64,000 nt of DNA from a virus: positions 32,333 through 96,332 of IMG/VR virus record IMGVR_UViG_3300017989_000082; one strand, 5' to 3'. Each line of letters begins with the position of its first letter. Position 1 is the first letter of the stretch. Made by a program: the position numbers and the translations under genes. Shown here piece after piece: positions 1 to 64,000 of this stretch. The notes beneath the pieces were generated by a model. It saw only the letters and a program-made list of their open reading frames with translations, did not search any database and had not been told where the DNA came from.

Positions 1-2
1 TT

Positions 3-317
3 GACTCTACAAGCTTTGCTGTCACTATTCTTGATCCTGATGGTGATGGCAGAGTTGATGGTACGGGCGCTGTTGATTGGTCTATTCAGGAAAAGGGTGT
101 AGGCACTGGCTTCTATACGCTAAGCTTTACTCCTGACCAGCTTGGCGAGTGGATCGCAAATGTTGTCCACGATGATTATTTCCCCTATGGAAAGAGTATG
201 AATTATGAAGTTGTACCGGAAGGGTTTTTCTCTTCCGGTGGTGATTCCACTTCCGATATTGCGGAATTGCTTGACATTTGCGATGACATTGTTATAATGC
301 TCTCAACATTATTATAA
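3..317 (+). CDS. 5'-truncated virion-type protein, Ig-like beta-sandwich
   Basis: Frame is open from the window edge to TAA at 315-317 (DSTSFAVTILDP...GTGFYTLSFTPDQLGEW...LSTLL*). Translated by hand; not in the ORF track. Confidence 0.6.
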   Translation, partial: DSTSFAVTILDPDGDGRVDGTGAVDWSIQEKGVGTGFYTLSFTPDQLGEWIANVVHDDYFPYGKSMNYEVVPEGFFSSGGDSTSDIAELLDICDDIVIMLSTLL

Positions 318-329
318 GGAGGTTTTGCC

Positions 330-800
330 ATGATCACGGCCACCGTAATCCATCACGTTTCAGATAATTATATGGCAGAGATTAGCCGAGTGATACAGGC
401 ATACACATTTAACCCAAGCGTTGATGCCACCGGCGAGAGTTCGGAGCTTGTCAGATTTGAAATTTCAAACCTTAAAACATCGGTTACGGATGAAGATCGT
501 GATTATGCTGGAAATGCAGATGTTATGAAATTTCTCAAAATCTCTTTGTCATGTAATTCTGAAGATTTCGATTTCAGCATTCTCAACCGCGGCGACATGA
601 CATGCCTTGATACTATCAACGAAATTATTGCCTATGAGGGCGAGGTATTGTCAATGTCAGATAGCTGGCTAATGGACCTCGTTGTGAGAAACGCTGACGA
701 CATCCCTGATAATATGTTTTATGCCTGGTTTAGGAATAATGATGCCGTCAACCCCATTGGCGATGTCACAATGGAAATCGCGTTTGAAACCGTTGATTAA
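330..800 (+). CDS. hypothetical phage protein, acidic
   Basis: AAGGAGG RBS, 156 aa, no recognisable motif. Confidence 0.6.
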   Translation: MITATVIHHVSDNYMAEISRVIQAYTFNPSVDATGESSELVRFEISNLKTSVTDEDRDYAGNADVMKFLKISLSCNSEDFDFSILNRGDMTCLDTINEIIAYEGEVLSMSDSWLMDLVVRNADDIPDNMFYAWFRNNDAVNPIGDVTMEIAFETVD

Positions 801-814
801 TATGGAGGTATATC

Positions 815-1123
815 ATGGCAAGAGTTAAGCCGGTCAATTATTTTGGAAGCGGTGGCGGCGGTTCTTATGCTCCGCTGAACCACAATCATGACTCAAGATA
901 TGCCCTCATTTTTCATTCCACAGGGCATGCAAATGGTGGGAGTGACCCCTTAAAGCTTGATGCTCTTGCTGTGCCAGATGACAGTACGAATCTTGATGTA
1001 TCTGTGTCGGCGCATGGTTTGATGCCGAAGCTTACCGGAGAAACGGATAAATTTTTTCGCGGGGATGGCTCTTGGTCTGAAGCTACCATTCCTGATAATT
1101 TAGATATGGGTTCTTTTGTATGA
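815..1123 (+). CDS. small fibre-like protein with HxH motif and C-terminal DMGSFV
   Basis: GGAGG RBS. Contains HNHDSRY and the phage fibre repeat AHGLMP...KFFRGDGSW. Confidence 0.6.
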   Translation: MARVKPVNYFGSGGGGSYAPLNHNHDSRYALIFHSTGHANGGSDPLKLDALAVPDDSTNLDVSVSAHGLMPKLTGETDKFFRGDGSWSEATIPDNLDMGSFV

Positions 1124-1164
1124 GTTTTTATTAACTTATTAATCTTCAATAGGGGGTTAAAATT

Positions 1165-2421
1165 ATGCCGGTTTTTCAAGTAAAAAGAGGTACAAAGGCG
1201 GAGCTCAATGGCATTACTTTGGCGGCTGGTGAGTTGGGTTTCACCACAGACACCAAGGAGGTTTACATTGGTGACGGAGCCAGCAATAACCTGATTGGCT
1301 CTGTCAAGGTTGATGTTGTCGCCAATAAGCCCGCGGCTGGCGTTGCCGGGAGAATTTTTCACCAAACAGACGGCGATGATGCCGGGGATACATTTCTTGA
1401 TGATGGGGCACAGTGGGTTAAAATTGGCGTTTCCAACATTGGAGACCTCAGTGGAGACCTGGACGATATTGATGATGGCACCAGCTATCAGCGGGTTGCG
1501 GCTTCCGAGGTTGATGAAAGCGGCTATGTCACGCAGGTAAATGATGGGGCAAATGTGGCCACGGCATCTGATGTACGGGGGCATCTTGATGATGACTCAA
1601 TCCATCAAGAGCATCCGGCCTCAAGTGCTGTTGGCAACATTGCCACCTTTGCCGATACTACCGGCGGCCTTGATGATTCTGGTGTAAAGGTCAGCGATGC
1701 TGGCAGCAGCTCAACGGATCTCTGGTCGGCACAGAAAATCCAGAACACCATTGACCTCGCAATTGCGGGGCTTGATATCCAGGCGGATGTGCTTGATATT
1801 CAGGTGGATGATACCCTTGATCCTGGTGGTTCCCCGGATACCGGTGCCCGCTACATCATGACGGACTCAACAAATGCCCATGCCAATTTTGGCTCAATTG
1901 ATGGGCTTGAGGGTAATGACATTGTTGAATATGATGGCGATTCTTTTGAGGTTGCCTACGATGTCTCTGAGGAGGGGGAAGGCGCACTTTGCTGGGACCG
2001 TGATAGCGGCACATGGCAACGGTGGGATGGTTCCTCCTGGGATGAATTTGGTGGCTTGGCCGGAATAACGGCTGGCAACGGCCTGACCAAAGATGGCAGT
2101 ATTCTTCACGTCGGGGCAGGGGACGGCGTTGATGTTGATTCCGATGATATTGCCGTTGATGTTACCGATTTCATTGATACCGACTATGGTCTTGAGGAAA
2201 ATTCAAATGACATTCGCATTAACCTTGAAGCGGATGGCGGTTTGCAGTTTGATGGCTCCAATCATGGCATTGAAATCAAAGCGGATACCAGCACTGGCGA
2301 TACCATTGCCCCCTTGGCAGTGGGCGCTGACGGGGCCGGGGTTGAAGTGGACAACAGCACCATTAAGCATTCCAATGGTGTGCTTGAGGTTGGCGATATT
2401 GACGGCGGCTCCTTCGTTTAG
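1165..2421 (+). CDS. fibre protein with Mtd_N-like N-terminus
   Basis: Begins FQVKRGTKAELNGITLAAGELGFTTDTKEVYIGDG. Has AGNGL/AGDGV shaft repeats, is very Asp/Gly-rich and ends IDGGSFV. Confidence 0.75.
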   Translation: MPVFQVKRGTKAELNGITLAAGELGFTTDTKEVYIGDGASNNLIGSVKVDVVANKPAAGVAGRIFHQTDGDDAGDTFLDDGAQWVKIGVSNIGDLSGDLDDIDDGTSYQRVAASEVDESGYVTQVNDGANVATASDVRGHLDDDSIHQEHPASSAVGNIATFADTTGGLDDSGVKVSDAGSSSTDLWSAQKIQNTIDLAIAGLDIQADVLDIQVDDTLDPGGSPDTGARYIMTDSTNAHANFGSIDGLEGNDIVEYDGDSFEVAYDVSEEGEGALCWDRDSGTWQRWDGSSWDEFGGLAGITAGNGLTKDGSILHVGAGDGVDVDSDDIAVDVTDFIDTDYGLEENSNDIRINLEADGGLQFDGSNHGIEIKADTSTGDTIAPLAVGADGAGVEVDNSTIKHSNGVLEVGDIDGGSFV

Positions 2422-2441
2422 TTTTTCGGGGGTTTAATAAT

Positions 2442-2488
2442 CCTTAGCGGGGTTTAAATATTTAGCCCCGCTAGGGCCAACCCTTTTT
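2442..2488 (+). terminator. intergenic hairpin, possible terminator
   Basis: CCTTAGCGGGG (2442-2452) pairs with CCCCGCTAGGG (2466-2476); a T-run follows about 8 nt later. Confidence 0.55.
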
Positions 2489-2499
2489 GGAAGGATAAT

Positions 2500-5223
2500 G
2501 TGATGTCTAACACAATACAGTTGAGAAGAGGGACAGAGTCAGAGCTTGGAGGGATTACCCTAGCTGCCGGGGAGGCTGGTTTCACCACAGATACAAAAGA
2601 GATTTTTGTTGGTGACGGCGCAAACCATCACGTTATCGGCTCTGTGAAGGTGGGGGCATTGGCCAGCAGGCCCGCGGCTGGTGCTGCCGGGAGAATTTTT
2701 CATGTTAATTCCGGCGATAGTACTGGCAACACATATATTGACGACGGTGTTGCTTGGCAAACTGTTTTTGATGCGGCTCACAGCCATGATATTATCTCCG
2801 AGGGCGATACCAGCGTAGAGATAGTAGATACTGGCAGTGGTGGCGCAATTAAGTTTAAAGCGGATAATACTCAGTGGGGAACCATTGATGCTAGCGGGGT
2901 CAGGTTTGGAAACAACCCATTGGCTCCTGTATTTGGAAACCTCCAGCTTGTTATTGATGGAGCCCATGCCCCCTTGGCCGCTATTGGGTATAGCGATGCA
3001 TTTTATGCCTCTGGAATGTTAAGTCTTGGCCACATCAGGGGGAGTATTGATTCCCCCGACCCTATTCAGAATGACGATTACATTGGAATGATAAGCTTTG
3101 GTGCCTTTGATGGGGCCACGCTTCCATCTGGCATAACCATGATTGGGTATGCAACGGAAGACTGGGACAGCGAATCTCATGGCTCAGAACTTATTATTTC
3201 CTCAACCCCTAATGGCTCGCCAACTGCCGTTGCAGCTCTCGGTATTGGCGGGAATGGAAAGGTTGTTGTTGGCGATTCAACTTTTGGGGATGAAAAGCTT
3301 CGTGTGTCCGGGGCTGTTCAGCTTGGTGCTGCTGATAGCACTAACGATGGCACCATACAGTGGACTGGAAGTGCCCTCCAGTATTATGACGGCGAGTGGA
3401 AGACATTTGAAAACACCGACCACGATCATGACTCTGATTATGCTGCATCAGATCACATACACTCTAACTATGCTGTTTCTGGCGACGAGGGAGAAATTCA
3501 GTTTAGCGATGGCAGCTCCGCGCATGCTTCGAGTTCAAAGCTTTATTGGGATACAACTAATGAGGATCTCCATGTTGATGGGGATATTTATGCTGACGGC
3601 TTTAGCTCTAACTCGCCATTTATCATAAAGGAAAATGGCACCGAGGTTGCCCGTTTTAGTGGTGGCAAGCTCGGAGTTGGTATTGACCCTGTTTATAATT
3701 TTCATCTTGATTATGATGGACAGGCCGCGGCAGCTATTGTTGGCCATGATGATGGGAGTTATAATCATGCCTACATGGCTGTTGGCAGAAGCAAGGGCAC
3801 AGCGGAAGAACCTTCCGAAATTGAAGTTGACAACACGATTGGGGCATATATAATCTCCGGCTATCATAGCGTGGCCGGGTATGTTGCCTCTGCTGGTATG
3901 TACTCGCAAGCAACTGAGAGCTGGAACGGTAGCGGCGTTGGTACAAAGCTTATGATATGTGTAACGCCGAATGCTGGGGCGGGAGCCCCTTTCAGTGCGG
4001 CGTTAACGCTTGAGAATGATTATCGGGCAACTTTTACGAGCAGCATTAAGCCGGGTAATTATGATGGCACAAATGTTTCTGGCGGCATGATTCGCTGGAC
4101 TGGAAGTGCCCTCCAGTATTATGACGGCGAGTGGAATACTTTCGAGAATACTTTCCATAATCATGACTCTGATTATGCCACAGCGGATCATACCCATGCC
4201 GGGGTCTATGCAGACAGCACCCATACGCATGATGAAATCTCAGAAGGCAACTCGAAGGTGCAGGTTGTTGATTCAGCCGAAATAACATATGGCCGAATCA
4301 GCTTTACCGTTAATGATACTTGGGCAGGTTTTATTTCTTCTACGGTTACAGATCCATGCATGATTATTACCGATAATCCGAGCGCAGTGGCACTCCATAT
4401 GCAATATGGGCCGGTCTATGGGCATATATCGGCGGTCAAAGAATCCGCTGCAATGCTCGGGGCTTTTTCATACAGTGACACCGCCACTGATTGCGGAACA
4501 TTGTATTTATTCCATGCTGGAAATGCAATCAATGGCCCAAGCTACACTGCCGACGGGCATTCATTGGGCGAGGTTGTATATGCTGGCTTTGATAATGGTC
4601 AGGGGCGTCTAACAGGTGTTCTCCGCATGAGGGCCACAGAAAGTTACAGCGGCGATGGGCGTGGCTCTGAGTTTGATATTCGCCATGTAAAAACTGGCGA
4701 AGTTTCTTATACCACGGCTTTTGCCATTGGTGGAGACTCAAAGGTTACCCTTGAGCAAGGCACAGGTATTAACAAGTTTTCAACAACCCTTCTGAGTACA
4801 AGCGATGACGAGGCCCCAACCTCAAAGGCAGTTGCAACATTTTGTAATACCAATTATGCCGATGCCACTCATAATCACGATTCTGATTACGCCGCTATAG
4901 GTCATGTCCATACTGGCAATATTAATCAAACAGCCGGGGACAGTACGAATTATCTCAGTGATATGCTTAACCTCGGCGTGAGTGAAGAGTCTGAGGCAAA
5001 AGATCTTGTCAAGCTTTTGCTGAACGGAAATATAGAGTTTTATAACTCGACACCAATGATATATTTTAGCAACGAAGGAACACGCTTAGTTCAAACCGGA
5101 GGCTATTTAAACTTCCAAAAGTGGACAGGCTCCGAATACGAGACTGTATTTTATATCAATCATATTGGAAACGATTCTACAAATTGGGAAATTGGTGGCC
5201 CAGCAGTCGTGAACGTTCTGTAA
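2500..5223 (+). CDS. long fibre / receptor-binding protein with Mtd_N-like N-terminus, three repeated knob modules and HxH motifs
   Basis: Begins IQLRRGTESELGGITLAAGEAGFTTDTKEIFVGDG. Three ATE[D/S][W/Y]...G[S/T] modules and many HxH motifs. Starts at GTG 2500 or ATG 2503. Confidence 0.8.
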   Translation: MMSNTIQLRRGTESELGGITLAAGEAGFTTDTKEIFVGDGANHHVIGSVKVGALASRPAAGAAGRIFHVNSGDSTGNTYIDDGVAWQTVFDAAHSHDIISEGDTSVEIVDTGSGGAIKFKADNTQWGTIDASGVRFGNNPLAPVFGNLQLVIDGAHAPLAAIGYSDAFYASGMLSLGHIRGSIDSPDPIQNDDYIGMISFGAFDGATLPSGITMIGYATEDWDSESHGSELIISSTPNGSPTAVAALGIGGNGKVVVGDSTFGDEKLRVSGAVQLGAADSTNDGTIQWTGSALQYYDGEWKTFENTDHDHDSDYAASDHIHSNYAVSGDEGEIQFSDGSSAHASSSKLYWDTTNEDLHVDGDIYADGFSSNSPFIIKENGTEVARFSGGKLGVGIDPVYNFHLDYDGQAAAAIVGHDDGSYNHAYMAVGRSKGTAEEPSEIEVDNTIGAYIISGYHSVAGYVASAGMYSQATESWNGSGVGTKLMICVTPNAGAGAPFSAALTLENDYRATFTSSIKPGNYDGTNVSGGMIRWTGSALQYYDGEWNTFENTFHNHDSDYATADHTHAGVYADSTHTHDEISEGNSKVQVVDSAEITYGRISFTVNDTWAGFISSTVTDPCMIITDNPSAVALHMQYGPVYGHISAVKESAAMLGAFSYSDTATDCGTLYLFHAGNAINGPSYTADGHSLGEVVYAGFDNGQGRLTGVLRMRATESYSGDGRGSEFDIRHVKTGEVSYTTAFAIGGDSKVTLEQGTGINKFSTTLLSTSDDEAPTSKAVATFCNTNYADATHNHDSDYAAIGHVHTGNINQTAGDSTNYLSDMLNLGVSEESEAKDLVKLLLNGNIEFYNSTPMIYFSNEGTRLVQTGGYLNFQKWTGSEYETVFYINHIGNDSTNWEIGGPAVVNVL
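3361..4178 (+). repeat. intragenic direct repeat, offset 735 bp
   Basis: 41 bp identical at 3361-3401 and 4096-4136, plus 19 bp identical at 3425-3443 and 4160-4178. Confidence 0.95.
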
Positions 5224-5266
5224 TAGGTGTTGTAAAATTTTAATTTGGTAAGGAGGTAACTTTGGT

Positions 5267-5806
5267 ATGACACAGAAATTTACAGTAAAAGAGACAACGT
5301 TGAAGATGAGAAGGGTAAGTGAAATCAGCGCCGCCCTTCGGGCCTTCAAAGACATGCCGGTCCTAAAGGACAACAACTACCTTAAGTTTAAGATCGCAAG
5401 AAATAGGATCTACATTAGGGACGAGTTGATGGCCCTTGAGGAGTATAATAAGACCCCTTCCGGCATTAAAGATTATGATTCTGAATATGCTATTTTGTGT
5501 CGAAAATTCTGTGATAAGGATGAAAACGGGAAGCCTATTGTTGACGAAAAAGGAAATTTCTCCATTGTTGGCAATTTAGTAGAGTTTTCCGATGAACAGA
5601 AAGTGCTTCGCAAAAAACACAAGGAAGCTCTTGATGAACTTGAAGAGAACAAGAGGTGCTTCAATGAGCTACTTGATAGCGAGGTAACGATTTTATACAT
5701 TCCGCTGCCGTATGATGATTTGCCAGAAGATGCAAGCACGGAGCAAATCGAAGCCATTATGCCGATTATTGATGGCATTGAGGTTATTGAGCCAGATAAA
5801 AAATAA
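5267..5806 (+). CDS. fibre-associated helical protein (DUF1617-like, putative chaperone)
   Basis: Lies directly after the fibre gene. FKIARN...KDENGK...FNELLDSEV pattern; AAGGAGG RBS. Confidence 0.5.
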   Translation: MTQKFTVKETTLKMRRVSEISAALRAFKDMPVLKDNNYLKFKIARNRIYIRDELMALEEYNKTPSGIKDYDSEYAILCRKFCDKDENGKPIVDEKGNFSIVGNLVEFSDEQKVLRKKHKEALDELEENKRCFNELLDSEVTILYIPLPYDDLPEDASTEQIEAIMPIIDGIEVIEPDKK

Positions 5807-5824
5807 GAACATAGGAGGTGCAAT

Positions 5825-6343
5825 ATGCCAGACCCCAATGTCATTTCCCCGGACACATTAGCGGAAATAGTCCGCGCGGTTCGTTCAACCGGCGGCGTTT
5901 CGTCTGGGGCGTATAGCAGTGTATTTGGGGCGGCTGGTGCTTTTGTTGGTACAATTTCCTATTTTGCTTTTCGTGGAGCAAAGAGTTGGTATGTCGAAAA
6001 GAGAAATGGGAATGGTGGGAGCAGCGGGGGCAGTGGGGGTGTTACCAGCCATCAGCAAGGTAGCACATCAAACCCAAACGGCTGCTTATCTCTTTTCGAT
6101 GCCATTGGGCGCTTTGTTCAGCAAGATCATTGTAAGACTTACCATAAACAACTTTCGGAAAACCAAGAGTTAAAGCATCAAGCCCAAATGAAGGCTACAA
6201 ATGATGTTGGGGATAAAGTTGAGCGTATTGCCATTGCGATTTCTGGCGAAATGGATAATATGAAAGAAGAAATTAAATCAACCAAATCTGAAATAGTCAT
6301 TTTGGCCAAGGCTATTGACAATGGGAATGGGGTAAAAAGATAA
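5825..6343 (+). CDS. single-TM membrane protein with coiled coil, holin-like
   Basis: Hydrophobic VFGAAGAFVGTISYFAF segment. TAATG overlap with the peptidase gene. Confidence 0.45.
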   Translation: MPDPNVISPDTLAEIVRAVRSTGGVSSGAYSSVFGAAGAFVGTISYFAFRGAKSWYVEKRNGNGGSSGGSGGVTSHQQGSTSNPNGCLSLFDAIGRFVQQDHCKTYHKQLSENQELKHQAQMKATNDVGDKVERIAIAISGEMDNMKEEIKSTKSEIVILAKAIDNGNGVKR

Positions 6344-6810
6344 TGATTGCATTAACAGATGCCCAGCAAGGTGATTTGCGCGGCGCAATGTTGCAATACG
6401 CCATTCAGTTTCTTGGTAAATTTTATAAATGGGGCGGGGATGACCCTAGCGGTTTTGACTGTAGCGGCTTTGTCATTGAGCTAATAAAGGCTGTTGGTGC
6501 CCTTCCCCGCAGGGCCGATTATACCGCTGACGGTTTAATGAACCTCATGATTGGCTGCAAGGTGAATAACCCTTCCCTCGGTTGCCTTGTGTTTTACGTT
6601 AACGACAATGGCCGAGCATACCATGTTGAGTTTTGCGCTACTGAATTGCTTTCCATTGGTGCCAGTGGTGGCGGCAGTAATACCCGCACTATTCAGGATG
6701 CCATCAACCAGAACGCATTCATAAAAGTTCGCCCCATTAAAAGGGGAGGTGCTAAAATGGTGTTTGTGGATGTTATTAAATATTTAGTTGACAAACAAAA
6801 TTACCTGTGA
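6343..6810 (+). CDS. NlpC/P60 (C40) cell-wall peptidase, probable endolysin
   Basis: YKWGG...GFDCSGFV carries the catalytic Cys and YHV the catalytic His. Confidence 0.9.
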   Translation: MIALTDAQQGDLRGAMLQYAIQFLGKFYKWGGDDPSGFDCSGFVIELIKAVGALPRRADYTADGLMNLMIGCKVNNPSLGCLVFYVNDNGRAYHVEFCATELLSIGASGGGSNTRTIQDAINQNAFIKVRPIKRGGAKMVFVDVIKYLVDKQNYL

Positions 6811-6853
6811 TAGATCAGTAACAGACAGGATTTAATACTGTTAAGGAGTTGCA

Positions 6854-8524
6854 ATGCCGAAAGAGTGGACTGACTGTGTGGCGAGCTTGATCAAAAGCGG
6901 AACCCCTAAGGATTCCGCTTACGCTATTTGTACGGCCCAGTATAAAAAGAAGCACGGCAAACCGCCACAGCGCCATGAAGAACTTTCAGTGGAGGAGAAG
7001 GCGCTCCTTGATGATTTCCTTGATAGGGAGGAAGAAATAATGGGAAAAGATATACAGAAGTATGATCGAAAATTCAAGATGCCATCAAGAGCCCTTTCAA
7101 CCTGCGTTACCCTTCCTGTCAAACTCGCCGAAGACGACTTTGAAAAAGAGAAAACCGTAAAGATTCAAATTATGCGGGAAGGCAAATGGGAACACCCGAT
7201 GTATGGGAAGTTGGAATTTAACCAAAAGAAGTTTCGCAAATTTATCCGAAATTTTAACCTGAACATCCCACAAGAGCATATCGCTTATGATTTCAAGCAC
7301 CGGCCGGACTGGGGGGCTGCGGCTTGGGTCAAGAAGTTTCATTCGAGTGGAGACAAATTCTTTGCAACCGTGGAGCTTACGCCACGAGGATATAAGAGTT
7401 TAAAGGAAAGGGAGTTTATTTATTTTTCAACCGAATTCACTGACGAGTATCAAGATTACGAAACTGGTACGAAACACGGCCCTTGTATTTTGGGCGGTGG
7501 CCTGACAAACAGACCCTTCATTAAAGACATGGACCCCGTACTTCTTTCAGAGGATGGAACGGAACAGGAATTCTCACCTTTGAGTGAGGACCGAAAGGAG
7601 GTTTCAGATCCAATGTTAAAAGAACTCATGAAAAAGTTGCAAGCCCTTGGCGAGAGCCTGAAGAAGCTTTCAGAGGGCGATGTGACAAAGGAAGACCTGA
7701 CCGCGGCGACAGACAGCTTCAACGAGGTTGAGCAGGAATTTGCGGCAATCAAGCCCGAAGACCTGAAGGCCGAAGAGAACAGCGATGCCGCTGAGAAGCT
7801 GGAAGCGCTTGGCGAAAGCGTCAAGAAGCTTGGCGAGCAGATCAGCGAAGTCAAAGATGCTGAGAGCATTGCCGGTGTCGAAAAGTACCTCAAGAAGCTG
7901 GAAGGTCGCTTCGAGAAACTGGAGCTCAAGGAAAAGACCGACGGTGACAACAAACCCCTCTCAGAAGAGAACGAGGCCCTGAAGGCCACGAACGCCAAGC
8001 TTTCCGAGGATGTTGAGAAGTTGAACGGCTCCGTGAAGGAGCTTGGCGAGAGCATCAAGGCCCTCCAGAAAAAAAACGAGGCCAATGACAAGCGGATTTA
8101 TGAGGGCAGTATCGAAGCCTTCAAGAAGGAGCTTTCCGCCGATGGTCTCTGGCCCAGCGTCGTCGAAGAGTGTTCCGCTGTCCTTCACGCCTATGAGGGC
8201 CGTGGCACCACCGTCGTTACCCTCTCCGAAGATGTTACCACCGGCGAGGGCGACGAGAAGAAGACCGAAAAGGTCGAAAGCAAACTCAGTCTCCAGGATA
8301 TCATTCGCCGAATTCTCTCCGCGATTCCCGAGGAAGGGCGTGTGAACCTGAGCGAGAACACCAAGGGCGCTGGCGGCGAAAAGCCGGGCGAGAACAAAAT
8401 GCTTTCCGTTGAGGAAATCGAAGGCATCGCCAAGGAAAGAGAAAAATCCTATGGTGAAACGCTGGTTGAGCTCTCAATGGATCCGAAGTACAAGGACCGC
8501 ATTGATCTTGGCGGCAATGTTTAG
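6854..8524 (+). CDS. Mu gpI-like prohead protease fused to scaffold
   Basis: YDFKH, AAAWV, VELTPRG, FIYFSTEF and GLTNRPF motifs, followed by a long coiled coil. Confidence 0.9.
   Translation: MPKEWTDCVASLIKSGTPKDSAYAICTAQYKKKHGKPPQRHEELSVEEKALLDDFLDREEEIMGKDIQKYDRKFKMPSRALSTCVTLPVKLAEDDFEKEKTVKIQIMREGKWEHPMYGKLEFNQKKFRKFIRNFNLNIPQEHIAYDFKHRPDWGAAAWVKKFHSSGDKFFATVELTPRGYKSLKEREFIYFSTEFTDEYQDYETGTKHGPCILGGGLTNRPFIKDMDPVLLSEDGTEQEFSPLSEDRKEVSDPMLKELMKKLQALGESLKKLSEGDVTKEDLTAATDSFNEVEQEFAAIKPEDLKAEENSDAAEKLEALGESVKKLGEQISEVKDAESIAGVEKYLKKLEGRFEKLELKEKTDGDNKPLSEENEALKATNAKLSEDVEKLNGSVKELGESIKALQKKNEANDKRIYEGSIEAFKKELSADGLWPSVVEECSAVLHAYEGRGTTVVTLSEDVTTGEGDEKKTEKVESKLSLQDIIRRILSAIPEEGRVNLSENTKGAGGEKPGENKMLSVEEIEGIAKEREKSYGETLVELSMDPKYKDRIDLGGNV
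7613..8524 (+). CDS. internal-start scaffolding protein (Mu gpZ-like)
   Basis: AAGGAGGT at 7595-7602 precedes an in-frame ATG at 7613, where the coiled coil begins. Confidence 0.75.
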   Translation: MLKELMKKLQALGESLKKLSEGDVTKEDLTAATDSFNEVEQEFAAIKPEDLKAEENSDAAEKLEALGESVKKLGEQISEVKDAESIAGVEKYLKKLEGRFEKLELKEKTDGDNKPLSEENEALKATNAKLSEDVEKLNGSVKELGESIKALQKKNEANDKRIYEGSIEAFKKELSADGLWPSVVEECSAVLHAYEGRGTTVVTLSEDVTTGEGDEKKTEKVESKLSLQDIIRRILSAIPEEGRVNLSENTKGAGGEKPGENKMLSVEEIEGIAKEREKSYGETLVELSMDPKYKDRIDLGGNV

Positions 8525-8621
8525 CTAACCTCCTCTGACGCGCACATGGTAAGGGTAACGATCAACAGGCAGGGCTAAACACGGTAAACTCTTAATACGA
8601 ATGAAGGAGGTATAATATAAA

Positions 8622-9053
8622 ATGGCTGACCAAACCGACAACAGATACACATGGGGGAATCAGGTTGATGGTTTTCTCCACACCTTCACCGCGGAGGGTG
8701 CCATCTCCAACAACCAGATCCTGGAATTAGGTACTGCGGGGCGGCAGGCAAAACCCCATACCACCACGCAGACTGTCGCCATCCTGGGTGTTGCCCATTC
8801 CGATGCCGCCGATGGTGAAGAAATCACGGTCGTGTGCAATGCGCCCATCCGGAAAGTTATTTCCGACGGCAACATTACCCGTGGGGAAGTGGTGATTCCG
8901 TCCGCCGCCACGGCTGGCCAGTGTGCCAGTCAGGCGTTTGCTGACGGTGAAACCCTTTATGGCGCGCTGGGTATTGCGCTTGAAACGGGCGATGAGGCAG
9001 GCGAACTGGTTCCGGTGCTGTGTTCCATGCCGGGTATCATTTCAAACGCTTAG
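8622..9053 (+). CDS. capsid decoration/cement protein (DUF2190-like)
   Basis: FTAEGAI...ILGVA...GIALE...GELVPV; lies between the scaffold and capsid genes. Confidence 0.75.
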   Translation: MADQTDNRYTWGNQVDGFLHTFTAEGAISNNQILELGTAGRQAKPHTTTQTVAILGVAHSDAADGEEITVVCNAPIRKVISDGNITRGEVVIPSAATAGQCASQAFADGETLYGALGIALETGDEAGELVPVLCSMPGIISNA

Positions 9054-9134
9054 AGTCCATCCTGGTGCCCTCTGAGGGGCATTTTGATATGGTTTTAAGC
9101 ATAACCTTGTAACTTTCCGAAGGAGGTTAATTAA

Positions 9135-10061
9135 ATGTATAACCGACAAATGGGTTATATTCATGATGACAAGGTCCTCACAGCCTTGAGCATCAAATAT
9201 GAGAATGCCGAGTACACCGGCAATATGTGGCTCCCGGAAATGGGTGTCGCAAAGGAAACCGGTAAGTACAAGATCTACAACCGGGATGGCTGGTTCAAGG
9301 GTGCGCCCAAAAAGGCCGACGGTGCGATCACCGAAGAGGCCACGCTCAGCTACGATGAGGCGACTTACTCTTGCTACGAACGGGCCATCAAGGATATTGT
9401 CACCGATCGGGCCATGCAGCATGCCGACGCCCCCATCAAGCCGAAGGCCGATACCGTGGAGTTTCTGACTGAAAAGGTCATGCTCTCACAGGAGCTGGAT
9501 CAGTGGCTCCTTATTGTCGGCACGCAGGGCTTGAATCAGGCTACCTACAAGACGGACCTGACTGCTGCCACCGCGTGGGATGGCGGGACCGCCCCTGATA
9601 TTCTCGGCGACCTCTCCACTGCCATCAAGACCATTGCCAAGCGTATTGGCAAGCGCCCCAACCAGATTTCCTTTACCACCGATATTGCCGAGGCCGTTGC
9701 CCAGGATGACAAGATCATGGAAATCCTGAAGCATCACAGCACCGACATGATCACCGGTATGGGGCTGCCCGGCAGCCTGCGCTCCATGAAAATCATCATC
9801 ACGGACGCGCTGGCCAATGAGGCTGACGAGGGCCTGACCGCCAGTTATGAGTACATCCTGAGCGACAACATTGTGTGTGCCTATGTCAATACCGGGCACC
9901 AGTTGACGCTTGGCAGAACCTTTGTTTCCAAGAAATTCAAGGTTGCACGCTGGCGGGATGAAGACCGGGAAGGTGAGTTCATTAAGCTGAACAAGGTTTA
10001 CGCGCCCAAAATCACCACGCTGGCCGCGGGCTACCTGTTCACGAATGGCACCAATCCCTAA
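9135..10061 (+). CDS. major capsid protein
   Basis: 308 aa with DKVLTALSIKYEN...PEMGVAKETGKY (gpE-like family). AAGGAGGT RBS; expected position. Confidence 0.88.
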   Translation: MYNRQMGYIHDDKVLTALSIKYENAEYTGNMWLPEMGVAKETGKYKIYNRDGWFKGAPKKADGAITEEATLSYDEATYSCYERAIKDIVTDRAMQHADAPIKPKADTVEFLTEKVMLSQELDQWLLIVGTQGLNQATYKTDLTAATAWDGGTAPDILGDLSTAIKTIAKRIGKRPNQISFTTDIAEAVAQDDKIMEILKHHSTDMITGMGLPGSLRSMKIIITDALANEADEGLTASYEYILSDNIVCAYVNTGHQLTLGRTFVSKKFKVARWRDEDREGEFIKLNKVYAPKITTLAAGYLFTNGTNP

Positions 10062-10090
10062 CCGGGGCGGGTGTTAACACTCAACACTCT

Positions 10091-10130
10091 GTCATAGGGG
10101 CAGTGGCGTAGGGCTGCTGCCCCGTATGGC
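10091..10130 (+). terminator. hairpin downstream of the capsid gene
   Basis: GGGGCAGTGGC pairs with GCTGCTGCCCC; no clear U-tract. Confidence 0.5.
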
Positions 10131-10163
10131 GCAACGGTGTAATGCGATAAGGAGAAGCGACTC

Positions 10164-10355
10164 ATGAGTGAAAAAACACGTTATTTGTGGGGAACCACAA
10201 AGACCAACAAGATTCATGTCACCAATTACATTGATCTTGTTGCACAGTCTTCTGCCCCTGATGCCTACCCCGGTAGACTCTACCGGGATGCAGACGGTAA
10301 ATTACAACTGTGCGAGGATGGCACCAACTACGTTGAGGTCACAACCTCTTCATAA
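10164..10355 (+). CDS. small hypothetical virion protein
   Basis: AAGGAG RBS, 63 aa. Confidence 0.6.
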   Translation: MSEKTRYLWGTTKTNKIHVTNYIDLVAQSSAPDAYPGRLYRDADGKLQLCEDGTNYVEVTTSS

Positions 10356-10388
10356 CAACAGAAGGTTTCACTTTAGAAGGAGCTTGGT

Positions 10389-10697
10389 ATGAGGGTTATC
10401 GTAATGTTGGAGGCTGGAAAGTTTCACGATGGCAGTGGGTATATTTACCCTGAACAGGGTGAGGAGATTGATTTGCCCGACGAAATGGCCGAAAGTGAAA
10501 TCGCAGCGGGTAATGTTGTTTTGCCCGGCGAGTTGGAATCTGCTCTTCCCGGCAGAAAAAAGAAGGCCGCTGCTCCAGAACCTGACGATGATCCGGATGA
10601 AGATGAAGATGAAGGCGATGATCCGGAAGAAGATGACGAGCCAGAGTCCGAGCCGCCTAAGAAAAAGAAGAAAAAGAAGAAAAAAAAGGCGGCATAG
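10389..10697 (+). CDS. small post-capsid protein with an acidic tract and poly-Lys tail
   Basis: GEEIDLPDEMAESEIAAG domain, then a D/E run, then K10-AA. AAGGAG RBS. Confidence 0.7.
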   Translation: MRVIVMLEAGKFHDGSGYIYPEQGEEIDLPDEMAESEIAAGNVVLPGELESALPGRKKKAAAPEPDDDPDEDEDEGDDPEEDDEPESEPPKKKKKKKKKKAA

Positions 10698-10722
10698 GGC
10701 AACCTTGTGGGGGATAGTATAA

Positions 10723-11481
10723 ATGGCTAGGCCGTACTGTGAACTTGTTGATGTTAAACGCCTACTGAGGACAGCCGCCAAGAAGGTTAAGACTTCTGAG
10801 GCTTATCGGGATCTTGGCTACGACACGAACAATAGTGGCACAGTGCGGCTTACTGCCGTGTCTTTCCTTGACAGTTATGTTGGGGTTGAGCGCTTTGAGA
10901 TTATTTTTCAGGCTGATTCAACCAATTTCGAGGTAACTGGCGAAGACATTGGATACCTTGGGAGTGGCAATATAGGCTCGGAGTTTTCGTGTCAATATTT
11001 CACCATTTCTCCTTTGCAGTGGGAGGGCACTCCTGAAGAGGGCGATATTGTTTATTTTGTCAGTAACTCCAACATTAGCGTCGATGATGCTAATGAATTC
11101 ATTCTTGATCAAAGCATTTATATCAACAACTATATCGGAAAGACTTTTGGCGACACCACCAATCTCGAGTGGGAAGAAGATCTAGGCGCAGAGCAGCCGG
11201 AGATTCTTAAATATGCTTGCACATACCGGTCGGCATTTTACATATTTATTTCTGTTTATGCCGGTGCTGAGCTTGATGGAAGCCCCGTTACGCAGTGGCG
11301 CTCAACGGCTGAATCTGCTATTAAGCTTTACATAGCCAACAGAGATAACGAGGGCATACAGAGTGTTCCTCGCTGGAAAAGTCGCCAGATTCTTGCGAAC
11401 ACGCTGGGGGTTGATGGAAGCCCGTATGACAAAGAGTACTTGACCGACCTCGTTGAGGAAGACAGGACCTATAACCGATGA
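10723..11481 (+). CDS. head-tail adaptor with an inserted beta domain
   Basis: N-terminal YCELVDVK and PEILKYAC are typical of Mu gp36/HK97 gp6-like adaptors; position fits. Confidence 0.7.
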   Translation: MARPYCELVDVKRLLRTAAKKVKTSEAYRDLGYDTNNSGTVRLTAVSFLDSYVGVERFEIIFQADSTNFEVTGEDIGYLGSGNIGSEFSCQYFTISPLQWEGTPEEGDIVYFVSNSNISVDDANEFILDQSIYINNYIGKTFGDTTNLEWEEDLGAEQPEILKYACTYRSAFYIFISVYAGAELDGSPVTQWRSTAESAIKLYIANRDNEGIQSVPRWKSRQILANTLGVDGSPYDKEYLTDLVEEDRTYNR

Positions 11482-11948
11482 TAGGCTTTAAAACTCGCTT
11501 CAACAAAGCTGCCGCGATTAATCGCATCAAGAAGCTCCAAAATAACGAGCTTATGTTTACTCGGCCGCTAACGAAGGTTCAGGGGCGAATGAAGGAGCTT
11601 ATGAATGAACGGTTTGATTCCTTCGAGGTATATAGGCCTCTTCTTAGCGATAACTATCGGCGCCGTAAAGATCTGGAAGGCAAACAGGTTGGCGAGAAAA
11701 GTGGGGCGCTGAAAGCAAATATCAGAAAAGGTGGACTCAATAAATCAATTATTATTGGTCCGAGAATCTCCAAGGCCGAATGGGAGATTAATCCCAATAT
11801 CAATAAGAGTAGCCCGCTATATTTCCATCTCTGGTTAGCTAGAAAGGCAGGCCACGATCTTGTTGATATGACCCCCTACGATATAGAAGAGCTTGTTTCA
11901 ACATTTATAGTTGAAATGGGACTTCAAATTGCAAGGGTTTCAAAATAA
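11478..11948 (+). CDS. neck / virion morphogenesis protein
   Basis: Basic protein with PLLSDNYRRRK...SGALK; position fits. Confidence 0.55.
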   Translation: MIGFKTRFNKAAAINRIKKLQNNELMFTRPLTKVQGRMKELMNERFDSFEVYRPLLSDNYRRRKDLEGKQVGEKSGALKANIRKGGLNKSIIIGPRISKAEWEINPNINKSSPLYFHLWLARKAGHDLVDMTPYDIEELVSTFIVEMGLQIARVSK

Positions 11949-12433
11949 TGGCAAGAGATATTGACCTCGGCGGACTTGATAATGTTTTTGATAACGCCGC
12001 CAGAAATATTAAAGAGGTTTTTCAGCAATACGGGAAAGACGAGGCAGGTGTTCGTTTTTCCAGGATATACACTGAGGACGAACCAAACCCTCGCTCGCAC
12101 TCATTGGCTATTGTACTTGATAACCACGAGCATCAGCTTCGTTCTTGGATTGGAAGACAGAAAAGAAATTTCACAATAGTTATGAATTTTAACATTATTT
12201 ACTATCACGAGCAGCCGGAGAATGATGCAAGAAAAAAAGAGGTTCAAAAGATCATTTGGGGAATATGCCAAATTCTTCTAAAGCATAATACCCTTAATGG
12301 CTTTTGTGATAGATTGGGTAGTACGGTTACGGGGTCTGAATATGTTCGTCGGCAAATTAACAATAATATAATGTCGGCGGGATTGGTACGAGTAACACTG
12401 AGAAAGCTTCATACTGTAACTGATATTGATTAG
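11948..12433 (+). CDS. tail terminator/completion protein
   Basis: 161 aa immediately before the tube gene; HNTLNG motif. Confidence 0.6.
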   Translation: MARDIDLGGLDNVFDNAARNIKEVFQQYGKDEAGVRFSRIYTEDEPNPRSHSLAIVLDNHEHQLRSWIGRQKRNFTIVMNFNIIYYHEQPENDARKKEVQKIIWGICQILLKHNTLNGFCDRLGSTVTGSEYVRRQINNNIMSAGLVRVTLRKLHTVTDID

Positions 12434-12448
12434 AAGGAGGTGCCATAA

Positions 12449-14446
12449 ATGAGCGTAACAGCCGTTGGACCTGCCGTTGGTGCGAGGGGCCAAGTTGGTA
12501 TCTCTCAGGAAGGTGCATGGGGAAAAAAGCAACCTGCCCCAACTGCCTTTATTGAGATGACCGGCGAGGGGGTTGTCAGCGAGCTTGGCTCCCTGATTTC
12601 CAATTCGCTTCGTGCTGATCGGGCGATCCACAAAAGTATCCGCGGCATTGAATCCGCTGGCGGAGACATCAATGTTGAAGTCACGGCCGAGGGGCTTGGC
12701 ACCATGTTCAAGCATGCTCTTGGTCAAGTTGAAACCACACGGCTTGATTCCGCTTTTGTTCTGAAAGTAACCGATGGCAGCGTCACGAGTGCTGTCCTCA
12801 CCATTACCACAGACGCAAGCGGATACGCCACAAACTTTGCCGTTGCCCTTACGGGTGGAACAGGGTCAGGAATTGACCAAGCCATTTCCGATACCACCGC
12901 CGATACCATTGCAGAGCTTATGGCTGCAATCAACGCAGGCGGCACAGGGTTGGCGGCATACAGTCCCACCAGTTATGCCGGTGGTGGCACAGGGGAAACC
13001 CTACTGGCCGCGGATTATGCCGATGGAACCGATGCGAGTAACCTGCTTGAAGGTGTTACGGACATCGAGCTTATCGGTGGCCCCGGCGCAACCAAGGATT
13101 TCCTTGTATGCTTTGGCTGGGGAGTGTATCAGCATGTGATTGATGCTGCGCCCACTCTGCCTGCCGGGCTGACACTTGAAATCGGAAGAGACATTGCCGC
13201 GTTTACCTATGCCGGTGCCAAGGTTGACACCATGAACATCACTGCTGAAACCGGTGAGATTCTCACCGGCACTTTCGGCATGATGGCTAAGGGAGCAACC
13301 ACAGCCAGCCGAGCCGTTGCCGCAAGTGGCAACACGGGCAATGCCAAAAATGCGCTTCGGCTGATTTATGCAGGAGAAGAAGCTGCCTGCACTGTTGAGA
13401 TTGACAAGGCCAATCACCAGTTCATTATTGACAGCGATGATGATGACGAGGATATCATCCTTGATATCAGCATTCCCTATGTTGATCCTGCAACGGGCAT
13501 GGTCTACAATGTCGATACCATTGGTGGTCTTGTCAGCTATCTTAACAGCCTGAGCTACATCACGGCCTTTATTGCCAACTACACGGACCTTGATGCTGAT
13601 TCCAGCTATCTGCTGGATGTTGGTCCCGTCAGCATTATCGCGGAAACGTGGTTGAATTTTGACACCACCGATGTTGCCAGCCAGCCTGTAACATGGGGCG
13701 ATTATATCGGTGAGGATTCCGGCACCAGTGTTGAAATCCTGTGTGATATTGTTGGCGCAGGGGCTCCTGGCGTGGCAACCATCCGGTTCAGTGGTGATGG
13801 CGGCAGTACATGGGGTGATACCTTCACCACCAGCGCCACCGTACCTACCGAGGCTCGCATCGCAAGCAATGTGAACACTGGCTTCACCGTTTTCTTCCCG
13901 GATAACACGGCACTTCAGAGTGGCGACCAGTGGACCATTGAAACCTTCAAGCTTGCTGATTCCGCAACGTACAGCGAGCTTGATCCATTTGCCGGGTTTG
14001 ACGGTGCATTGACCATTGATGGCAGTGCCCAACCGGTCATGGCATGGAATTGCACACTGAACAACAACATCTATGCCGACAAGTATGATCTCGGTTCACG
14101 GCAGCGGGCAGCATTGCCCGAGCAGCGCCGCACGACCGAGGGCACCATGACGGTTGAGTTTGACAACCTTGATCTTTATCGCCGGTTTGTCAACAACACC
14201 GAGGGGAACCTGATCATTGTGTTCACGCATGATGATTACATCGCCAATCAGGATTACTCGGCGCTTGGTAATTCCAAGACAAATTATTCCCTTACCGTCA
14301 GGCAGCCGAAGATTCGCTATGATGGCACCACGCCGGTTATTGAGGATGAAGGCATCATTGAGGTTGAGATGCCCTACACCAGCCTCCATGCCGACAGCGT
14401 GCCTGATCTGCGGATCACGCTGGTTAACAACACTCCCTGTATTTAG
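12449..14446 (+). CDS. major tail tube protein with large insertions
   Basis: Tube core motifs VGISQEGAWG, AGGDINVE, LTLEIGR...YAGAKVDTMNI and RRTTEGTMTVEF. 665 aa. Confidence 0.85.
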   Translation: MSVTAVGPAVGARGQVGISQEGAWGKKQPAPTAFIEMTGEGVVSELGSLISNSLRADRAIHKSIRGIESAGGDINVEVTAEGLGTMFKHALGQVETTRLDSAFVLKVTDGSVTSAVLTITTDASGYATNFAVALTGGTGSGIDQAISDTTADTIAELMAAINAGGTGLAAYSPTSYAGGGTGETLLAADYADGTDASNLLEGVTDIELIGGPGATKDFLVCFGWGVYQHVIDAAPTLPAGLTLEIGRDIAAFTYAGAKVDTMNITAETGEILTGTFGMMAKGATTASRAVAASGNTGNAKNALRLIYAGEEAACTVEIDKANHQFIIDSDDDDEDIILDISIPYVDPATGMVYNVDTIGGLVSYLNSLSYITAFIANYTDLDADSSYLLDVGPVSIIAETWLNFDTTDVASQPVTWGDYIGEDSGTSVEILCDIVGAGAPGVATIRFSGDGGSTWGDTFTTSATVPTEARIASNVNTGFTVFFPDNTALQSGDQWTIETFKLADSATYSELDPFAGFDGALTIDGSAQPVMAWNCTLNNNIYADKYDLGSRQRAALPEQRRTTEGTMTVEFDNLDLYRRFVNNTEGNLIIVFTHDDYIANQDYSALGNSKTNYSLTVRQPKIRYDGTTPVIEDEGIIEVEMPYTSLHADSVPDLRITLVNNTPCI

Positions 14447-14466
14447 CCGCGTGCAGGGGTTCACTA

Positions 14467-14508
14467 TGGCAGGGGCGGCTTCATCCACCGCCCCTGCCAC
14501 TCTCCTTT
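14467..14508 (+). terminator. hairpin terminator after the tube gene
   Basis: Perfect 12-bp stem TGGCAGGGGCGG / CCGCCCCTGCCA followed by a pyrimidine tract. Confidence 0.7.
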
Positions 14509-14740
14509 AAGGGGGTGAGCGTGCTTGGAGTATTATGTAGTATGGTTAATTTTTTTGCCATTTATGCTATTAACCAGATCACTCTTGCGCTTAATGCGGC
14601 TATGCCATTTTTATGCATTTGTTTACAATGGTACGTTCCGAGCCGAGGCAATGCAAATTGCCAAATGGCTCTGGAAGGTTTTTGAATACATATATGGAAA
14701 AGAAGAACTGAACGAACTGGTAGAACAAAGGAGACAAGAA

Positions 14741-15151
14741 ATGGCAGCTATTCACGGTGTACGGGCGGATGAGGCGATTCCTTACATTTCCCAAACCCAA
14801 AAAGATGACCCTGAGGACGAGCTTGTTACATGGCAGGTGAAGTTTTTGACCGTCAGAGAATATGCCGACATTCAGGATGAGCTCTTTAAGTCGAGCGGCA
14901 TGGGCAAGAAGCGGGAAGAAAAATTTCTGCTTGGTAAACAGGCCATGTTGGCGCTCCGAAAAGGGCTTGTTGGGTGGAAAAATTTCAACTATTCCGATAA
15001 AACCCCTGTCGAGTGGGAAGACCCCAATAGGGGAAGGGATGCCGCCGACCGTGACAGAATCATGGATTCAAATCTGAACAAAATTCCCCCGGAGATCCGT
15101 AACGAATTGGCGGATTACATCCGAGGGGAGTCGCGGTTGGGGGAAGATTAA
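14741..15151 (+). CDS. tail assembly chaperone (G-like)
   Basis: AAGGAG before ATG 14741; GLVGWKNF motif; lies between the tube and tape measure genes. Confidence 0.85.
   Translation: MAAIHGVRADEAIPYISQTQKDDPEDELVTWQVKFLTVREYADIQDELFKSSGMGKKREEKFLLGKQAMLALRKGLVGWKNFNYSDKTPVEWEDPNRGRDAADRDRIMDSNLNKIPPEIRNELADYIRGESRLGED
15139..15145 (+). promoter_or_regulatory. programmed -1 ribosomal frameshift site G GGG GAA
   Basis: The heptamer ends one codon before the chaperone stop codon, and the -1 frame is open through to 15669. Confidence 0.8.
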
Positions 15152-15669
15152 CCCAAGCCTTGCGGCTTGCGATCCGCTGGGCAGTTTATTTAGAGGTTAA
15201 CAAGGGGAAGTCTGACTCTTACAATTGCGTGTATTGTGAGTCTAAGGGATTACAGAAGCAAAGAAATTGCGACGGAGATTTAACAGGGTATTGCAAACGG
15301 GGAGGTCATGGCTATTTTGAGTTTGAAGACCTCATTATCAATGATAAAGGGCAGGCCGTTTGTCCGGCTTGCGAAAAACCCGTTGAAATGCCCTTTAAGC
15401 TCCAACTTGGTAAGACTTTTTGGATATGGCGGTGCCCGGTATTGGAGATTGACCATTCGGCCATTCACCTAATACAAATGGTTAACTGGTCAGAGGCCAT
15501 GCACCAAACACCCTCTGGCCTGCCGCTATACGATGAAAGTAATTTGTTTTTTGAAATTCGCAATTTCGTTTTAAACGAGCAAAGAACTGCTCGTGAGGAA
15601 ATGGAAAAGAAACAACCAAGCGATGCACGCAAAAGTAAACAGGGTTCCCGCCCCCGAAAGAGGCGTTAA
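15139..15669 (+). CDS. frameshift extension of the tail chaperone (T-like), Cys-rich
   Basis: -1 frame ORF whose first start is a TTG with no RBS. Contains CVYC, CPAC and RCP. Confidence 0.75.
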   Translation, partial: GGRLTQALRLAIRWAVYLEVNKGKSDSYNCVYCESKGLQKQRNCDGDLTGYCKRGGHGYFEFEDLIINDKGQAVCPACEKPVEMPFKLQLGKTFWIWRCPVLEIDHSAIHLIQMVNWSEAMHQTPSGLPLYDESNLFFEIRNFVLNEQRTAREEMEKKQPSDARKSKQGSRPRKRR

Positions 15670-15697
15670 CCCTGTTTTCTTTTTTGGAGCTTGATAA

Positions 15698-18600
15698 ATG
15701 AAAGACTTTAAGCTTTCTTTTAAAATTGTCAATGAGGCAAGCGCTACCCTCAATCAGGTAATCAAAGACATTGATGCGGTAAAGAGTGCCTCTTCCGAAT
15801 TAAACAGGGTCAAGCTTGGTGAGGTTAAACAGCAGTTTAGTCATCTGCACAAGCAGATGCTGAAAGTTCTTGGTGTATATAAGTCTATACGTAAGTCTTA
15901 TATAAAGCTAGATAATTTTAAATTTGCTAAACTGTCGGGGGAAATTGGAAAAATTAACACGGCCCTCAAAACAATTCCAGAACAAGTGAAAGAAGTGAAT
16001 AATGCTATCGCCACTATCGGTGCGGGCATGGCAGGGTCGCAGTTGCAGCTATCTTTGTCGTCTATGATTGCCAGCCTTAAGGGGGCAATTGGCGAGATTG
16101 AAAGGGCCATAGTTCGCCTCGAACGAGCTTTTAGCGCAGCCATGAAAGCCATTGGTGCTTTAGGGTCGGCCACAAAAAAACAAGGAGCCAGTGCAAAACA
16201 AACGGCAGATGAATACACTAAAATGTCTAATGCTCTTGGTTTAACTGTTGGGCAAGTTAAATCAGGAGAAGCCGCTTTTAAGGGCCTCCAGTCTACATTC
16301 CGCGGACTGGCGAATGGCCTTAAAACTACCACCACTGCACACATCAATATGACTGCCGCTACCACGACGGGCGCAAGAAAATCCCATGCTGCTCTTGCAA
16401 AAATATCTAAAGGAATAAAGGGAACTGCCGCTGCAAGTAAGGGTTTTGTTTCCACTGGCAATGTTATGCTGGATACTCTTCGTGGCATTGGCAGGGGAGC
16501 TCTCCAAGTAAATAGGGTCTATTCCCAAACCGCCTCCTCAGTACAGGGGTTTAGTGCAATAGCTTCTAGTACAAATTCAAGTTTGAAGGGGCTTGCCAGC
16601 ACCCTTCTTTCTGCCGCTAAGGGTACATCGGGGCTAACGGAAGAAACCAAAAAGGGAACCGGTGCCGCAAATGAAAACAAAAAAGCGGCTCAAGCTATGG
16701 CGGGGGCCAACCAGCAGGTTGCGGACTCTGCAAATAAAACCCAAAAGGCTGTAGGCAGGCTTTCAAGAATGTCTGTTGCCGGGTTTAAGGAAATGCTTGT
16801 TGGCCAAGCAATGTGGATGATTGGGTTTACCTTGTTGTTGGCCCCAATAGCTCTTTTTACAAGTGCATTAAGGGATGCTGTTGCTGTTCAGGATGAATTT
16901 GCAAGAACAGTTCGCGTTCTTCGCCCTGCGTCGGGTGATATGGAAGACATGGCAAAGGTTACGGCTGAAGCCTTTTCTGCCATGAACGATGAGATGGTTA
17001 GAACAGGAAAGGGCGCTCAAGACGTATCAGAGGTTCTTTATCAGTTAGGTTCTGCTGGCCTTACAGCGGAAGAGGCAGTTGCCGCCCTTCGCTCAACAAT
17101 GGATGTTATTGTCGGTACAGAAGCCGACGTTACGGCAATTACCAAAACTATTGCTGGAATTTATAATAACCTCGGAAACCAAATGTATGAGGCGGCTGAT
17201 GGCTCCATTCAGTTTGTCAATGCCCTAGATGCACAAGCGCAAGGATTAAAGAGAAATACAGATCTATCAAAGGGCTTTGCCGCTATTAATGACGTTTTGG
17301 TTGCCGCCTTCCGTGACCACCAGATAGAAATGTCAGAGTTAAATGATGGTCTTCGCTATAGTATAGCCACAGCCAGTATTGCCGGTGTAACATATACAGA
17401 GTTGGTAGGCGTTCTTGCTACCCTCAACGACCACATGGTTAAAGCGGGTGTTGCAGGCCGTTCGTTTCAGTCTATGTTATCGAGAATAGTTAAAAGCCCG
17501 GTAGATTTTGCTAAAGCGTTTCATATTGAACTTCCAGCAGATCAGCCCCTTAATGTTTTAAATCTTTTTGAACAACTACATGAGCAATTAAACCGTGGTG
17601 TTTGGACAGTTGAACAGCTTGGTGAAGCTTTTAAGCGCACTGGTCTTCGTGGTGCCAAAACATTTATTACCCTTATTCAGCATTTTAATGATGTGCAAAA
17701 AAATATACAAGATTTGACACATGATGTTACTGGGGCTGCCGAGACAATGGCAGATATTATGCTGGATCGCCCGGCCGCGGCCCTTGACAGGTTATATCAG
17801 GCGCTTGTTCAAATTATTAGAATTTCTCTTGATCCAATAATTAAAACATTTTTTGGCCTGATTAAAGTTGTAAATCTGGCATTTCGTTCTGTTTACGATC
17901 TGTATAGTTCTCTACCTATTCTGGTCCAGCGGTTTGTTGATCTTGGTATAGGGACCATAACCCTTGGTGCTTTAATTCTTGGCTTTGGAAAGCTTAAAAA
18001 GAGCATAGATATTGCCAAAAGAGTTGCGGCACTTTATCGTCTATCTATGATAAAGCTTAATACGGCCATTAAAAGTGGTACTGTTTTAAATACGGCATAT
18101 AATTTCTCTTTAAGGGCAATGAGAACAGCCTACCATCAGGTTACTAAAGCAGCCGCAGGGTTTGCGACTACAATGCTACTGATTGCAAGAAATATAAAGG
18201 CAACGGCCCTAATCCCCGTGGCATATTTTCACGAATTAGCGGTGGCGATCAGTGCGGCTGGGATTCAAATGGGGACTATGACCGGGCTGTTTGCGTTTTC
18301 AAATACCGCCATGATAGCTTTTGGCGCTACTGTTGCCACGGTAACACAGTTAGTATTGGCTTTTGTTGCTGGGACTACGATTGCAGTTTTAGCTTTTGCC
18401 GCAATGGTGTTTGGCCTGTCAAGGCTTGATGGGGCCATGAGGAAATCTGACCGAAATATAATTAAGTTTAATGAATCCTTCCAAAAGGTAGGAGACGCCA
18501 GCAAAGAATTAAAAACAAAAATACAAGATGAAGCCATTGAAGCGCAAGGCAGAATAGTTCGCAGTGTTGGGCTAGATCTTGATTTCTACTCCCGCCGGGT

Positions 18601-21600
18601 CTTTAACGCCCTAGAGGTTAATACAGACATGGGCGTTGCCCTGAGGGGAACAATTAAGCAGTTAAAAGATAATACTAAGTTTCTTGAGAGGCTAAGGAAT
18701 TCTGAAAACGCAACCAATGAAGCAAGAAAGAAATCCTTACAAACCTTAAATGAAGGCAGGTATAGAATACAGCAGGCGGAGTTAGCGCTCAAGGCTTATA
18801 ACGAGCGCATTAAAGAGGTTGGCGCTGAAGGAACAACTGTTTGGGAGGCTCTTGGCTTTGCTATTGTAGAAAGTGTTCGTTGGGCTATTTCTGGAATTAA
18901 AGAGCTTATTATCTGGGCAAAGTCTTTGCAAAATAATTTTAATAGAAATTTTGCTGCCATTACCGACAGAATAACATATGCTGTAAAGTGGTGGTCTAAG
19001 TTATTTAAAGATTTGATTGGGTTTGATGTTTTTCAAGAGCTTGAAATAGGGCGCAAAATCAAGGGGGAAGAGGATGCAATTAAGCATCTTGAGAAAATAA
19101 GAAACGAGGCAGAAGCCATTATACAATCAGAGCCGCTTCTTTTTGGTATCAGGATTCCAGAATTACAAGATCTTGATAAAACCATTTTTGGTAAAAAGAC
19201 TGAGGCTTTTGATTTAATATTTGCCAACATCAGCCAAAGTGCTTACGGAATCACTAAAGAGTTTGGCAAACAGTATGCTGTCAACAAGGCAATACTTGAA
19301 GACTCAAGAAAAAGGGCAGAAGCAGACGAGCAAAATCTTAACAACCATGATTTAATTGATGGCAAGATGGAAGAGTACCTTAAACTCCTGAAAAAAGCTA
19401 ATCAGTCACAAAAGGACCACAACGATCTTCTCGATAAAGAGATGAAGCTCTATAAGGTTATCAACGATCAAGCCCTTAGTATTGCCAAGGGAATTGAAGA
19501 GTCTCAATTTATTGGACTCTATGAGCAGTTGTCCAATAAGGGAATTGAATCATTTGCTAAATTGGAAAAAGCAAGAGAGGACTTTAATCAGGAATGGATA
19601 AATGAAACACATAAGACAACTGCCAATACCCTAGCCAGTTGGGATAAGTTGTTTAGAGAAATGGCCACAAAAGGGGAGCTCACTGTTGGCCGGGCCTTTG
19701 AGATGTGGAACACCTTCCAGAGTGAAGGTGGTGCGGCTATCAGTGCAGTTATTGGTAAAATTGAAGAGCTTAATACTGCAATAATTGAATCCGAAAGAAA
19801 GGTTCGGGGTTTAAAAGAAGAGTTACAAGAAATGGCCGCGACCAAATTTGAAGGGCTGCTTAAGCTAAGGGAAACCTTCGATATTGGTACAAGCGCTTTA
19901 ACAAAGATGGGCAAGGAGATTGAAAAAAACAGAGAAAAGCTCGATAAATTAAAGCTTAAGGCTGCTGGCCTAAAAGATAAACTTGGCGATTTTGACGTTG
20001 GAAGATTTTCATATGATCCAAAAGAGTATGCAAAATACCAAAAGAAGATGGATCAGCTTGACAAGCTTCAAAATCGTTCAAATATGACTCAGCGCCAGTA
20101 TAATAAATTACTGGTCCGCCAGCAGGGATTGATTCGCCAAGTGCAAGCCTTATATGGTGAAAATATTGTATTGCTTGAGGGAACCCTTAAGGGCTATAAG
20201 GATACCACCGCGCAAATAGAAAAGAACCTAGTTGCTGAACGAGAAATTGCGGCGCAAGCTGGAGATAATTTTAATGTAAGGGCGGGGGCGCTTGAAAAGC
20301 AAAAAGCTCTTCTTGAAAAACAATTAGGTTTTATTCAGAAGGCAGCAGATAAAGAGGTTCAAATTATTGATCTGGCTGTAGCGGCTGGGTTAAAATCTGA
20401 AGTGGAAGGAAGAGATGAAAAGGCAAAGTTATATTGGGATTATAAAAAGCAACTTGAATCAGTTTATAATGATCTAGAAAATACCCAGAGGAAACTGATT
20501 AATAATGAAGTTAAGCGCCAGCAAGAGCTAAGAGATCAAAGATTAAAGCAGCTTGATATACTTAATGATCTTAATGAAGCTATGAACCGCATGACAGAAG
20601 CCGTGGTTATTTTCATTACGCTTTTGGCTGGGGATAAAGCTGGCCCATTGCTTGATGGTCTTCTGAGGCGGCTAGATAGATCAAAAGAAAAGGTTGAAGC
20701 AACAAGGGAAGCTATAAGGGAAATGTTGAGCGAAGGTGCTTCCGGTGCTCCCACTGAGGATATGTTTGGGGTATCTGATATCGCAGCTAAGGGAGACATG
20801 CTTGCGACAAATAATATTACAGGCGCGGCAACGGCGGCAGAGAAACTTGCAAATGAGCTTGCGAGAGCCAACAAAGAAAGCAGTGCCATAAGTGATTCAA
20901 TGGATAAATTTGCAGCGGCTAATGAAAAATCTTCTTTGGGGGTTAGTGAGCAAACAGAAAAGATGATAAAGGCCACTAAAGATGCAGGGGCGCATTGGGC
21001 TGGTATATTTGATGAAGCTCTTGGTGATTTCATGCCTGTAATTTCTGCCACCGGGGAATACGAAGGCCATATTAAGACTATTGTTGATGCCTTCCAAAAA
21101 CACCGAAAAACACTTGTAGAAGTTAATGGCCACATGGAGGTAATGGATGAAAGTGGCAAAAGGTATGCATTAACAATGGATTTGTGGGAAAAGCATTTAG
21201 ATCGGATTAATACGAAATTGGCAAGCAGTGAGAATATAATTGGAAATAACAATAAAAAATCTGCAAAAATAATTGAAAACTTTAAACTATCGCAAAGAGA
21301 AATAGAGGGAATGATATCTGGAATTAGTGAATTTGGTAAGCAGTGGGGTGCGGCAGCTGATGGGTTTGCTATTGGTGGGGCCGGTATTCCGGGCTTTGAT
21401 GCTGGCTTTGAAAACGATCTTGAATTATATAAATCAAAAATAGCTGAAATTTTTGCTGCTCTACAGAAAGGCGGAGAAGCAACAAAAATAATTGGCGATC
21501 AAATAGTTTTAAACACAGAGAAAGGCAAAAGGTTTTCCATGAGCGTAAGCCTATACAGTAAGCTTATGGGTGAAGTAGCTAATAAAAACAGAGCCGCCGC

Positions 21601-22846
21601 CGAAGAGAAAGCGAGAGAGTTTGAGGAGCAGGCAAAAGTTAATAATCTAACCGCGGAGGCGGCTAAAAGGTTGGAGGCTAATAAGAATGCCGTAAATGCA
21701 ATTAAAGAAGAAACAGCGAGATTGGCTGAAGAATATAGAAGAGCAAAAGAAGAATCTAAGGAGGCGTTTGACCTTACTCCCAAACTAGATCCTGCGGCCT
21801 TTGAGGAGGTTGAAAGGATCCACCGTGAGTATATAGCCAATCCTGATCTTTTTAAGCCAAAAATAAAACCGGAAATTGATCTTTCGGAAACGTTTAGTTC
21901 AGAAAAAATAAATTTTTTAACTGCTGGGTTGTCGGAACTGCAAGCTGAAGCAGACACTATTGAGGGTTTCATGTCTAGAATTGGCTTAACTGCCTCTGAT
22001 TCTATAAGTCAGTTACAAGTTAATGCAGACACTGCCGCAATAGCTATGAAAGAGTTTGGCTTAACCGCTTCTGATTCATTAGCCCGTTTACAGGCTGATG
22101 CAGACACTGCTGCAATGGCTATAGAAGATTTTGGTTTAACCGCCTATGATTCCATAGATCAGTTGCAAGCCAATGCAGACACCGTTGCAATGGCTATGAA
22201 AGAGTTTGGCTTGTTAGATATAACAATTCCAATTGAAGATAGAGAAGTTATTGCCGCGGAAATGGAGTTGGATAAACTTAAAAACAAAATTGCTTCCTTA
22301 GATAATTCAGTAATTGATATTCGTGTAAACTATACAAGGTCAGGTAGCCCGCCAGAGGGTATGTATTATGGCGGTATTGCCAGTGGGGTGCCAATCAGGG
22401 TGACGGCCGGGGAGGGATATATACCGCCAGAGTTTACCAAGAAGAATCTTTCTATGCTTCGGGCGTTGAATGCTGGGGCGGCTGTTCCGACCGGCGGCGC
22501 TATTCCCATAGGCAGGTTTGATGGGCCAAGGGGCATTGACAAGATCAAAACTATTTTGCCAACTGGCTCTTTTGTTCTTAGCCAAAGGGGAATGGATGCT
22601 CTGCGGCAAAGCATTAATGATAGCAAGAGTCTTCCTGGTTATCAGGCTGGTGGCGTAGTGGCCAGTGATGAAAATGATTTTACAGATATTGCCCCTATTG
22701 AAGAAATGAAAGAAGAGGTTGCCGTTTTCAACCTCACCCTTGATGTAGGTGGGCAGAAAAAGACTTACCCGCTTTACGGGGATAGGGCAAATATTAACGA
22801 AATCAAAAATACCCTTGAGCGTGAAAAAATGACGAGGCTTAATTAA
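15698..22846 (+). CDS. tail tape measure protein
   Basis: 2382 aa, helical and Ala/Lys-rich, with a TP901-type core, hydrophobic segments and C-terminal GG..GE/GSFV motifs. Confidence 0.95.
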   Translation: MKDFKLSFKIVNEASATLNQVIKDIDAVKSASSELNRVKLGEVKQQFSHLHKQMLKVLGVYKSIRKSYIKLDNFKFAKLSGEIGKINTALKTIPEQVKEVNNAIATIGAGMAGSQLQLSLSSMIASLKGAIGEIERAIVRLERAFSAAMKAIGALGSATKKQGASAKQTADEYTKMSNALGLTVGQVKSGEAAFKGLQSTFRGLANGLKTTTTAHINMTAATTTGARKSHAALAKISKGIKGTAAASKGFVSTGNVMLDTLRGIGRGALQVNRVYSQTASSVQGFSAIASSTNSSLKGLASTLLSAAKGTSGLTEETKKGTGAANENKKAAQAMAGANQQVADSANKTQKAVGRLSRMSVAGFKEMLVGQAMWMIGFTLLLAPIALFTSALRDAVAVQDEFARTVRVLRPASGDMEDMAKVTAEAFSAMNDEMVRTGKGAQDVSEVLYQLGSAGLTAEEAVAALRSTMDVIVGTEADVTAITKTIAGIYNNLGNQMYEAADGSIQFVNALDAQAQGLKRNTDLSKGFAAINDVLVAAFRDHQIEMSELNDGLRYSIATASIAGVTYTELVGVLATLNDHMVKAGVAGRSFQSMLSRIVKSPVDFAKAFHIELPADQPLNVLNLFEQLHEQLNRGVWTVEQLGEAFKRTGLRGAKTFITLIQHFNDVQKNIQDLTHDVTGAAETMADIMLDRPAAALDRLYQALVQIIRISLDPIIKTFFGLIKVVNLAFRSVYDLYSSLPILVQRFVDLGIGTITLGALILGFGKLKKSIDIAKRVAALYRLSMIKLNTAIKSGTVLNTAYNFSLRAMRTAYHQVTKAAAGFATTMLLIARNIKATALIPVAYFHELAVAISAAGIQMGTMTGLFAFSNTAMIAFGATVATVTQLVLAFVAGTTIAVLAFAAMVFGLSRLDGAMRKSDRNIIKFNESFQKVGDASKELKTKIQDEAIEAQGRIVRSVGLDLDFYSRRVFNALEVNTDMGVALRGTIKQLKDNTKFLERLRNSENATNEARKKSLQTLNEGRYRIQQAELALKAYNERIKEVGAEGTTVWEALGFAIVESVRWAISGIKELIIWAKSLQNNFNRNFAAITDRITYAVKWWSKLFKDLIGFDVFQELEIGRKIKGEEDAIKHLEKIRNEAEAIIQSEPLLFGIRIPELQDLDKTIFGKKTEAFDLIFANISQSAYGITKEFGKQYAVNKAILEDSRKRAEADEQNLNNHDLIDGKMEEYLKLLKKANQSQKDHNDLLDKEMKLYKVINDQALSIAKGIEESQFIGLYEQLSNKGIESFAKLEKAREDFNQEWINETHKTTANTLASWDKLFREMATKGELTVGRAFEMWNTFQSEGGAAISAVIGKIEELNTAIIESERKVRGLKEELQEMAATKFEGLLKLRETFDIGTSALTKMGKEIEKNREKLDKLKLKAAGLKDKLGDFDVGRFSYDPKEYAKYQKKMDQLDKLQNRSNMTQRQYNKLLVRQQGLIRQVQALYGENIVLLEGTLKGYKDTTAQIEKNLVAEREIAAQAGDNFNVRAGALEKQKALLEKQLGFIQKAADKEVQIIDLAVAAGLKSEVEGRDEKAKLYWDYKKQLESVYNDLENTQRKLINNEVKRQQELRDQRLKQLDILNDLNEAMNRMTEAVVIFITLLAGDKAGPLLDGLLRRLDRSKEKVEATREAIREMLSEGASGAPTEDMFGVSDIAAKGDMLATNNITGAATAAEKLANELARANKESSAISDSMDKFAAANEKSSLGVSEQTEKMIKATKDAGAHWAGIFDEALGDFMPVISATGEYEGHIKTIVDAFQKHRKTLVEVNGHMEVMDESGKRYALTMDLWEKHLDRINTKLASSENIIGNNNKKSAKIIENFKLSQREIEGMISGISEFGKQWGAAADGFAIGGAGIPGFDAGFENDLELYKSKIAEIFAALQKGGEATKIIGDQIVLNTEKGKRFSMSVSLYSKLMGEVANKNRAAAEEKAREFEEQAKVNNLTAEAAKRLEANKNAVNAIKEETARLAEEYRRAKEESKEAFDLTPKLDPAAFEEVERIHREYIANPDLFKPKIKPEIDLSETFSSEKINFLTAGLSELQAEADTIEGFMSRIGLTASDSISQLQVNADTAAIAMKEFGLTASDSLARLQADADTAAMAIEDFGLTAYDSIDQLQANADTVAMAMKEFGLLDITIPIEDREVIAAEMELDKLKNKIASLDNSVIDIRVNYTRSGSPPEGMYYGGIASGVPIRVTAGEGYIPPEFTKKNLSMLRALNAGAAVPTGGAIPIGRFDGPRGIDKIKTILPTGSFVLSQRGMDALRQSINDSKSLPGYQAGGVVASDENDFTDIAPIEEMKEEVAVFNLTLDVGGQKKTYPLYGDRANINEIKNTLEREKMTRLN
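21938..22213 (+). repeat. 75-bp (25-aa) tandem repeat, about 3.7 copies, in the tape measure gene
   Basis: GCAGACAC recurs at 21950, 22025, 22100 and 22175 (LQA.ADT...FGLTA.DS). Confidence 0.95.
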
Positions 22847-23997
22847 TGGGAATTTTCCACTTCGACATAGAGGGTAGTTTTAACTCCCCTAATTTTGGTC
22901 GCTCATATGTGTTTGATGTTTCCAATGAGCAAGTGCAAAAGCTTATGAATTATGCGCCGCGGGCGCAGGCCATGACTGCCCATTACCATAGCCGTATATC
23001 TGAGCGACAAACTGTAAGAGGAGAAGTAATTGCAGAATTGACATTTGATAATGTTGCTTGGTCTTATTTGTGTGGGGCGGCATTTGGCGAACGGTTGGAA
23101 ATTTCTGGCTATGAGTTTGCCCCGGCGAATAACTCTTGGGGGGTGCTTGCCGGTACTCTTACAAATGCTCTTTCTATTGATTCAACCACATTTCAAATCA
23201 CTGCTGAGGACTCTACGGCCTTTGATGGGGTTGATGCAGTCATTATTAACGATGAAATGATAGAAATAGGCTCAATCTCAGCCAATCTGACGCTTTCTTG
23301 TGTCAGGGGTGCCCAAGGTACTACCCCAAGGGCGCACGCGGCTTCAGACGCAATCTGGGGCCTCTCAGCGGCTATTTCGCGGTCAATTGTCATGTGCCAT
23401 AGGGTAAAAACCGGCCCGTTTTGCCATTTGCCCACCAGTTTGACCACAGTCATTGATAGAGGCAATGAAATTGATGCCTATAGCGGAGTGAAAATACAGG
23501 AAATGACTTTTAATTTTCGCCCCGGCGAAGTAATTAAAACACACATTAAATTTCTAGGGGCAGACTCCACCAATAATGTTGGCTTAGAGGATCTGGAAAC
23601 TGTTGACGATAACGACATGGTTGGCGTAGGCGATATACAGATTTTTTCAAATTTTGAACACGAGTACTTGGAACAATTTTACATTACCATAGGAAACGAG
23701 CTTGAGGCTCCCAGCTTTATGTTTTCAGGAAGGGCGCAGAATTATTTCTTGAAAAGTACATCCACCTATGGTACTCTGGCTTGGCTAGACGATGATCCGG
23801 ATCATGTTCGCCAGTACGAGGAAGATGATCGTCGTCATTTTGGAATAGTAATACCAAGAGGAAACTATAAGATGATTTTTAACTTTAACAATGTTCGCAT
23901 TAATACACCAAGCCACTTCTTAGATGACGATTTAATCATTGATGATATTTCCCCTTGGTATAGTTATGAGCATCCTGTAATAATGTTCCAATTTTAA
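22846..23997 (+). CDS. tail-tube paralogue (minor/distal tail protein)
   Basis: LTTVIDRG...AYSGVKIQEMTF..RPGEVI matches the tube's LTLEIGR...YAGAKVDTMNI..ETGEIL. Has an inserted RGAQGT...H domain. Confidence 0.7.
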   Translation: MGIFHFDIEGSFNSPNFGRSYVFDVSNEQVQKLMNYAPRAQAMTAHYHSRISERQTVRGEVIAELTFDNVAWSYLCGAAFGERLEISGYEFAPANNSWGVLAGTLTNALSIDSTTFQITAEDSTAFDGVDAVIINDEMIEIGSISANLTLSCVRGAQGTTPRAHAASDAIWGLSAAISRSIVMCHRVKTGPFCHLPTSLTTVIDRGNEIDAYSGVKIQEMTFNFRPGEVIKTHIKFLGADSTNNVGLEDLETVDDNDMVGVGDIQIFSNFEHEYLEQFYITIGNELEAPSFMFSGRAQNYFLKSTSTYGTLAWLDDDPDHVRQYEEDDRRHFGIVIPRGNYKMIFNFNNVRINTPSHFLDDDLIIDDISPWYSYEHPVIMFQF

Positions 23998-24006
23998 GGA
24001 GCCATT

Positions 24007-24426
24007 ATGGCGACAGAGTTTTCCAGCAATGTGTCAATAGCCGGGTTGGTCTTAGAGGTTAACCCTGAGACCTTCGTAAAGGGTCGAAAGGTTTTTGGCA
24101 GTAATAGTCGCACAACCGCTGCAAACCTAGTGTTACAGGAGACAGCCAAGAAATACCTGTTTACCATATCAGGCATTACTCAAAGCCAATTTGAGGAAAT
24201 TCAGAAGCGCGCCGCGCTTGACATGAATATAGAGCTTATAGATTTCATTCCAATTTCTGAGCGAATTGAAATTACCCGAACAGTACACGAGTTGCTTTCG
24301 ACCGAAACCATTAGCGGCGAGACCATTTACCGTTATGTTCCAAGTTATCAGGTTGCTGTTATTGATTACGAAGAAGAGTGGCGAAGCAACACGATGACAT
24401 ATAAAATCATATTGGAGGAAATGTGA
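24007..24426 (+). CDS. putative distal tail protein
   Basis: LEVNPE...YKIILEE pattern and post-tape-measure position. Confidence 0.5.
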   Translation: MATEFSSNVSIAGLVLEVNPETFVKGRKVFGSNSRTTAANLVLQETAKKYLFTISGITQSQFEEIQKRAALDMNIELIDFIPISERIEITRTVHELLSTETISGETIYRYVPSYQVAVIDYEEEWRSNTMTYKIILEEM

Positions 24427-24566
24427 CCCACACGAACACAACCCTATGCCCAAAGTGCAAACGCCGCATGAAGCAGGTTCAGCGGGGATGCTGTGGAGGC
24501 AGAGAGTACAGCAATGTTTTTCGGTGCGCGGGGTGCAAGCGAAGCTATATTGTAAGGGAGAAATAG
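24423..24566 (+). CDS. 47-aa Cys-rich protein (CPKC...CCG...CAGC)
   Basis: GTG overlaps the upstream TGA, with GGAGG upstream, and the ORF fills the gap almost exactly. Below the ORF-track cutoff; translated by hand. Confidence 0.7.
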   Translation: MTHTNTTLCPKCKRRMKQVQRGCCGGREYSNVFRCAGCKRSYIVREK

Positions 24567-24569
24567 GAA

Positions 24570-24944
24570 ATGATTGATGACATCCTAATGTTTTTCTTCA
24601 TGCTACCAATCGCCTGCGAAGCACTCACTCAGGTCATTGGCAGTGGAAGCCTTTTCAAGAAGCCGCGGGAGTGGGTAGTTGAAAAGAATATCCCATTTCT
24701 ATCAGAATTATGGGCTTGTAAATATTGCATAAGCGTGTGGGCGGCGGCTACGCTTACTTTTCCTTATTTTTACATCAAAACAGGAGGAAATATTACTGCC
24801 AGCAATATCTTGTTAACACTGACGGCCACCCTCATTGTTCACAGGATTTCAAATATTTGGAATCTCGTTTTTGATATAATACAGGAGTACAGAATAAACC
24901 GATGGTTGATTGATTTAACCGTAAAAGAAACGGAGGAAAAGTGA
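24570..24944 (+). CDS. DUF1360-like membrane protein with CxxC
   Basis: Three hydrophobic helices; LFKKPRE and LWACKYCISVW motifs. Confidence 0.7.
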   Translation: MIDDILMFFFMLPIACEALTQVIGSGSLFKKPREWVVEKNIPFLSELWACKYCISVWAAATLTFPYFYIKTGGNITASNILLTLTATLIVHRISNIWNLVFDIIQEYRINRWLIDLTVKETEEK

Positions 24945-24945
24945 G

Positions 24946-25932
24946 ATGGCAATTGAAGCTACTGATTTAAAAATGTATAAGAGCGCGGTGGTCAATGACG
25001 CCGACTCTAACGGTGGCCGGATGAGCTACAACGAGGTTGTCAGCAATCAAGCCACGAATCTGTTCCCAAACGTTACGCAGGCAGAGCGCACTGCTGGCCT
25101 CACCCGCTATCGGAAGGCGTTCTGTAAATTGCATGACGATGGGAATGAGGTACTCTACAACCACAAGGTGTGGATTCGGATTGAAACCCCTGCCGGTGAT
25201 TACATCCAAATCAAGGAGGGCACCAATGAGGATGTCCAGAGCGAAGCCGACGATTACACCGAATGGTTGGGGTGCGGCACGCTGAATGCCCCGGCTAGCA
25301 TTGATGCCACCAGCATTGATGTTCTGTTTGAAACCAACAGCGGTGTTCAGACTGGCGACGCCGGTTGGCTCAGTGATGGCACCAATGAGGAGTTTGTTGA
25401 GGTCGCCGGGGTTAGCTGGTCTGTAAATGTTGCGACCATCACCCTGTCCAGTGGCCTGAGCTATGAATACGCTGCCCATACTCCGAGTGCGCCTGTTCGC
25501 TACGGCGGAGTTCTTGAGCTTAGCGACACAACCAGCAGCGTTGATAGTATCTCCATTACTGGCAGCGGCACTTTCGATGAAGACAAAATCAATACCTATA
25601 ATCAGGGCACTGTCGAGGATGATTGGGAAATTGAAATCAATGCCGGAGACACTACCTACACCTGCACTGGCACCAACACTGGCGAGCTCACTTCCAGCCA
25701 GAACATTGCCAGCGAGTTCAAGCCCAGTAATCCGAATGTCAGTGGCACGCAAGGGTATTACTTCAGAATCCAGGCGCTGGCCTTTGGTGGAAGCTGGGTA
25801 GAAGGCGATAAGCTGAACTTCAGCACGCATCATGCGGCCAAGGCTATTTGGGCGAAGGAGGTCGTGCCTGCTTCTACTTCCAGCTACAGCAATAACAATC
25901 CGTATATACGCATGAGTGGGGAAAGTGCGTAG
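24946..25932 (+). CDS. minor tail protein
   Basis: SNGGRMS...NLFPNVTQAERTAGLTRYRKAF, recognisable as a phage tail-associated motif. Confidence 0.7.
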   Translation: MAIEATDLKMYKSAVVNDADSNGGRMSYNEVVSNQATNLFPNVTQAERTAGLTRYRKAFCKLHDDGNEVLYNHKVWIRIETPAGDYIQIKEGTNEDVQSEADDYTEWLGCGTLNAPASIDATSIDVLFETNSGVQTGDAGWLSDGTNEEFVEVAGVSWSVNVATITLSSGLSYEYAAHTPSAPVRYGGVLELSDTTSSVDSISITGSGTFDEDKINTYNQGTVEDDWEIEINAGDTTYTCTGTNTGELTSSQNIASEFKPSNPNVSGTQGYYFRIQALAFGGSWVEGDKLNFSTHHAAKAIWAKEVVPASTSSYSNNNPYIRMSGESA

Positions 25933-25968
25933 TTTGCTGTAAACATTATTTGGTAAGGAAGTGGCTTA

Positions 25969-28900
25969 ATGGGCACTCTTACAATACATTCTACTGCCTG
26001 GACTGGTGCGGCCTATTCAGACTGCCAATTTGGCGGTAATACTGAGTTATTACAACATACAGGCGTTGCTTTTCTCACTCCCATAGATGGTGTTGTCGTT
26101 GGGGAAGTTAAGGTCTTCATGAAGAAGAATAACTCCCCGACGACAACTGTCTATTGTGCCATATGGGATGCCGAGAATGATGATGAATGGAAGCCGGGCA
26201 GTGAGTTAGGGGTTGTAACAGTTGATACCTCTGGCGTTGGGGCTAGCTACTCTGAGGTAACTATTGATTTATCTGGCCAAAACATAACGCTCTCAAAGAA
26301 CACGAAGTATTGGTTGATATTTTATACCAATGTATATGATGGCTCTGATTATTGGCACTTAAGGGCGGTTGAGAATACGAATGCTCCATTCGCAATGGGG
26401 TATGGTGTTAGCAATGTATGGAGTCGTTGCCGCGGCAATGGCTCTGCTTGGTATACTTCCAGCAGTTATTATTTCCAGTGCCAAATAAGCGCTACAAAAG
26501 CCAGCTACCAGACAATTGTTGGCTGGAATGGTGATCAAGACCCTGCAAATTATAAGGGAATTTTTTGGGAAGATGGCTCAAGCGAACAGGGGGTATTGCA
26601 AAAATTCAGAACGCCAAGCGCAAGCGGAAAGTGGCAAGTCCATGGCCTATCAGCACATTTACAAATTGATGATGACGAGTATTATAGGCAAGTTCGGTTT
26701 AACTTTTTTGAGTATTCTGACACAACTGATTTTTCCGAGCTAATTCCCGTTGGCGATGGAGGGGTGTTTGGCGTAAAGGATTTTTATTGCGGTAGTGTTA
26801 CGCCGGGGACAACAAGCGCTCTTGAAATTAAAGAAAAAAGAAAGCCCATTCTTGAACCGGACACTGACTATTACCTTGGAATTACCGCAAATTTTAGTAA
26901 CAGAGCATATGCTTTGTTTGATGATACAACCTGTTGTGAAAACGCCAGCCTCTTTACCATTGGTTGGGACAACTCAATAACTGAAAATGTTGGGGAAAAT
27001 ATTTCCCTTTTCAATATACACGGCACAGAAGTTGCCATTGATCCTGAGTACACTCAAGACCCGATTTTATTTTCTCCATTATGGCCTAATCCTGGTGGCG
27101 GGTATGAAAACATTGGCTATGCCGCTGGGAATAAATATTTTGCAGTTGCTTTTACGACTAATATATCGAACTGCACACTTAAAGAAATCAGGGCAACTCT
27201 TGTTAAGCACTATCGGCCAATTTCAACGCCGTTGCATTTAAAAATTCATGCTGCCGACTCAACCAGTGGTGAAATTGGGGACGAGCTTCTTGATATTGGC
27301 GAAATTGAAGATTATGTTCATATAACTGGAACCGAAGCTGTCATTCCGTGCGGAAGCACCCTGGAGTTAACTCCGTACATTAAATATTGGGCCGTGTTCT
27401 ATTTCGATGGAACCCCTACCACGGATCGCTATTATAGGATTTATGGGGACGGCGATTTATTTGGTATGGGGATGATTGGTGTCTTGCCTGATGATGACAG
27501 CAAGTGCTCTGCGTACAGTGCAGATGGCTCTAGTTGGACCTATGAGTCCGACTATTATCACATACGGTTTATTGGCTCTAGTGAATATAAAATAACAATT
27601 CTAGATCCCCGTTGTGATCGCTTCTTTCCTTCTCCAAATGACAGACAGAGATCTTTTTACGATAATACCGATAAATATGTTGCACAAAAAATAAGAATAC
27701 CAAATATTTCCGAGGCAATGAAAATAGAAGGGCTTGGCGTTATAGCCAGAGCCTACGGCGAGGCAGAGGGTAATGTATGGGTTGAAATTTATGAAGCAGA
27801 CGGGGATGCCCTTGGCGAGCTAATAAGCAATGGCACTTCTGACACGCTAGACCATAATGCCACTCACACCGACACTGATACTGGTCAGTTTCCACCAATG
27901 GTATTATTCAGATTTTCTGATTTACCATTGGTTCAGCCTAATACAGATTATATTTTTGTTTTCAGGGCTGATGTCATTGATACAGGCTCGACGTGGTATT
28001 TTTATTATAACCACAACTCAGACTCTGCAAGCTATGCTAACCAAGGATTATGCGAAGGGGATGGCGCAACAAATATTATTGGGAAATCTTATACTGTCAA
28101 TAGCAGTGATGAACTCACAGAACTTTCAGATACGGGCGGCATGTTTTACGGGCTACAGCTTGTTGGTGGTCCGCCAGTACTTATTCCCGTTGATAATGAC
28201 AATGTACTTAATTGGTCGTTAAATGATTATATTTTTAAGGATAACATTACCCGCTTTACTATTACTGATCAAAAAATAGATCAGGATAATATAATTCTTT
28301 TCAACATTGCCCCGTTTCTATATCAAGACTTTATTCTTAACTGGCCCTTGACGACCAGAATTAATCAAGATACAACCCTACGCTGGCCACTTACAACATA
28401 TGTTGAGGGTGATTTAATTATCCCTTGGAATATTATAGTTAGTGCCGATAGTGGTCTTTCTTGGAAAATTCTTGAGCAAATTAATAAGGATCAAATACTC
28501 AACTGGCCGTTGACTACATATTTTGATTCAGACTTTATTTTACGCTGGCAGTTAATTCTTTCAAATGACATTGGCATTAATTTCTCCCTGATTGAGTATA
28601 TTTGGAGAAATCTTGGGCTGAAGATTCCAATTGTAATTGAAACGGATACCGTTCTTGACTTTGGTATAATGGGTCCAATAAGTGCTGATTTTATTATCAG
28701 GAACATGATTGACTCCAGTGTATACAGTGATGTTGGAATAAAGAATAATATCTTTGTTACAAACGATCTTATTCTCAATAACTCTTTAAACCCTGTTGTT
28801 TCGCGAGACCTTATTTTAAGAAACGAGATCAGCTCTCGCATTTGGAAAGATATTGTTGCGATAAATAATATTTTTGTTTCCACTGATGTCGGGCTGATAA

Positions 28901-29316
28901 ACTCCCTTCGCTCGCCTATAAATAAAGACATTATTGCAAAATACAATATTGATTCCAGTATATGGAGTGATGTTGTACTTCGCAATGCTGTTTTTGTATC
29001 AAATGATATTGCCGTCGTTAACTCTCTAAACGACGTAATTGACAAAGATATAATTGCTCGCTGGAAAATTGATTCTCAAGTTGCTAATGATATTGGCATT
29101 AAATATGCAATCCGAATTGAGCAAGATGTTGTGCTTGTAATTCCATTTAACACCGTCAACAAAGACATAATTCTTGATAATAAACTTATGCAGGAAACCA
29201 GTAAAGATACAATCATAAGAAATAATATTCTTGAGTATGATCCTGTGCAAAAGGATCTAATAGTAAGGAATGCGCTCTTGGGGTCAGTACGACGGTATAA
29301 GATTAAATTCGTATAA
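25969..29316 (+). CDS. large tail appendage: four tandem beta-sandwich modules plus a C-terminal repeat shaft
   Basis: Four L.(P/K)(N/D/Y).(K/D)Y[W/Y/I] module signatures, then about 360 aa of D-x-x-[L/I]-x-[W/N] repeats. Confidence 0.7.
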   Translation: MGTLTIHSTAWTGAAYSDCQFGGNTELLQHTGVAFLTPIDGVVVGEVKVFMKKNNSPTTTVYCAIWDAENDDEWKPGSELGVVTVDTSGVGASYSEVTIDLSGQNITLSKNTKYWLIFYTNVYDGSDYWHLRAVENTNAPFAMGYGVSNVWSRCRGNGSAWYTSSSYYFQCQISATKASYQTIVGWNGDQDPANYKGIFWEDGSSEQGVLQKFRTPSASGKWQVHGLSAHLQIDDDEYYRQVRFNFFEYSDTTDFSELIPVGDGGVFGVKDFYCGSVTPGTTSALEIKEKRKPILEPDTDYYLGITANFSNRAYALFDDTTCCENASLFTIGWDNSITENVGENISLFNIHGTEVAIDPEYTQDPILFSPLWPNPGGGYENIGYAAGNKYFAVAFTTNISNCTLKEIRATLVKHYRPISTPLHLKIHAADSTSGEIGDELLDIGEIEDYVHITGTEAVIPCGSTLELTPYIKYWAVFYFDGTPTTDRYYRIYGDGDLFGMGMIGVLPDDDSKCSAYSADGSSWTYESDYYHIRFIGSSEYKITILDPRCDRFFPSPNDRQRSFYDNTDKYVAQKIRIPNISEAMKIEGLGVIARAYGEAEGNVWVEIYEADGDALGELISNGTSDTLDHNATHTDTDTGQFPPMVLFRFSDLPLVQPNTDYIFVFRADVIDTGSTWYFYYNHNSDSASYANQGLCEGDGATNIIGKSYTVNSSDELTELSDTGGMFYGLQLVGGPPVLIPVDNDNVLNWSLNDYIFKDNITRFTITDQKIDQDNIILFNIAPFLYQDFILNWPLTTRINQDTTLRWPLTTYVEGDLIIPWNIIVSADSGLSWKILEQINKDQILNWPLTTYFDSDFILRWQLILSNDIGINFSLIEYIWRNLGLKIPIVIETDTVLDFGIMGPISADFIIRNMIDSSVYSDVGIKNNIFVTNDLILNNSLNPVVSRDLILRNEISSRIWKDIVAINNIFVSTDVGLINSLRSPINKDIIAKYNIDSSIWSDVVLRNAVFVSNDIAVVNSLNDVIDKDIIARWKIDSQVANDIGIKYAIRIEQDVVLVIPFNTVNKDIILDNKLMQETSKDTIIRNNILEYDPVQKDLIVRNALLGSVRRYKIKFV

Positions 29317-29332
29317 TACGGAGGGTCTAGCT

Positions 29333-29863
29333 ATGGCTGACAGAACCACCGGAAGTTTAACCGTAACCATTGAGGCAAGTTGTGCCGCTGATGCGGCAGA
29401 ACTTATCCGCATTGAGCTTGATGAAGATTTGAACGGCGGGCGAACTTGCTTTGAGCCAAATCAGGATATTTATTTGAGGCTATATACTTCGCCAACAGAT
29501 CTTGATTTAACCCTTGCTGTCACTCTTGGCAGCATTAGCATTGTGGGCGGGGGTGTTTCCAGTCATGAAGAAAGCATTACCGTGCAGGATGGCGAGGGAA
29601 ATGCCGGGTATCCCATAAAGGCCATTTCAAGTAAGGAGTGGCATGGTAATGCTCCTTGTCCTGCTGCAAGCGTTACTTTTACAGCAGGCTATACGCAACT
29701 ACTGTGCCCTACTGAAAATTGCAGTGGAAGCCCTCTTGGTGATGATACCTGCGAAATAACCTATGGCGTTTTGGATGTTGATTATACCTCTGATTACAGG
29801 AGCCTTGTGCTTAATGTTTCTGAACCGGGGGATGTCATTGTTTACGCTTATGCCAATGATTAA
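29333..29863 (+). CDS. tail-tip protein, paralogue A
   Basis: GGAGG RBS. MADRTTGSLTVTIE...IELDEDLNGGRTCF aligns with the 31009 ORF. Confidence 0.7.
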   Translation: MADRTTGSLTVTIEASCAADAAELIRIELDEDLNGGRTCFEPNQDIYLRLYTSPTDLDLTLAVTLGSISIVGGGVSSHEESITVQDGEGNAGYPIKAISSKEWHGNAPCPAASVTFTAGYTQLLCPTENCSGSPLGDDTCEITYGVLDVDYTSDYRSLVLNVSEPGDVIVYAYAND

Positions 29864-29879
29864 TTAAGAGCCCATTGTA

Positions 29880-31016
29880 ATGTACGAAAATGAAATTGAA
29901 TATACTGTCACGGTTGAAATTGATGGGGTAAAGGTGCATAGCTATATGGAGAGCCTCACGGTGCTTATGAGTGAGGAAAGCTACTGCAACGATATTACCA
30001 TTAATTTCAACAAGCATGGGTGGGATCTTTTTAAGACCCTCTGTAACCCCCATGTGAATGCTGGCCAAGAGCGCATTGTTGTTACCGTCAACAGTGTTGA
30101 ACATAAATTTTTATTAGAGAAGAGAATTTCAAGAGCTGATGCCGAAGAAAGAAAGTTTTATGTTTGGGGTCGGTCAAAAGCGGCTACGTTAGATCAATAC
30201 TATTCCTTACCAATTACGGATGATGAAACCGAGAGCAATCCGTGGCAAACGGCAAACATGAGGGCATCCTCAATAATTAATTACCTTCTGACGGGAACCG
30301 GCATTACTGTTGATTTCCGGATTGACGATTTCACTGTTTACCCCGAAGCCTTCAGTGTTGAGAATGAAGTCCCTATTGATATAATAAACAGGCTTGCAAA
30401 AGTCCCAGGTGGGAGAGTAAGGAGTGGAAGAGATGGTAATTTGATTATTGACTATAAAGAGTTTTCAACGAACTTCGTCGCTGATGATCCATCTGAAGAG
30501 TATACAGATGTTGATGAAATTATTCAGGTTGATGAAGAGGTAGTGATTCCTCCTGGCTATAATAAGGTTCGCGTCACTGGCTACGATGAACTCGCCGAAG
30601 ATGCTGATAAAAGTATAAAGATTGAGAGAGTTGATACAGGCTGTATTGAGCCGGGGCAGGAATTCAGGGTAAAAGTATATACATCTCCTACAAATCTTGA
30701 TTACACTTTTGATACGACCATAGGAACCTTTTTTCATATAGGGGAGTATACCGAGCAACATTCTGAAACCATATTTTTCACCGATGGGGCTGGGAATACA
30801 CAATACCCAATTTATTCGGTCCAAAATGCTGATTGGCATGGAGATGACCTCGGTGCCATAACATATACGGCTGGCTTCGACAGCATAATTACTGCCGAGG
30901 AAACATTTGGTGTTCTTGAAATATCATATACGGCCAAATACACCCTTTATGGTGTGATTATTAATGAGTCTGGCGGGGCAATTGTTTTCGCAGAGGAGAA
31001 CTTAGAAGATGGCTGA
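29880..31016 (+). CDS. baseplate-hub-like tail protein (N-part) fused to a paralogue-A-like domain
   Basis: VWGRSKAATL, PIDIINRLA..PGG and YNKVRVTG hub-like motifs. Confidence 0.65.
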   Translation: MYENEIEYTVTVEIDGVKVHSYMESLTVLMSEESYCNDITINFNKHGWDLFKTLCNPHVNAGQERIVVTVNSVEHKFLLEKRISRADAEERKFYVWGRSKAATLDQYYSLPITDDETESNPWQTANMRASSIINYLLTGTGITVDFRIDDFTVYPEAFSVENEVPIDIINRLAKVPGGRVRSGRDGNLIIDYKEFSTNFVADDPSEEYTDVDEIIQVDEEVVIPPGYNKVRVTGYDELAEDADKSIKIERVDTGCIEPGQEFRVKVYTSPTNLDYTFDTTIGTFFHIGEYTEQHSETIFFTDGAGNTQYPIYSVQNADWHGDDLGAITYTAGFDSIITAEETFGVLEISYTAKYTLYGVIINESGGAIVFAEENLEDG

Positions 31017-31788
31017 TAAAACCCAAGGCTCCCAGACAGTAACCATTGAAGAGTTATGTGAAGCTTTATCTTGCGATATTGCAATAGAGCTTGACGAGGA
31101 ATATAACGATGGTAGAAGTTGCTTTGCCCCGAATGATCCAATATATGTTCGGGTATTTTGCAGAAAGACATATACTGTTAAAGCCACGCTTGGTAATGCG
31201 AGAATATTTGCATCTGGCATTCCACAAGAAATTACAGAATATGTTGATTTCAACAATTGGCGTGGGAGCACTGAAAAGCCAATTCATGAGATTACAAGCT
31301 ATAACTGGAATGGCATAAGCCTTGGGGCAATTCGCTGGGAAAGGGGCAGCGAAAGCCTTGTTGCGGATGAAAGCATGGCAGATGGCTATGGTGTTCTTGA
31401 ATTAACATATATTACAGCCTTTGATAGATGGGAGTATAAAAGCCCTGTTGCTGGTGATGTTATTGTTTACGCCATAGGAACAGGCAATTGTGTTGATTCC
31501 AATGGAGATTACCCCTCAGCAAGTTTAACCCTTGATATTGATGAAACTTGCGCTGAAGAGGCCAATGAGGTTACAATCGTTGTTAAAGATTTTGTAACTG
31601 GAAATGTAATATCAGGGGCGAGTGTAGTTATAGACAGAAACTTTGTTGGTACGACAGATGTAAATGGAACGGTATATGCAGGCTTGCTTGCTGGCGGCTC
31701 CCATCAGATAAGAACTACAGCGCCGGGCTATACTGATTCCGATAATGATTTACTTGGTAATGACGAGTTTGTAGTTTCAAGCTCTTAG
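31009..31788 (+). CDS. tail-tip protein, paralogue B, with a C-terminal PEGA/carboxypeptidase-regulatory-like domain
   Basis: Aligns with the 29333 ORF. C-terminal VKDFVTGNVISGASV...GTTDVNG...APGY. Confidence 0.7.
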   Translation: MADKTQGSQTVTIEELCEALSCDIAIELDEEYNDGRSCFAPNDPIYVRVFCRKTYTVKATLGNARIFASGIPQEITEYVDFNNWRGSTEKPIHEITSYNWNGISLGAIRWERGSESLVADESMADGYGVLELTYITAFDRWEYKSPVAGDVIVYAIGTGNCVDSNGDYPSASLTLDIDETCAEEANEVTIVVKDFVTGNVISGASVVIDRNFVGTTDVNGTVYAGLLAGGSHQIRTTAPGYTDSDNDLLGNDEFVVSSS

Positions 31789-31799
31789 TAGGTGATAAC

Positions 31800-32699
31800 A
31801 TGAGATTTACAATTGGCCTCTGCCCCGAGGAAATAAGGGACAGCGCAGTCAAATATGATTTGGGACGGGAGGCAATATCTGTTGCTCAAGATGATGATGG
31901 CAACAATGTTGTTACTGTTTTTATTTGCCCGCAAGGTAGTGAATGTCACGACGGCCTTACCGTTGCCGTTAAAATATGCCCCGTTGGCGAAGATTGCGAA
32001 TGTGATTATTCTGTAGATAATCTTGGCTGGTATGACACCGGCCATTGCACTATAAATATAAGTTGGCGAAACCCTGATAATTGTGTCCTACAAGAAATTC
32101 GGTTAATAAGGGTTTCCGATTGGGAAGCTGATGCTACCAAATATATTCACCAAAGAGTTGGCGATCCAAACCTACCTGTTTACCCCGATGGGGACAGTAG
32201 AAATAACAGCTATTGCCATGGCTGCGGCATAGGCGGCGAAGGGGGCCCTTCCCATGAGGCAGCAAATGAAACCCTCCACGCGGTTAATGATCTTACTCCT
32301 GGAACACTATATAAGGTCGTTGGCTACTTCAGAGACGGCAGTTGCGGTGGCGTTACAAACCCCGTAGACCTTGCAATGGTTGTTTATCAAACCACTGGCC
32401 TAACCAGTGGGGTTATTAAGGCCAAGGTCCAAGATGAGCCGCCCATGTATACCGTTGGTTATTATTGGCAGGGGGATTCAACAAACATTGCTGATATTGA
32501 AATAATGCCGGGGGTAAATTATGCTGAGCGTGATCTTTATACTGTTGATCGCCACGAGTGGGAAGTTGATAATGCTGTAATGCTCGTTAAGACTGGCACA
32601 GATTTCCCCGGCGAATTTTATAACGATCAAACAATAACAAGCGATAGTGTCCAGGAAACAGAAGAGCTATTCATAGCCCCATACCAGCAATTAGGATAA
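31800..32699 (+). CDS. Cys-rich tail-tip protein with an FN3-like segment
   Basis: 11 Cys; ISWRNP and DLTPGTLY signatures. Confidence 0.55.
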   Translation: MRFTIGLCPEEIRDSAVKYDLGREAISVAQDDDGNNVVTVFICPQGSECHDGLTVAVKICPVGEDCECDYSVDNLGWYDTGHCTINISWRNPDNCVLQEIRLIRVSDWEADATKYIHQRVGDPNLPVYPDGDSRNNSYCHGCGIGGEGGPSHEAANETLHAVNDLTPGTLYKVVGYFRDGSCGGVTNPVDLAMVVYQTTGLTSGVIKAKVQDEPPMYTVGYYWQGDSTNIADIEIMPGVNYAERDLYTVDRHEWEVDNAVMLVKTGTDFPGEFYNDQTITSDSVQETEELFIAPYQQLG

Positions 32700-32703
32700 C
32701 GGC

Positions 32704-35097
32704 ATGAGCAAGTATAACTTGGAAGGCACACAAACCCCCTGCGAAGTTTTATTTCGCCAAGCAGTTTACAAAGGCTCTGTTGTTAATGGCGATGGGTTTC
32801 AGGGCTACTATGTTAGGGTTGAATACGATGAAGGCTTATATGAGATAGATTGGCACTATAATTGCGGTTCTGGTGAAGACAACCACCCTTCATCGCCAGA
32901 CATTGTTTTTTCGGAAAACGATTTAATAATTGTTGAGTTTAATAAAGAGGGGGTTCCGCTGAAGGCCATTGGCCATGCAGATGGTGCAAAAAATTGCCTT
33001 GGGAAATATTGGATTGCTGAGGAAAGAAATAACAACCTATACGTTGATGCTGATGGTTCCTCTGCAATACTTGTTTTTTATGACGAGGGGACTGGAGATG
33101 AATTAGAAACACCGAGAAATTACCGTAAGTGTTCAGAAGATGCCGCTAAGATAATGCACGATTTATGGGATGAAGCAGTATCATACCGCGGAATAGACTC
33201 TGTTAGGTTTGCCGAAAATTACCCATTTAAAATTGGAGTGTTGATTGAAATAAGGGCTTTGCCATGGAGCGCTCTTTCAGACCCAAATGTTGATGATTAT
33301 ATATATACTCATTTATATATTGAATACTCAATTTCACAAACCACAAAAGAGATAACCATTTCCGACTACACCCCGATTTTAGACCCATCGATATATACGT
33401 CTCCTGTTGCCTTATTATCGAGTTATGATGAAATAATGGCAGTCAGAAATGAAAATGGTGAGGTTGGAAACCCTCATGGTACTGGTTGCCGTGGGGTTGG
33501 CTTTACAGCCCATTGTGATGAAAAAGACATTTGTTCTTTTAGTAAGACCTGCGATCTTTCAAGTTCATATGGCCCAGACGAATATGGCAATAATTGGATA
33601 AATGATGAAACAAAATATTCCCAAAAAAGGATGGAGCATTCGTATCCAAATGAGCCAACGTGTTATTGGAATCAACCAATGGTATACAAAAATGCTGGCA
33701 TGCACGTTTCCCAATATGCTGAAACAAAAATAACTGTTGGTGGAACCTTTAGTAAAATAATATCCATGAACGCGCAAAAAGAAAATGAATTGCAATATAC
33801 GCACGATAAACATAAAGTTGGAGATCAATATATTTGGGGAAGAGGTCCATGGTGTGCTGAAAATAAAACAGCGGGGAGGTGGTGGTCCCCATTGGATTTT
33901 CATATTGAGAGAACCCGCATAAGTGAAAATAGTTATTATTACGATGTACCAGAGTATGGGCTTCCAACCGTAACTCAAGATATTTACTATTATTGCAAAG
34001 GAAAGTTTTATGGCAGGGGCTATGGGGTTAGTCAAGTTGAATGCGTTGGGTATGATTATGTGTGGCCGTGGACATGCGATTGCCATGATAATTGTGCAGA
34101 CCCAAACGATGATACTTGCGAATATGGGGGAAAAGATTGCAACCCAGATTTAACAGATACCAGTACCCAAAGTGAAACTGTTATGGGTCCATATAATGAG
34201 TATGATGACGGGTCATTTTCAATAACAGTTTTCCAAACCCCGGTTAGTACAATGGAAAGTTCAGATGAGGTTTTTTCGGAGCCATTACACCAAAAAATAA
34301 GAGATGTAGATCTTGAGTATTGGGGCTATCATGTTGATTATAACCCAATTTGGAGTGATCAGTGTGTAGATTTATATGGGTCCATTGTAGACCCATGCAA
34401 ACTTAGCGAACCAGCAAGCCCTAGTTTCCCGCAACAATGGTATAACTGTGCTGAGCAGATAATTCCAAACCAAATGTTTCCCGGCTGGATATATTATATG
34501 CCATCAAATGTATATGTCATGAGAGGGTGGCCCGTGTATACATTGGGCGATGGAAAGGTTTTCTGTAAACAGAGGATAATTGAGCTTAGTGAGAGGCTTG
34601 TTGTTCTTAGTGATGAAGAGGAATTTAAAGGCTTGGGGGTTAACTCCTATTACCCGCCAGAAGGGTATGGGTTGTTTACAGGGCTAAATGGGGGAGAGAA
34701 TTTTATAATTGGAAAAACAGACCCAATTGGTTTTCCGGATTATATATTGTATCCAATAGATATAACAGGAGGGTGTGGTGAGAGCAAAGAAGATCTTTTA
34801 TCAACAACGGAATATTTTGGTGGATACAATTATCAATTGCATGAAAGTCTTGAAAATGATATAAGTAATCTTTATGACGCTACTAGGGGTGGGGCACTGA
34901 TCAACGATCAGGGGAATGGATTTCTATTGTATGCAACTTACCCAGGAGGAAAAGTAAACCAGATAAAAGGGTATAACGGATGGGAGCTTGTAGATGGAAA
35001 AATTAGGCCAATTAACCCTGATAGCCCCGTTTTTGAAGATCTCATCAGTGTAGATAAATGCAGTAATGGTATAGATTTTTTAATTTATGAGCCATAA
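32704..35097 (+). CDS. large Cys/Tyr-rich tail-tip (spike/RBP-like) protein
   Basis: 797 aa, about 23 Cys, AT-rich. N-terminal HYNC...DLIIVEF...AIG segment resembles a spike OB-fold. Confidence 0.55.
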   Translation: MSKYNLEGTQTPCEVLFRQAVYKGSVVNGDGFQGYYVRVEYDEGLYEIDWHYNCGSGEDNHPSSPDIVFSENDLIIVEFNKEGVPLKAIGHADGAKNCLGKYWIAEERNNNLYVDADGSSAILVFYDEGTGDELETPRNYRKCSEDAAKIMHDLWDEAVSYRGIDSVRFAENYPFKIGVLIEIRALPWSALSDPNVDDYIYTHLYIEYSISQTTKEITISDYTPILDPSIYTSPVALLSSYDEIMAVRNENGEVGNPHGTGCRGVGFTAHCDEKDICSFSKTCDLSSSYGPDEYGNNWINDETKYSQKRMEHSYPNEPTCYWNQPMVYKNAGMHVSQYAETKITVGGTFSKIISMNAQKENELQYTHDKHKVGDQYIWGRGPWCAENKTAGRWWSPLDFHIERTRISENSYYYDVPEYGLPTVTQDIYYYCKGKFYGRGYGVSQVECVGYDYVWPWTCDCHDNCADPNDDTCEYGGKDCNPDLTDTSTQSETVMGPYNEYDDGSFSITVFQTPVSTMESSDEVFSEPLHQKIRDVDLEYWGYHVDYNPIWSDQCVDLYGSIVDPCKLSEPASPSFPQQWYNCAEQIIPNQMFPGWIYYMPSNVYVMRGWPVYTLGDGKVFCKQRIIELSERLVVLSDEEEFKGLGVNSYYPPEGYGLFTGLNGGENFIIGKTDPIGFPDYILYPIDITGGCGESKEDLLSTTEYFGGYNYQLHESLENDISNLYDATRGGALINDQGNGFLLYATYPGGKVNQIKGYNGWELVDGKIRPINPDSPVFEDLISVDKCSNGIDFLIYEP

Positions 35098-35116
35098 TTT
35101 AATAGGAGAATTTGGT

Positions 35117-35608
35117 ATGACTGAGAAAACAAATCGCTCTCCAATTACAGAGGGGGAAAAGTATTTTGACAATGGAGAAGTTAAAACAACATACAAGTTT
35201 ACTAATGGTAGAATATCTTCTATAACAATAGAGGTATTTGATGAAGATGTTATACCAAAGGTCGACCTATTAAATAAAAGAATCAATAGTGTGTGGCTGA
35301 ATAGAATAAACGCTATGCTTGTTGATATGATGTCTTCGCCCCCGCAACGGGCTGAAAGGGTTATTCAGAACAGACCTAACCCCGAATTAATGCCGCCAAA
35401 AGATTACAGGAAGATTGATCCTGCAATGATCAATGAGATGGATTTGCCATATTGCAAACTGTGCAACAGCAAAGGCGAGAAGATAAAAATGGTTATAACA
35501 AGACCATGTTGCGGAAAAGATATGCACACCATTATTTGCCCGAAGTGTGGGTTTAGAGCTAAAATCAAAGTAAACCCAATTAAGGAAGGGAAAGAGAATA
35601 ATGATTGA
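35117..35608 (+). CDS. hypothetical protein with C-terminal CKLC...CCG...CPKC
   Basis: AGGAG RBS before ATG 35117. Confidence 0.65.
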   Translation: MTEKTNRSPITEGEKYFDNGEVKTTYKFTNGRISSITIEVFDEDVIPKVDLLNKRINSVWLNRINAMLVDMMSSPPQRAERVIQNRPNPELMPPKDYRKIDPAMINEMDLPYCKLCNSKGEKIKMVITRPCCGKDMHTIICPKCGFRAKIKVNPIKEGKENND

Positions 35609-35912
35609 TATTGTTTGCATTCGTGGTGCTGGCGACAAAGAAGCCCCCGAAATTAATGACCCCCTCATTAATAGCGAATATATTGCGAAGGTTCGCGGAA
35701 CCAATTTCATTAATGAAAATTGGTATAAGCGATCTAAGCGCACTCTGCGAGTTCCCTACAAGGATGGCATTTTCATTAACCAGAAATTAAACGTATATGA
35801 AAGCCTTCTGGATATTGTTGATGTCCATATAGCCACCGATTACAGTTTCACCATTAGCAATGAAGGCATTTGGGCCGAAATTAATGTTGAGCAGCATGAG
35901 GAGGGCGAATGA
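35601..35912 (+). CDS. hub C-terminal-like tail protein
   Basis: RGAGDKEAPEINDPLI...AKVRG...VPY pattern. Confidence 0.5.
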   Translation: MIDIVCIRGAGDKEAPEINDPLINSEYIAKVRGTNFINENWYKRSKRTLRVPYKDGIFINQKLNVYESLLDIVDVHIATDYSFTISNEGIWAEINVEQHEEGE

Positions 35913-36178
35913 TGCTTAAGATAATAAAGGAGATATCAAAGAAGGCCCAAGTTGATAATATTCAGGATGCTACAATACATTCCCGCAACCCTGATGGAAC
36001 CTATAATATTATCATGAGAACCGGGGCAATAAAAAAGAGTGCAATCAATTCAACAGACATGACCTTTAAGAGAAACGAACGGGTCAACATTAGCATGGTT
36101 ACTGGCAATAAGGAAACAGCTAAAATTATCGGCAGGGGGTCAAAGAAAAATACGGGCGAAAAAATAATTTATGTTTGA
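35909..36178 (+). CDS. small OB-fold-like tail protein
   Basis: 89 aa with NPDGTYNI...ERVNI; ATGA-coupled to the previous gene. Confidence 0.45.
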   Translation: MMLKIIKEISKKAQVDNIQDATIHSRNPDGTYNIIMRTGAIKKSAINSTDMTFKRNERVNISMVTGNKETAKIIGRGSKKNTGEKIIYV

Positions 36179-36192
36179 GGCGAGAATACAGA

Positions 36193-37167
36193 ATGAGAGT
36201 TGAACTTATTAACATTCCTTTTACCGATAATATTTCAAGTAGACTTGATCCGCCGCTGTTTTTGCTACAGATTGCCCCGATATTCCAAAAGGAAAATTAT
36301 GCCGTCAGGGTTAACGACCTTAATGGTATTAACAGGAATCATTGGGGCTTTGGAAGTTGTCCGCTATACGTTATATATGCCGACATAAACAGCTACAGCG
36401 TAGCGGTTGAAATATCCAGAATGTGCAGGGAAATAAACAACAAGTCTGCCATTATTGTTTGCGGTAGTGGTCCCAGCAAGTATACTGGAAAATATGCAAA
36501 CACAAGAAGTTTCAATGTTGTTATAAAAGGAGAGGCAGAGCTTTCGGTTGCCAATTTTCTTACGGATATAATCCACGATGTTGACAGCGTTCAGCATGTG
36601 TATAGCGAAGAGGTTAGGAATGTAAATCGTTTACCATTTCCAGCCCGCAATCTTGTTGAAATGAATACCTATGCCCGAAGGCTTGATGGCATGAGAGCCA
36701 CAATGATCATGGGTAGCCGGGGAAGTCCTTTTGGCCCTACATGGCTATGTAAAAAATTAAAGCTGTTCAGCATCAACAGAATAAAGAACGAGGTTGTTGG
36801 AGTTGTTAATAAATATGGAATAAAAAATTTCTTTTTTGGTGACACAACCTTTACCTTTAACGAGCAAAGAGCATTAGATATAGGTAAAGTTATGGCCAAT
36901 AAAAACTTGCTTTTTGGCTTTAATGATGTTATATCAGAAGTTAAGCTTCCGCTATATAAAGAGTTAATAAGGTTGGGAGCTAGAGAGGTCTTCATTAACC
37001 CAATCGGAGCATCAAGCCAAGAGGAGGTTTCAGAACTTAAGAGCCAGATTGCATCTGAAACCGGCATGCGGGTTATTGTCCGCAAGGATGCCAAGTACCA
37101 AGATAGAAGGGGCTCTAATAATGGTAAGGGAAACAACAATGGAAAACAAGAAGATAGTATGCTTTAA
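36193..37167 (+). CDS. degenerate cobalamin-dependent radical SAM homologue
   Basis: PPLFLLQIA, IKGEAE, LPFPARNL and FGDTTFT are retained, but the CxxxCxxC site reads SRGSPFGPTWLC. Confidence 0.75.
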   Translation: MRVELINIPFTDNISSRLDPPLFLLQIAPIFQKENYAVRVNDLNGINRNHWGFGSCPLYVIYADINSYSVAVEISRMCREINNKSAIIVCGSGPSKYTGKYANTRSFNVVIKGEAELSVANFLTDIIHDVDSVQHVYSEEVRNVNRLPFPARNLVEMNTYARRLDGMRATMIMGSRGSPFGPTWLCKKLKLFSINRIKNEVVGVVNKYGIKNFFFGDTTFTFNEQRALDIGKVMANKNLLFGFNDVISEVKLPLYKELIRLGAREVFINPIGASSQEEVSELKSQIASETGMRVIVRKDAKYQDRRGSNNGKGNNNGKQEDSML

Positions 37168-38062
37168 TGAAAGACTTGGCGACCGCATTATTGTTAAATA
37201 TTTTGCAGAAAATGTAAAAACAGAATTTCCAGAATTTGAGCTATACGCCTTCCAGAGTTTTAAATACCCTTCCGTAAAAGGCTTTGATATGGAGCTTTGG
37301 GCTCCTGATTTATTTGCCGGGTTTCTTTACCCTGAAGATGGATACCGCAGTTGCCTTGATGCCGAAAATAAAACTGGCTACAGGGTTCTTTATCCAACTT
37401 GGGGGAATCTGTTTGTTTATGCCCCGAACATGATCAGAAAAACGGGGCGCTACCCTACTCTTGAAATTCCTGATCGCTACAAGCAATGGCTTGATACGGA
37501 ATTTGATGAAATGGTCTGGCGTCACTATTGCCGTTTCGCAGTTGGACCGCCTGCCGGTATAGTTGTGTGGCATATTCTTACAGATGCCCCTTACAGTAGG
37601 AGCCGCAACCACAACTTTAAACACCACGCCGCGGCCATTAAAATGCTGGCCAGAAAGTACCCTGATTGGCTGTTTATCCGAATAGGCCGTATGGATGCTG
37701 AGAATGGACTTCTGAGGGGTGATTTCAAGAACATAATTGACCTAACCCAATATGATTTAACGCCGTCTAGGTCTATCTCAGTGATATCCAGGGGTGATAT
37801 TTACGTCGGGGGTGATACAGGCATGACCCATGCGGCCAGCGCGTTGAAAAAGAAGATAGTGGCCATATGGGGTGATATAACCCACATGCTCAGGGACAGA
37901 TCAACAAGAAATAACATACAGCCCGGCGATTGGAATAGCGGCCCCTATGTTCCAGAAGAAGATTGCTATATTTTACGCCGTAACGGCGGTGAGCATATTA
38001 TGCGGCCAATTTATACAGCAGAGGAAATAGTTAATGGCGTAGAACATTTCATCAAGAGGTGA
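37121..38062 (+). CDS. glycosyltransferase family 9 (heptosyltransferase-like)
   Basis: RLGD, IIDLT and YVGGDTGMTHAASALKKKIVAIWG. Start at 37121 or 37139. Confidence 0.85.
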   Translation: MVRETTMENKKIVCFNERLGDRIIVKYFAENVKTEFPEFELYAFQSFKYPSVKGFDMELWAPDLFAGFLYPEDGYRSCLDAENKTGYRVLYPTWGNLFVYAPNMIRKTGRYPTLEIPDRYKQWLDTEFDEMVWRHYCRFAVGPPAGIVVWHILTDAPYSRSRNHNFKHHAAAIKMLARKYPDWLFIRIGRMDAENGLLRGDFKNIIDLTQYDLTPSRSISVISRGDIYVGGDTGMTHAASALKKKIVAIWGDITHMLRDRSTRNNIQPGDWNSGPYVPEEDCYILRRNGGEHIMRPIYTAEEIVNGVEHFIKR

Positions 38063-38066
38063 CATC

Positions 38067-38786
38067 ATGGATCCATTCTCCGTAATACTGATATCGTATT
38101 TCAAATTGCATAGGCTGAGGGCGTGTGTTGATTCAATGCTTGGGCAAATGCGCCCGTGCGACGAACTTGTCATCATTGACAACTCTGTCAGCACTGCCGG
38201 TGAAGTGGATCTAGAATTGAGAGAATATCTTGGTGATGTTTTTAATAGGAACTTTGATGATGACTCTCCTGCAATTAGCATATATTTGAATAAATGGAAC
38301 CATTTTTTTACAAGCTCGGTTAATGAGGGCATAAGAAAAAGCAGCAACGAATATATCTTCCTTGTAAATAATGATACCGAGGTTGTTACTCCAAATACAT
38401 TTAAGACCCTCATTAATTTTGCAAAAACTGATCCGACCATTGCCACGGTCACGCCCGTTACGCTTCAGAGTAATGACAGTGTGTATTGCAGCGGAGCTTA
38501 TGGCGGTGGAGCACACAAAAAAGATAAAATAAAAGAGCCGCGGGAAGCAGAATGGAGCAATTTCGCTTTCGTGCTTATTAAAAGAAAAGTCATAGAGAAA
38601 ATTGGCCCAATGGCTCTTGGCAGAAAAAAAGTCGGTACAAGGGAGGTTGAATTAACCCATTATCATTCGGATGAAGAATTCTGTAGAAGAGCCACAGGGC
38701 ATGGTTTTACTCATTGGGTCCACCCCTTGATTGTTAGACACTATCACAAAGAGGATGAAACATGGCAACATGGCAATACTGGTTAG
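38067..38786 (+). CDS. glycosyltransferase family 2
   Basis: SVILISY, VIIDNS, NEGI...YIFLVNND and SDEEFCRRA. Confidence 0.88.
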   Translation: MDPFSVILISYFKLHRLRACVDSMLGQMRPCDELVIIDNSVSTAGEVDLELREYLGDVFNRNFDDDSPAISIYLNKWNHFFTSSVNEGIRKSSNEYIFLVNNDTEVVTPNTFKTLINFAKTDPTIATVTPVTLQSNDSVYCSGAYGGGAHKKDKIKEPREAEWSNFAFVLIKRKVIEKIGPMALGRKKVGTREVELTHYHSDEEFCRRATGHGFTHWVHPLIVRHYHKEDETWQHGNTG

Positions 38787-39301
38787 GGTGGGGAATTGTA
38801 TTTATACTGTCGGTTACTGTGGTGTTCGGTGCGGTATATTTTGCCGTACATTTATTTGTTAAACTTTTGAAAAGAAAAGGAGCATTTGGTATGGAAACAA
38901 CAGTTAAGGCCCGTGGCCTGCACGCAATTGTGGACCTTGCTGGCTGTCCATCAGGCCTGCTCGGGGACCAAGAAATACTCACCAGTATCATGAGGGAAGC
39001 AGCCAACAAAGCACAGGCAACAATCATGAAGGTGGTAAGTTACCGGCTAGGTGGTCCTCCCAGCCTGCACCCTGCCGCAAAGAAGACTCCTGACGGCATC
39101 AGCGTATACGTTGGCCTTGATGAAAGCCATGTCACCTGTCACACTTATCAGGAGGACGGCCTTATTGCCATAGATATTTTTGTCTGTGGTCGTAATGCGA
39201 TTGCCCGCGCCGCGGTAGGGTATTTATTGAAGGAGATTCCACATAAAAAACAAAGCGTGCATTACATTAACAGGTTTGTGGAGGAAGATGATAATGAATA
39301 A
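38762..39301 (+). CDS. speD: S-adenosylmethionine decarboxylase proenzyme homologue, possibly with an N-terminal TM segment
   Basis: GLHAIVDLAGC...LDESHVTCHTYQE...IDIFVCG. The second start ATG 38891 has an AAGGAG RBS. Confidence 0.88.
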   Translation: MATWQYWLGWGIVFILSVTVVFGAVYFAVHLFVKLLKRKGAFGMETTVKARGLHAIVDLAGCPSGLLGDQEILTSIMREAANKAQATIMKVVSYRLGGPPSLHPAAKKTPDGISVYVGLDESHVTCHTYQEDGLIAIDIFVCGRNAIARAAVGYLLKEIPHKKQSVHYINRFVEEDDNE

Positions 39302-39509
39302 GGGAATAAAAATTGTCAACGATACTGGTAACCCAATTGATACGAAAATTTATGATTCTGATGGCAACGATATTTCTTCTGCTCTTCAGGTCCGTAAAAT
39401 ATCCATTGACATCACTAGATACAGATTAGAGGCTATCCTGATTTGCGTTGACCCAACTATCAGCCTGCGGGGCGTTGAGGGAATTGCTATTAAGGAGGAG
39501 GAGCCGTAA
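39294..39509 (+). CDS. small hypothetical protein
   Basis: GGAGG RBS; fills the gap and is TAATG-coupled to the next gene. Confidence 0.6.
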   Translation: MNKGIKIVNDTGNPIDTKIYDSDGNDISSALQVRKISIDITRYRLEAILICVDPTISLRGVEGIAIKEEEP

Positions 39510-40189
39510 TGGACATTCATGTCCTAACACCGTTTTATCGTGACTATTTGGCTCCTACACTTATTCATTACCTGGAGCCAATGGGAATAATATGGCATCC
39601 CATTGTGACGGTTGAAGAAAGATGGCCTACGGTAGCGCAGGCTAAGGGCCACAAAAAACAAAAATATTGGATTCATCCGTTAGTTGTTCCAAAGCTTGCT
39701 CCCGGTATGAATGCCTTTAAGAAAATTAACGACTTCATTGAGATGCGCCATATTGTTGACGATGATTATTATGGCTTCATGTGCGATGATAACATGTACT
39801 CCCCTAATTTCTTTGATGTAATTCGCCAGCAAACAGCTAAGATTCTCATGTTCTCAATGTACCGTGGTGATACGGTTCCTGATCGAAAGGGAGAGGTGCC
39901 ACACCATGCCACTACCCTAAGAATTGCTGAACCGTGGGATGTGCGCCACGGCAACATTGATATCATGCAGTATATTATCAAGGGAGAAATATTCAGAAAG
40001 TATCGTTTTGATGTGTACGATCATGCTTACAGTGATGGCCACTACGCTGAGCGCCTGAAGTTTCAACACCCGGATGATATTCAGTTTCTCCCTAACCTAT
40101 ATTGTTTTTTCAATTATTTTCAGCCGGGTCGCTATACTGACCCGAGCAAATTTTTAGATCCTACATGGAAAATGCCTAAGTTTGTATGA
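39509..40189 (+). CDS. GT-A-fold glycosyltransferase-like protein, paralogue 1
   Basis: IHVLTPFYR, YYGFMCDDN and SDGHY. Confidence 0.7.
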   Translation: MDIHVLTPFYRDYLAPTLIHYLEPMGIIWHPIVTVEERWPTVAQAKGHKKQKYWIHPLVVPKLAPGMNAFKKINDFIEMRHIVDDDYYGFMCDDNMYSPNFFDVIRQQTAKILMFSMYRGDTVPDRKGEVPHHATTLRIAEPWDVRHGNIDIMQYIIKGEIFRKYRFDVYDHAYSDGHYAERLKFQHPDDIQFLPNLYCFFNYFQPGRYTDPSKFLDPTWKMPKFV

Positions 40190-40201
40190 GCGGAGTGATA
40201 A

Positions 40202-40819
40202 ATGAGAACATGTAAGATAAAAAATTGTGATAAAAAACATCACGGGAGGGGATATTGCAAAAGGCATTATTTACAATTAAAAAGATATGGAAAAATTTTA
40301 AAAAGAACAAGGCGTGATCCAAATAGGTTTATTTTTGAAAAGAATATTTGTAAGATAGAATTATATAATCATAAAAATGAAGTGGTTGGGTATGGAATAA
40401 TAGATAAAGAAGATTATAGAAAAATCAAAAAATATAAGTGGTGTTTATCGCCACAAGGGTATGTTGTTACTTGGGATGGAAAAAGATTGCATAGACTTAT
40501 AAATAATACTTTCTATAATTATGACACTGATCATATTGATAACAATAAACTAAACAATAGAAAGGAAAATCTTAGAGTTTGCACTAAGCTGGAGAATTCA
40601 AGGAATGTTGGCTTGAGTAGTAATAACTCTTCTGGATTTAAAGGTGTGTGGTGGGAAAATGGAAATAAAAAATGGAGAGCATTAATAAATGCTAATGGTA
40701 TGGCAATTCATTTAGGGTGCTTTGCGAATAAAAATGATGCTGCCAGAGCATATAACTGTGCAGCCATTAAATATCATGGTGAATTTGCAAAACTCAACAG
40801 AGTAAGGATGGCAATATGA
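40202..40819 (+). mobile_element. free-standing HNH-AP2 homing endonuclease
   Basis: N-terminal CxxxxC...CxxHY, then DHIDNNKLNNRKENLR, then AP2 SGFKGV...HLG.F...AARAYN...HGEFA. Markedly AT-rich. Confidence 0.92.
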
Positions 40820-41475
40820 AAGACATTCATGTGTTGACACCGTTTTACAGAACTCATTTGGCCCCAACCCTTATTCATTATCTTGAGCCTATGGGGGTGC
40901 AGTGGTATCCTATTTGCGAAGATAGACATTATAGTAGTGAGTTTTCTTCCCGTAATTGGATTACCCCTCTTCTTGTTGATGCTCTTTCTGAGAGCGATCA
41001 GTGTTATATTCGCTTTAATCAATTTCAGGATGCTCATTTGGTAGACGATAATGATTATTATTGTTTCATGGGCGATGACGACGCATACGAGCCGGGCTTT
41101 TTTGATATCATCAGAAGACAAACGGCTAAGATTCTCATTGTCTCTCTTTCTCGCGGCGATAGAATACCTGAGTGTGACCCTGAAAAGCACCCGACCAACC
41201 CGCTTATCATGAATAGCATTCGTGATGTGCAGGTATGCAATATTGGTTTGCCGCAGTATATTATTAAGGGGGAAATATTTAAACAGATGCGTTTCCGAAA
41301 TGACCACTGCTGGAATGATGGCCACTTTGCCGAGAAGCTTAAAGAGTGGTTCCCGAACGACTTTCACTTCTTGCCTGACACATTCGTTTTCGGAAATTAT
41401 TTTCAAGAGGGAAGGTATTTCGGAACACAATGGATGTTGAAACCAACATGGCGGCACCCGAGGATAATTAAATGA
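40816..41475 (+). CDS. GT-A-fold glycosyltransferase-like protein, paralogue 2
   Basis: Collinear with the 39509 ORF (DIHVLTPFYR..LAPTLIHYLEPMG; FMGDDD). Confidence 0.7.
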   Translation: MKDIHVLTPFYRTHLAPTLIHYLEPMGVQWYPICEDRHYSSEFSSRNWITPLLVDALSESDQCYIRFNQFQDAHLVDDNDYYCFMGDDDAYEPGFFDIIRRQTAKILIVSLSRGDRIPECDPEKHPTNPLIMNSIRDVQVCNIGLPQYIIKGEIFKQMRFRNDHCWNDGHFAEKLKEWFPNDFHFLPDTFVFGNYFQEGRYFGTQWMLKPTWRHPRIIK

Positions 41476-42443
41476 AACGCTTTCGTGAAAAAAATGTTGA
41501 ACCGCTTGGCCCTGCCCTTCCATTAAGTACGCCATGGGTAATTAATGTTGATCCATCATCAATGTGTGATCTGAGATGCAAATATTGCTTTCACTATAAA
41601 AACAGAAACCCGAAGAATTATGGCATGATGGAGTGGAGTCTTTACAGGAAGCTCATTAGCGACATAAAGAAATTTCCCCGTAAGCTTAAAACATTGCGCC
41701 TGTATGCTTTTGGCGAGCCAATGATGAATCCATTATTTGCTGATATGGTTCGCTTGGCTAAAGATGAAAATGTATCTTTTGACATTGACACCACTACAAA
41801 TGGAATGTTTTTAAACCCATCAAGAAACCTTGATATAATCAATGCCGGTATTGATAGAATCAATTTATCGGTAGTTGGCGTGAGTGACTCGAAATATTTG
41901 GAATTCTCTGGAAGAAAGGTTAATTTTGTTAAGTTCGTCGAAAACGTTTCGCACCTGTATCACAACAGAAGACAATGCATACTGTTTATTAAGCTCAATG
42001 GCGATATTGTTTCAACAGAAGATCAGGAAAAGTTTCTTGAAATATTTACACCAATCTGCGATGGCATAGCCGTTGAGCATGTTATGGATTGTTGGTATGA
42101 TTTTAAAATGGAAGGAATTATTCGCAACAAGGATGTTGGCGTTTACGGCCAGCCGTTAACGAAGGTTGATGTGTGCCCGTATATATTTTACTCCTTCTGT
42201 GTTCAGTATGATGGCGAGGTTAGTGCCTGCTTTTTGGATTGGAACAGGAAGCTTATTATTGGCGACGCTAAGAAAGAAAAGCTTAAAGATATTTGGAATG
42301 GTAAATCCCTAAGAGGCATTCGTAAACTCATGTTGTGTAAGCAAAGGGATTGCATAATTGCCTGTAAAGGTTGTAATCAGCTTGAGGCTGGGAACCCTGT
42401 TAATATTGATCCCCTGGCAAAGGAGCTATTGGAGAAGATATGA
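41472..42443 (+). CDS. radical SAM protein with SPASM/twitch domain
   Basis: CDLRCKYC, FGEPM and CPYIF...GEVSAC...CKGC. Confidence 0.92.
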   Translation: MKRFREKNVEPLGPALPLSTPWVINVDPSSMCDLRCKYCFHYKNRNPKNYGMMEWSLYRKLISDIKKFPRKLKTLRLYAFGEPMMNPLFADMVRLAKDENVSFDIDTTTNGMFLNPSRNLDIINAGIDRINLSVVGVSDSKYLEFSGRKVNFVKFVENVSHLYHNRRQCILFIKLNGDIVSTEDQEKFLEIFTPICDGIAVEHVMDCWYDFKMEGIIRNKDVGVYGQPLTKVDVCPYIFYSFCVQYDGEVSACFLDWNRKLIIGDAKKEKLKDIWNGKSLRGIRKLMLCKQRDCIIACKGCNQLEAGNPVNIDPLAKELLEKI

Positions 42444-43633
42444 GTTGTCCAGTATGCGGTAATTTGTCTATTGATGAAATTCTGTTTCTTGAGTGTGGGA
42501 AGTTTGATGACTCGCCAATATATGACCCCCTCAGGATTGCGACCTGCACTGTCTGCGGGCATGTTTATAATTTGCTGACTGAAAACGAAATATTGGGGTT
42601 GATGCAATACTATGAGACAGAATATGCAATGAATAATCTATACTCCCCAAACATCAATGGGGATACACCAGGAAGCATAGGGCGTAATAGTGTGGAACGG
42701 TACGCTTTGCTTTATGAATTCATTAGCGGTTGGATTACCCGCCACGATCGGGTTCTTGATGTAGGGTGTGCGGCAGGTGGTTTCCTGCAAACACTTAAGA
42801 AGATGAACTATAGGCACTTATCAGGAATTGAATTTTCAGAACCTTATGTTGAGGCGGCATCAAAACTTCCCGATATAGAGATAAAAAAAGGCATTGCGGA
42901 AGAAATTCCCTACGATAATGACAGCTTTGATTTCGTTGTTGCCGATCAGGTTGTAGAGCACCTTGCTGATCCAAGCTCTATATTCAAAGAAGCAAGGCGT
43001 GTGCTTGATGACAGGGGACTTCTTTGCATTAGCGTTCCCAATGCCATATTTTACGAGGAAACACACTTTTTTGATTTTTACTGGTTTCTCATGCGGGAGC
43101 ATATTCAACATTTCGACTTAATACATTTGGCCATGATTGCTGAAAAACATGGCTTCACCCTTATTGACAGCAAGACTACATTTTCAAATATGATTAGCGA
43201 TCGCTCTATTCTCCCTAACCTTTCCACACTGTTCATGCTGAAAGATACTAATGTTTGTAGGTCTTGGCTGCCATCAGGTCTTGGCGAAAAAATGAAGAGC
43301 TACATTAAAACCAGCTATGAAGATTTGAACAAGAAAAGAAGGTTTATCGGCCATATGGCCGATACGAAAATGCCGCTTTATGTTTATGGCATAGGCAGGG
43401 AGTTTATGTACCTGTATAAAAACACTCGCCTTCCTGAATGCGAAATTCCTGGCCTCATTGATGACACCAAATATAAACAGGATTTCCTCAAGTTTGATGG
43501 AAGAAATATCCTTGGAAGCGAATTTATAAAATATACCAGTGAAAATGTAATAATTACTGCTACGGCCCATTCAGCGAAGCTTAAGGCAAGGCTCAACGAT
43601 TTAGATGTCAAGGGAAAGATCATTGAGATATGA
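42440..43633 (+). CDS. class I SAM methyltransferase with N-terminal Zn site (sugar C-methyltransferase-like)
   Basis: CPVC...CTVC, VLDVGCAAG, VVEH, EHIQHF and a C-terminal VYGIG Rossmann-like domain. Confidence 0.85.
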   Translation: MSCPVCGNLSIDEILFLECGKFDDSPIYDPLRIATCTVCGHVYNLLTENEILGLMQYYETEYAMNNLYSPNINGDTPGSIGRNSVERYALLYEFISGWITRHDRVLDVGCAAGGFLQTLKKMNYRHLSGIEFSEPYVEAASKLPDIEIKKGIAEEIPYDNDSFDFVVADQVVEHLADPSSIFKEARRVLDDRGLLCISVPNAIFYEETHFFDFYWFLMREHIQHFDLIHLAMIAEKHGFTLIDSKTTFSNMISDRSILPNLSTLFMLKDTNVCRSWLPSGLGEKMKSYIKTSYEDLNKKRRFIGHMADTKMPLYVYGIGREFMYLYKNTRLPECEIPGLIDDTKYKQDFLKFDGRNILGSEFIKYTSENVIITATAHSAKLKARLNDLDVKGKIIEI

Positions 43634-44910
43634 AACATGAAATACTCCATATAGCGGTTCATCTGGGTGGCGGCGTAGGGTCAGTTGTTATGAATTGGAT
43701 TAACACTGACACCATTAATAACCATACTGTTCTCTGCTTAAACGAGAACTACTATTACAAGGAGAAGTTTCCAGAAGATACCGTTAAAGAAAAAATGAGA
43801 GGCAGAACCGGAGAAATTCTTAATCATATAAGCAATTCAGATGTTGTAGTGGTTCACTTTTGGAATCACCCCATGTTGTACGAGCTTCTTGTCAACACCT
43901 ATCTGCCGCCTTGCAGGCTGGTGATGTGGTCGCATGTTTCAGGGTTGAGCGCGCCATATGTGTTCCCGCATAAACTTATAGAAATGTCTGATTGCTTCAT
44001 ATTTTCATCTCCTATAAGTTACAAGGCGAAAGAAATTGAAAGCTTGCCCGCTAAACAACGCCGGAAGCTAAGCCATATATGGACAACTGGTGACATTAAT
44101 AACTATTCAGAAATTGAACCGCTTAAACACGACGGCTTCAACATTGGCTTTATTGGCACATTGGATTATTCAAAGCTACACCCAAACTTCATAGATTTCT
44201 GTAGTAGGATTAACATACCAGATGTGAAGTTCATCATGTGCGGCACTGGCTGCGATGAAGAGCTTATTCGGCGACAAGTCAAAGACCGCGGCATGGGGGA
44301 CAAATTCATCTTTACTGGCATTATTGAAGACATCAAGCCCTATCTTGCTATTATTGATGTGTTTGGCTACCCGCTTAACCCGAATCACTTTGGAACCTGC
44401 GAGCAAGTACTTGGCGAGGCTATTGCCGCGGGGGTTATTCCGGTTGTCATGAAAAACCCTGCCGAGGAATATATACTTTACCAGAGCATTGTCAAGTTTG
44501 TTTGCAGTACTGAAGAAGACTACATAAACAACATTGAGCTGTTATACCGTGATCGGAAGGAGCGGGCCAAACTTATTTCATACATCCAGAAGCATGTAGT
44601 TGGCCTGTATGATACTGAAAAAATGGTGATGTCATGGAACCTTGTTTTCAGTGATATGATCAGTAATGTTAAGAAGACAAAAAAGGAATGGCCTAAGCCA
44701 AACCCCGATCAGGTATACTTAGGGCATAAAATATTTATTGAATCGCTTGGCGAGTATGGTAAAATACTCGAAGGGGGTTCGCACAAAATCATAAGAGCTC
44801 TTTTTGGTGAAAATCGCCAATGGAGAAGCAGAAGCAAGGGAAGTGTAATTCAATATTCAGAATGTTTTCCTCAAGATGCTACACTTAAGGAGTGGGCTAA
44901 GCTGATATGA
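43630..44910 (+). CDS. glycosyltransferase family 4-like (GT-B)
   Basis: HLGGGVG, IGFIGTLD and DVFGYP...EQVLGEAIAAG. Confidence 0.85.
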   Translation: MKHEILHIAVHLGGGVGSVVMNWINTDTINNHTVLCLNENYYYKEKFPEDTVKEKMRGRTGEILNHISNSDVVVVHFWNHPMLYELLVNTYLPPCRLVMWSHVSGLSAPYVFPHKLIEMSDCFIFSSPISYKAKEIESLPAKQRRKLSHIWTTGDINNYSEIEPLKHDGFNIGFIGTLDYSKLHPNFIDFCSRINIPDVKFIMCGTGCDEELIRRQVKDRGMGDKFIFTGIIEDIKPYLAIIDVFGYPLNPNHFGTCEQVLGEAIAAGVIPVVMKNPAEEYILYQSIVKFVCSTEEDYINNIELLYRDRKERAKLISYIQKHVVGLYDTEKMVMSWNLVFSDMISNVKKTKKEWPKPNPDQVYLGHKIFIESLGEYGKILEGGSHKIIRALFGENRQWRSRSKGSVIQYSECFPQDATLKEWAKLI

Positions 44911-45473
44911 ATATTTTCAGGGAAATTTTCAGTAAATACGATACCGATAAGGTGAATGGCTCATACGAGCTTGCTTATGAAGATTGTTTTGCTCAAATAA
45001 GGGAGAATGTAGAGCTTGTTTATGAAATAGGTGTTAACCGTGGCGGCAGTGTTCAGGCATGGCGGGAATATTTTCCGAATGCCTTTATTGTTGGCCTTGA
45101 GATCGAAAAACGTATTTACCCTGACTGGAGTGGCATTAAAATAGAGTTTGGCGATGCTACTGATTATGATTTTCTCGGTGATGTGCTGAAAAAATATGGC
45201 AAACCCGATATTGTTATTGATGATGGCTCACACTTCGGTAAGGATATTATTGCTACTCATAATTTTCTATGGCGGCACACCGAGCTATGTTATGTCATTG
45301 AAGACCTTGGCACCCAAGATCCTGATTATAAGAATGGCTTTTATATGCCCGGCGGGTTCTCTGCAATGACCTTGGTGGATACAATGATTGAAGAGTTAAT
45401 GTTTTGTAAAAGAAAATGCAGTGCCATTAAACTTTACCATTCAATCTGTTTCATGTTTAAGGGAATACAATGA
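44907..45473 (+). CDS. class I methyltransferase, MycE-like sugar O-methyltransferase
   Basis: TDK, EIGVNRGGS, DIVIDDGSH and YVIEDL. Confidence 0.82.
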   Translation: MNIFREIFSKYDTDKVNGSYELAYEDCFAQIRENVELVYEIGVNRGGSVQAWREYFPNAFIVGLEIEKRIYPDWSGIKIEFGDATDYDFLGDVLKKYGKPDIVIDDGSHFGKDIIATHNFLWRHTELCYVIEDLGTQDPDYKNGFYMPGGFSAMTLVDTMIEELMFCKRKCSAIKLYHSICFMFKGIQ

Positions 45474-46561
45474 ATATTTTCGACTTTAAAGGCAAAAACC
45501 TTATTGTTATCAGCGGCGAACCTGATACTGGTAAGACTACAATGGCAAGGGAGCTTCATGGCAAGCTTCCAAATTCAGTAATTTTGGAGACTGATTGGCT
45601 TATTATTAGCCACATTAATATGGGCATACTGATTCCACCGGAAAAATACAAAGACACATATGGGAAAAACCTTGGCGCTGTTATTAACGAAATGTGTCTT
45701 GCGTGGAGAAATGACTTGCGTGATTTGCTCAAATTTGAGTTGCAGATTTTGTATTTTAATAATGACACTGTAATCACCGAAGGCTATTTGTGGGGAATAC
45801 CAGAGTTCAGGTGCATACTGATTGACTATGAAAATGTTTGCTTTATTCATAGAAGGAAGGATCGACAATTTACAATAACTATGAACGAGCATGGAAAGAC
45901 TGTTGGAGACCTTGCCATAAAGGATCAGGCCAACGAAGTTATCCAAGCTATTAAGGCTGATGCCATTGAGCGTGTTATTCCATCATACGGATGGTATCAG
46001 AGTTTTGATTTCCTGCCCAAGCCTGCTTCCAGTAACAGTGCTGGAAAACTTGCGGCTTTAAATTTGCCAGAGCATATGCTTCACGATACCGTTCTGGACA
46101 TTGGCTGCAACACTGGCTACTTCAGCCTTGAATGTGCTAGGCGGGGTGCAAAGGTCATAGGAATTGAGAAGATTGAATTCATAGTGGACATTGCCAAGCG
46201 CATTCAGCGCAATATATATTTTCAACCCAACGTGCGCTTCTATGCCATGGATACCACGGATGACCTTTCCCAGCTTGGCCGCTTTACATATATTCTTGTG
46301 CTTGGCTTGTTTCACTATATTGTGGATCAGGAAGATACACTAAATAGATTAATGAATATACTTTTGCCAGAGGGAAAACTTAAGCTGGAAGTTGGAATAC
46401 ACCCTTCTGAAGCAAATAAAACCATCATTGTTGACGGCAAGTCTTATCCAACCTTGAAGCGCCTCGAAAGCTGGCTTAATGGTTACGACTACAACATTGT
46501 ACCATCCGTAAATCAGGCTGGCGACGCCTTCCCGCGGTCTATGGTTACGGTAACGAAATAA
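45470..46561 (+). CDS. P-loop kinase / class I methyltransferase fusion
   Basis: N-terminal SGEPDTGKTT; C-terminal VLDIGCNTGYFS and LGLFHY. Confidence 0.82.
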   Translation: MNIFDFKGKNLIVISGEPDTGKTTMARELHGKLPNSVILETDWLIISHINMGILIPPEKYKDTYGKNLGAVINEMCLAWRNDLRDLLKFELQILYFNNDTVITEGYLWGIPEFRCILIDYENVCFIHRRKDRQFTITMNEHGKTVGDLAIKDQANEVIQAIKADAIERVIPSYGWYQSFDFLPKPASSNSAGKLAALNLPEHMLHDTVLDIGCNTGYFSLECARRGAKVIGIEKIEFIVDIAKRIQRNIYFQPNVRFYAMDTTDDLSQLGRFTYILVLGLFHYIVDQEDTLNRLMNILLPEGKLKLEVGIHPSEANKTIIVDGKSYPTLKRLESWLNGYDYNIVPSVNQAGDAFPRSMVTVTK

Positions 46562-46569
46562 AAACGCCT

Positions 46570-47682
46570 GTGGTTGATAAAGAGTATTGGCCATGCTATT
46601 ATAAAACATACCCTTTAATTAAGGAGGCACCAGTGCGCTTTGATGTATTTAACCCATATAAAATGTTGGCCCATACCGATAAAATAAGCAAAATTCTAAA
46701 ATATGAAAACGAGCCACCAATCAGTGTCAGCATTGACCCTACCAGCAAGTGTAATCACAATTGTATGTGGTGCAGCAGCTCTGGTTACAGAATGGACAAC
46801 AAAAACGTAAGCCTGTCGCCTGATATATTGAGAGCCCTATGTAATGAATTTAAGGATATGGGAATTGAGGGGGTATATTTCGAGGGAGGCGGAGAGCCCC
46901 TATGCAACCTAAGCACTATTCACGCTATTGAAAACCTGAAGCGCCTTGAAATACCTACTGGTCTGATAACCAATGGCGTGCTCCTTAAGAAGGGAAGGGA
47001 TATGGACTCCCTTCTTGAGAGTTGTGAATTTATACGAATCAGTATTGATGCCGCCAGCGCTGAAACCTATTATCATATACGCGGTGCGAACGATTTTGAA
47101 ACAGTGAGAAGAAATGTTGAAGAACTTGCTCGGCGTAAAATAAATATTAAAAGCTCTTGTGAGATAGGGTTATCTTTCCTTATATATAAAAACAATTATA
47201 CCGAGATTGAACAATTTGTTCGTATCTTCAGGGATGCGGGGGCCAACTATATTCAATTCAAGCCCGTCATCATGAATGAAGATTGGCTTGATGATCGCCT
47301 ATATGATTACCTTACCTATCACTTGTGGATGGTTGAAAACAAATATGCCAGCCCCGAATTCAGGGTTACGGCAAACATACGACGGCTCCGTGAGGTTAGG
47401 GACAGGTATCAGCGGCTTTATGGGGAATGCCTTGGCCATAATCTTGTGGCAATTATCATGTCTTCTGGCGAGCTGAGCATATGCTGCCAGCACAGAGGAG
47501 TCAAACCTTTAACGTTTGGAAATCTTCGGGTAAATAGTTTTAGGGAGATATGGAATGGCAAGGCTAGGCAGGAAGCTATTAAGAAGATTAACCTCAGCAG
47601 ATGCCCTACCTGTAAATACGAGTCATATAATCAAATGCTCTGGGCTATGAAGTACCCTAACAAACATGCCTGCTTTCTATAA
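46570..47682 (+). CDS. radical SAM protein with SPASM/twitch domain
   Basis: CNHNCMWC, GGGEP and CLGH...GELSICC...CPTC. Confidence 0.92.
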   Translation: MVDKEYWPCYYKTYPLIKEAPVRFDVFNPYKMLAHTDKISKILKYENEPPISVSIDPTSKCNHNCMWCSSSGYRMDNKNVSLSPDILRALCNEFKDMGIEGVYFEGGGEPLCNLSTIHAIENLKRLEIPTGLITNGVLLKKGRDMDSLLESCEFIRISIDAASAETYYHIRGANDFETVRRNVEELARRKINIKSSCEIGLSFLIYKNNYTEIEQFVRIFRDAGANYIQFKPVIMNEDWLDDRLYDYLTYHLWMVENKYASPEFRVTANIRRLREVRDRYQRLYGECLGHNLVAIIMSSGELSICCQHRGVKPLTFGNLRVNSFREIWNGKARQEAIKKINLSRCPTCKYESYNQMLWAMKYPNKHACFL

Positions 47683-47685
47683 CGA

Positions 47686-47780
47686 GGCCCGTAGAAGCGC
47701 CTCAGAGCAAAAAGAAGGGCCGAAGCGGGCCTGAACCCGCCCCGGCCCATGAAAAGGCGTCTGAGGGCATCCTGATGGCC
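47686..47780. terminator. nested inverted repeat at the convergence of the two arms
   Basis: Nested pairs GGCC/GGCC, CCTCAGA/TCTGAGG, GGGCCG/CGGCCC and GCGGG/CCCGC. On the minus strand a U-tract follows the inner stem. Confidence 0.75.
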
Positions 47781-47794
47781 AATGCTGGTGTTTT

Positions 47795-48016
47795 CTAGGG
47801 CATGATTCCCCTGTTAATGCTTAAATGTGGCCTTTCACCTGCTTTTTTGAGTGATTTATACCTCTTTTTAAACTCAAGGTATATTCCATGGAGGCTGTCG
47901 CCGGGGTGCAAAAGCATTCCGTTTTCAGTCTTAAATATACCGGACTTCGGATTACCTCTTCTTTGGAACTCTTTAACGGCAATTCTCTTAATCGCCTTTG
48001 CCTTCTTACCGTTCAT
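47795..48016 (-). CDS. small basic hypothetical protein
   Basis: MNGKKAKAIKR...; ATGA-coupled to the upstream gene. Confidence 0.6.
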   Translation of the reverse strand: MNGKKAKAIKRIAVKEFQRRGNPKSGIFKTENGMLLHPGDSLHGIYLEFKKRYKSLKKAGERPHLSINRGIMP

Positions 48017-48114
48017 ATTGTCTGCCCCCATAGCGCCAGCATAATAAGCCCGGCACTAATTATTGTGAAGGATAAAAATAAGAAAAATACTTTATTCTCT
48101 TCATCATCACGCAT
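48013..48114 (-). CDS. 33-aa membrane peptide
   Basis: MRDDEENKVFFLFLSFTIISAGLIMLALWGQTI fills the gap; translated by hand. Confidence 0.55.
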   Translation of the reverse strand: MRDDEENKVFFLFLSFTIISAGLIMLALWGQTI

Positions 48115-48117
48115 TCA

Positions 48118-48597
48118 TCACTCCAAGAGTATTGGCGCAATGGCCGGTTTACTGCAACCGATGGCGATGTTCTTTCTGTAGGCATATTGAACTTTATACT
48201 CGTTACATTCTGATTCGTCAACAGTTAGAACTCCGTCATCGTTTGTGTCAACCAACACCTGACACATAGCGGGTGTCCAGGAGAAGCCTATTACTTCGCT
48301 CATTGTTCTGACTGCGGCATATTTTGCCTTCATGTCATTTATCATGTTTGGCGAAGCGCTTGCGGGCAACACAATCACAGGCTCGCTGTCGTCACTGAAT
48401 TCACCAGCAGTAGCGCATCCGTTCTGGCAAGCCTGAACCCTGACAGTAATGATGCCCGGTCTTTGCAAGAGCGGCGCTATGTCCACCTGATTGGTGGTTA
48501 CTACGCCAGCGTCAATAAACTCTTGTGCCGGGGCGGGGGTGACGGTAAGCAGTACAAAGAAGATTGCAGAAAATAACAATACCAGACTCTTTTTCAT
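48118..48597 (-). CDS. exported protein with signal peptide
   Basis: AAGGAGG RBS. MKKSLVLLFSAIFFVLLTVTPAPA|Q, five Cys and a DTNDDG loop. Confidence 0.75.
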   Translation of the reverse strand: MKKSLVLLFSAIFFVLLTVTPAPAQEFIDAGVVTTNQVDIAPLLQRPGIITVRVQACQNGCATAGEFSDDSEPVIVLPASASPNMINDMKAKYAAVRTMSEVIGFSWTPAMCQVLVDTNDDGVLTVDESECNEYKVQYAYRKNIAIGCSKPAIAPILLE

Positions 48598-48610
48598 TAA
48601 GCTCCTCCTT

Positions 48611-48922
48611 TCAGTATGGTACATCGTCCTCAAGGAAATCATCGTAATAGCGTTCAAACGCTTTTCGTACCAAGCTAACAAAGGCGGTATCGAATTTGTT
48701 TTCCCGTACCAACAGAAAATTTTGTATATAATTAATTCCAGAAGGGTCGTGAACCATGTCTCTAATCCTCATATTTACGAATTGGCCAAACCCTAACCGG
48801 ACATCAACCGTCTTGCCTTTTTTATTCTTTATCTTCGTGTACCTTGTTTTTGCCTTTGGTCCTTCGGCCCTCCGCAATTCTCTTTTTTCTTTCTCTTTTT
48901 TTAATTTTTTTAAGTTCACCAT
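48611..48922 (-). CDS. basic hypothetical protein
   Basis: AAGGAG RBS, 103 aa. Confidence 0.55.
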   Translation of the reverse strand: MVNLKKLKKEKEKRELRRAEGPKAKTRYTKIKNKKGKTVDVRLGFGQFVNMRIRDMVHDPSGINYIQNFLLVRENKFDTAFVSLVRKAFERYYDDFLEDDVPY

Positions 48923-49313
48923 ACATCCGTCTCCTTAATAACAACCTTAACTCTTTTGTTTCTTCATCTACTCTATGGGCTAGCGTCTTTACTTCTATTT
49001 CTCTCTCCACTTCTCGTTCTGATGCTAGCAGGTCTATTATGAATTTGTCAAGATCGCTTTTTGGTTTTTCCCCTAGCTGATATTTAATTAAAGCCTTTCG
49101 TATTTTCAGCGGTTCAATTCCAAACCAGCGACATATATTGAGGAAGCTGTGAGGGTTATCCGAAAGATCATCTAAAAAAAAGTACTCCTGCGCTAATAGT
49201 CTATTGTTAAGATCTTCATCATTGGCAACAGGGCGGAGAAGTTCCTTTGCGGCCTCGTTCAATTGAGAGGCCATAATTCTCTCTTCTTCTGTTATTAATT
49301 CATATTCATCCAT
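48822..49313 (-). CDS. hypothetical protein (SFLNIC...IRKAL motif)
   Basis: TAATG-coupled to the upstream gene. Confidence 0.55.
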   Translation of the reverse strand: MDEYELITEEERIMASQLNEAAKELLRPVANDEDLNNRLLAQEYFFLDDLSDNPHSFLNICRWFGIEPLKIRKALIKYQLGEKPKSDLDKFIIDLLASEREVEREIEVKTLAHRVDEETKELRLLLRRRMYGELKKIKKRERKKRIAEGRRTKGKNKVHEDKE

Positions 49314-49951
49314 TATACAGCTTTTCGCTTTTTCTTTTTCTTCTCTTTTGGTGGTTCAGGCTGCTTTTTGCTTTCTATAATTTCCTCTTCTGTTTCCAGT
49401 GACTCTTCATCATCTGGTAATTCCGGTGCAATTATGGCATAAGCCAATATGTATCGGTTAACAAACGTCTTGAAGGTGCCAAAGGCTTTACAGCGAACCC
49501 CTTCATCTTGACACTTGTTTACCTGTTCGTCTTCGCAACGCAGGGCTTTGCATATGAATTGGCTACTCGTATAATAGGTGCATTTTCCCCGGCATACATA
49601 ATTACATACGCAGGGGTCAACTTGCCCACCACGCTTATCTGGACAGTGTATAAAGCTTGGGGCATTATTGACCCCTAGCCATGCCCTGTAAAATTCAATG
49701 GGCGTCTGGGCGGCATCTATGGCCTCAATGCTGGCTTCTATTCTGGCCTGTAGTTGCTTAAGCCCTATTAGGGCGGTTATTAATGATCGGCCTTTTCTTT
49801 TTGCATCTTTTTCTTTGCCACCTTCGATTTTTTCTTTGTCTGGGTTGTACTGTGGGCGGTTTTTTTTGGCAAGAAGCTCTTTTCCTGTAGCGATCTTCTT
49901 ATTACTTTTCTTTGGTTTTTTTAAGTTCTTCTTTGCCTTTGCTGAATTCAT
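49313..49951 (-). CDS. Cys-rich hypothetical protein with basic termini
   Basis: CPDK...CVCNYVCRGKC...C...C...C...C. Confidence 0.6.
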   Translation of the reverse strand: MNSAKAKKNLKKPKKSNKKIATGKELLAKKNRPQYNPDKEKIEGGKEKDAKRKGRSLITALIGLKQLQARIEASIEAIDAAQTPIEFYRAWLGVNNAPSFIHCPDKRGGQVDPCVCNYVCRGKCTYYTSSQFICKALRCEDEQVNKCQDEGVRCKAFGTFKTFVNRYILAYAIIAPELPDDEESLETEEEIIESKKQPEPPKEKKKKKRKAV

Positions 49952-50612
49952 AAGCTGTTTTCCCTTTATTTACCAAAATGTCTTTGACGGTTCCTGCATC
50001 CTTGACATTAAGCGAGCAAAAATTATGAGGTTTTGATTCTATCTTTGATATGTTTTCTTGATTCATTTTTTTGCTTAGTTCATTAACCGCATTATATAGC
50101 ATTTTTCCAATTAAGGCCAGCACAAAAGCATCAGCTTGGTTGTCGTCCTTTACATCAATTTCAAACTTCTTATATACCTCCTTCATGATGTGGCTCTTGT
50201 CACTTGCGCCTATGGTCTTTTTGAGTGTCAGGGCGGATACGGGTATGCAGGGGATTCCCCTTTCCCATAGGTAGGCTCGTATAACACCGCCAAGCTCACC
50301 TGCTCCTTCTCGGCCAAACTTGGAATTGTAAGAATAGTCTTCAATCATAACCATCATAATCTTTTTACCGCCAATAATGCTATCAATCCACTTCTTGACT
50401 TCTATAACCTTTGAGAAGCCTTTTGATTGCGTGGCCACTGAGTAAACCTTGAATGAGTCTTTCTTTGGCCGGTAAATAGCCAGCCCCGGCTTCCCGCGGG
50501 CGGGATCAAGCCCTACTATGAGACCTCCCCTTCTGGCAAGGAAGCGGCTGTATGTCTTAGTCCACTTCAAGAACAATTCGTTTCGTTCTTCTTTTAGCAC
50601 CTTCCTAGCCAT
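49902..50612 (-). CDS. ruvC: RuvC-like Holliday junction resolvase
   Basis: VGLDP, MIEDY, ELGGVI, LKK and DNQADA catalytic motifs. Confidence 0.88.
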   Translation of the reverse strand: MARKVLKEERNELFLKWTKTYSRFLARRGGLIVGLDPARGKPGLAIYRPKKDSFKVYSVATQSKGFSKVIEVKKWIDSIIGGKKIMMVMIEDYSYNSKFGREGAGELGGVIRAYLWERGIPCIPVSALTLKKTIGASDKSHIMKEVYKKFEIDVKDDNQADAFVLALIGKMLYNAVNELSKKMNQENISKIESKPHNFCSLNVKDAGTVKDILVNKGKTAYEFSKGKEELKKTKEK

Positions 50613-52426
50613 TACATCCTCCAATCAACGTGGGTTTGTTCGTTCTTCATTTTTAAATCAATGCGGTAATCAAAAAAGCGAGAAATTTCCTTATTGTTAG
50701 TCGCCATAAAAATTTGCTGGTCTGGAAATATCTGCTTCATTAATTGGACAACACGATCGTAACCCTGTTGAGACAGGGCGCGGCCTATTTCATCAAACAG
50801 TTTAAACTTTATGTGATCCCCCTGTAGGCCCATGATGCCAAGGGTGACAGCTTTTTCTATTCTGTTCTTTTGCCCGCCAGAGTATATTCGGAAGTCTCTG
50901 GCTTTTCCTCCTTTGAGGATATTTATAACTATTTCATTTTTCTTTTTAGATTTTGTTATTTTCTGCGATAAAATTTCTATTCCAATTTCCCCGTCGGTAA
51001 GCTCTTGGGAATATTCACTCGCCTTATAGCTTAATTCTTCAACAAGGTCTTCAATAAGTTTGGCCTGATATCCGTACTGGCCTGTTTGCCTAACCCAAAA
51101 TGCGATAAGATCAACTTCCCTTTTTAATTTATTCCTCTTTATAACAGCCTTGGCGTATTTTGAGTGTAGGGCGCGGCATGATTCTTCGCTGGAGCGAATT
51201 GACCCTTCAATAATAGACCGTGACTCATTTATATATGCCATCGCTCCTCTTATTGTTTTAGCTTGGGTTTCTTTATGCTCAATAATTTCGATTCGATTTT
51301 TTATTTCATCAGCGATCTTTAGGTTAAGCTCAAGGGCTTCCTTGGTTGCTTTAATTTTTGACTCAAGCGCTTCAACTATTTTAAATTCTGAGTCTTTATC
51401 TTTTAATTTCTTTTCAATAAATTTTTTCTTGGCTTTCTCTTCGGATAGGTTTGTTTTGATTGTCTCTATATCTACGTCTTTAGAGCTTGTTCCGCAGTAT
51501 GGGCAAACACCATATTTTTTGATTGAAGCTATGCGAGCCTTGTAGTCTTCAATAACACCTTTCGCAGTTTTCATTACATCTACCATGCTTGTTATTTCAT
51601 CTACCAGTTTTGCCTTGTTTCTTTTTTTTAGTCTAGCTTCGGTGTTGAGAATTTTTGATCTATTATCGCTTATTTCGATTAACAGATCTTTTTCCTGCTT
51701 CTTTAATATAGACTTTGTTTTAATTTTGCCTTCCAGCGCTTTCAGTCTAGCCTTGTGTGATGAAATTGTTTTCTCTTTGTCTTTATCGAAAAATTCCAAC
51801 TCTTTCTTTTTTGCTTCAAGAGTATTTGCTGCCCCTTGATATGCCTCCAAGGCTGCTTCGGAAATAACTTGTACTTTGCCGTATTCCTCTTTTACCGTTT
51901 TCAGATCTTTAAATGCTATTTTGTTGGCAACCCTAAAGTGCAGGGTGTTTGCTATTTCCTGTAATATAAATTTTCGCTGATTATCTGCAACATGAAGGAA
52001 ATGGCTGGCTAGGATATCATTACTGAACATGCAGCAGTTTTTAAAGGTCTCCCAACTGATTCCTAGCTCTTGGTTGACAACGGGCTGCATGCGGGTAGGG
52101 GTGCCACTAGATTTATTCCACATAAGTTTTTGACCGCCAGTTTTTGTCTTACTCCTCATTATGGAATCACCATTGGCAAATATAATTCTGGCAGTAGTGC
52201 TTGGGTTGAAGGTCCCCATGACATTAGTTTTTTTCTTACGAGCTATTTCCCCGAACAAGGCCCAAGTGATAGAGTCCAGTAGTACGCTCTTACCAATGGC
52301 ATTGCTACCCATGACGGGGTTATCCTCGTTTACACCAGTAATGCCAATAAGCCCGTACTCTGGAAGTTTCATGTTCCAGTTGCGGTAGCAAACAAAATTA
52401 TCTACATGAAGCGACTCTATTATCAC
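50612..52426 (-). CDS. sbcC: Rad50/SbcC/gp46-like ATPase
   Basis: SNAIGKS, CPYC zinc hook within the coiled coil, YSGGQ and LFDE. Confidence 0.92.
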   Translation of the reverse strand: MIIESLHVDNFVCYRNWNMKLPEYGLIGITGVNEDNPVMGSNAIGKSVLLDSITWALFGEIARKKKTNVMGTFNPSTTARIIFANGDSIMRSKTKTGGQKLMWNKSSGTPTRMQPVVNQELGISWETFKNCCMFSNDILASHFLHVADNQRKFILQEIANTLHFRVANKIAFKDLKTVKEEYGKVQVISEAALEAYQGAANTLEAKKKELEFFDKDKEKTISSHKARLKALEGKIKTKSILKKQEKDLLIEISDNRSKILNTEARLKKRNKAKLVDEITSMVDVMKTAKGVIEDYKARIASIKKYGVCPYCGTSSKDVDIETIKTNLSEEKAKKKFIEKKLKDKDSEFKIVEALESKIKATKEALELNLKIADEIKNRIEIIEHKETQAKTIRGAMAYINESRSIIEGSIRSSEESCRALHSKYAKAVIKRNKLKREVDLIAFWVRQTGQYGYQAKLIEDLVEELSYKASEYSQELTDGEIGIEILSQKITKSKKKNEIVINILKGGKARDFRIYSGGQKNRIEKAVTLGIMGLQGDHIKFKLFDEIGRALSQQGYDRVVQLMKQIFPDQQIFMATNNKEISRFFDYRIDLKMKNEQTHVDWRM

Positions 52427-52626
52427 GAGCTGGCCTTCCGCTTTTTCTTTTCGGGTTTGATTTTGTTGTGCTCCATTCTATTTTTCAGCACTTGCTCGAC
52501 AAGGTTGTTGGCACAGGTCTTGTGAATGCATCGCTCCTCTTTGTGAATTTTCCACGCCTCCTGAGGAACCTCCGGCGGAACATACTGATCACATAGCGGA
52601 CATTGACGGTTGCTGACTACGCTCAT
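52423..52626 (-). CDS. small Zn-finger-like protein
   Basis: CPLC...HKTC; GGAG RBS. Confidence 0.55.
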   Translation of the reverse strand: MSVVSNRQCPLCDQYVPPEVPQEAWKIHKEERCIHKTCANNLVEQVLKNRMEHNKIKPEKKKRKASS

Positions 52627-52638
52627 TTCAATTTCTCC

Positions 52639-52893
52639 TTATATTGCTCTGAAGATTGCTTCACATATATTTCTTACCACAGTAACTTCTTTTGAGTTTA
52701 AAACACTGCCACTGCTTAGTTTTAAACTTGTGTCTGTTTTTTCTCTGATTATTTCATTGCAAATTTCTGACATTATATCAGTGGCCATTCTTAGCGCCAT
52801 TAATTCTTCAGGATTTTTAATTCTTATAACTATTTCTTCTGACATCACAGATGCCCTATCTACACGAGACTTAGTTTCTTTTTCTATTATCAT
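52639..52893 (-). CDS. hypothetical protein
   Basis: ATGA-coupled, 84 aa. Confidence 0.55.
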   Translation of the reverse strand: MIIEKETKSRVDRASVMSEEIVIRIKNPEELMALRMATDIMSEICNEIIREKTDTSLKLSSGSVLNSKEVTVVRNICEAIFRAI

Positions 52894-53984
52894 TTCATTT
52901 TCTCCCTTGCTCTCCTTAAATAGTATATGCCCTTTTCGTACACTGCCCTTTCCGATAGGTTCTCTTCTCTGGAATGTTCTATGATGGCGTTAACCATATC
53001 TTCATCGCCCATGTTTCGCTTAACGCCACCGCCAGTCTCTATTAATATTTTATCAGTTGCAAATCGCTGTATGTTTATTTTCTTGGGGGCATATTTTTTC
53101 TCTAGCCTCAATAGTAGTCTAGCGGGGTCCCAGGCTTTCAGGAAAGCCCTTGTTCCCGTTACCACTACCCTGATATAAGAATTTGGTTTAACGGCCTTAA
53201 AATCAATCCTGGTGCCCTCTGACACATGAATTATGTGGAATGTGGGGGCTTGCACATCAATACTTTCAAAATTTGGCAAATCATCGGTATCAAATACATG
53301 AAATAGTGTCGGGCCACCTTCATCCCTGAAGTCATTTTGAGTTAGAGACCCTGTATATATGCCCTTCTTGTATGGGAGCCATTGGTGTTTGTGGAAGTCG
53401 CCAAAAATGCTGAAGTCAAAATTCTTACCTATGATGCCTTTCCTTTTGAATAAATCTTTAGGTAGACCGCTTCTGCTTTTGGTTAGCTTAAACCATCGGC
53501 CCTGTACGGGCTGGTGGGCAATTAGGATTTGTTTATCATTTACGCCAGGATTATTCGTGAAAGCTTCGAGCTGATCAATAAACTCTGTTGTGGAGTGGGC
53601 ATAGTTAATCATTGTAAAATCAGCATCGTCAATTGCCAACCGTCGTATTGACGGGTAAGATACTATATTTGGGTAACGTATTAGATGATTAAACAAGGAG
53701 TTGCCACCTTCATCTATTTCATGGTTGCCATTAATGAAGTTGGCCTCTAGGTTTGCTAACCAGAGGTTTTCCACGAATCTTGTAAAAACCTGAAATTCTG
53801 ATGGGGAAACCTTAAATGAATCAAAGGTATCTCCGGCAACAAATATGTGTTTTATCTTTTCAGTTGATGCATAATCCACAACCTTGGCCAAGGCCATATT
53901 TATTTCTGCAAGCCGATTGTTTCCGGGGGAATGAAAGGGCATGCTGTCACTAATATGTACGTCCCCAAAAGCAATAAACTTCAA
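52890..53984 (-). CDS. sbcD: Mre11/SbcD/gp47-like nuclease
   Basis: GDVH, AGDTFD, GNHE, AHQ, GDFH and YTGS. Confidence 0.92.
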   Translation of the reverse strand: MKFIAFGDVHISDSMPFHSPGNNRLAEINMALAKVVDYASTEKIKHIFVAGDTFDSFKVSPSEFQVFTRFVENLWLANLEANFINGNHEIDEGGNSLFNHLIRYPNIVSYPSIRRLAIDDADFTMINYAHSTTEFIDQLEAFTNNPGVNDKQILIAHQPVQGRWFKLTKSRSGLPKDLFKRKGIIGKNFDFSIFGDFHKHQWLPYKKGIYTGSLTQNDFRDEGGPTLFHVFDTDDLPNFESIDVQAPTFHIIHVSEGTRIDFKAVKPNSYIRVVVTGTRAFLKAWDPARLLLRLEKKYAPKKINIQRFATDKILIETGGGVKRNMGDEDMVNAIIEHSREENLSERAVYEKGIYYLRRAREKMK

Positions 53985-55084
53985 GACCTTTTCCTCGCTG
54001 GCTTCTTGAGTAGTTTTCGTATCCTACGGGCTGTTTTCGGTTGGGTCTCAAATACTTTTTTCAACCCGCCCTTGTCGGTCCATTCAACGTCAGGGTTTTT
54101 AAGTTTATATTTGCGGCCTGTCTTCCTAGCTCCGTAATATTTTTCCAATGCACTGCACAGGCTTATATAATAATTTATGCCCTTACCGAAATATATTTCA
54201 AACTGGCCACTCTTAAAAGGTATGGAGTTACTGTTTTTTGAGTTTAAAGCTTTTACAATGGAGCCAACCTTATCATCTTCATCTTCACCGGACTTAAGAA
54301 TTTTAATTCGTATAAGCTTAATGCCTACTGTTGCGTGAAAGCGCAGGGCTGATTCCCCCAAGAAGGTTTCTCCCGGCCCGAACATGGCCGCGTAGCCAGT
54401 GCTGATTTTTTGCTTCCGTTGGCATACATAAACAATAGCGATATTGAGGCGGTCCACGTCACCAATTATGAGCCGTAAATGCTTGCTTATGCTTCGGCTG
54501 TGGCCCCCTACCTCCCCACTGCCACGGGACTCCGCATTGGTTTTAATACTGGTACTGTCAAAAGCTATGAATATGGGCATATTGAGAATTGCGTTAAGCT
54601 CTTCTTCTGCTGCCTCCGCTTTAGCCTTATCCTTTTGTGTTGTCTTTTTCTCCAGGGTTTGGATTTCCCTGATAAGTATTTCAATATTCTCCTCAACAAT
54701 CTCAAGCCCTTCCTCAAGGGTTTCAGGTTTTCCATAAATAAGCCTATCAACATCCACGCCTATGGACTCTGCATAGTTCTTGTCAAGCCTGTGCTCGCAG
54801 TCTATAAATATGGCTATGCCGCCACGCGATTGTGCTTCGGCACAACAATGTAACATGAGAGTTGTTTTGCCAACTCCGGGCTCGCTGAATACAAAACTGA
54901 CTTTTCCGCATGGGAAGCCCCAATTTCCCCTATTATCGCAGGCTAGGGTTCGGTCAACGCTTGGAGCTTGCGTACTTATTACGTTGGTAACTTTTCCAAG
55001 GGAGCCAGTTAATAAAAACAGTCGGCTACTTTTCTTATTAATGCTGGCCATAATCTTATCACTATAACTTGCCGCTATATTCAT
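53981..55084 (-). CDS. recA: RecA/UvsX-like recombinase
   Basis: EPGVGKTT, FIDCEHRLD..YAESIGVD and ALRFHAT. Confidence 0.93.
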   Translation of the reverse strand: MNIAASYSDKIMASINKKSSRLFLLTGSLGKVTNVISTQAPSVDRTLACDNRGNWGFPCGKVSFVFSEPGVGKTTLMLHCCAEAQSRGGIAIFIDCEHRLDKNYAESIGVDVDRLIYGKPETLEEGLEIVEENIEILIREIQTLEKKTTQKDKAKAEAAEEELNAILNMPIFIAFDSTSIKTNAESRGSGEVGGHSRSISKHLRLIIGDVDRLNIAIVYVCQRKQKISTGYAAMFGPGETFLGESALRFHATVGIKLIRIKILKSGEDEDDKVGSIVKALNSKNSNSIPFKSGQFEIYFGKGINYYISLCSALEKYYGARKTGRKYKLKNPDVEWTDKGGLKKVFETQPKTARRIRKLLKKPARKRS

Positions 55085-55117
55085 AACTGGCTCCCTTGGT
55101 GGTTTCTTGGTTTAGGA

Positions 55118-56380
55118 CTACTTCTTTGTTTTCTTCTTTTTCTTGGCCGCGGCTTTCTCCTTCAGTTTTTTCTCAAGGGACTTCTTTCCCTCGTCTTCGT
55201 CGTCCTCTTCCTCTTCTTCTTCCTCGTCGTCGTCTTCTTCGTCTTCTTCTTCCTCGTCGTCCTCTTCCTCTTCTTCTTCCTCGTCGTCCTCTTCCTCGTC
55301 GTCCTCTTCCTCGTCCTCGTCGTCCTCTTCCTCGTCTTCGTCCTCGTCGTCCTCTTCCTCGTCCTCGTCTTCGTCCTCTTCTTTTTTCTTCGCCGCCGCC
55401 GCCTTCTTTTTCGGTTTTTTCTTCTTGGTATCTTCTTCCTCTTCCTCTTCCTCCTCGCCTTCAGTATCTACTTCGCAAGCTTCTTTTGAGGCGCACTTAT
55501 CGCATTTCTTTTTGCCATCTTTGTACTCTCCGTAGCATTCTGGAAGATCGCTGTCTTCATCATCTGGAGCATCTTCCAGGTCCATACCGGCCATGATGGC
55601 TTTGATTTCCTCAATGCTTTTGGGTACGCCAACAACAGTGAGGTCAATAAGCTTTTCCTCTATTCGAGCAATGACCTCGTCGGGAAGCACTATTGGCTTC
55701 TTTAGGGCCTTAACCTTCTCATAGCTGATTGAGAAGGGATCCCCCTTTTTGGCTTGCTTCTTGGTGAACTTGATAGGGTACATGGCCTTGGGGTCGGTAA
55801 TGTCGCCTATGTCTTCAAACTCACCAATGATTGCTTCATGAATGGTGGTGCCGCAACTCATTACCATGATATCCGAAATGCAACCGTCTTTGAAGTCACA
55901 ACGGTTGCAACCCCGTTTTTTTATGGCTTTAGTGTTTTCCTCGCCGGGGTGATCAATAAAGCACTTCGGCACTTTGGGCATTTCGTCATCCAGTACCAGT
56001 GCAATTAGATCAATGACTCCGTAATAGAACCGGCTTCCACGTTTTCGCTTGTTGGCAATATCTTTTCTTGACTGCTTACTGCTTGACCAGTCTGCAAAGT
56101 TCTGCTCGCACTGCGGGCACTTTTCAGCCGGATCATCCAGCGTCATGCGGCGACAATTGAACTGACTTTTGCTTTCGGGGCCGCAATTTCTGTGAACGCC
56201 GCGTTCAGCGTAAGGAAGGCCATCCATGTTGGGGTGATCATATAAAATTCCAACACAATTGGCGCCGATTTTTGTGGCATACCAATTTACCTTTCCCTTG
56301 CCTCGGCGCTTTTCCCTCTCTTCCCTGCTTTTCTCTCGCTTCTTTTTTTCTTTTCTGATCTTGCCTAAATTAACCGCCAT
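55118..56380 (-). CDS. gp32-like single-stranded DNA-binding protein with a long acidic/basic tail
   Basis: AAGGAG before ATG 56380. H...C...CPQC zinc motif, RFYYGVID and GDITDP. Adjacent to recA. Confidence 0.8.
   Translation of the reverse strand: MAVNLGKIRKEKKKREKSREEREKRRGKGKVNWYATKIGANCVGILYDHPNMDGLPYAERGVHRNCGPESKSQFNCRRMTLDDPAEKCPQCEQNFADWSSSKQSRKDIANKRKRGSRFYYGVIDLIALVLDDEMPKVPKCFIDHPGEENTKAIKKRGCNRCDFKDGCISDIMVMSCGTTIHEAIIGEFEDIGDITDPKAMYPIKFTKKQAKKGDPFSISYEKVKALKKPIVLPDEVIARIEEKLIDLTVVGVPKSIEEIKAIMAGMDLEDAPDDEDSDLPECYGEYKDGKKKCDKCASKEACEVDTEGEEEEEEEEDTKKKKPKKKAAAAKKKEEDEDEDEEEDDEDEDEEEDDEDEEEDDEEEDDEEEEEEEDDEEEEDEEDDDEEEEEEEDDEDEGKKSLEKKLKEKAAAKKKKKTKK
55189..55459 (-). repeat. GAR/GAC trinucleotide low-complexity tract encoding poly-Glu/Asp
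   Basis: TCT/TCC/TCG runs on the + strand. Confidence 0.9.
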
Positions 56381-56405
56381 TTTTTTCTCTCCTTTCTCTT
56401 GGTAG

Positions 56406-56573
56406 CTAACCTTTTCTGCCGCCACCTTTTCCGCGGCCGCCGCCCTTGCCTTTGCCAGGACCACCCTTGTTGCAACCGCCGGTGTTTCTGCCGCCACCAC
56501 TACCACCTTTTACCCCGCTGCCATTTCCTCTTCCGTCCTGTGGGCGGGATTGCCCTCTTGGGTTATTAGCCAT
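56406..56573 (-). CDS. 55-aa Gly/Lys/Arg-rich protein
   Basis: AAAGGAGGT RBS. MANNPRGQSRPQDGRGNGSGVKGGSGGGRNTGGCNKGGPGKGKGGGRGKGGGRKG; translated by hand. Confidence 0.8.
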   Translation of the reverse strand: MANNPRGQSRPQDGRGNGSGVKGGSGGGRNTGGCNKGGPGKGKGGGRGKGGGRKG

Positions 56574-56594
56574 TTTAACCTCCTTTCTTTTTTT

Positions 56595-57182
56595 TTATAC
56601 TGCTGCTCTTCGCTTCTTTACCCCTTTCTTCTTTGTTTTTTTTATTTTACCCTTAACCATGTCTGCATCACCTTTTCTTTTTTCAGAGATGTTAAAATTT
56701 CTGCGCTTTCCATATTGCTCCATAGTGCTAGAGAGCTCGCCATGTTTTCGGTAAGTACTATCTTTTGTGCGAACAACATCCAGCTTGGCATAGTATGAGC
56801 GCAATATGCCCCGAATAGTCTCCACTTCTTTTTTTGCGGCATTAATGGTGTAGCGCTGGTCTAGCCAGTGGCTTTTTCTCCTTATGGCTTGGGTTATTTT
56901 GGCTTCCCCCTTAGCAAAGCCGCGTGTGTTGCGAACAATTCCATCTTGTTCAGCTACCCAAGCGTCGAGCTCGGCCTTTAAATTTTCAAGCTCTTCTTCC
57001 TTGGTTACAGCCCATACCTCCAATAGCCCTATCATGGTAGGGGCAGTGTTCAGGCCGTTGGCAACGTCACGTGGGTCTAAGTCTTTAGCTACATCAACGG
57101 TGATTTCTTCTCCATTATCCTTTACGAAGGTTAGGAGCAGACTATCCTCAAGAATTTCCAGTTGGGCTTTTGTCGCCATCAA
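56595..57182 (-). CDS. coiled-coil protein, possible UvsY-like recombination mediator
   Basis: Helical EAKITQAI...EVETIRGILRSY..K pattern; close to the SSB and recA genes. Confidence 0.5.
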   Translation of the reverse strand: MMATKAQLEILEDSLLLTFVKDNGEEITVDVAKDLDPRDVANGLNTAPTMIGLLEVWAVTKEEELENLKAELDAWVAEQDGIVRNTRGFAKGEAKITQAIRRKSHWLDQRYTINAAKKEVETIRGILRSYYAKLDVVRTKDSTYRKHGELSSTMEQYGKRRNFNISEKRKGDADMVKGKIKKTKKKGVKKRRAAV

Positions 57183-57585
57183 GAATCTCCTTTGCTATGC
57201 CGGGTATTTCTGAACGCTCTTCAATTTTACGCTTTACTTCCTCCCAAATCTTATTCTTTTCTGATTCTTTTTTTATAAGCCATAAACCGTAAAGGCTGTA
57301 GTTGGCAAGATCAAGAAGGCCATCGGCTAAATAAACAACTTCATCCATTTTTGGTGTTTCTCGTTTCTTAATCATCTTGCCCCACATGATTTCATCAACA
57401 ATATCATATTTCCTGCTGATATTCTGGTACAGGCTGTCCCATGATCGGCGCATCCAACTCATGCCGTACACTTTCATTTTTTCCTTCCGAAGCATGGCTA
57501 TGAAGTTTGAGAAACGGCGAACTGTATCAAGAAAATCTTTTCTGTTGTTTTCTGTGTCGGGCGGAGTCTCCATAAAATAGCTCAT
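57148..57585 (-). CDS. DUF1599 / nucleotide-modification-associated (MazG-like fold) protein
   Basis: KMKVYGMSW...ISRKYD...DGLLDLANYS. Confidence 0.7.
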   Translation of the reverse strand: MSYFMETPPDTENNRKDFLDTVRRFSNFIAMLRKEKMKVYGMSWMRRSWDSLYQNISRKYDIVDEIMWGKMIKKRETPKMDEVVYLADGLLDLANYSLYGLWLIKKESEKNKIWEEVKRKIEERSEIPGIAKEILDGDKSPTGNS

Positions 57586-58466
57586 CTTAATTCCTTTTTA
57601 AGTTTTAATAAATCTTTTGAGGTCATATACCCTTTTAGCTTTGGTCTCTTCTTTTTTATTTTTGAGTTTATTTTTTCTGAAATCCCTTCCCAATCACCCT
57701 GTATCGCCCTTATAATATGTTCTTGTTCAATGTTTAATATTCCCATTGCCTTTTCAATTTCATCTTTTGTGAGGCTTGGGGAATCTGAAGCGGTAGTTGC
57801 GGTAGTTACTTTTGCGCTAGTAAATGGGCCAATATCAATTTTAACAGGTTCCCCTGCGGCTGCGCCAGCCCTAGCAATACCAATAGCTGTTTTACTGGTG
57901 CCGCTGCCCATGTCTACTACCGTTCTAGGGGTCTTCTTTTCATAATAATTAGGAACAACAGCATTAGAGCCGGAGAACATGGTAAATCTTATTGGTTCAT
58001 CTGGGGAGAATGTAATTTCCATTACCCTTTTGGATCCGCTATTTGGAATCGTTATTTCCTTCGGCCCCATTTTAGATAGAATAGTTGCCCCGACAATACT
58101 ATGTTTACTCTCTGCACCATTATCTGTAATATAGAAACCAACAGCGCCGGGGTTGTGGCCATCAGGTTTGTTAAGGATAGGAGATATTCCAAGGTGCATT
58201 GTTGGGGACTTACGCCTTCTGATAAAATCTCCTTCTATGTAGGCAAATACATACTCTTTGCCACGGAGATTATATGTAACATCATAGCGAAGATTTTTTA
58301 TATCTCTTTGCAAAAAGAATTCTTCAGTAAATCCAGCATATATTTGATTGAGAATAACTGCTACTAGCCGATCGAAGAACAGGGCTGGATCATTATACAG
58401 CTCTGCGCTTACGGGTAGGCTTGATATTATTAGTGGTTTTGCGCTTGGGTAGTGGAATTGAGGCAT
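57582..58466 (-). CDS. hypothetical protein
   Basis: 294 aa, ATGA-coupled to the next gene. Confidence 0.55.
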   Translation of the reverse strand: MPQFHYPSAKPLIISSLPVSAELYNDPALFFDRLVAVILNQIYAGFTEEFFLQRDIKNLRYDVTYNLRGKEYVFAYIEGDFIRRRKSPTMHLGISPILNKPDGHNPGAVGFYITDNGAESKHSIVGATILSKMGPKEITIPNSGSKRVMEITFSPDEPIRFTMFSGSNAVVPNYYEKKTPRTVVDMGSGTSKTAIGIARAGAAAGEPVKIDIGPFTSAKVTTATTASDSPSLTKDEIEKAMGILNIEQEHIIRAIQGDWEGISEKINSKIKKKRPKLKGYMTSKDLLKLKKELR

Positions 58467-58650
58467 TTAAGCTCTTTACTTTCTTATATACGGCCTTACC
58501 GGGTTCGTATTCTATTAACTCAAAACTCTTACTTGTAAACTTCTTGTTCATTTCGAGAGCCCACCCCCTGTCACCCTCATTTTGGAAATCGTACCGAAGA
58601 GTTATTCGGCGTTCGATTTCGCGGGACTTACTGCTAATCTTCGTCTGCAT
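58393..58650 (-). CDS. basic hypothetical protein
   Basis: Fills the gap; start uncertain. Confidence 0.45.
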   Translation of the reverse strand: MQTKISSKSREIERRITLRYDFQNEGDRGWALEMNKKFTSKSFELIEYEPGKAVYKKVKSLNASIPLPKRKTTNNIKPTRKRRAV

Positions 58651-58975
58651 TTTGCGAGAATTTGTACCTTTCTTGACGCTCCTTATATGCCGCCTTGCCC
58701 TTGGCGTATTTCTCTGCCCGTTCACGTTCTTTCCTTTTGGACTCGGCTGGCATACCTCTGTTGGCAACAAGCTTACCAATAGTCAATTCGTCGGTGTCGT
58801 CGACCCCGCTTAGGGGTTTCATCAGGCTATCAGATGTTCTAAATTTCGACATGATTGGCTTGCACATGCTGGAGCACACCAAGCATTCAACTTCCTTTTT
58901 CTTAAGCCTGTAGCTGGCGGCAAACATTTCAAACCGCTCTTCGCAATTTGTGCATTTATATTCATAGATAGGCAA
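58634..58975 (-). CDS. FmdB-family zinc-ribbon protein
   Basis: MPIYEYKCTNC...FE...CLVC; TTG start with GAGGT RBS. Confidence 0.85.
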   Translation of the reverse strand: MPIYEYKCTNCEERFEMFAASYRLKKKEVECLVCSSMCKPIMSKFRTSDSLMKPLSGVDDTDELTIGKLVANRGMPAESKRKERERAEKYAKGKAAYKERQERYKFSQNADED

Positions 58976-58979
58976 AATA

Positions 58980-59627
58980 TTACCTCTTTTTACTTAAGAT
59001 TTTCTTCATTTCGTCCATTGATTTAACTGCTATATTTTGTACCTTGTGCAAGGGAACAGATTTAAATTCTTGAGATTCCACCGGGGTCAATTCTAACCCG
59101 ATACTACACGGGAAGTTCATTTTCCCCCCTTGGAAGTTTAGATTTGATTTAAACTTAACAACTTTTGCTTTATAGCTCATTTTATACCGTTCCTTTATTT
59201 CTGTCAACAATTTCGCCAGTTCTTTCGGAAGGTATCCAACGATTCTTGGCTCTCTAAACGGCTTTTTGTTTGGAGAAGTTGCAAGATAGGCCATTACCCT
59301 TATGGCGTTTGAATCGTATGGGTTTGTTTTCTCTGCAAATAGTTTAATGTAGATAAAATTCTTTACATCATCAATATAATCGTCTGACGGGAAAGATAAC
59401 TCTTCATCAACACTAATGTCTATGTCATCGAAATCCTCATAGATAGTGTTTATATTGTTTTCATATTTTGTAACTCCGGCAACTTTGGAAAATATGATAG
59501 GGTATTTGCCATTATAATCAATGGCGCTAAACCGTTTCATTCCTGCTGGAATGATTATTTTGTCTTCATCCTTGTCATATGGCGCATCTAAACTTATAGA
59601 TACTGCTTTTCTTTTCTTTTCTGGCAT
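58980..59627 (-). CDS. HIRAN-domain protein
   Basis: VAGVTKY, EKTNPYDSNAIRV and VGYLPK. Confidence 0.85.
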   Translation of the reverse strand: MPEKKRKAVSISLDAPYDKDEDKIIIPAGMKRFSAIDYNGKYPIIFSKVAGVTKYENNINTIYEDFDDIDISVDEELSFPSDDYIDDVKNFIYIKLFAEKTNPYDSNAIRVMAYLATSPNKKPFREPRIVGYLPKELAKLLTEIKERYKMSYKAKVVKFKSNLNFQGGKMNFPCSIGLELTPVESQEFKSVPLHKVQNIAVKSMDEMKKILSKKR

Positions 59628-59684
59628 GGCCCTTCCTTTATTTTTTTAAACTTATCTATTTGGCAAACCTATTGTTTTTGCGTT

Positions 59685-62600
59685 TTATCTGCTGACTACC
59701 TTTATAATTCCCTCTTTACCTATACTGACGTTATAGTCATCTCGGTTGCGCTTACGCATCCCCCCTATAAGAATAAGACCACCGTTCCGAACAACCTCCT
59801 TACCCTTTATCATTTCATATTTATCCTTCCACACAACAAAGTCAGTATGCCCGTCAATATCAAAGATTTGTCCTGACATTATTCGTCCAACCTTGCTGTC
59901 AAACACTCTCACATTTTTGGCTTGGCCAAACATGAGAACATGCTCTCCCTCAAGGCGCTTGTCAAACTCGCTAATTCTAATCAGGCTATCAAGATTTATA
60001 GGCAAATCATTAAGCTTGTCTTTATACATTTTTATAAAGCTGCGGGTCTGAAACCCAAGGGCTTCAGTTTTATCTTTTTCCCAGTCTTCCTTGTCATAGT
60101 TGTAAAATTTTGGATCAACATTCTCCTCTAATTTTTTCTTGCCGCGGGCAACTTCCCTGCGTCTCTCAAACATGAATTTCATTAATTCAAGAGGGCTACC
60201 AAAATTTCTGAATGCACCCGCAACTATTAGACTAAGAATTCTGGCCTTGTTTACGGTGCGCTTGTTGACGCGGCTGAAAAAATCTTCAAAGCTGCTGTAT
60301 GGCTGTTTCTCTATAATTTCTTCCAATGCTTTACCGCCAACCCCTTTAATACCAGCCAGTGCCCATATTATTTTGCCCCTACGGGCTACGAAGACGCCCG
60401 TAGACTTGTTTATTTCAGGCATGATGAACTTGACCCCGTATTCCCGCTTTGCAACGGCCCTGATTTGAGCATATTCGTCGTGATTAGAGTAATTCAACAC
60501 ATTGGCAAAGAATTCCGCAGGGTAATTTGTTTTAAGAAACATAGTTGCCCACGATATCAACCCATAGCTTGTTGCGTGGGCCTTGGGGAAGGCGTAAGCT
60601 CCAAATTTAAGAATTACCTTCCAAAGCTTTTTGGCTTTTTCCTCAACTTCATCGCCGTGTATGACTTTTGCTCCCTCAATAAATTTTTCCTCATATTGTG
60701 CAAATATCTTGCGGTCTTTGCTCTTCATTAACTGACGGAGCTTTTCAGCCTCTACAGGCTTAAACCCTGCAAAGGCCATACTGATCAACATAATGTGTTC
60801 GGAAAACAGCGGGATTCCAAGTGTGTCGGCAAGAACAGGCTTGACACTCTTATGGTAGTATTTGATTGATTCTGATCCGCTTTTACGCTTGGCATATGTG
60901 ATGTGGGCTTTATTAGCCAAGGCTCCTGGGCGATCAATTGCCATGAGGTTGACAACATCTGCAAAACAATCGGGTTTAATATCTTTAACGATTTGAGTGA
61001 TGGTGGGGGCTGATAGCTGGAATACCTCAAGTGTTTCTCCCTTCTTAAAGCCTTCAATGGTCTTTTTATCATCCATGGGAAGAGTACTCATATCCCATTT
61101 AACGCCGTGGTTTTTCTCAACATCACGGAAAGTTTTGGCAATAATAGATAGAGTTTTTACACCTAATATATCTAGGGCCATAGTACCATAGGCGCGAAGG
61201 TCTTCCCTGCCAGTGTGGCTGCATTCCCACTGTGAACAAAGGATTCTCTCACTCTTATTCTTTGGGTCAGCCTGACTGCGTACCGGAAGCCACTCGTCAA
61301 TATGGCTTGGGAGAATTAGTACACTGGCAGGGTGTATTGAAGCTGATTTCCTGATTCCAACAATAGGCTCAACAAATTTTTCAATCCATTCTTCATTTTT
61401 GCTCCACCACTTTGCTAAATCGGGATATTTCTCAATGCTTTCTTCAACGGAAATATCGCCACCTTCCTGTTTACTTCCCGGCTCTAATAATCGGGTTATT
61501 TTATTCATTTCGGTAAAGCTGAATTGCTCCAGCTTACTTTCTAGGACACGGCGCTCGGTGCTGTTGGCGGTTTCCAGTTCCTTCTTTAACTCCATGGCTT
61601 CAACGCGGGCCATATCTTTTATGCAGGCCCGCCACATCAAGCGCCCGTAACTGCCTACGTTACATATTTTCTCTTCACCATATTTCTCCTTAAGATAAGC
61701 AACAGCTTCAGTGCGTTCCTCGCTTTCCATGTCAATGTCAATGTCAACGTCGAACAGGCCACTCTTGACACGGGCAGGCGATATGAATCGCTCGAACAAT
61801 ATATTGTGCTTGATAGGGTCAATGTGCCCAAATCCCAACAGATAGCATATAAGGCTACCGTTGGCACTGCCCCTGATCATGACCAGTTTATTTTTTCTTC
61901 GTAGGTGGTTGCAAAGGTCCTCGACAATAAGAAAGTAATCAACGGCGTCCATTGCAAAGATCGCGTGTAGCTCTTTCCCAATACGATCTTCATAAACACT
62001 TTTCTTAGGGACTTTTCCACTTCGTCTATATCGTTTATGGGCCTTGAACACAAGATTGGTAAAGAATTCTTTCTTATCTTTCTCCCCCTTGTACTCTGGG
62101 TGTGAGGTAAAATCAAACACTGGAATGTGCTGGTCGCCAACCTTGATTTTGTGGTCACACTTGTTGGCTATCTCATGTGTGTTCTCAATAGCCCTGTCAA
62201 AGTCCGTAGCTGACATTTCAGGGAAGTATTTTTTACGGGCCTTGTTAAGTGCCTTGCGGGTTTTAAGCCAAAGGTCTTCGGTTTCAAAAACGAAGCCATC
62301 CCGGCTAAGTTGTAGCACCTTTTGATGCAGAATGTGATCATGCTTGCCCATGTAGTGAATATCGTTAGTGATGATGAAGGGAATGTTTAATGCCTTGGCT
62401 ATTTTTAATATCTTTTTGTTAATTGCTGTCTGAAGGTTCTTGCCTTCTTTGTCAATGTCAATGAGTTGAATCTCAAGATAAAAATCATCACCGAAAAGTT
62501 TTTTAAATCTTTTTGCTCGATCCTTTGATTCCTGATACATTTCCTTGGTAATCTTAGCATCGTCAGTACACATATTATTTGTGATAATGCCCTTACAACA

Positions 62601-63023
62601 GGCGGATGTGCATATTAATCCTTCCCGGTGCTTTTTGAGAATGGGAAAATCTATGCGGGGGGTGTAATAGAAGTGGTCTCGCCATGCGGTGTTGTTCAGG
62701 GCTACTAGATTATTATAGCCCTGCTGATTTTTGGCGAGAAGAATAATGTGGCGGCGCTTCTGAGATTTATCTCGAACATCAACATCATCAACAAAATACA
62801 TTTCACTGCCGAAAATAATCTTGGGGCAATTTTCAATAGTTTCCCCCTCAATTTGTGCTTCTAAATGTGATCCACAATTGCCATGATCTGTAAAGGCTAC
62901 GGCAGGAATGCCCTTCTTGGCCGCGGCAAGTAATAAATCTTTAGGCTTAATGACTCCGTCCAAAAGTGAAGAGTCTGTATGAACGTGCAAATGTGCCACT
63001 TCTAACATTGTTTCTTTCTTCAT
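59685..63023 (-). CDS. dnaE: DNA polymerase III alpha subunit (family C)
   Basis: PHP domain HLHVHT..SLLDG and TDHG, RGSANGS, FERF, DVDIDID, YAFPKAHA, then HhH and OB regions. Confidence 0.97.
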   Translation of the reverse strand: MKKETMLEVAHLHVHTDSSLLDGVIKPKDLLLAAAKKGIPAVAFTDHGNCGSHLEAQIEGETIENCPKIIFGSEMYFVDDVDVRDKSQKRRHIILLAKNQQGYNNLVALNNTAWRDHFYYTPRIDFPILKKHREGLICTSACCKGIITNNMCTDDAKITKEMYQESKDRAKRFKKLFGDDFYLEIQLIDIDKEGKNLQTAINKKILKIAKALNIPFIITNDIHYMGKHDHILHQKVLQLSRDGFVFETEDLWLKTRKALNKARKKYFPEMSATDFDRAIENTHEIANKCDHKIKVGDQHIPVFDFTSHPEYKGEKDKKEFFTNLVFKAHKRYRRSGKVPKKSVYEDRIGKELHAIFAMDAVDYFLIVEDLCNHLRRKNKLVMIRGSANGSLICYLLGFGHIDPIKHNILFERFISPARVKSGLFDVDIDIDMESEERTEAVAYLKEKYGEEKICNVGSYGRLMWRACIKDMARVEAMELKKELETANSTERRVLESKLEQFSFTEMNKITRLLEPGSKQEGGDISVEESIEKYPDLAKWWSKNEEWIEKFVEPIVGIRKSASIHPASVLILPSHIDEWLPVRSQADPKNKSERILCSQWECSHTGREDLRAYGTMALDILGVKTLSIIAKTFRDVEKNHGVKWDMSTLPMDDKKTIEGFKKGETLEVFQLSAPTITQIVKDIKPDCFADVVNLMAIDRPGALANKAHITYAKRKSGSESIKYYHKSVKPVLADTLGIPLFSEHIMLISMAFAGFKPVEAEKLRQLMKSKDRKIFAQYEEKFIEGAKVIHGDEVEEKAKKLWKVILKFGAYAFPKAHATSYGLISWATMFLKTNYPAEFFANVLNYSNHDEYAQIRAVAKREYGVKFIMPEINKSTGVFVARRGKIIWALAGIKGVGGKALEEIIEKQPYSSFEDFFSRVNKRTVNKARILSLIVAGAFRNFGSPLELMKFMFERRREVARGKKKLEENVDPKFYNYDKEDWEKDKTEALGFQTRSFIKMYKDKLNDLPINLDSLIRISEFDKRLEGEHVLMFGQAKNVRVFDSKVGRIMSGQIFDIDGHTDFVVWKDKYEMIKGKEVVRNGGLILIGGMRKRNRDDYNVSIGKEGIIKVVSR

Positions 63024-63082
63024 AACACCCCCTGCTTTCTATATTGGTTGTGATATTTCCATTATTTCTCCTAATTAAAAGT

Positions 63083-63203
63083 TGCCCTCGGCGGGAATTT
63101 AACCCGCTGCTCCTCAGCGATTACCTAGGCTCGCTGAAGTGTGTTATGCAAAGCAACCCAAAACAGCGTCCCGTAACAAGTTACTTCCCTACACCACGAG
63201 GGC
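63083..63203 (-). ncRNA. tRNA-like RNA with enlarged D and anticodon arms
   Basis: Acceptor GCCCTCG/CGAGGGC plus discriminator A; T8G9; D stem GTGT/ACAC; stem CTTCAGCGA/TCGCTGAGG; variable loop AGCA; T arm GCGGG-TTAAATT-CCCGC. Confidence 0.75.
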
Positions 63204-63211
63204 ATAAATTA

Positions 63212-63355
63212 TTATAAATATTTTTCGACGTACTCACTCAAAGCCCTTCTTGCTTTTTCTTCGGTTTCATATGGGCCATATTTATCGGCCCATATTTCAT
63301 TCCAGAACCACCATCCTTCATCATCCTGAAAAACAGGGCCGCTTCCATTTTCCAT
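63212..63355 (-). CDS. 47-aa Trp-rich phage protein
   Basis: MENGSGPVFQDDEGWWFWNEIWADKYGPYETEEKARRALSEYVEKYL; TAATG-coupled; translated by hand. Confidence 0.75.
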   Translation of the reverse strand: MENGSGPVFQDDEGWWFWNEIWADKYGPYETEEKARRALSEYVEKYL

Positions 63356-63573
63356 TAAAAGTTGCCCTCCGCTATATTGTGCAGGGCCAGAAGCATTCGC
63401 TCCCGGGTATCCAGCTTAACTAAGCCTAACTCAATTTGATTAAACAGAATCTTGCATAGTAAATAATGCACACACTCAATGAACTGGTCCGGGGACAAGC
63501 CTTCGTCGTTCTTGGCTTCGTTCTCAACGATCAACTTCATTGTGTGTTCTGGATTGGTGCTGTACTCGGGCAT
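63355..63573 (-). CDS. hypothetical protein
   Basis: AAGGAG RBS, 72 aa. Confidence 0.6.
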   Translation of the reverse strand: MPEYSTNPEHTMKLIVENEAKNDEGLSPDQFIECVHYLLCKILFNQIELGLVKLDTRERMLLALHNIAEGNF

Positions 63574-63578
63574 TTTTG

Positions 63579-63824
63579 CTACTCCTTAATTTCTAATGTT
63601 AATTCGGGGCATCCTTTCATTCCATCATCAAACCATTGTCGCCATACTTTTGCCCAATCTTTCCTATATTCCTCTGGTTCTAGCAAAACAAAAGTGTCTC
63701 CTTTGGCGGGAACACAATTAAAAACAGGACAACGGTGACAAAGTCCTCCCTGAGAGAAAGCCATTTTCTTACCGGGACATTCTTCGGGGCATTTCGGGTC
63801 AAACTCTTGGCCACCTATGAGCAT
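63579..63824 (-). CDS. small Cys-rich protein
   Basis: AAGGAG before ATG 63824; CPEEC...CHRCPVFNC. Confidence 0.65.
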   Translation of the reverse strand: MLIGGQEFDPKCPEECPGKKMAFSQGGLCHRCPVFNCVPAKGDTFVLLEPEEYRKDWAKVWRQWFDDGMKGCPELTLEIKE

Positions 63825-63951
63825 GGGTTTCTCCTTATTGGGTTGAATTGCGCTCGGCAAAGCGCTTGAATTTATCCCCAAATCCCGCTATGATTAAGGT
63901 TAAATTTTTCCGCAAACACCAGCCGAGCGCAAAATTTTTTGATATGCTTAT

Positions 63952-63980
63952 ATTATATAACTACATATGGGTATAGTCAA
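63952..63980 (-). promoter_or_regulatory. sigma70-type promoter for the replication arm
   Basis: TTGACT-17 bp-TATAAT on the minus strand. Confidence 0.85.
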
Positions 63981-64000
63981 TTGCCTTTTTAATCCTTGGC

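Follow-up and report, generated by a model that had tools for sequence, protein, structure and literature searches.

Why does the late operon of a phage end in genes for glycosyltransferases, methyltransferases, and radical SAM enzymes, and what would their product decorate? We analyzed a window of 64,000 nucleotides from an uncultured phage of marine sediment; the record that contains it is 96 kb long and 76% complete. The late operon in this window ends in 14 ORFs (o1 to o14, positions 36193 to 47682, + strand), here called the cassette, which are contiguous with the tail genes. The features of the region are as follows.

35087-36178, + strand: three small ORFs (173, 103, and 89 aa) between a 797-aa Cys-rich tail protein and o1
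36193-37167, + strand: o1, B12-binding radical-SAM-like protein (weak NCBIfam B12 radical SAM matches); first cassette gene in this phage lineage
37139-38062, + strand: o2, GT9-like GT-B glycosyltransferase (start at 37121 or 37139)
38067-38786, + strand: o3, GT2 glycosyltransferase (PF00535, 3e-12)
38762-39301, + strand: o4, SpeD-type pyruvoyl S-adenosylmethionine decarboxylase (PF02675, AdoMet_dc, 6e-25; phrog_3125, 2e-21)
39288-39509, + strand: o5, small ORF of 73 to 77 aa, no family assignment
39509-40189, + strand: o6, GT-A glycosyltransferase, core gene (fold model; invariant DDYYxFxxDD(D))
40202-40819, + strand: o7, HNH-AP2 homing endonuclease (PF13392, HNH_3, and PF00847, AP2; phrog_99, 3e-37)
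40816-41475, + strand: o8, second GT-A paralogue of the o6 family (alignment with o6)
41472-42443, + strand: o9, BtrN-like twitch radical SAM protein, core gene (PF04055 and PF13186)
42440-43633, + strand: o10, nucleotide-sugar C-methyltransferase-like protein, core gene (Methyltransf_23, 4e-22)
43630-44910, + strand: o11, GT4 (GT-B) glycosyltransferase, core gene (PF00534, 9e-17)
44907-45473, + strand: o12, MycE/TylE-like sugar O-methyltransferase, catalytic core only (PDB 3ssm, MycE, 9e-14; 8ia9, TylE, 6e-10; phrog_21658)
45470-46561, + strand: o13, fusion of a P-loop domain and a class I SAM methyltransferase (N-terminal Walker A, GEPDTGKT; Methyltransf_31, 7e-12)
46570-47682, + strand: o14, radical SAM and SPASM protein (PF04055, 6e-18; PF13186, 3e-9)
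47717-47748, no strand assigned: GC-rich hairpin with a 14-bp stem at the convergent junction

All 12 enzyme types that the initial annotation had named were found at 36193 to 47682 on the + strand by HMM, PDB sequence, and fold evidence, but its gene list overlooked the homing endonuclease o7 and the 73-aa o5. It had placed the cluster directly after the tail genes. The two do share one operon, but the three small ORFs intervene, so that the placement is approximate. These three ORFs matched no Pfam or PHROG family; homologues are equally placed in the related loci L009 and L022 and, for the first ORF only, in L019. Start and stop codons mostly overlap, as had been noted: between 29880 and 47682, neighboring genes overlap by up to 29 nt or lie up to 14 nt apart, and the 4-nt ATGA overlap occurs at seven junctions. 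The layout indicates that the cassette is translationally coupled to the tail genes. As judged from gene arrangement only, it would be expressed late. GC content is unbroken across the tail genes and the cassette, and a strand switch past the cassette is visible in both the ORF map and the GC skew. The hairpin 3' of o14 is the sole strong one of the operon region and is likely the terminator that closes the late operon.

Part of the cassette recurs widely. The triad o9-o10-o11 is present in all 12 distinct viral records (o11 homologues are 35 to 59% identical), with o9 directly upstream of o10 in 10 of them, and a GT-A gene of the o6 family occurs in 10. The synteny check that the initial annotation had proposed found the cassette in this same place behind the tail genes in L009, L019, and L022, three relatives that come from other metagenomes. 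The accessory tailoring genes are not the same there: these relatives carry sulfotransferases, an FkbM methyltransferase, and a B12 radical SAM enzyme that is intact. Phages unrelated to this one have the core in other positions. In L014 it follows the head-tail adaptor genes, in L013 it lies upstream of a gene of tape-measure size and one for a distal tail protein, and in L010 it comes immediately before the large terminase gene; the flanks in L011 contain no structural genes. By sequence comparison, the cassette is a module that is mobile and restricted to phages, with accessories that can be swapped around a conserved core of four genes.

The core GT-A protein o6 is 47 to 48% identical to o8. 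Neither matched Pfam, and none of 77 relatives of o6 carries a Pfam domain. The predicted model of o6 (pLDDT 93.5) has a GT-A fold, which Foldseek matched to the GT-A enzymes AvpGT, WrtF, GlcAT, and SpsA (5e-9 to 1e-5). The model indicates that o6 and o8 are a new GT-A family that has no Pfam entry. This family has 478 representatives among 1.84 billion, and cellular genomes of 185,579 species contained a single match. It also occurs in GT-A, GT2, and methyltransferase fusions, whose domain layout resembles that of the multidomain A064R of chlorovirus PBCV-1. In that virus, soluble cytoplasmic enzymes of the A064R type (GT-GT-methyltransferase) reportedly build a methylated capsid glycan; PBCV-1 is a eukaryotic virus, and its system is not known to include radical SAM chemistry. 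In the window, o7 is an insertion that separates the two GT-A paralogues, which abut in L009 and L011, where o7 is missing. Contigs from three runs diverge within o7, at 40336, and their loose-end sequence was not found in the window.

The core protein o9 resembles BtrN, a twitch radical SAM enzyme that serves as 2-deoxy-scyllo-inosamine dehydrogenase. Both have the radical SAM triad, and in their C-terminal auxiliary-cluster domains the cysteines are spaced identically. Residues C32/C36/C39 and C235/C253/C298/C301 of o9 are invariant across 11 homologues, and the auxiliary-cluster cysteines (C-x17-C-x44-C-x2-C) map, by alignment offset, onto BtrN 169, 187, 232, and 235. However, the alignment is significant over the C-terminal 60 residues only (o9 245 to 306 with BtrN 179 to 240, 2e-10), and o9 has extra cysteines (C207, invariant; C288 and C294, in the window). 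We regard o9 as a candidate sugar-alcohol dehydrogenase.

The predicted model of o10 (pLDDT 84.6) has three domains: a Cys4 zinc ribbon, a SAM domain, and a C-terminal Rossmann-like domain. Over its full length, Foldseek matched it to KijD1, MtmC, and TcaB9 (1e-21 to 6e-19, TM 0.66 to 0.70), which act on branched deoxysugars of actinomycete antibiotics, whereas generic methyltransferases matched at 3e-12 and TM 0.37. The invariant residues are C3/C6/C36/C39 of the N-terminal Cys4 site, E173-H174, and E220-H221; one invariant Glu-His dyad lies close to where TcaB9 has E224/H225. However, identity to these enzymes is only 14 to 17%, and their Pfam N- and C-terminal domain families gave no match to o10 at E ≤ 0.01. 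The homologues in L009 and L010 lack most of the SAM-binding region. The model predicts that o10 is a full-length, KijD1/TcaB9/MtmC-type nucleotide-sugar C3-methyltransferase-like protein with the corresponding chemistry. The antibiotic enzymes are partnered by an NDP-hexose 4,6-dehydratase or a 2,3-dehydratase set, whereas the partner of o10 is a radical SAM enzyme and its setting is a phage. We infer the functional link between o9 and o10 from their adjacency and family chemistry. Because the o10 fold includes a nucleotide-binding C-terminal domain, some cassette enzymes probably use nucleotide-sugars. The earlier statement that nucleotide-sugar synthesis genes are missing therefore holds for primary synthesis (no SDR epimerase/dehydratase or NTP_transferase was found in the incomplete 96-kb record) but not for enzymes that may act on nucleotide-sugars.

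Among the remaining genes, the model of o1 aligns with B12/radical SAM clusters in the Atlas (TM 0.81 over 300 residues), and its CxxxCxxC cluster motif is lost, in agreement with its description as a degenerate B12 radical SAM protein. At the motif position, all four homologues have SRGSP..TWxC (mean column identity, 69%), and o1 is probably a pseudoenzyme or an adaptor. The match of o2 to PF01075 (23.5 bits, cut-off 22) covers 36 residues only (243 to 278). Its Atlas neighbors are viral GT9-like clusters (score 0.97, structure TM 0.74), and a PDB sequence search gave no match. It is absent from L009, L019, and L022 and present in the window genome only. The use of ADP-heptose via o2, as earlier suggested, is a tentative possibility, since the GT9 match is marginal and the three relatives lack the gene. 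For o3, weak homologues (24 to 26% identity) are equally placed in the same three loci. No cassette glycosyltransferase has a hydrophobic segment (maximum KD19 <1.6), which agrees with the earlier view that they are soluble. The long form of o4 has a hydrophobic N-terminal helix (KD19 2.44 at residue 11), and an alternative ATG start at 38891 has a AAAAGGAG ribosome-binding site; o4 is absent from the related loci. Homologues of o12 occur in L010, L011, L022, and L027. For o13, which had been called a kinase-methyltransferase fusion, the methyltransferase and the Walker A motif stand, but the kinase call comes from weak matches (AAA_22 and KTI12, 6e-4 to 1e-3; PRK06762); its homologue in L009 is 48% identical. 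The distant PDB matches of o14 are MoaA, DesII, and BlsE (3.5e-5 to 2e-4), and L009 has a homologue. Translation of o14 may start at GTG 46633, which is preceded by an AAGGAGG site.

On HMM, PDB sequence, and fold evidence, the cluster very probably assembles and tailors a glycan. Enzyme identities and gene arrangement support the original proposal of a glycan-building and tailoring cluster that is joined to the late virion operon and needs host precursors. We suggest that host nucleotide-sugars are the substrates, as primary sugar-activation genes were not found. By analogy with its family, o9 would oxidize a sugar hydroxyl to a ketone, and o10, as its modeled fold suggests, would C-methylate the keto-sugar that o9 supplies. 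The GT-A proteins o6 and o8, together with o11 (GT4), o3 (GT2), and o2 (GT9-like), would build a short oligosaccharide, which o12 and the methyltransferase domain of o13 would O-methylate. The P-loop domain of o13 and o14 may add further lineage-specific tailoring, and o1, whose iron-sulfur motif is lost, is probably a non-catalytic partner. The product would most likely be attached in the cytoplasm, during assembly, to virion proteins of the capsid, tail, or tail tip. The core recurs in unrelated phage contigs and is almost missing from cellular genomes, which argues for decoration of the virion with a methylated, branched sugar. The virion is the best-fitting acceptor, at about an even chance, although a scan of the structural proteins found no Ser/Thr-rich or other obvious acceptor tract and no special C-terminal extension. 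We hold with the same half confidence that the cassette is a unit for glycan assembly and tailoring that is specific to phages, moves horizontally, sits at the end of the late virion operon, and decorates the virion.

The glycosyltransferases might instead put the tailored sugar on a hydroxymethyl-pyrimidine or other modified base of the phage DNA to evade host nucleases, which we consider unlikely. Phage DNA sugar-hypermodification clusters also contain several glycosyltransferases, draw on the host sugar-nucleotide pool, and in some cases are near structural genes; their GT-A and GT-B (BshA/MshA-like) enzymes add mono- to trisaccharides, including heptose, to 5hmC (Pyle et al., 10.1101/2023.12.21.572611), and BshA is the second-best NCBIfam match of o11. 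A relative, G001, has a ThyA-family gene that is closest to the CMP hydroxymethylase MilA (2.7e-21, versus 5e-8 for thymidylate synthases) and adjoins RNR and dCMP deaminase genes, and ThyA-family genes are also present in G006, G007, and G009. However, the clusters of Pyle et al. are defined by a neighboring 5mYOX or ThyS enzyme, and none was found in or near the cassette. The 96-kb record yielded no TET/JBP, C5 DNA methylase, or ThyA-family gene, as expected from the earlier statement that no base-hydroxymethylase is visible. The missing ThyA-family gene is uninformative for the window, because the contig ends about 1 kb beyond dnaE; relatives have a nucleotide-metabolism module with ThyA-family genes in that region, and its position in G006 would fall past the contig end. 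Five other records contain no TET/JBP, and three of them (one 89% complete) contain no ThyA-family gene; nor does the 100%-complete G010. The short ThyA-like proteins retain the Asn of the uracil type, the sources give the name thymidylate synthase to the very large family in which they fall, and in the relatives these genes are at least 25 kb from the cassette. The distal tail-operon position fits late expression, not replication-coupled modification. The pathways of Pyle et al. have no methyltransferase or radical SAM sugar tailoring, and C- or O-methylated DNA sugars are not reported there.

Remodeling of the host envelope, in which precursors of LPS core, O-antigen, or capsule would be altered on the cytoplasmic side, would block superinfection or prevent progeny from adsorbing to debris; we find it similarly improbable. 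The glycosyltransferases of the pelagimyophage host recognition cluster have been read in this way (PMC7029224), GT9, GT4, and GT2 are classic LPS/O-antigen families whose peripheral enzymes likewise lack membrane segments, and the flippase and polymerase of the host could serve. However, no membrane protein and no flippase-like or polymerase-like ORF is visible among the cassette ORFs, the GT9-like o2 is not conserved even in close relatives, the GT-A core family hardly occurs in cellular genomes, and the late-operon position gives export little time. An integrase was not found in the 96-kb record, so there is no lysogenic-conversion context. It is quite improbable that the SPASM-type o9 and o14 act on the unusually Cys-rich tail-tip proteins immediately upstream or on a small peptide such as o5, which would then be glycosylated and methylated, or that the product of the cassette is a soluble small molecule that bears sugars. 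Many radical SAM enzymes of the SPASM type mature peptides, o9 weakly matches several such maturases in NCBIfam, and the adjoining tail proteins have 11 and 23 Cys. But the auxiliary domain of o9 fits the small-molecule dehydrogenase BtrN, not a two-cluster peptide maturase; o9 accompanies a methyltransferase of the nucleotide-sugar type in phages that have no tail gene in common with the window phage; and o5 has no significant Pfam or PHROG match and no homologue in related loci. A chimeric join with a host polysaccharide locus, which the initial annotation had considered, is favored by the cellular look of the cassette enzyme families and by nothing further. Logan contigs from four runs and three studies cover 33000 to 49000 evenly in depth and with about 100% identity, the junction of tail genes and cassette is spanned by single contigs (e.g., 34520-40432 and 35322-36630), and three relatives from other samples share this junction. 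Together with the continuous GC content and the virus-restricted GT-A family, these contigs and relatives effectively refute a chimera.

Comparable phage islands have already been described in the literature and are uncharacterized. The host recognition cluster of pelagimyophages and cyanomyophages (Zaragoza-Solas et al. 2020, PMC7029224) is likewise a hypervariable island by tail-fibre genes in the structural region, with several glycosyltransferases, swappable radical SAM cassettes, and gain and loss between close relatives. However, it lies between VrlC and gp14 of T4-like myoviruses, whereas the window phage has a Mu-type portal and another backbone. No conserved enzymatic core was ever worked out for the host recognition cluster, whose genes were read as host O-chain modification. 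The glycosylation operons of mycobacteriophages (cluster O Corndog gp35-38, PMC4351075; Che8 and others, Freeman et al. 2023, as cited in PMC12619734) also combine soluble glycosyltransferases with an O-methyltransferase within the virion structural operon, and capsid and tail-tube C termini bear glycans, as cited in PMC12619734. Beyond these, the cassette has a C-methyltransferase, radical SAM enzymes, the fusion of a P-loop domain with a methyltransferase, and the new GT-A family. The mycobacteriophage host is an actinobacterium, whereas that of the window phage is a marine-sediment bacterium, and the likeness noted is one of gene content. For mycobacteriophages, the product has been proposed or shown to be a glycan on the virion surface; here the virion is a candidate acceptor. 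If the virion is indeed the target, the particles would gain a variable, methylated sugar coat.

The cassette at 36193-47682 is filled by 14 consecutive plus-strand ORFs (o1 to o14). The record that holds it is linear, 96,332 bp long and 76% complete by CheckV, and the runs containing the window sequence are marine sediment and seawater metagenomes. The glycosyltransferase (GT) and methyltransferase genes are contiguous with the virion structural operon, a feature of mycobacteriophage-type systems. All intergenic gaps between 29880 and 47682 are at most 14 nt, and ATGA overlaps occur at seven junctions, which bears out the proposal of the initial annotation that the cassette is coupled to the virion operon with mostly overlapping genes.

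Features of the cassette and its surroundings
Upstream of the cassette, plus strand: large terminase and Mu-type portal genes
After the portal and before the cassette, plus strand: protease, major head (capsid) protein (9135-10061) and tail proteins (12449-14446 and 25969-35097), the last of which stops at 35097
35087-36178, plus strand: three small ORFs
Between the major head protein and the tail proteins, plus strand: 2382-aa ORF, candidate tape-measure protein by its size
38762-39301, plus strand: o4, SpeD; translation from the first ATG, which has a good ribosome-binding site, would give an N-terminal hydrophobic helix
Within the cassette, plus strand: o5, 73 aa
40202-40819, plus strand: o7, HNH_3 and AP2 homing endonuclease, exactly between the two GT-A paralogues
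47717-47748: GC-rich 14-bp hairpin at the convergent junction, end of the operon
Downstream of the cassette, minus strand: SbcCD-like, RecA and DnaE genes

Every enzyme type listed by the initial annotation was recovered with HMM, PDB-sequence and fold evidence, but the list had missed o5 and o7. The GTs had been described as soluble, and none of those in the cassette has a hydrophobic segment. The 96-kb record (76% complete) contains no SDR epimerase/dehydratase, nucleotidyltransferase, TET/JBP, C5 methylase, ThyA-family or integrase gene, in line with the earlier statements that neither nucleotide-sugar synthesis genes nor a base-hydroxymethylase gene are visible. It had also been pointed out that a chimeric join with a host O-antigen locus would undo the interpretation. 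Across 33000-49000, Logan contigs from four runs align with about 100% identity and uniform depth, and some of them individually span the tail-cassette junction. Because of these bridging contigs and three syntenic relatives (the viral loci L009, L019 and L022), such a chimera is excluded. Loose contig ends recur at the same places in several runs, at 46121-46201 (inside o13) and at 34994-35855, which points to strain-level sequence differences both inside the cassette and at the tail-tip genes.

We searched IMG/VR with alignments of o6 (GT-A) and o10 (C-methyltransferase-like) and obtained 12 distinct records, the window included. Homologues of o9 (twitch radical SAM), o10 and o11 (GT4) are found in all 12, and those of o6 in 10; in 10 of the 12, o9 is the gene immediately upstream of o10. 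These four genes form the core. No match to the cassette emerged when 50,697 phage records were searched by megablast. L009, L019 and L022 are true relatives, with homologous tail genes followed by o1 (pseudo-B12 radical SAM), a GT2 gene, one or two o6 copies, o9, o10 and o11, so that the tail-gene/cassette order recurs, as the synteny check suggested with the initial annotation required. Accessory genes differ among these loci and the window, while the flanks are conserved.

Accessory genes in the window and its three relatives
Window: GT9-like gene, SpeD, o12 (O-methyltransferase), o13 (P-loop-methyltransferase), o14 (radical SAM with SPASM domain)
L009: FkbM methyltransferase, intact 527-aa B12 radical SAM enzyme, sulfotransferase
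L019: two sulfotransferase-like genes
L022: o12 only

Four further loci carry the core in phages that have no structural genes in common with the window phage. Homing endonucleases are recurrent in these cassettes, and one B12-binding radical SAM gene is split by an intein. With its stable core and exchangeable accessories, the cassette is reminiscent of surface-glycan loci that evolve under diversifying selection.

Core setting in phages of other lineages
L014: core preceded by genes for a virion structural protein and for a head-tail adaptor
L013: core, then downstream a 1086-aa gene and the gene for a distal tail protein
L010: core flanked by a primase on one side and by a sugar epimerase and the large terminase on the other
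L011: no recognisable structural genes in the core flanks
L011:12808-15282: 824-aa B12-binding radical SAM gene split by an HNH-bearing intein (PF14890 and PF13392 between PF02310 and PF04055)

The GT-A protein o6 and its paralogue o8 have no match in Pfam, PHROG, NCBIfam or PDB sequences, including a search of the PDB with the o6 profile. The predicted structure of o6 (pLDDT 93.5) gave 314 PDB matches at E ≤ 0.001 in Foldseek, with GT-A enzymes on top; o6 and o8 have the Rossmann-like GT-A fold and a DxD-type motif. In a 26-sequence alignment of the o6 family, the motif DDYYxFxxDD(D) is invariant, including D93-D94. We found 77 close clusters for the family and, in a set of 1.84 billion proteins, 478 representatives. 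Among 185,579 cellular species there is a single match, on a 3-kb MAG contig, and a tblastn of o6 against the 50,697 phage records found nothing. Judged from the structural models, o6 and o8 therefore represent a new, virus-restricted family of predicted glycosyltransferases with a GT-A fold. Four metagenomic members (P0216, P0223, P0298 and P0229) are single proteins of 450-670 aa in which the o6-type GT-A is fused with GT2 and class I or TylF-like methyltransferase domains. These fusions recall the multi-domain capsid-glycosylation enzymes of chloroviruses.

The radical SAM enzyme o9 has an invariant CxxxCxxC triad (C32/C36/C39) and four invariant C-terminal cysteines, C235/C253/C298/C301, with spacings of x17, x44 and x2. 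It aligns to residues 179-240 of BtrN at 2e-10, placing three of the four cysteines on BtrN 187, 232 and 235; the fourth was assigned to BtrN 169 by spacing. We take these four BtrN residues to be the auxiliary-cluster ligands. With the triad and one four-Cys auxiliary 4Fe-4S site, o9 has the features of a BtrN-type enzyme with a twitch (truncated SPASM) domain, and by analogy it is a candidate dehydrogenase that may oxidise a secondary alcohol on a sugar or cyclitol.

Its partner o10 has an invariant N-terminal Cys4 site (C3/C6/C36/C39), a SAM domain and a C-terminal Rossmann-like domain, which is the three-domain architecture of nucleotide-sugar C3-methyltransferases. The o10 model (pLDDT 84.6) matched KijD1, MtmC and TcaB9 over its full length in Foldseek (E 1e-21 to 6e-19, TM 0.66-0.70). 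In contrast, ordinary methyltransferases covered only the middle domain (E 3e-12, TM 0.37), so the full-length match is ten orders of magnitude better. The o10 profile found only generic methyltransferases among PDB sequences, and therefore a fold search was needed to see the likeness to KijD1 and TcaB9. We compared o10 with the catalytic residues around the sugar in TcaB9 (Y76, H181, Y222, E224 and H225). In an alignment of seven homologues, E173-H174 and E220-H221 of o10 are invariant; there is also conservation at Tyr 57/58/62 and at Y214. The o10 homologues at L009:12200-13228 and L010:13405-14370 retain the zinc ribbon, the REHxxHF motif and the C-terminal domain. However, most of their SAM-binding region is gone, and they may thus be non-methylating variants.

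The remaining genes are more varied. The fold of o1 combines a B12-binding Rossmann domain with a radical SAM barrel (Atlas model TM 0.81, residues 1-303), and 96-100% of the members of its Atlas match clusters carry PF02310 and PF04055; NCBIfam matches are weak. In all four homologues compared, CxxxCxxC is replaced by SRGSP..TWxC. Because this triad is missing, o1 is not a functional class B radical SAM member; it is well conserved despite the loss and is probably a conserved pseudoenzyme. The assignment of o2 as a GT9-like glycosyltransferase is marginal, with 23.5 bits against the GT9 profile (cut-off 22) over 36 residues and 23 bits against the heptosyltransferase I model (cut-off 185); its Atlas neighbours are viral clusters annotated GT9. 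PDB sequence searches with o1 and o2 found nothing significant. By PDB-sequence match, o12 resembles the sugar O-methyltransferases MycE and TylE. The o14 protein is distantly similar to MoaA, DesII and BlsE, and its tblastn against the 50,697 phage records gave five distant matches only.

The hydrophobic helix of the long form of SpeD is unusual for SpeD enzymes, whereas an internal ATG at 38891, also with a good ribosome-binding site, gives a normal 136-aa form that lacks it. SpeD may be an independent metabolic gene. The GT-A paralogues abut in L009 and L011, and the HNH gene o7 is therefore an insertion in the window. Metagenome contigs from three runs branch away inside o7 at 40336. We considered this loose end as a deletion junction within the window and rejected it: the branch belongs to other DNA in which the 5' portion of the HNH gene is also present, which suggests that the o7 element is common to other genomes of the same samples. 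The tail-tip proteins encoded just before the cassette, at 31800-35608, are unusually rich in cysteine: one of 299 aa has 11 Cys, one of 797 aa has 23, and one of 173 aa has 6 and a CxxC-rich C terminus. A link between these proteins and the neighbouring SPASM radical SAM enzymes is conceivable. Separately, the early/accessory region of the window phage encodes, at L002:15074-16309 (G000 15074-16309), a 411-aa protein in which a PAPS reductase domain was recognised (4.5e-26). Such proteins can belong to DNA-modification systems.

From the folds, motifs, conserved gene order and coupling to the tail operon, we infer a pathway that would start from host nucleotide-sugars. In this scheme, o9 would oxidise a sugar hydroxyl in the manner of BtrN, and o10 would methylate the carbon beside the new ketone, as required by TcaB9-type enzymes, whose substrates are dTDP-keto-sugars. 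Four or five glycosyltransferases would then build a short oligosaccharide, to which o12, o13 and o14 may add O-methyl groups, possibly phosphate, and further radical tailoring. We propose only tentatively that o9-o10 is an oxygen- and NAD-independent route to C-branched sugars, carried in a portable virion-glycosylation module with a phage-only GT-A and a GT4, and that anoxic-sediment phages exchange and diversify this module as bacteria do their O-antigens.

The virion is the best-fitting target of the glycan, because of the late-operon placement in several lineages, the soluble enzymes, the lack of an integrase and the virus-restricted family. We give this assignment about an even chance; a scan of the structural proteins for Ser/Thr-rich tracts and unusual C termini found no acceptor tract. 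Remodelling of the host envelope, the interpretation published for the host recognition cluster of pelagimyophages (PMC7029224), sits poorly with late expression and a virus-restricted core, and we regard it as unlikely here.

We consider it equally improbable that the sugars go onto phage DNA bases, although phage GT-A and BshA-like GT-B enzymes do glycosylate 5hmC, and their clusters are sometimes near structural genes (10.1101/2023.12.21.572611). The related record G001 encodes a 396-aa ThyA-family protein (L016:5496-6686) closest to the CMP 5-hydroxymethylase MilA (2.7e-21, versus 5e-8 for thymidylate synthases). Its gene adjoins those for the RNR large subunit and dCMP deaminase, and from its sequence the protein may make a hydroxymethyl-pyrimidine. 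In the relative G006, homologues of the window's SbcD-like (Metallophos), RecA and DnaE genes are followed by RNR and then a ThyA-like gene, which shows that the window contig ends before this RNR/ThyA-like module; the region homologous to the G001 locus likewise lies past the contig end. However, in the short ThyA-like proteins of relatives the uracil-type Asn is retained, and the large family to which they belong goes by the name thymidylate synthase. We rejected these short genes as hydroxymethylases, since they look like ordinary short thymidylate synthases and only the G001 protein is MilA-like. Furthermore, several core-bearing records, one of them 100% complete, have no ThyA-family gene; where relatives have one, it lies at least 25 kb from the cassette, and five related records contain no TET/JBP. 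The cassette also differs from the phage gene clusters for DNA sugar hypermodification in that no 5mYOX/TET or ThyS-type gene accompanies it in the 96-kb record (76% complete).

To our knowledge, virion glycosylation has been demonstrated experimentally in a few actinobacteriophages only, and although marine phages have been noted to carry islands with glycosyltransferases and radical SAM enzymes, these islands were never resolved. Cluster O mycobacteriophages have glycosyltransferase and O-methyltransferase genes within the structural operon (PMC4351075), and PMC12619734 cites reports of glycans on mycobacteriophage capsids and tail tubes. The window is similar in that its GT and methyltransferase genes join the virion operon. 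Islands of this general kind have already been described (PMC7029224). Like the host recognition cluster, the window has a hypervariable island by the tail genes, with glycosyltransferases and variable radical SAM genes. However, that cluster is found on a T4-like backbone and lies between VrlC and gp14, whereas the window phage has a Mu-type portal and other structural families; no T4-like markers were found among its scanned proteins. New here are the defined four-gene core, the GT-A family and the conserved pseudo-B12 enzyme, as well as the pairing of a predicted nucleotide-sugar C-methyltransferase, recognised at the fold level, with a BtrN-like radical SAM enzyme.

The four core proteins (twitch radical SAM, C-methyltransferase, GT4 and GT-A) are a concrete set to express and assay, and they bring a specific chemical hypothesis, in which the radical SAM oxidation step would supply the substrate for C-methylation. 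Were the sugars attached to the virion, the resulting coats could influence host range, the stability of particles and their recognition in sediments; attachment to DNA would make this the first base modification with a methyl-branched sugar.
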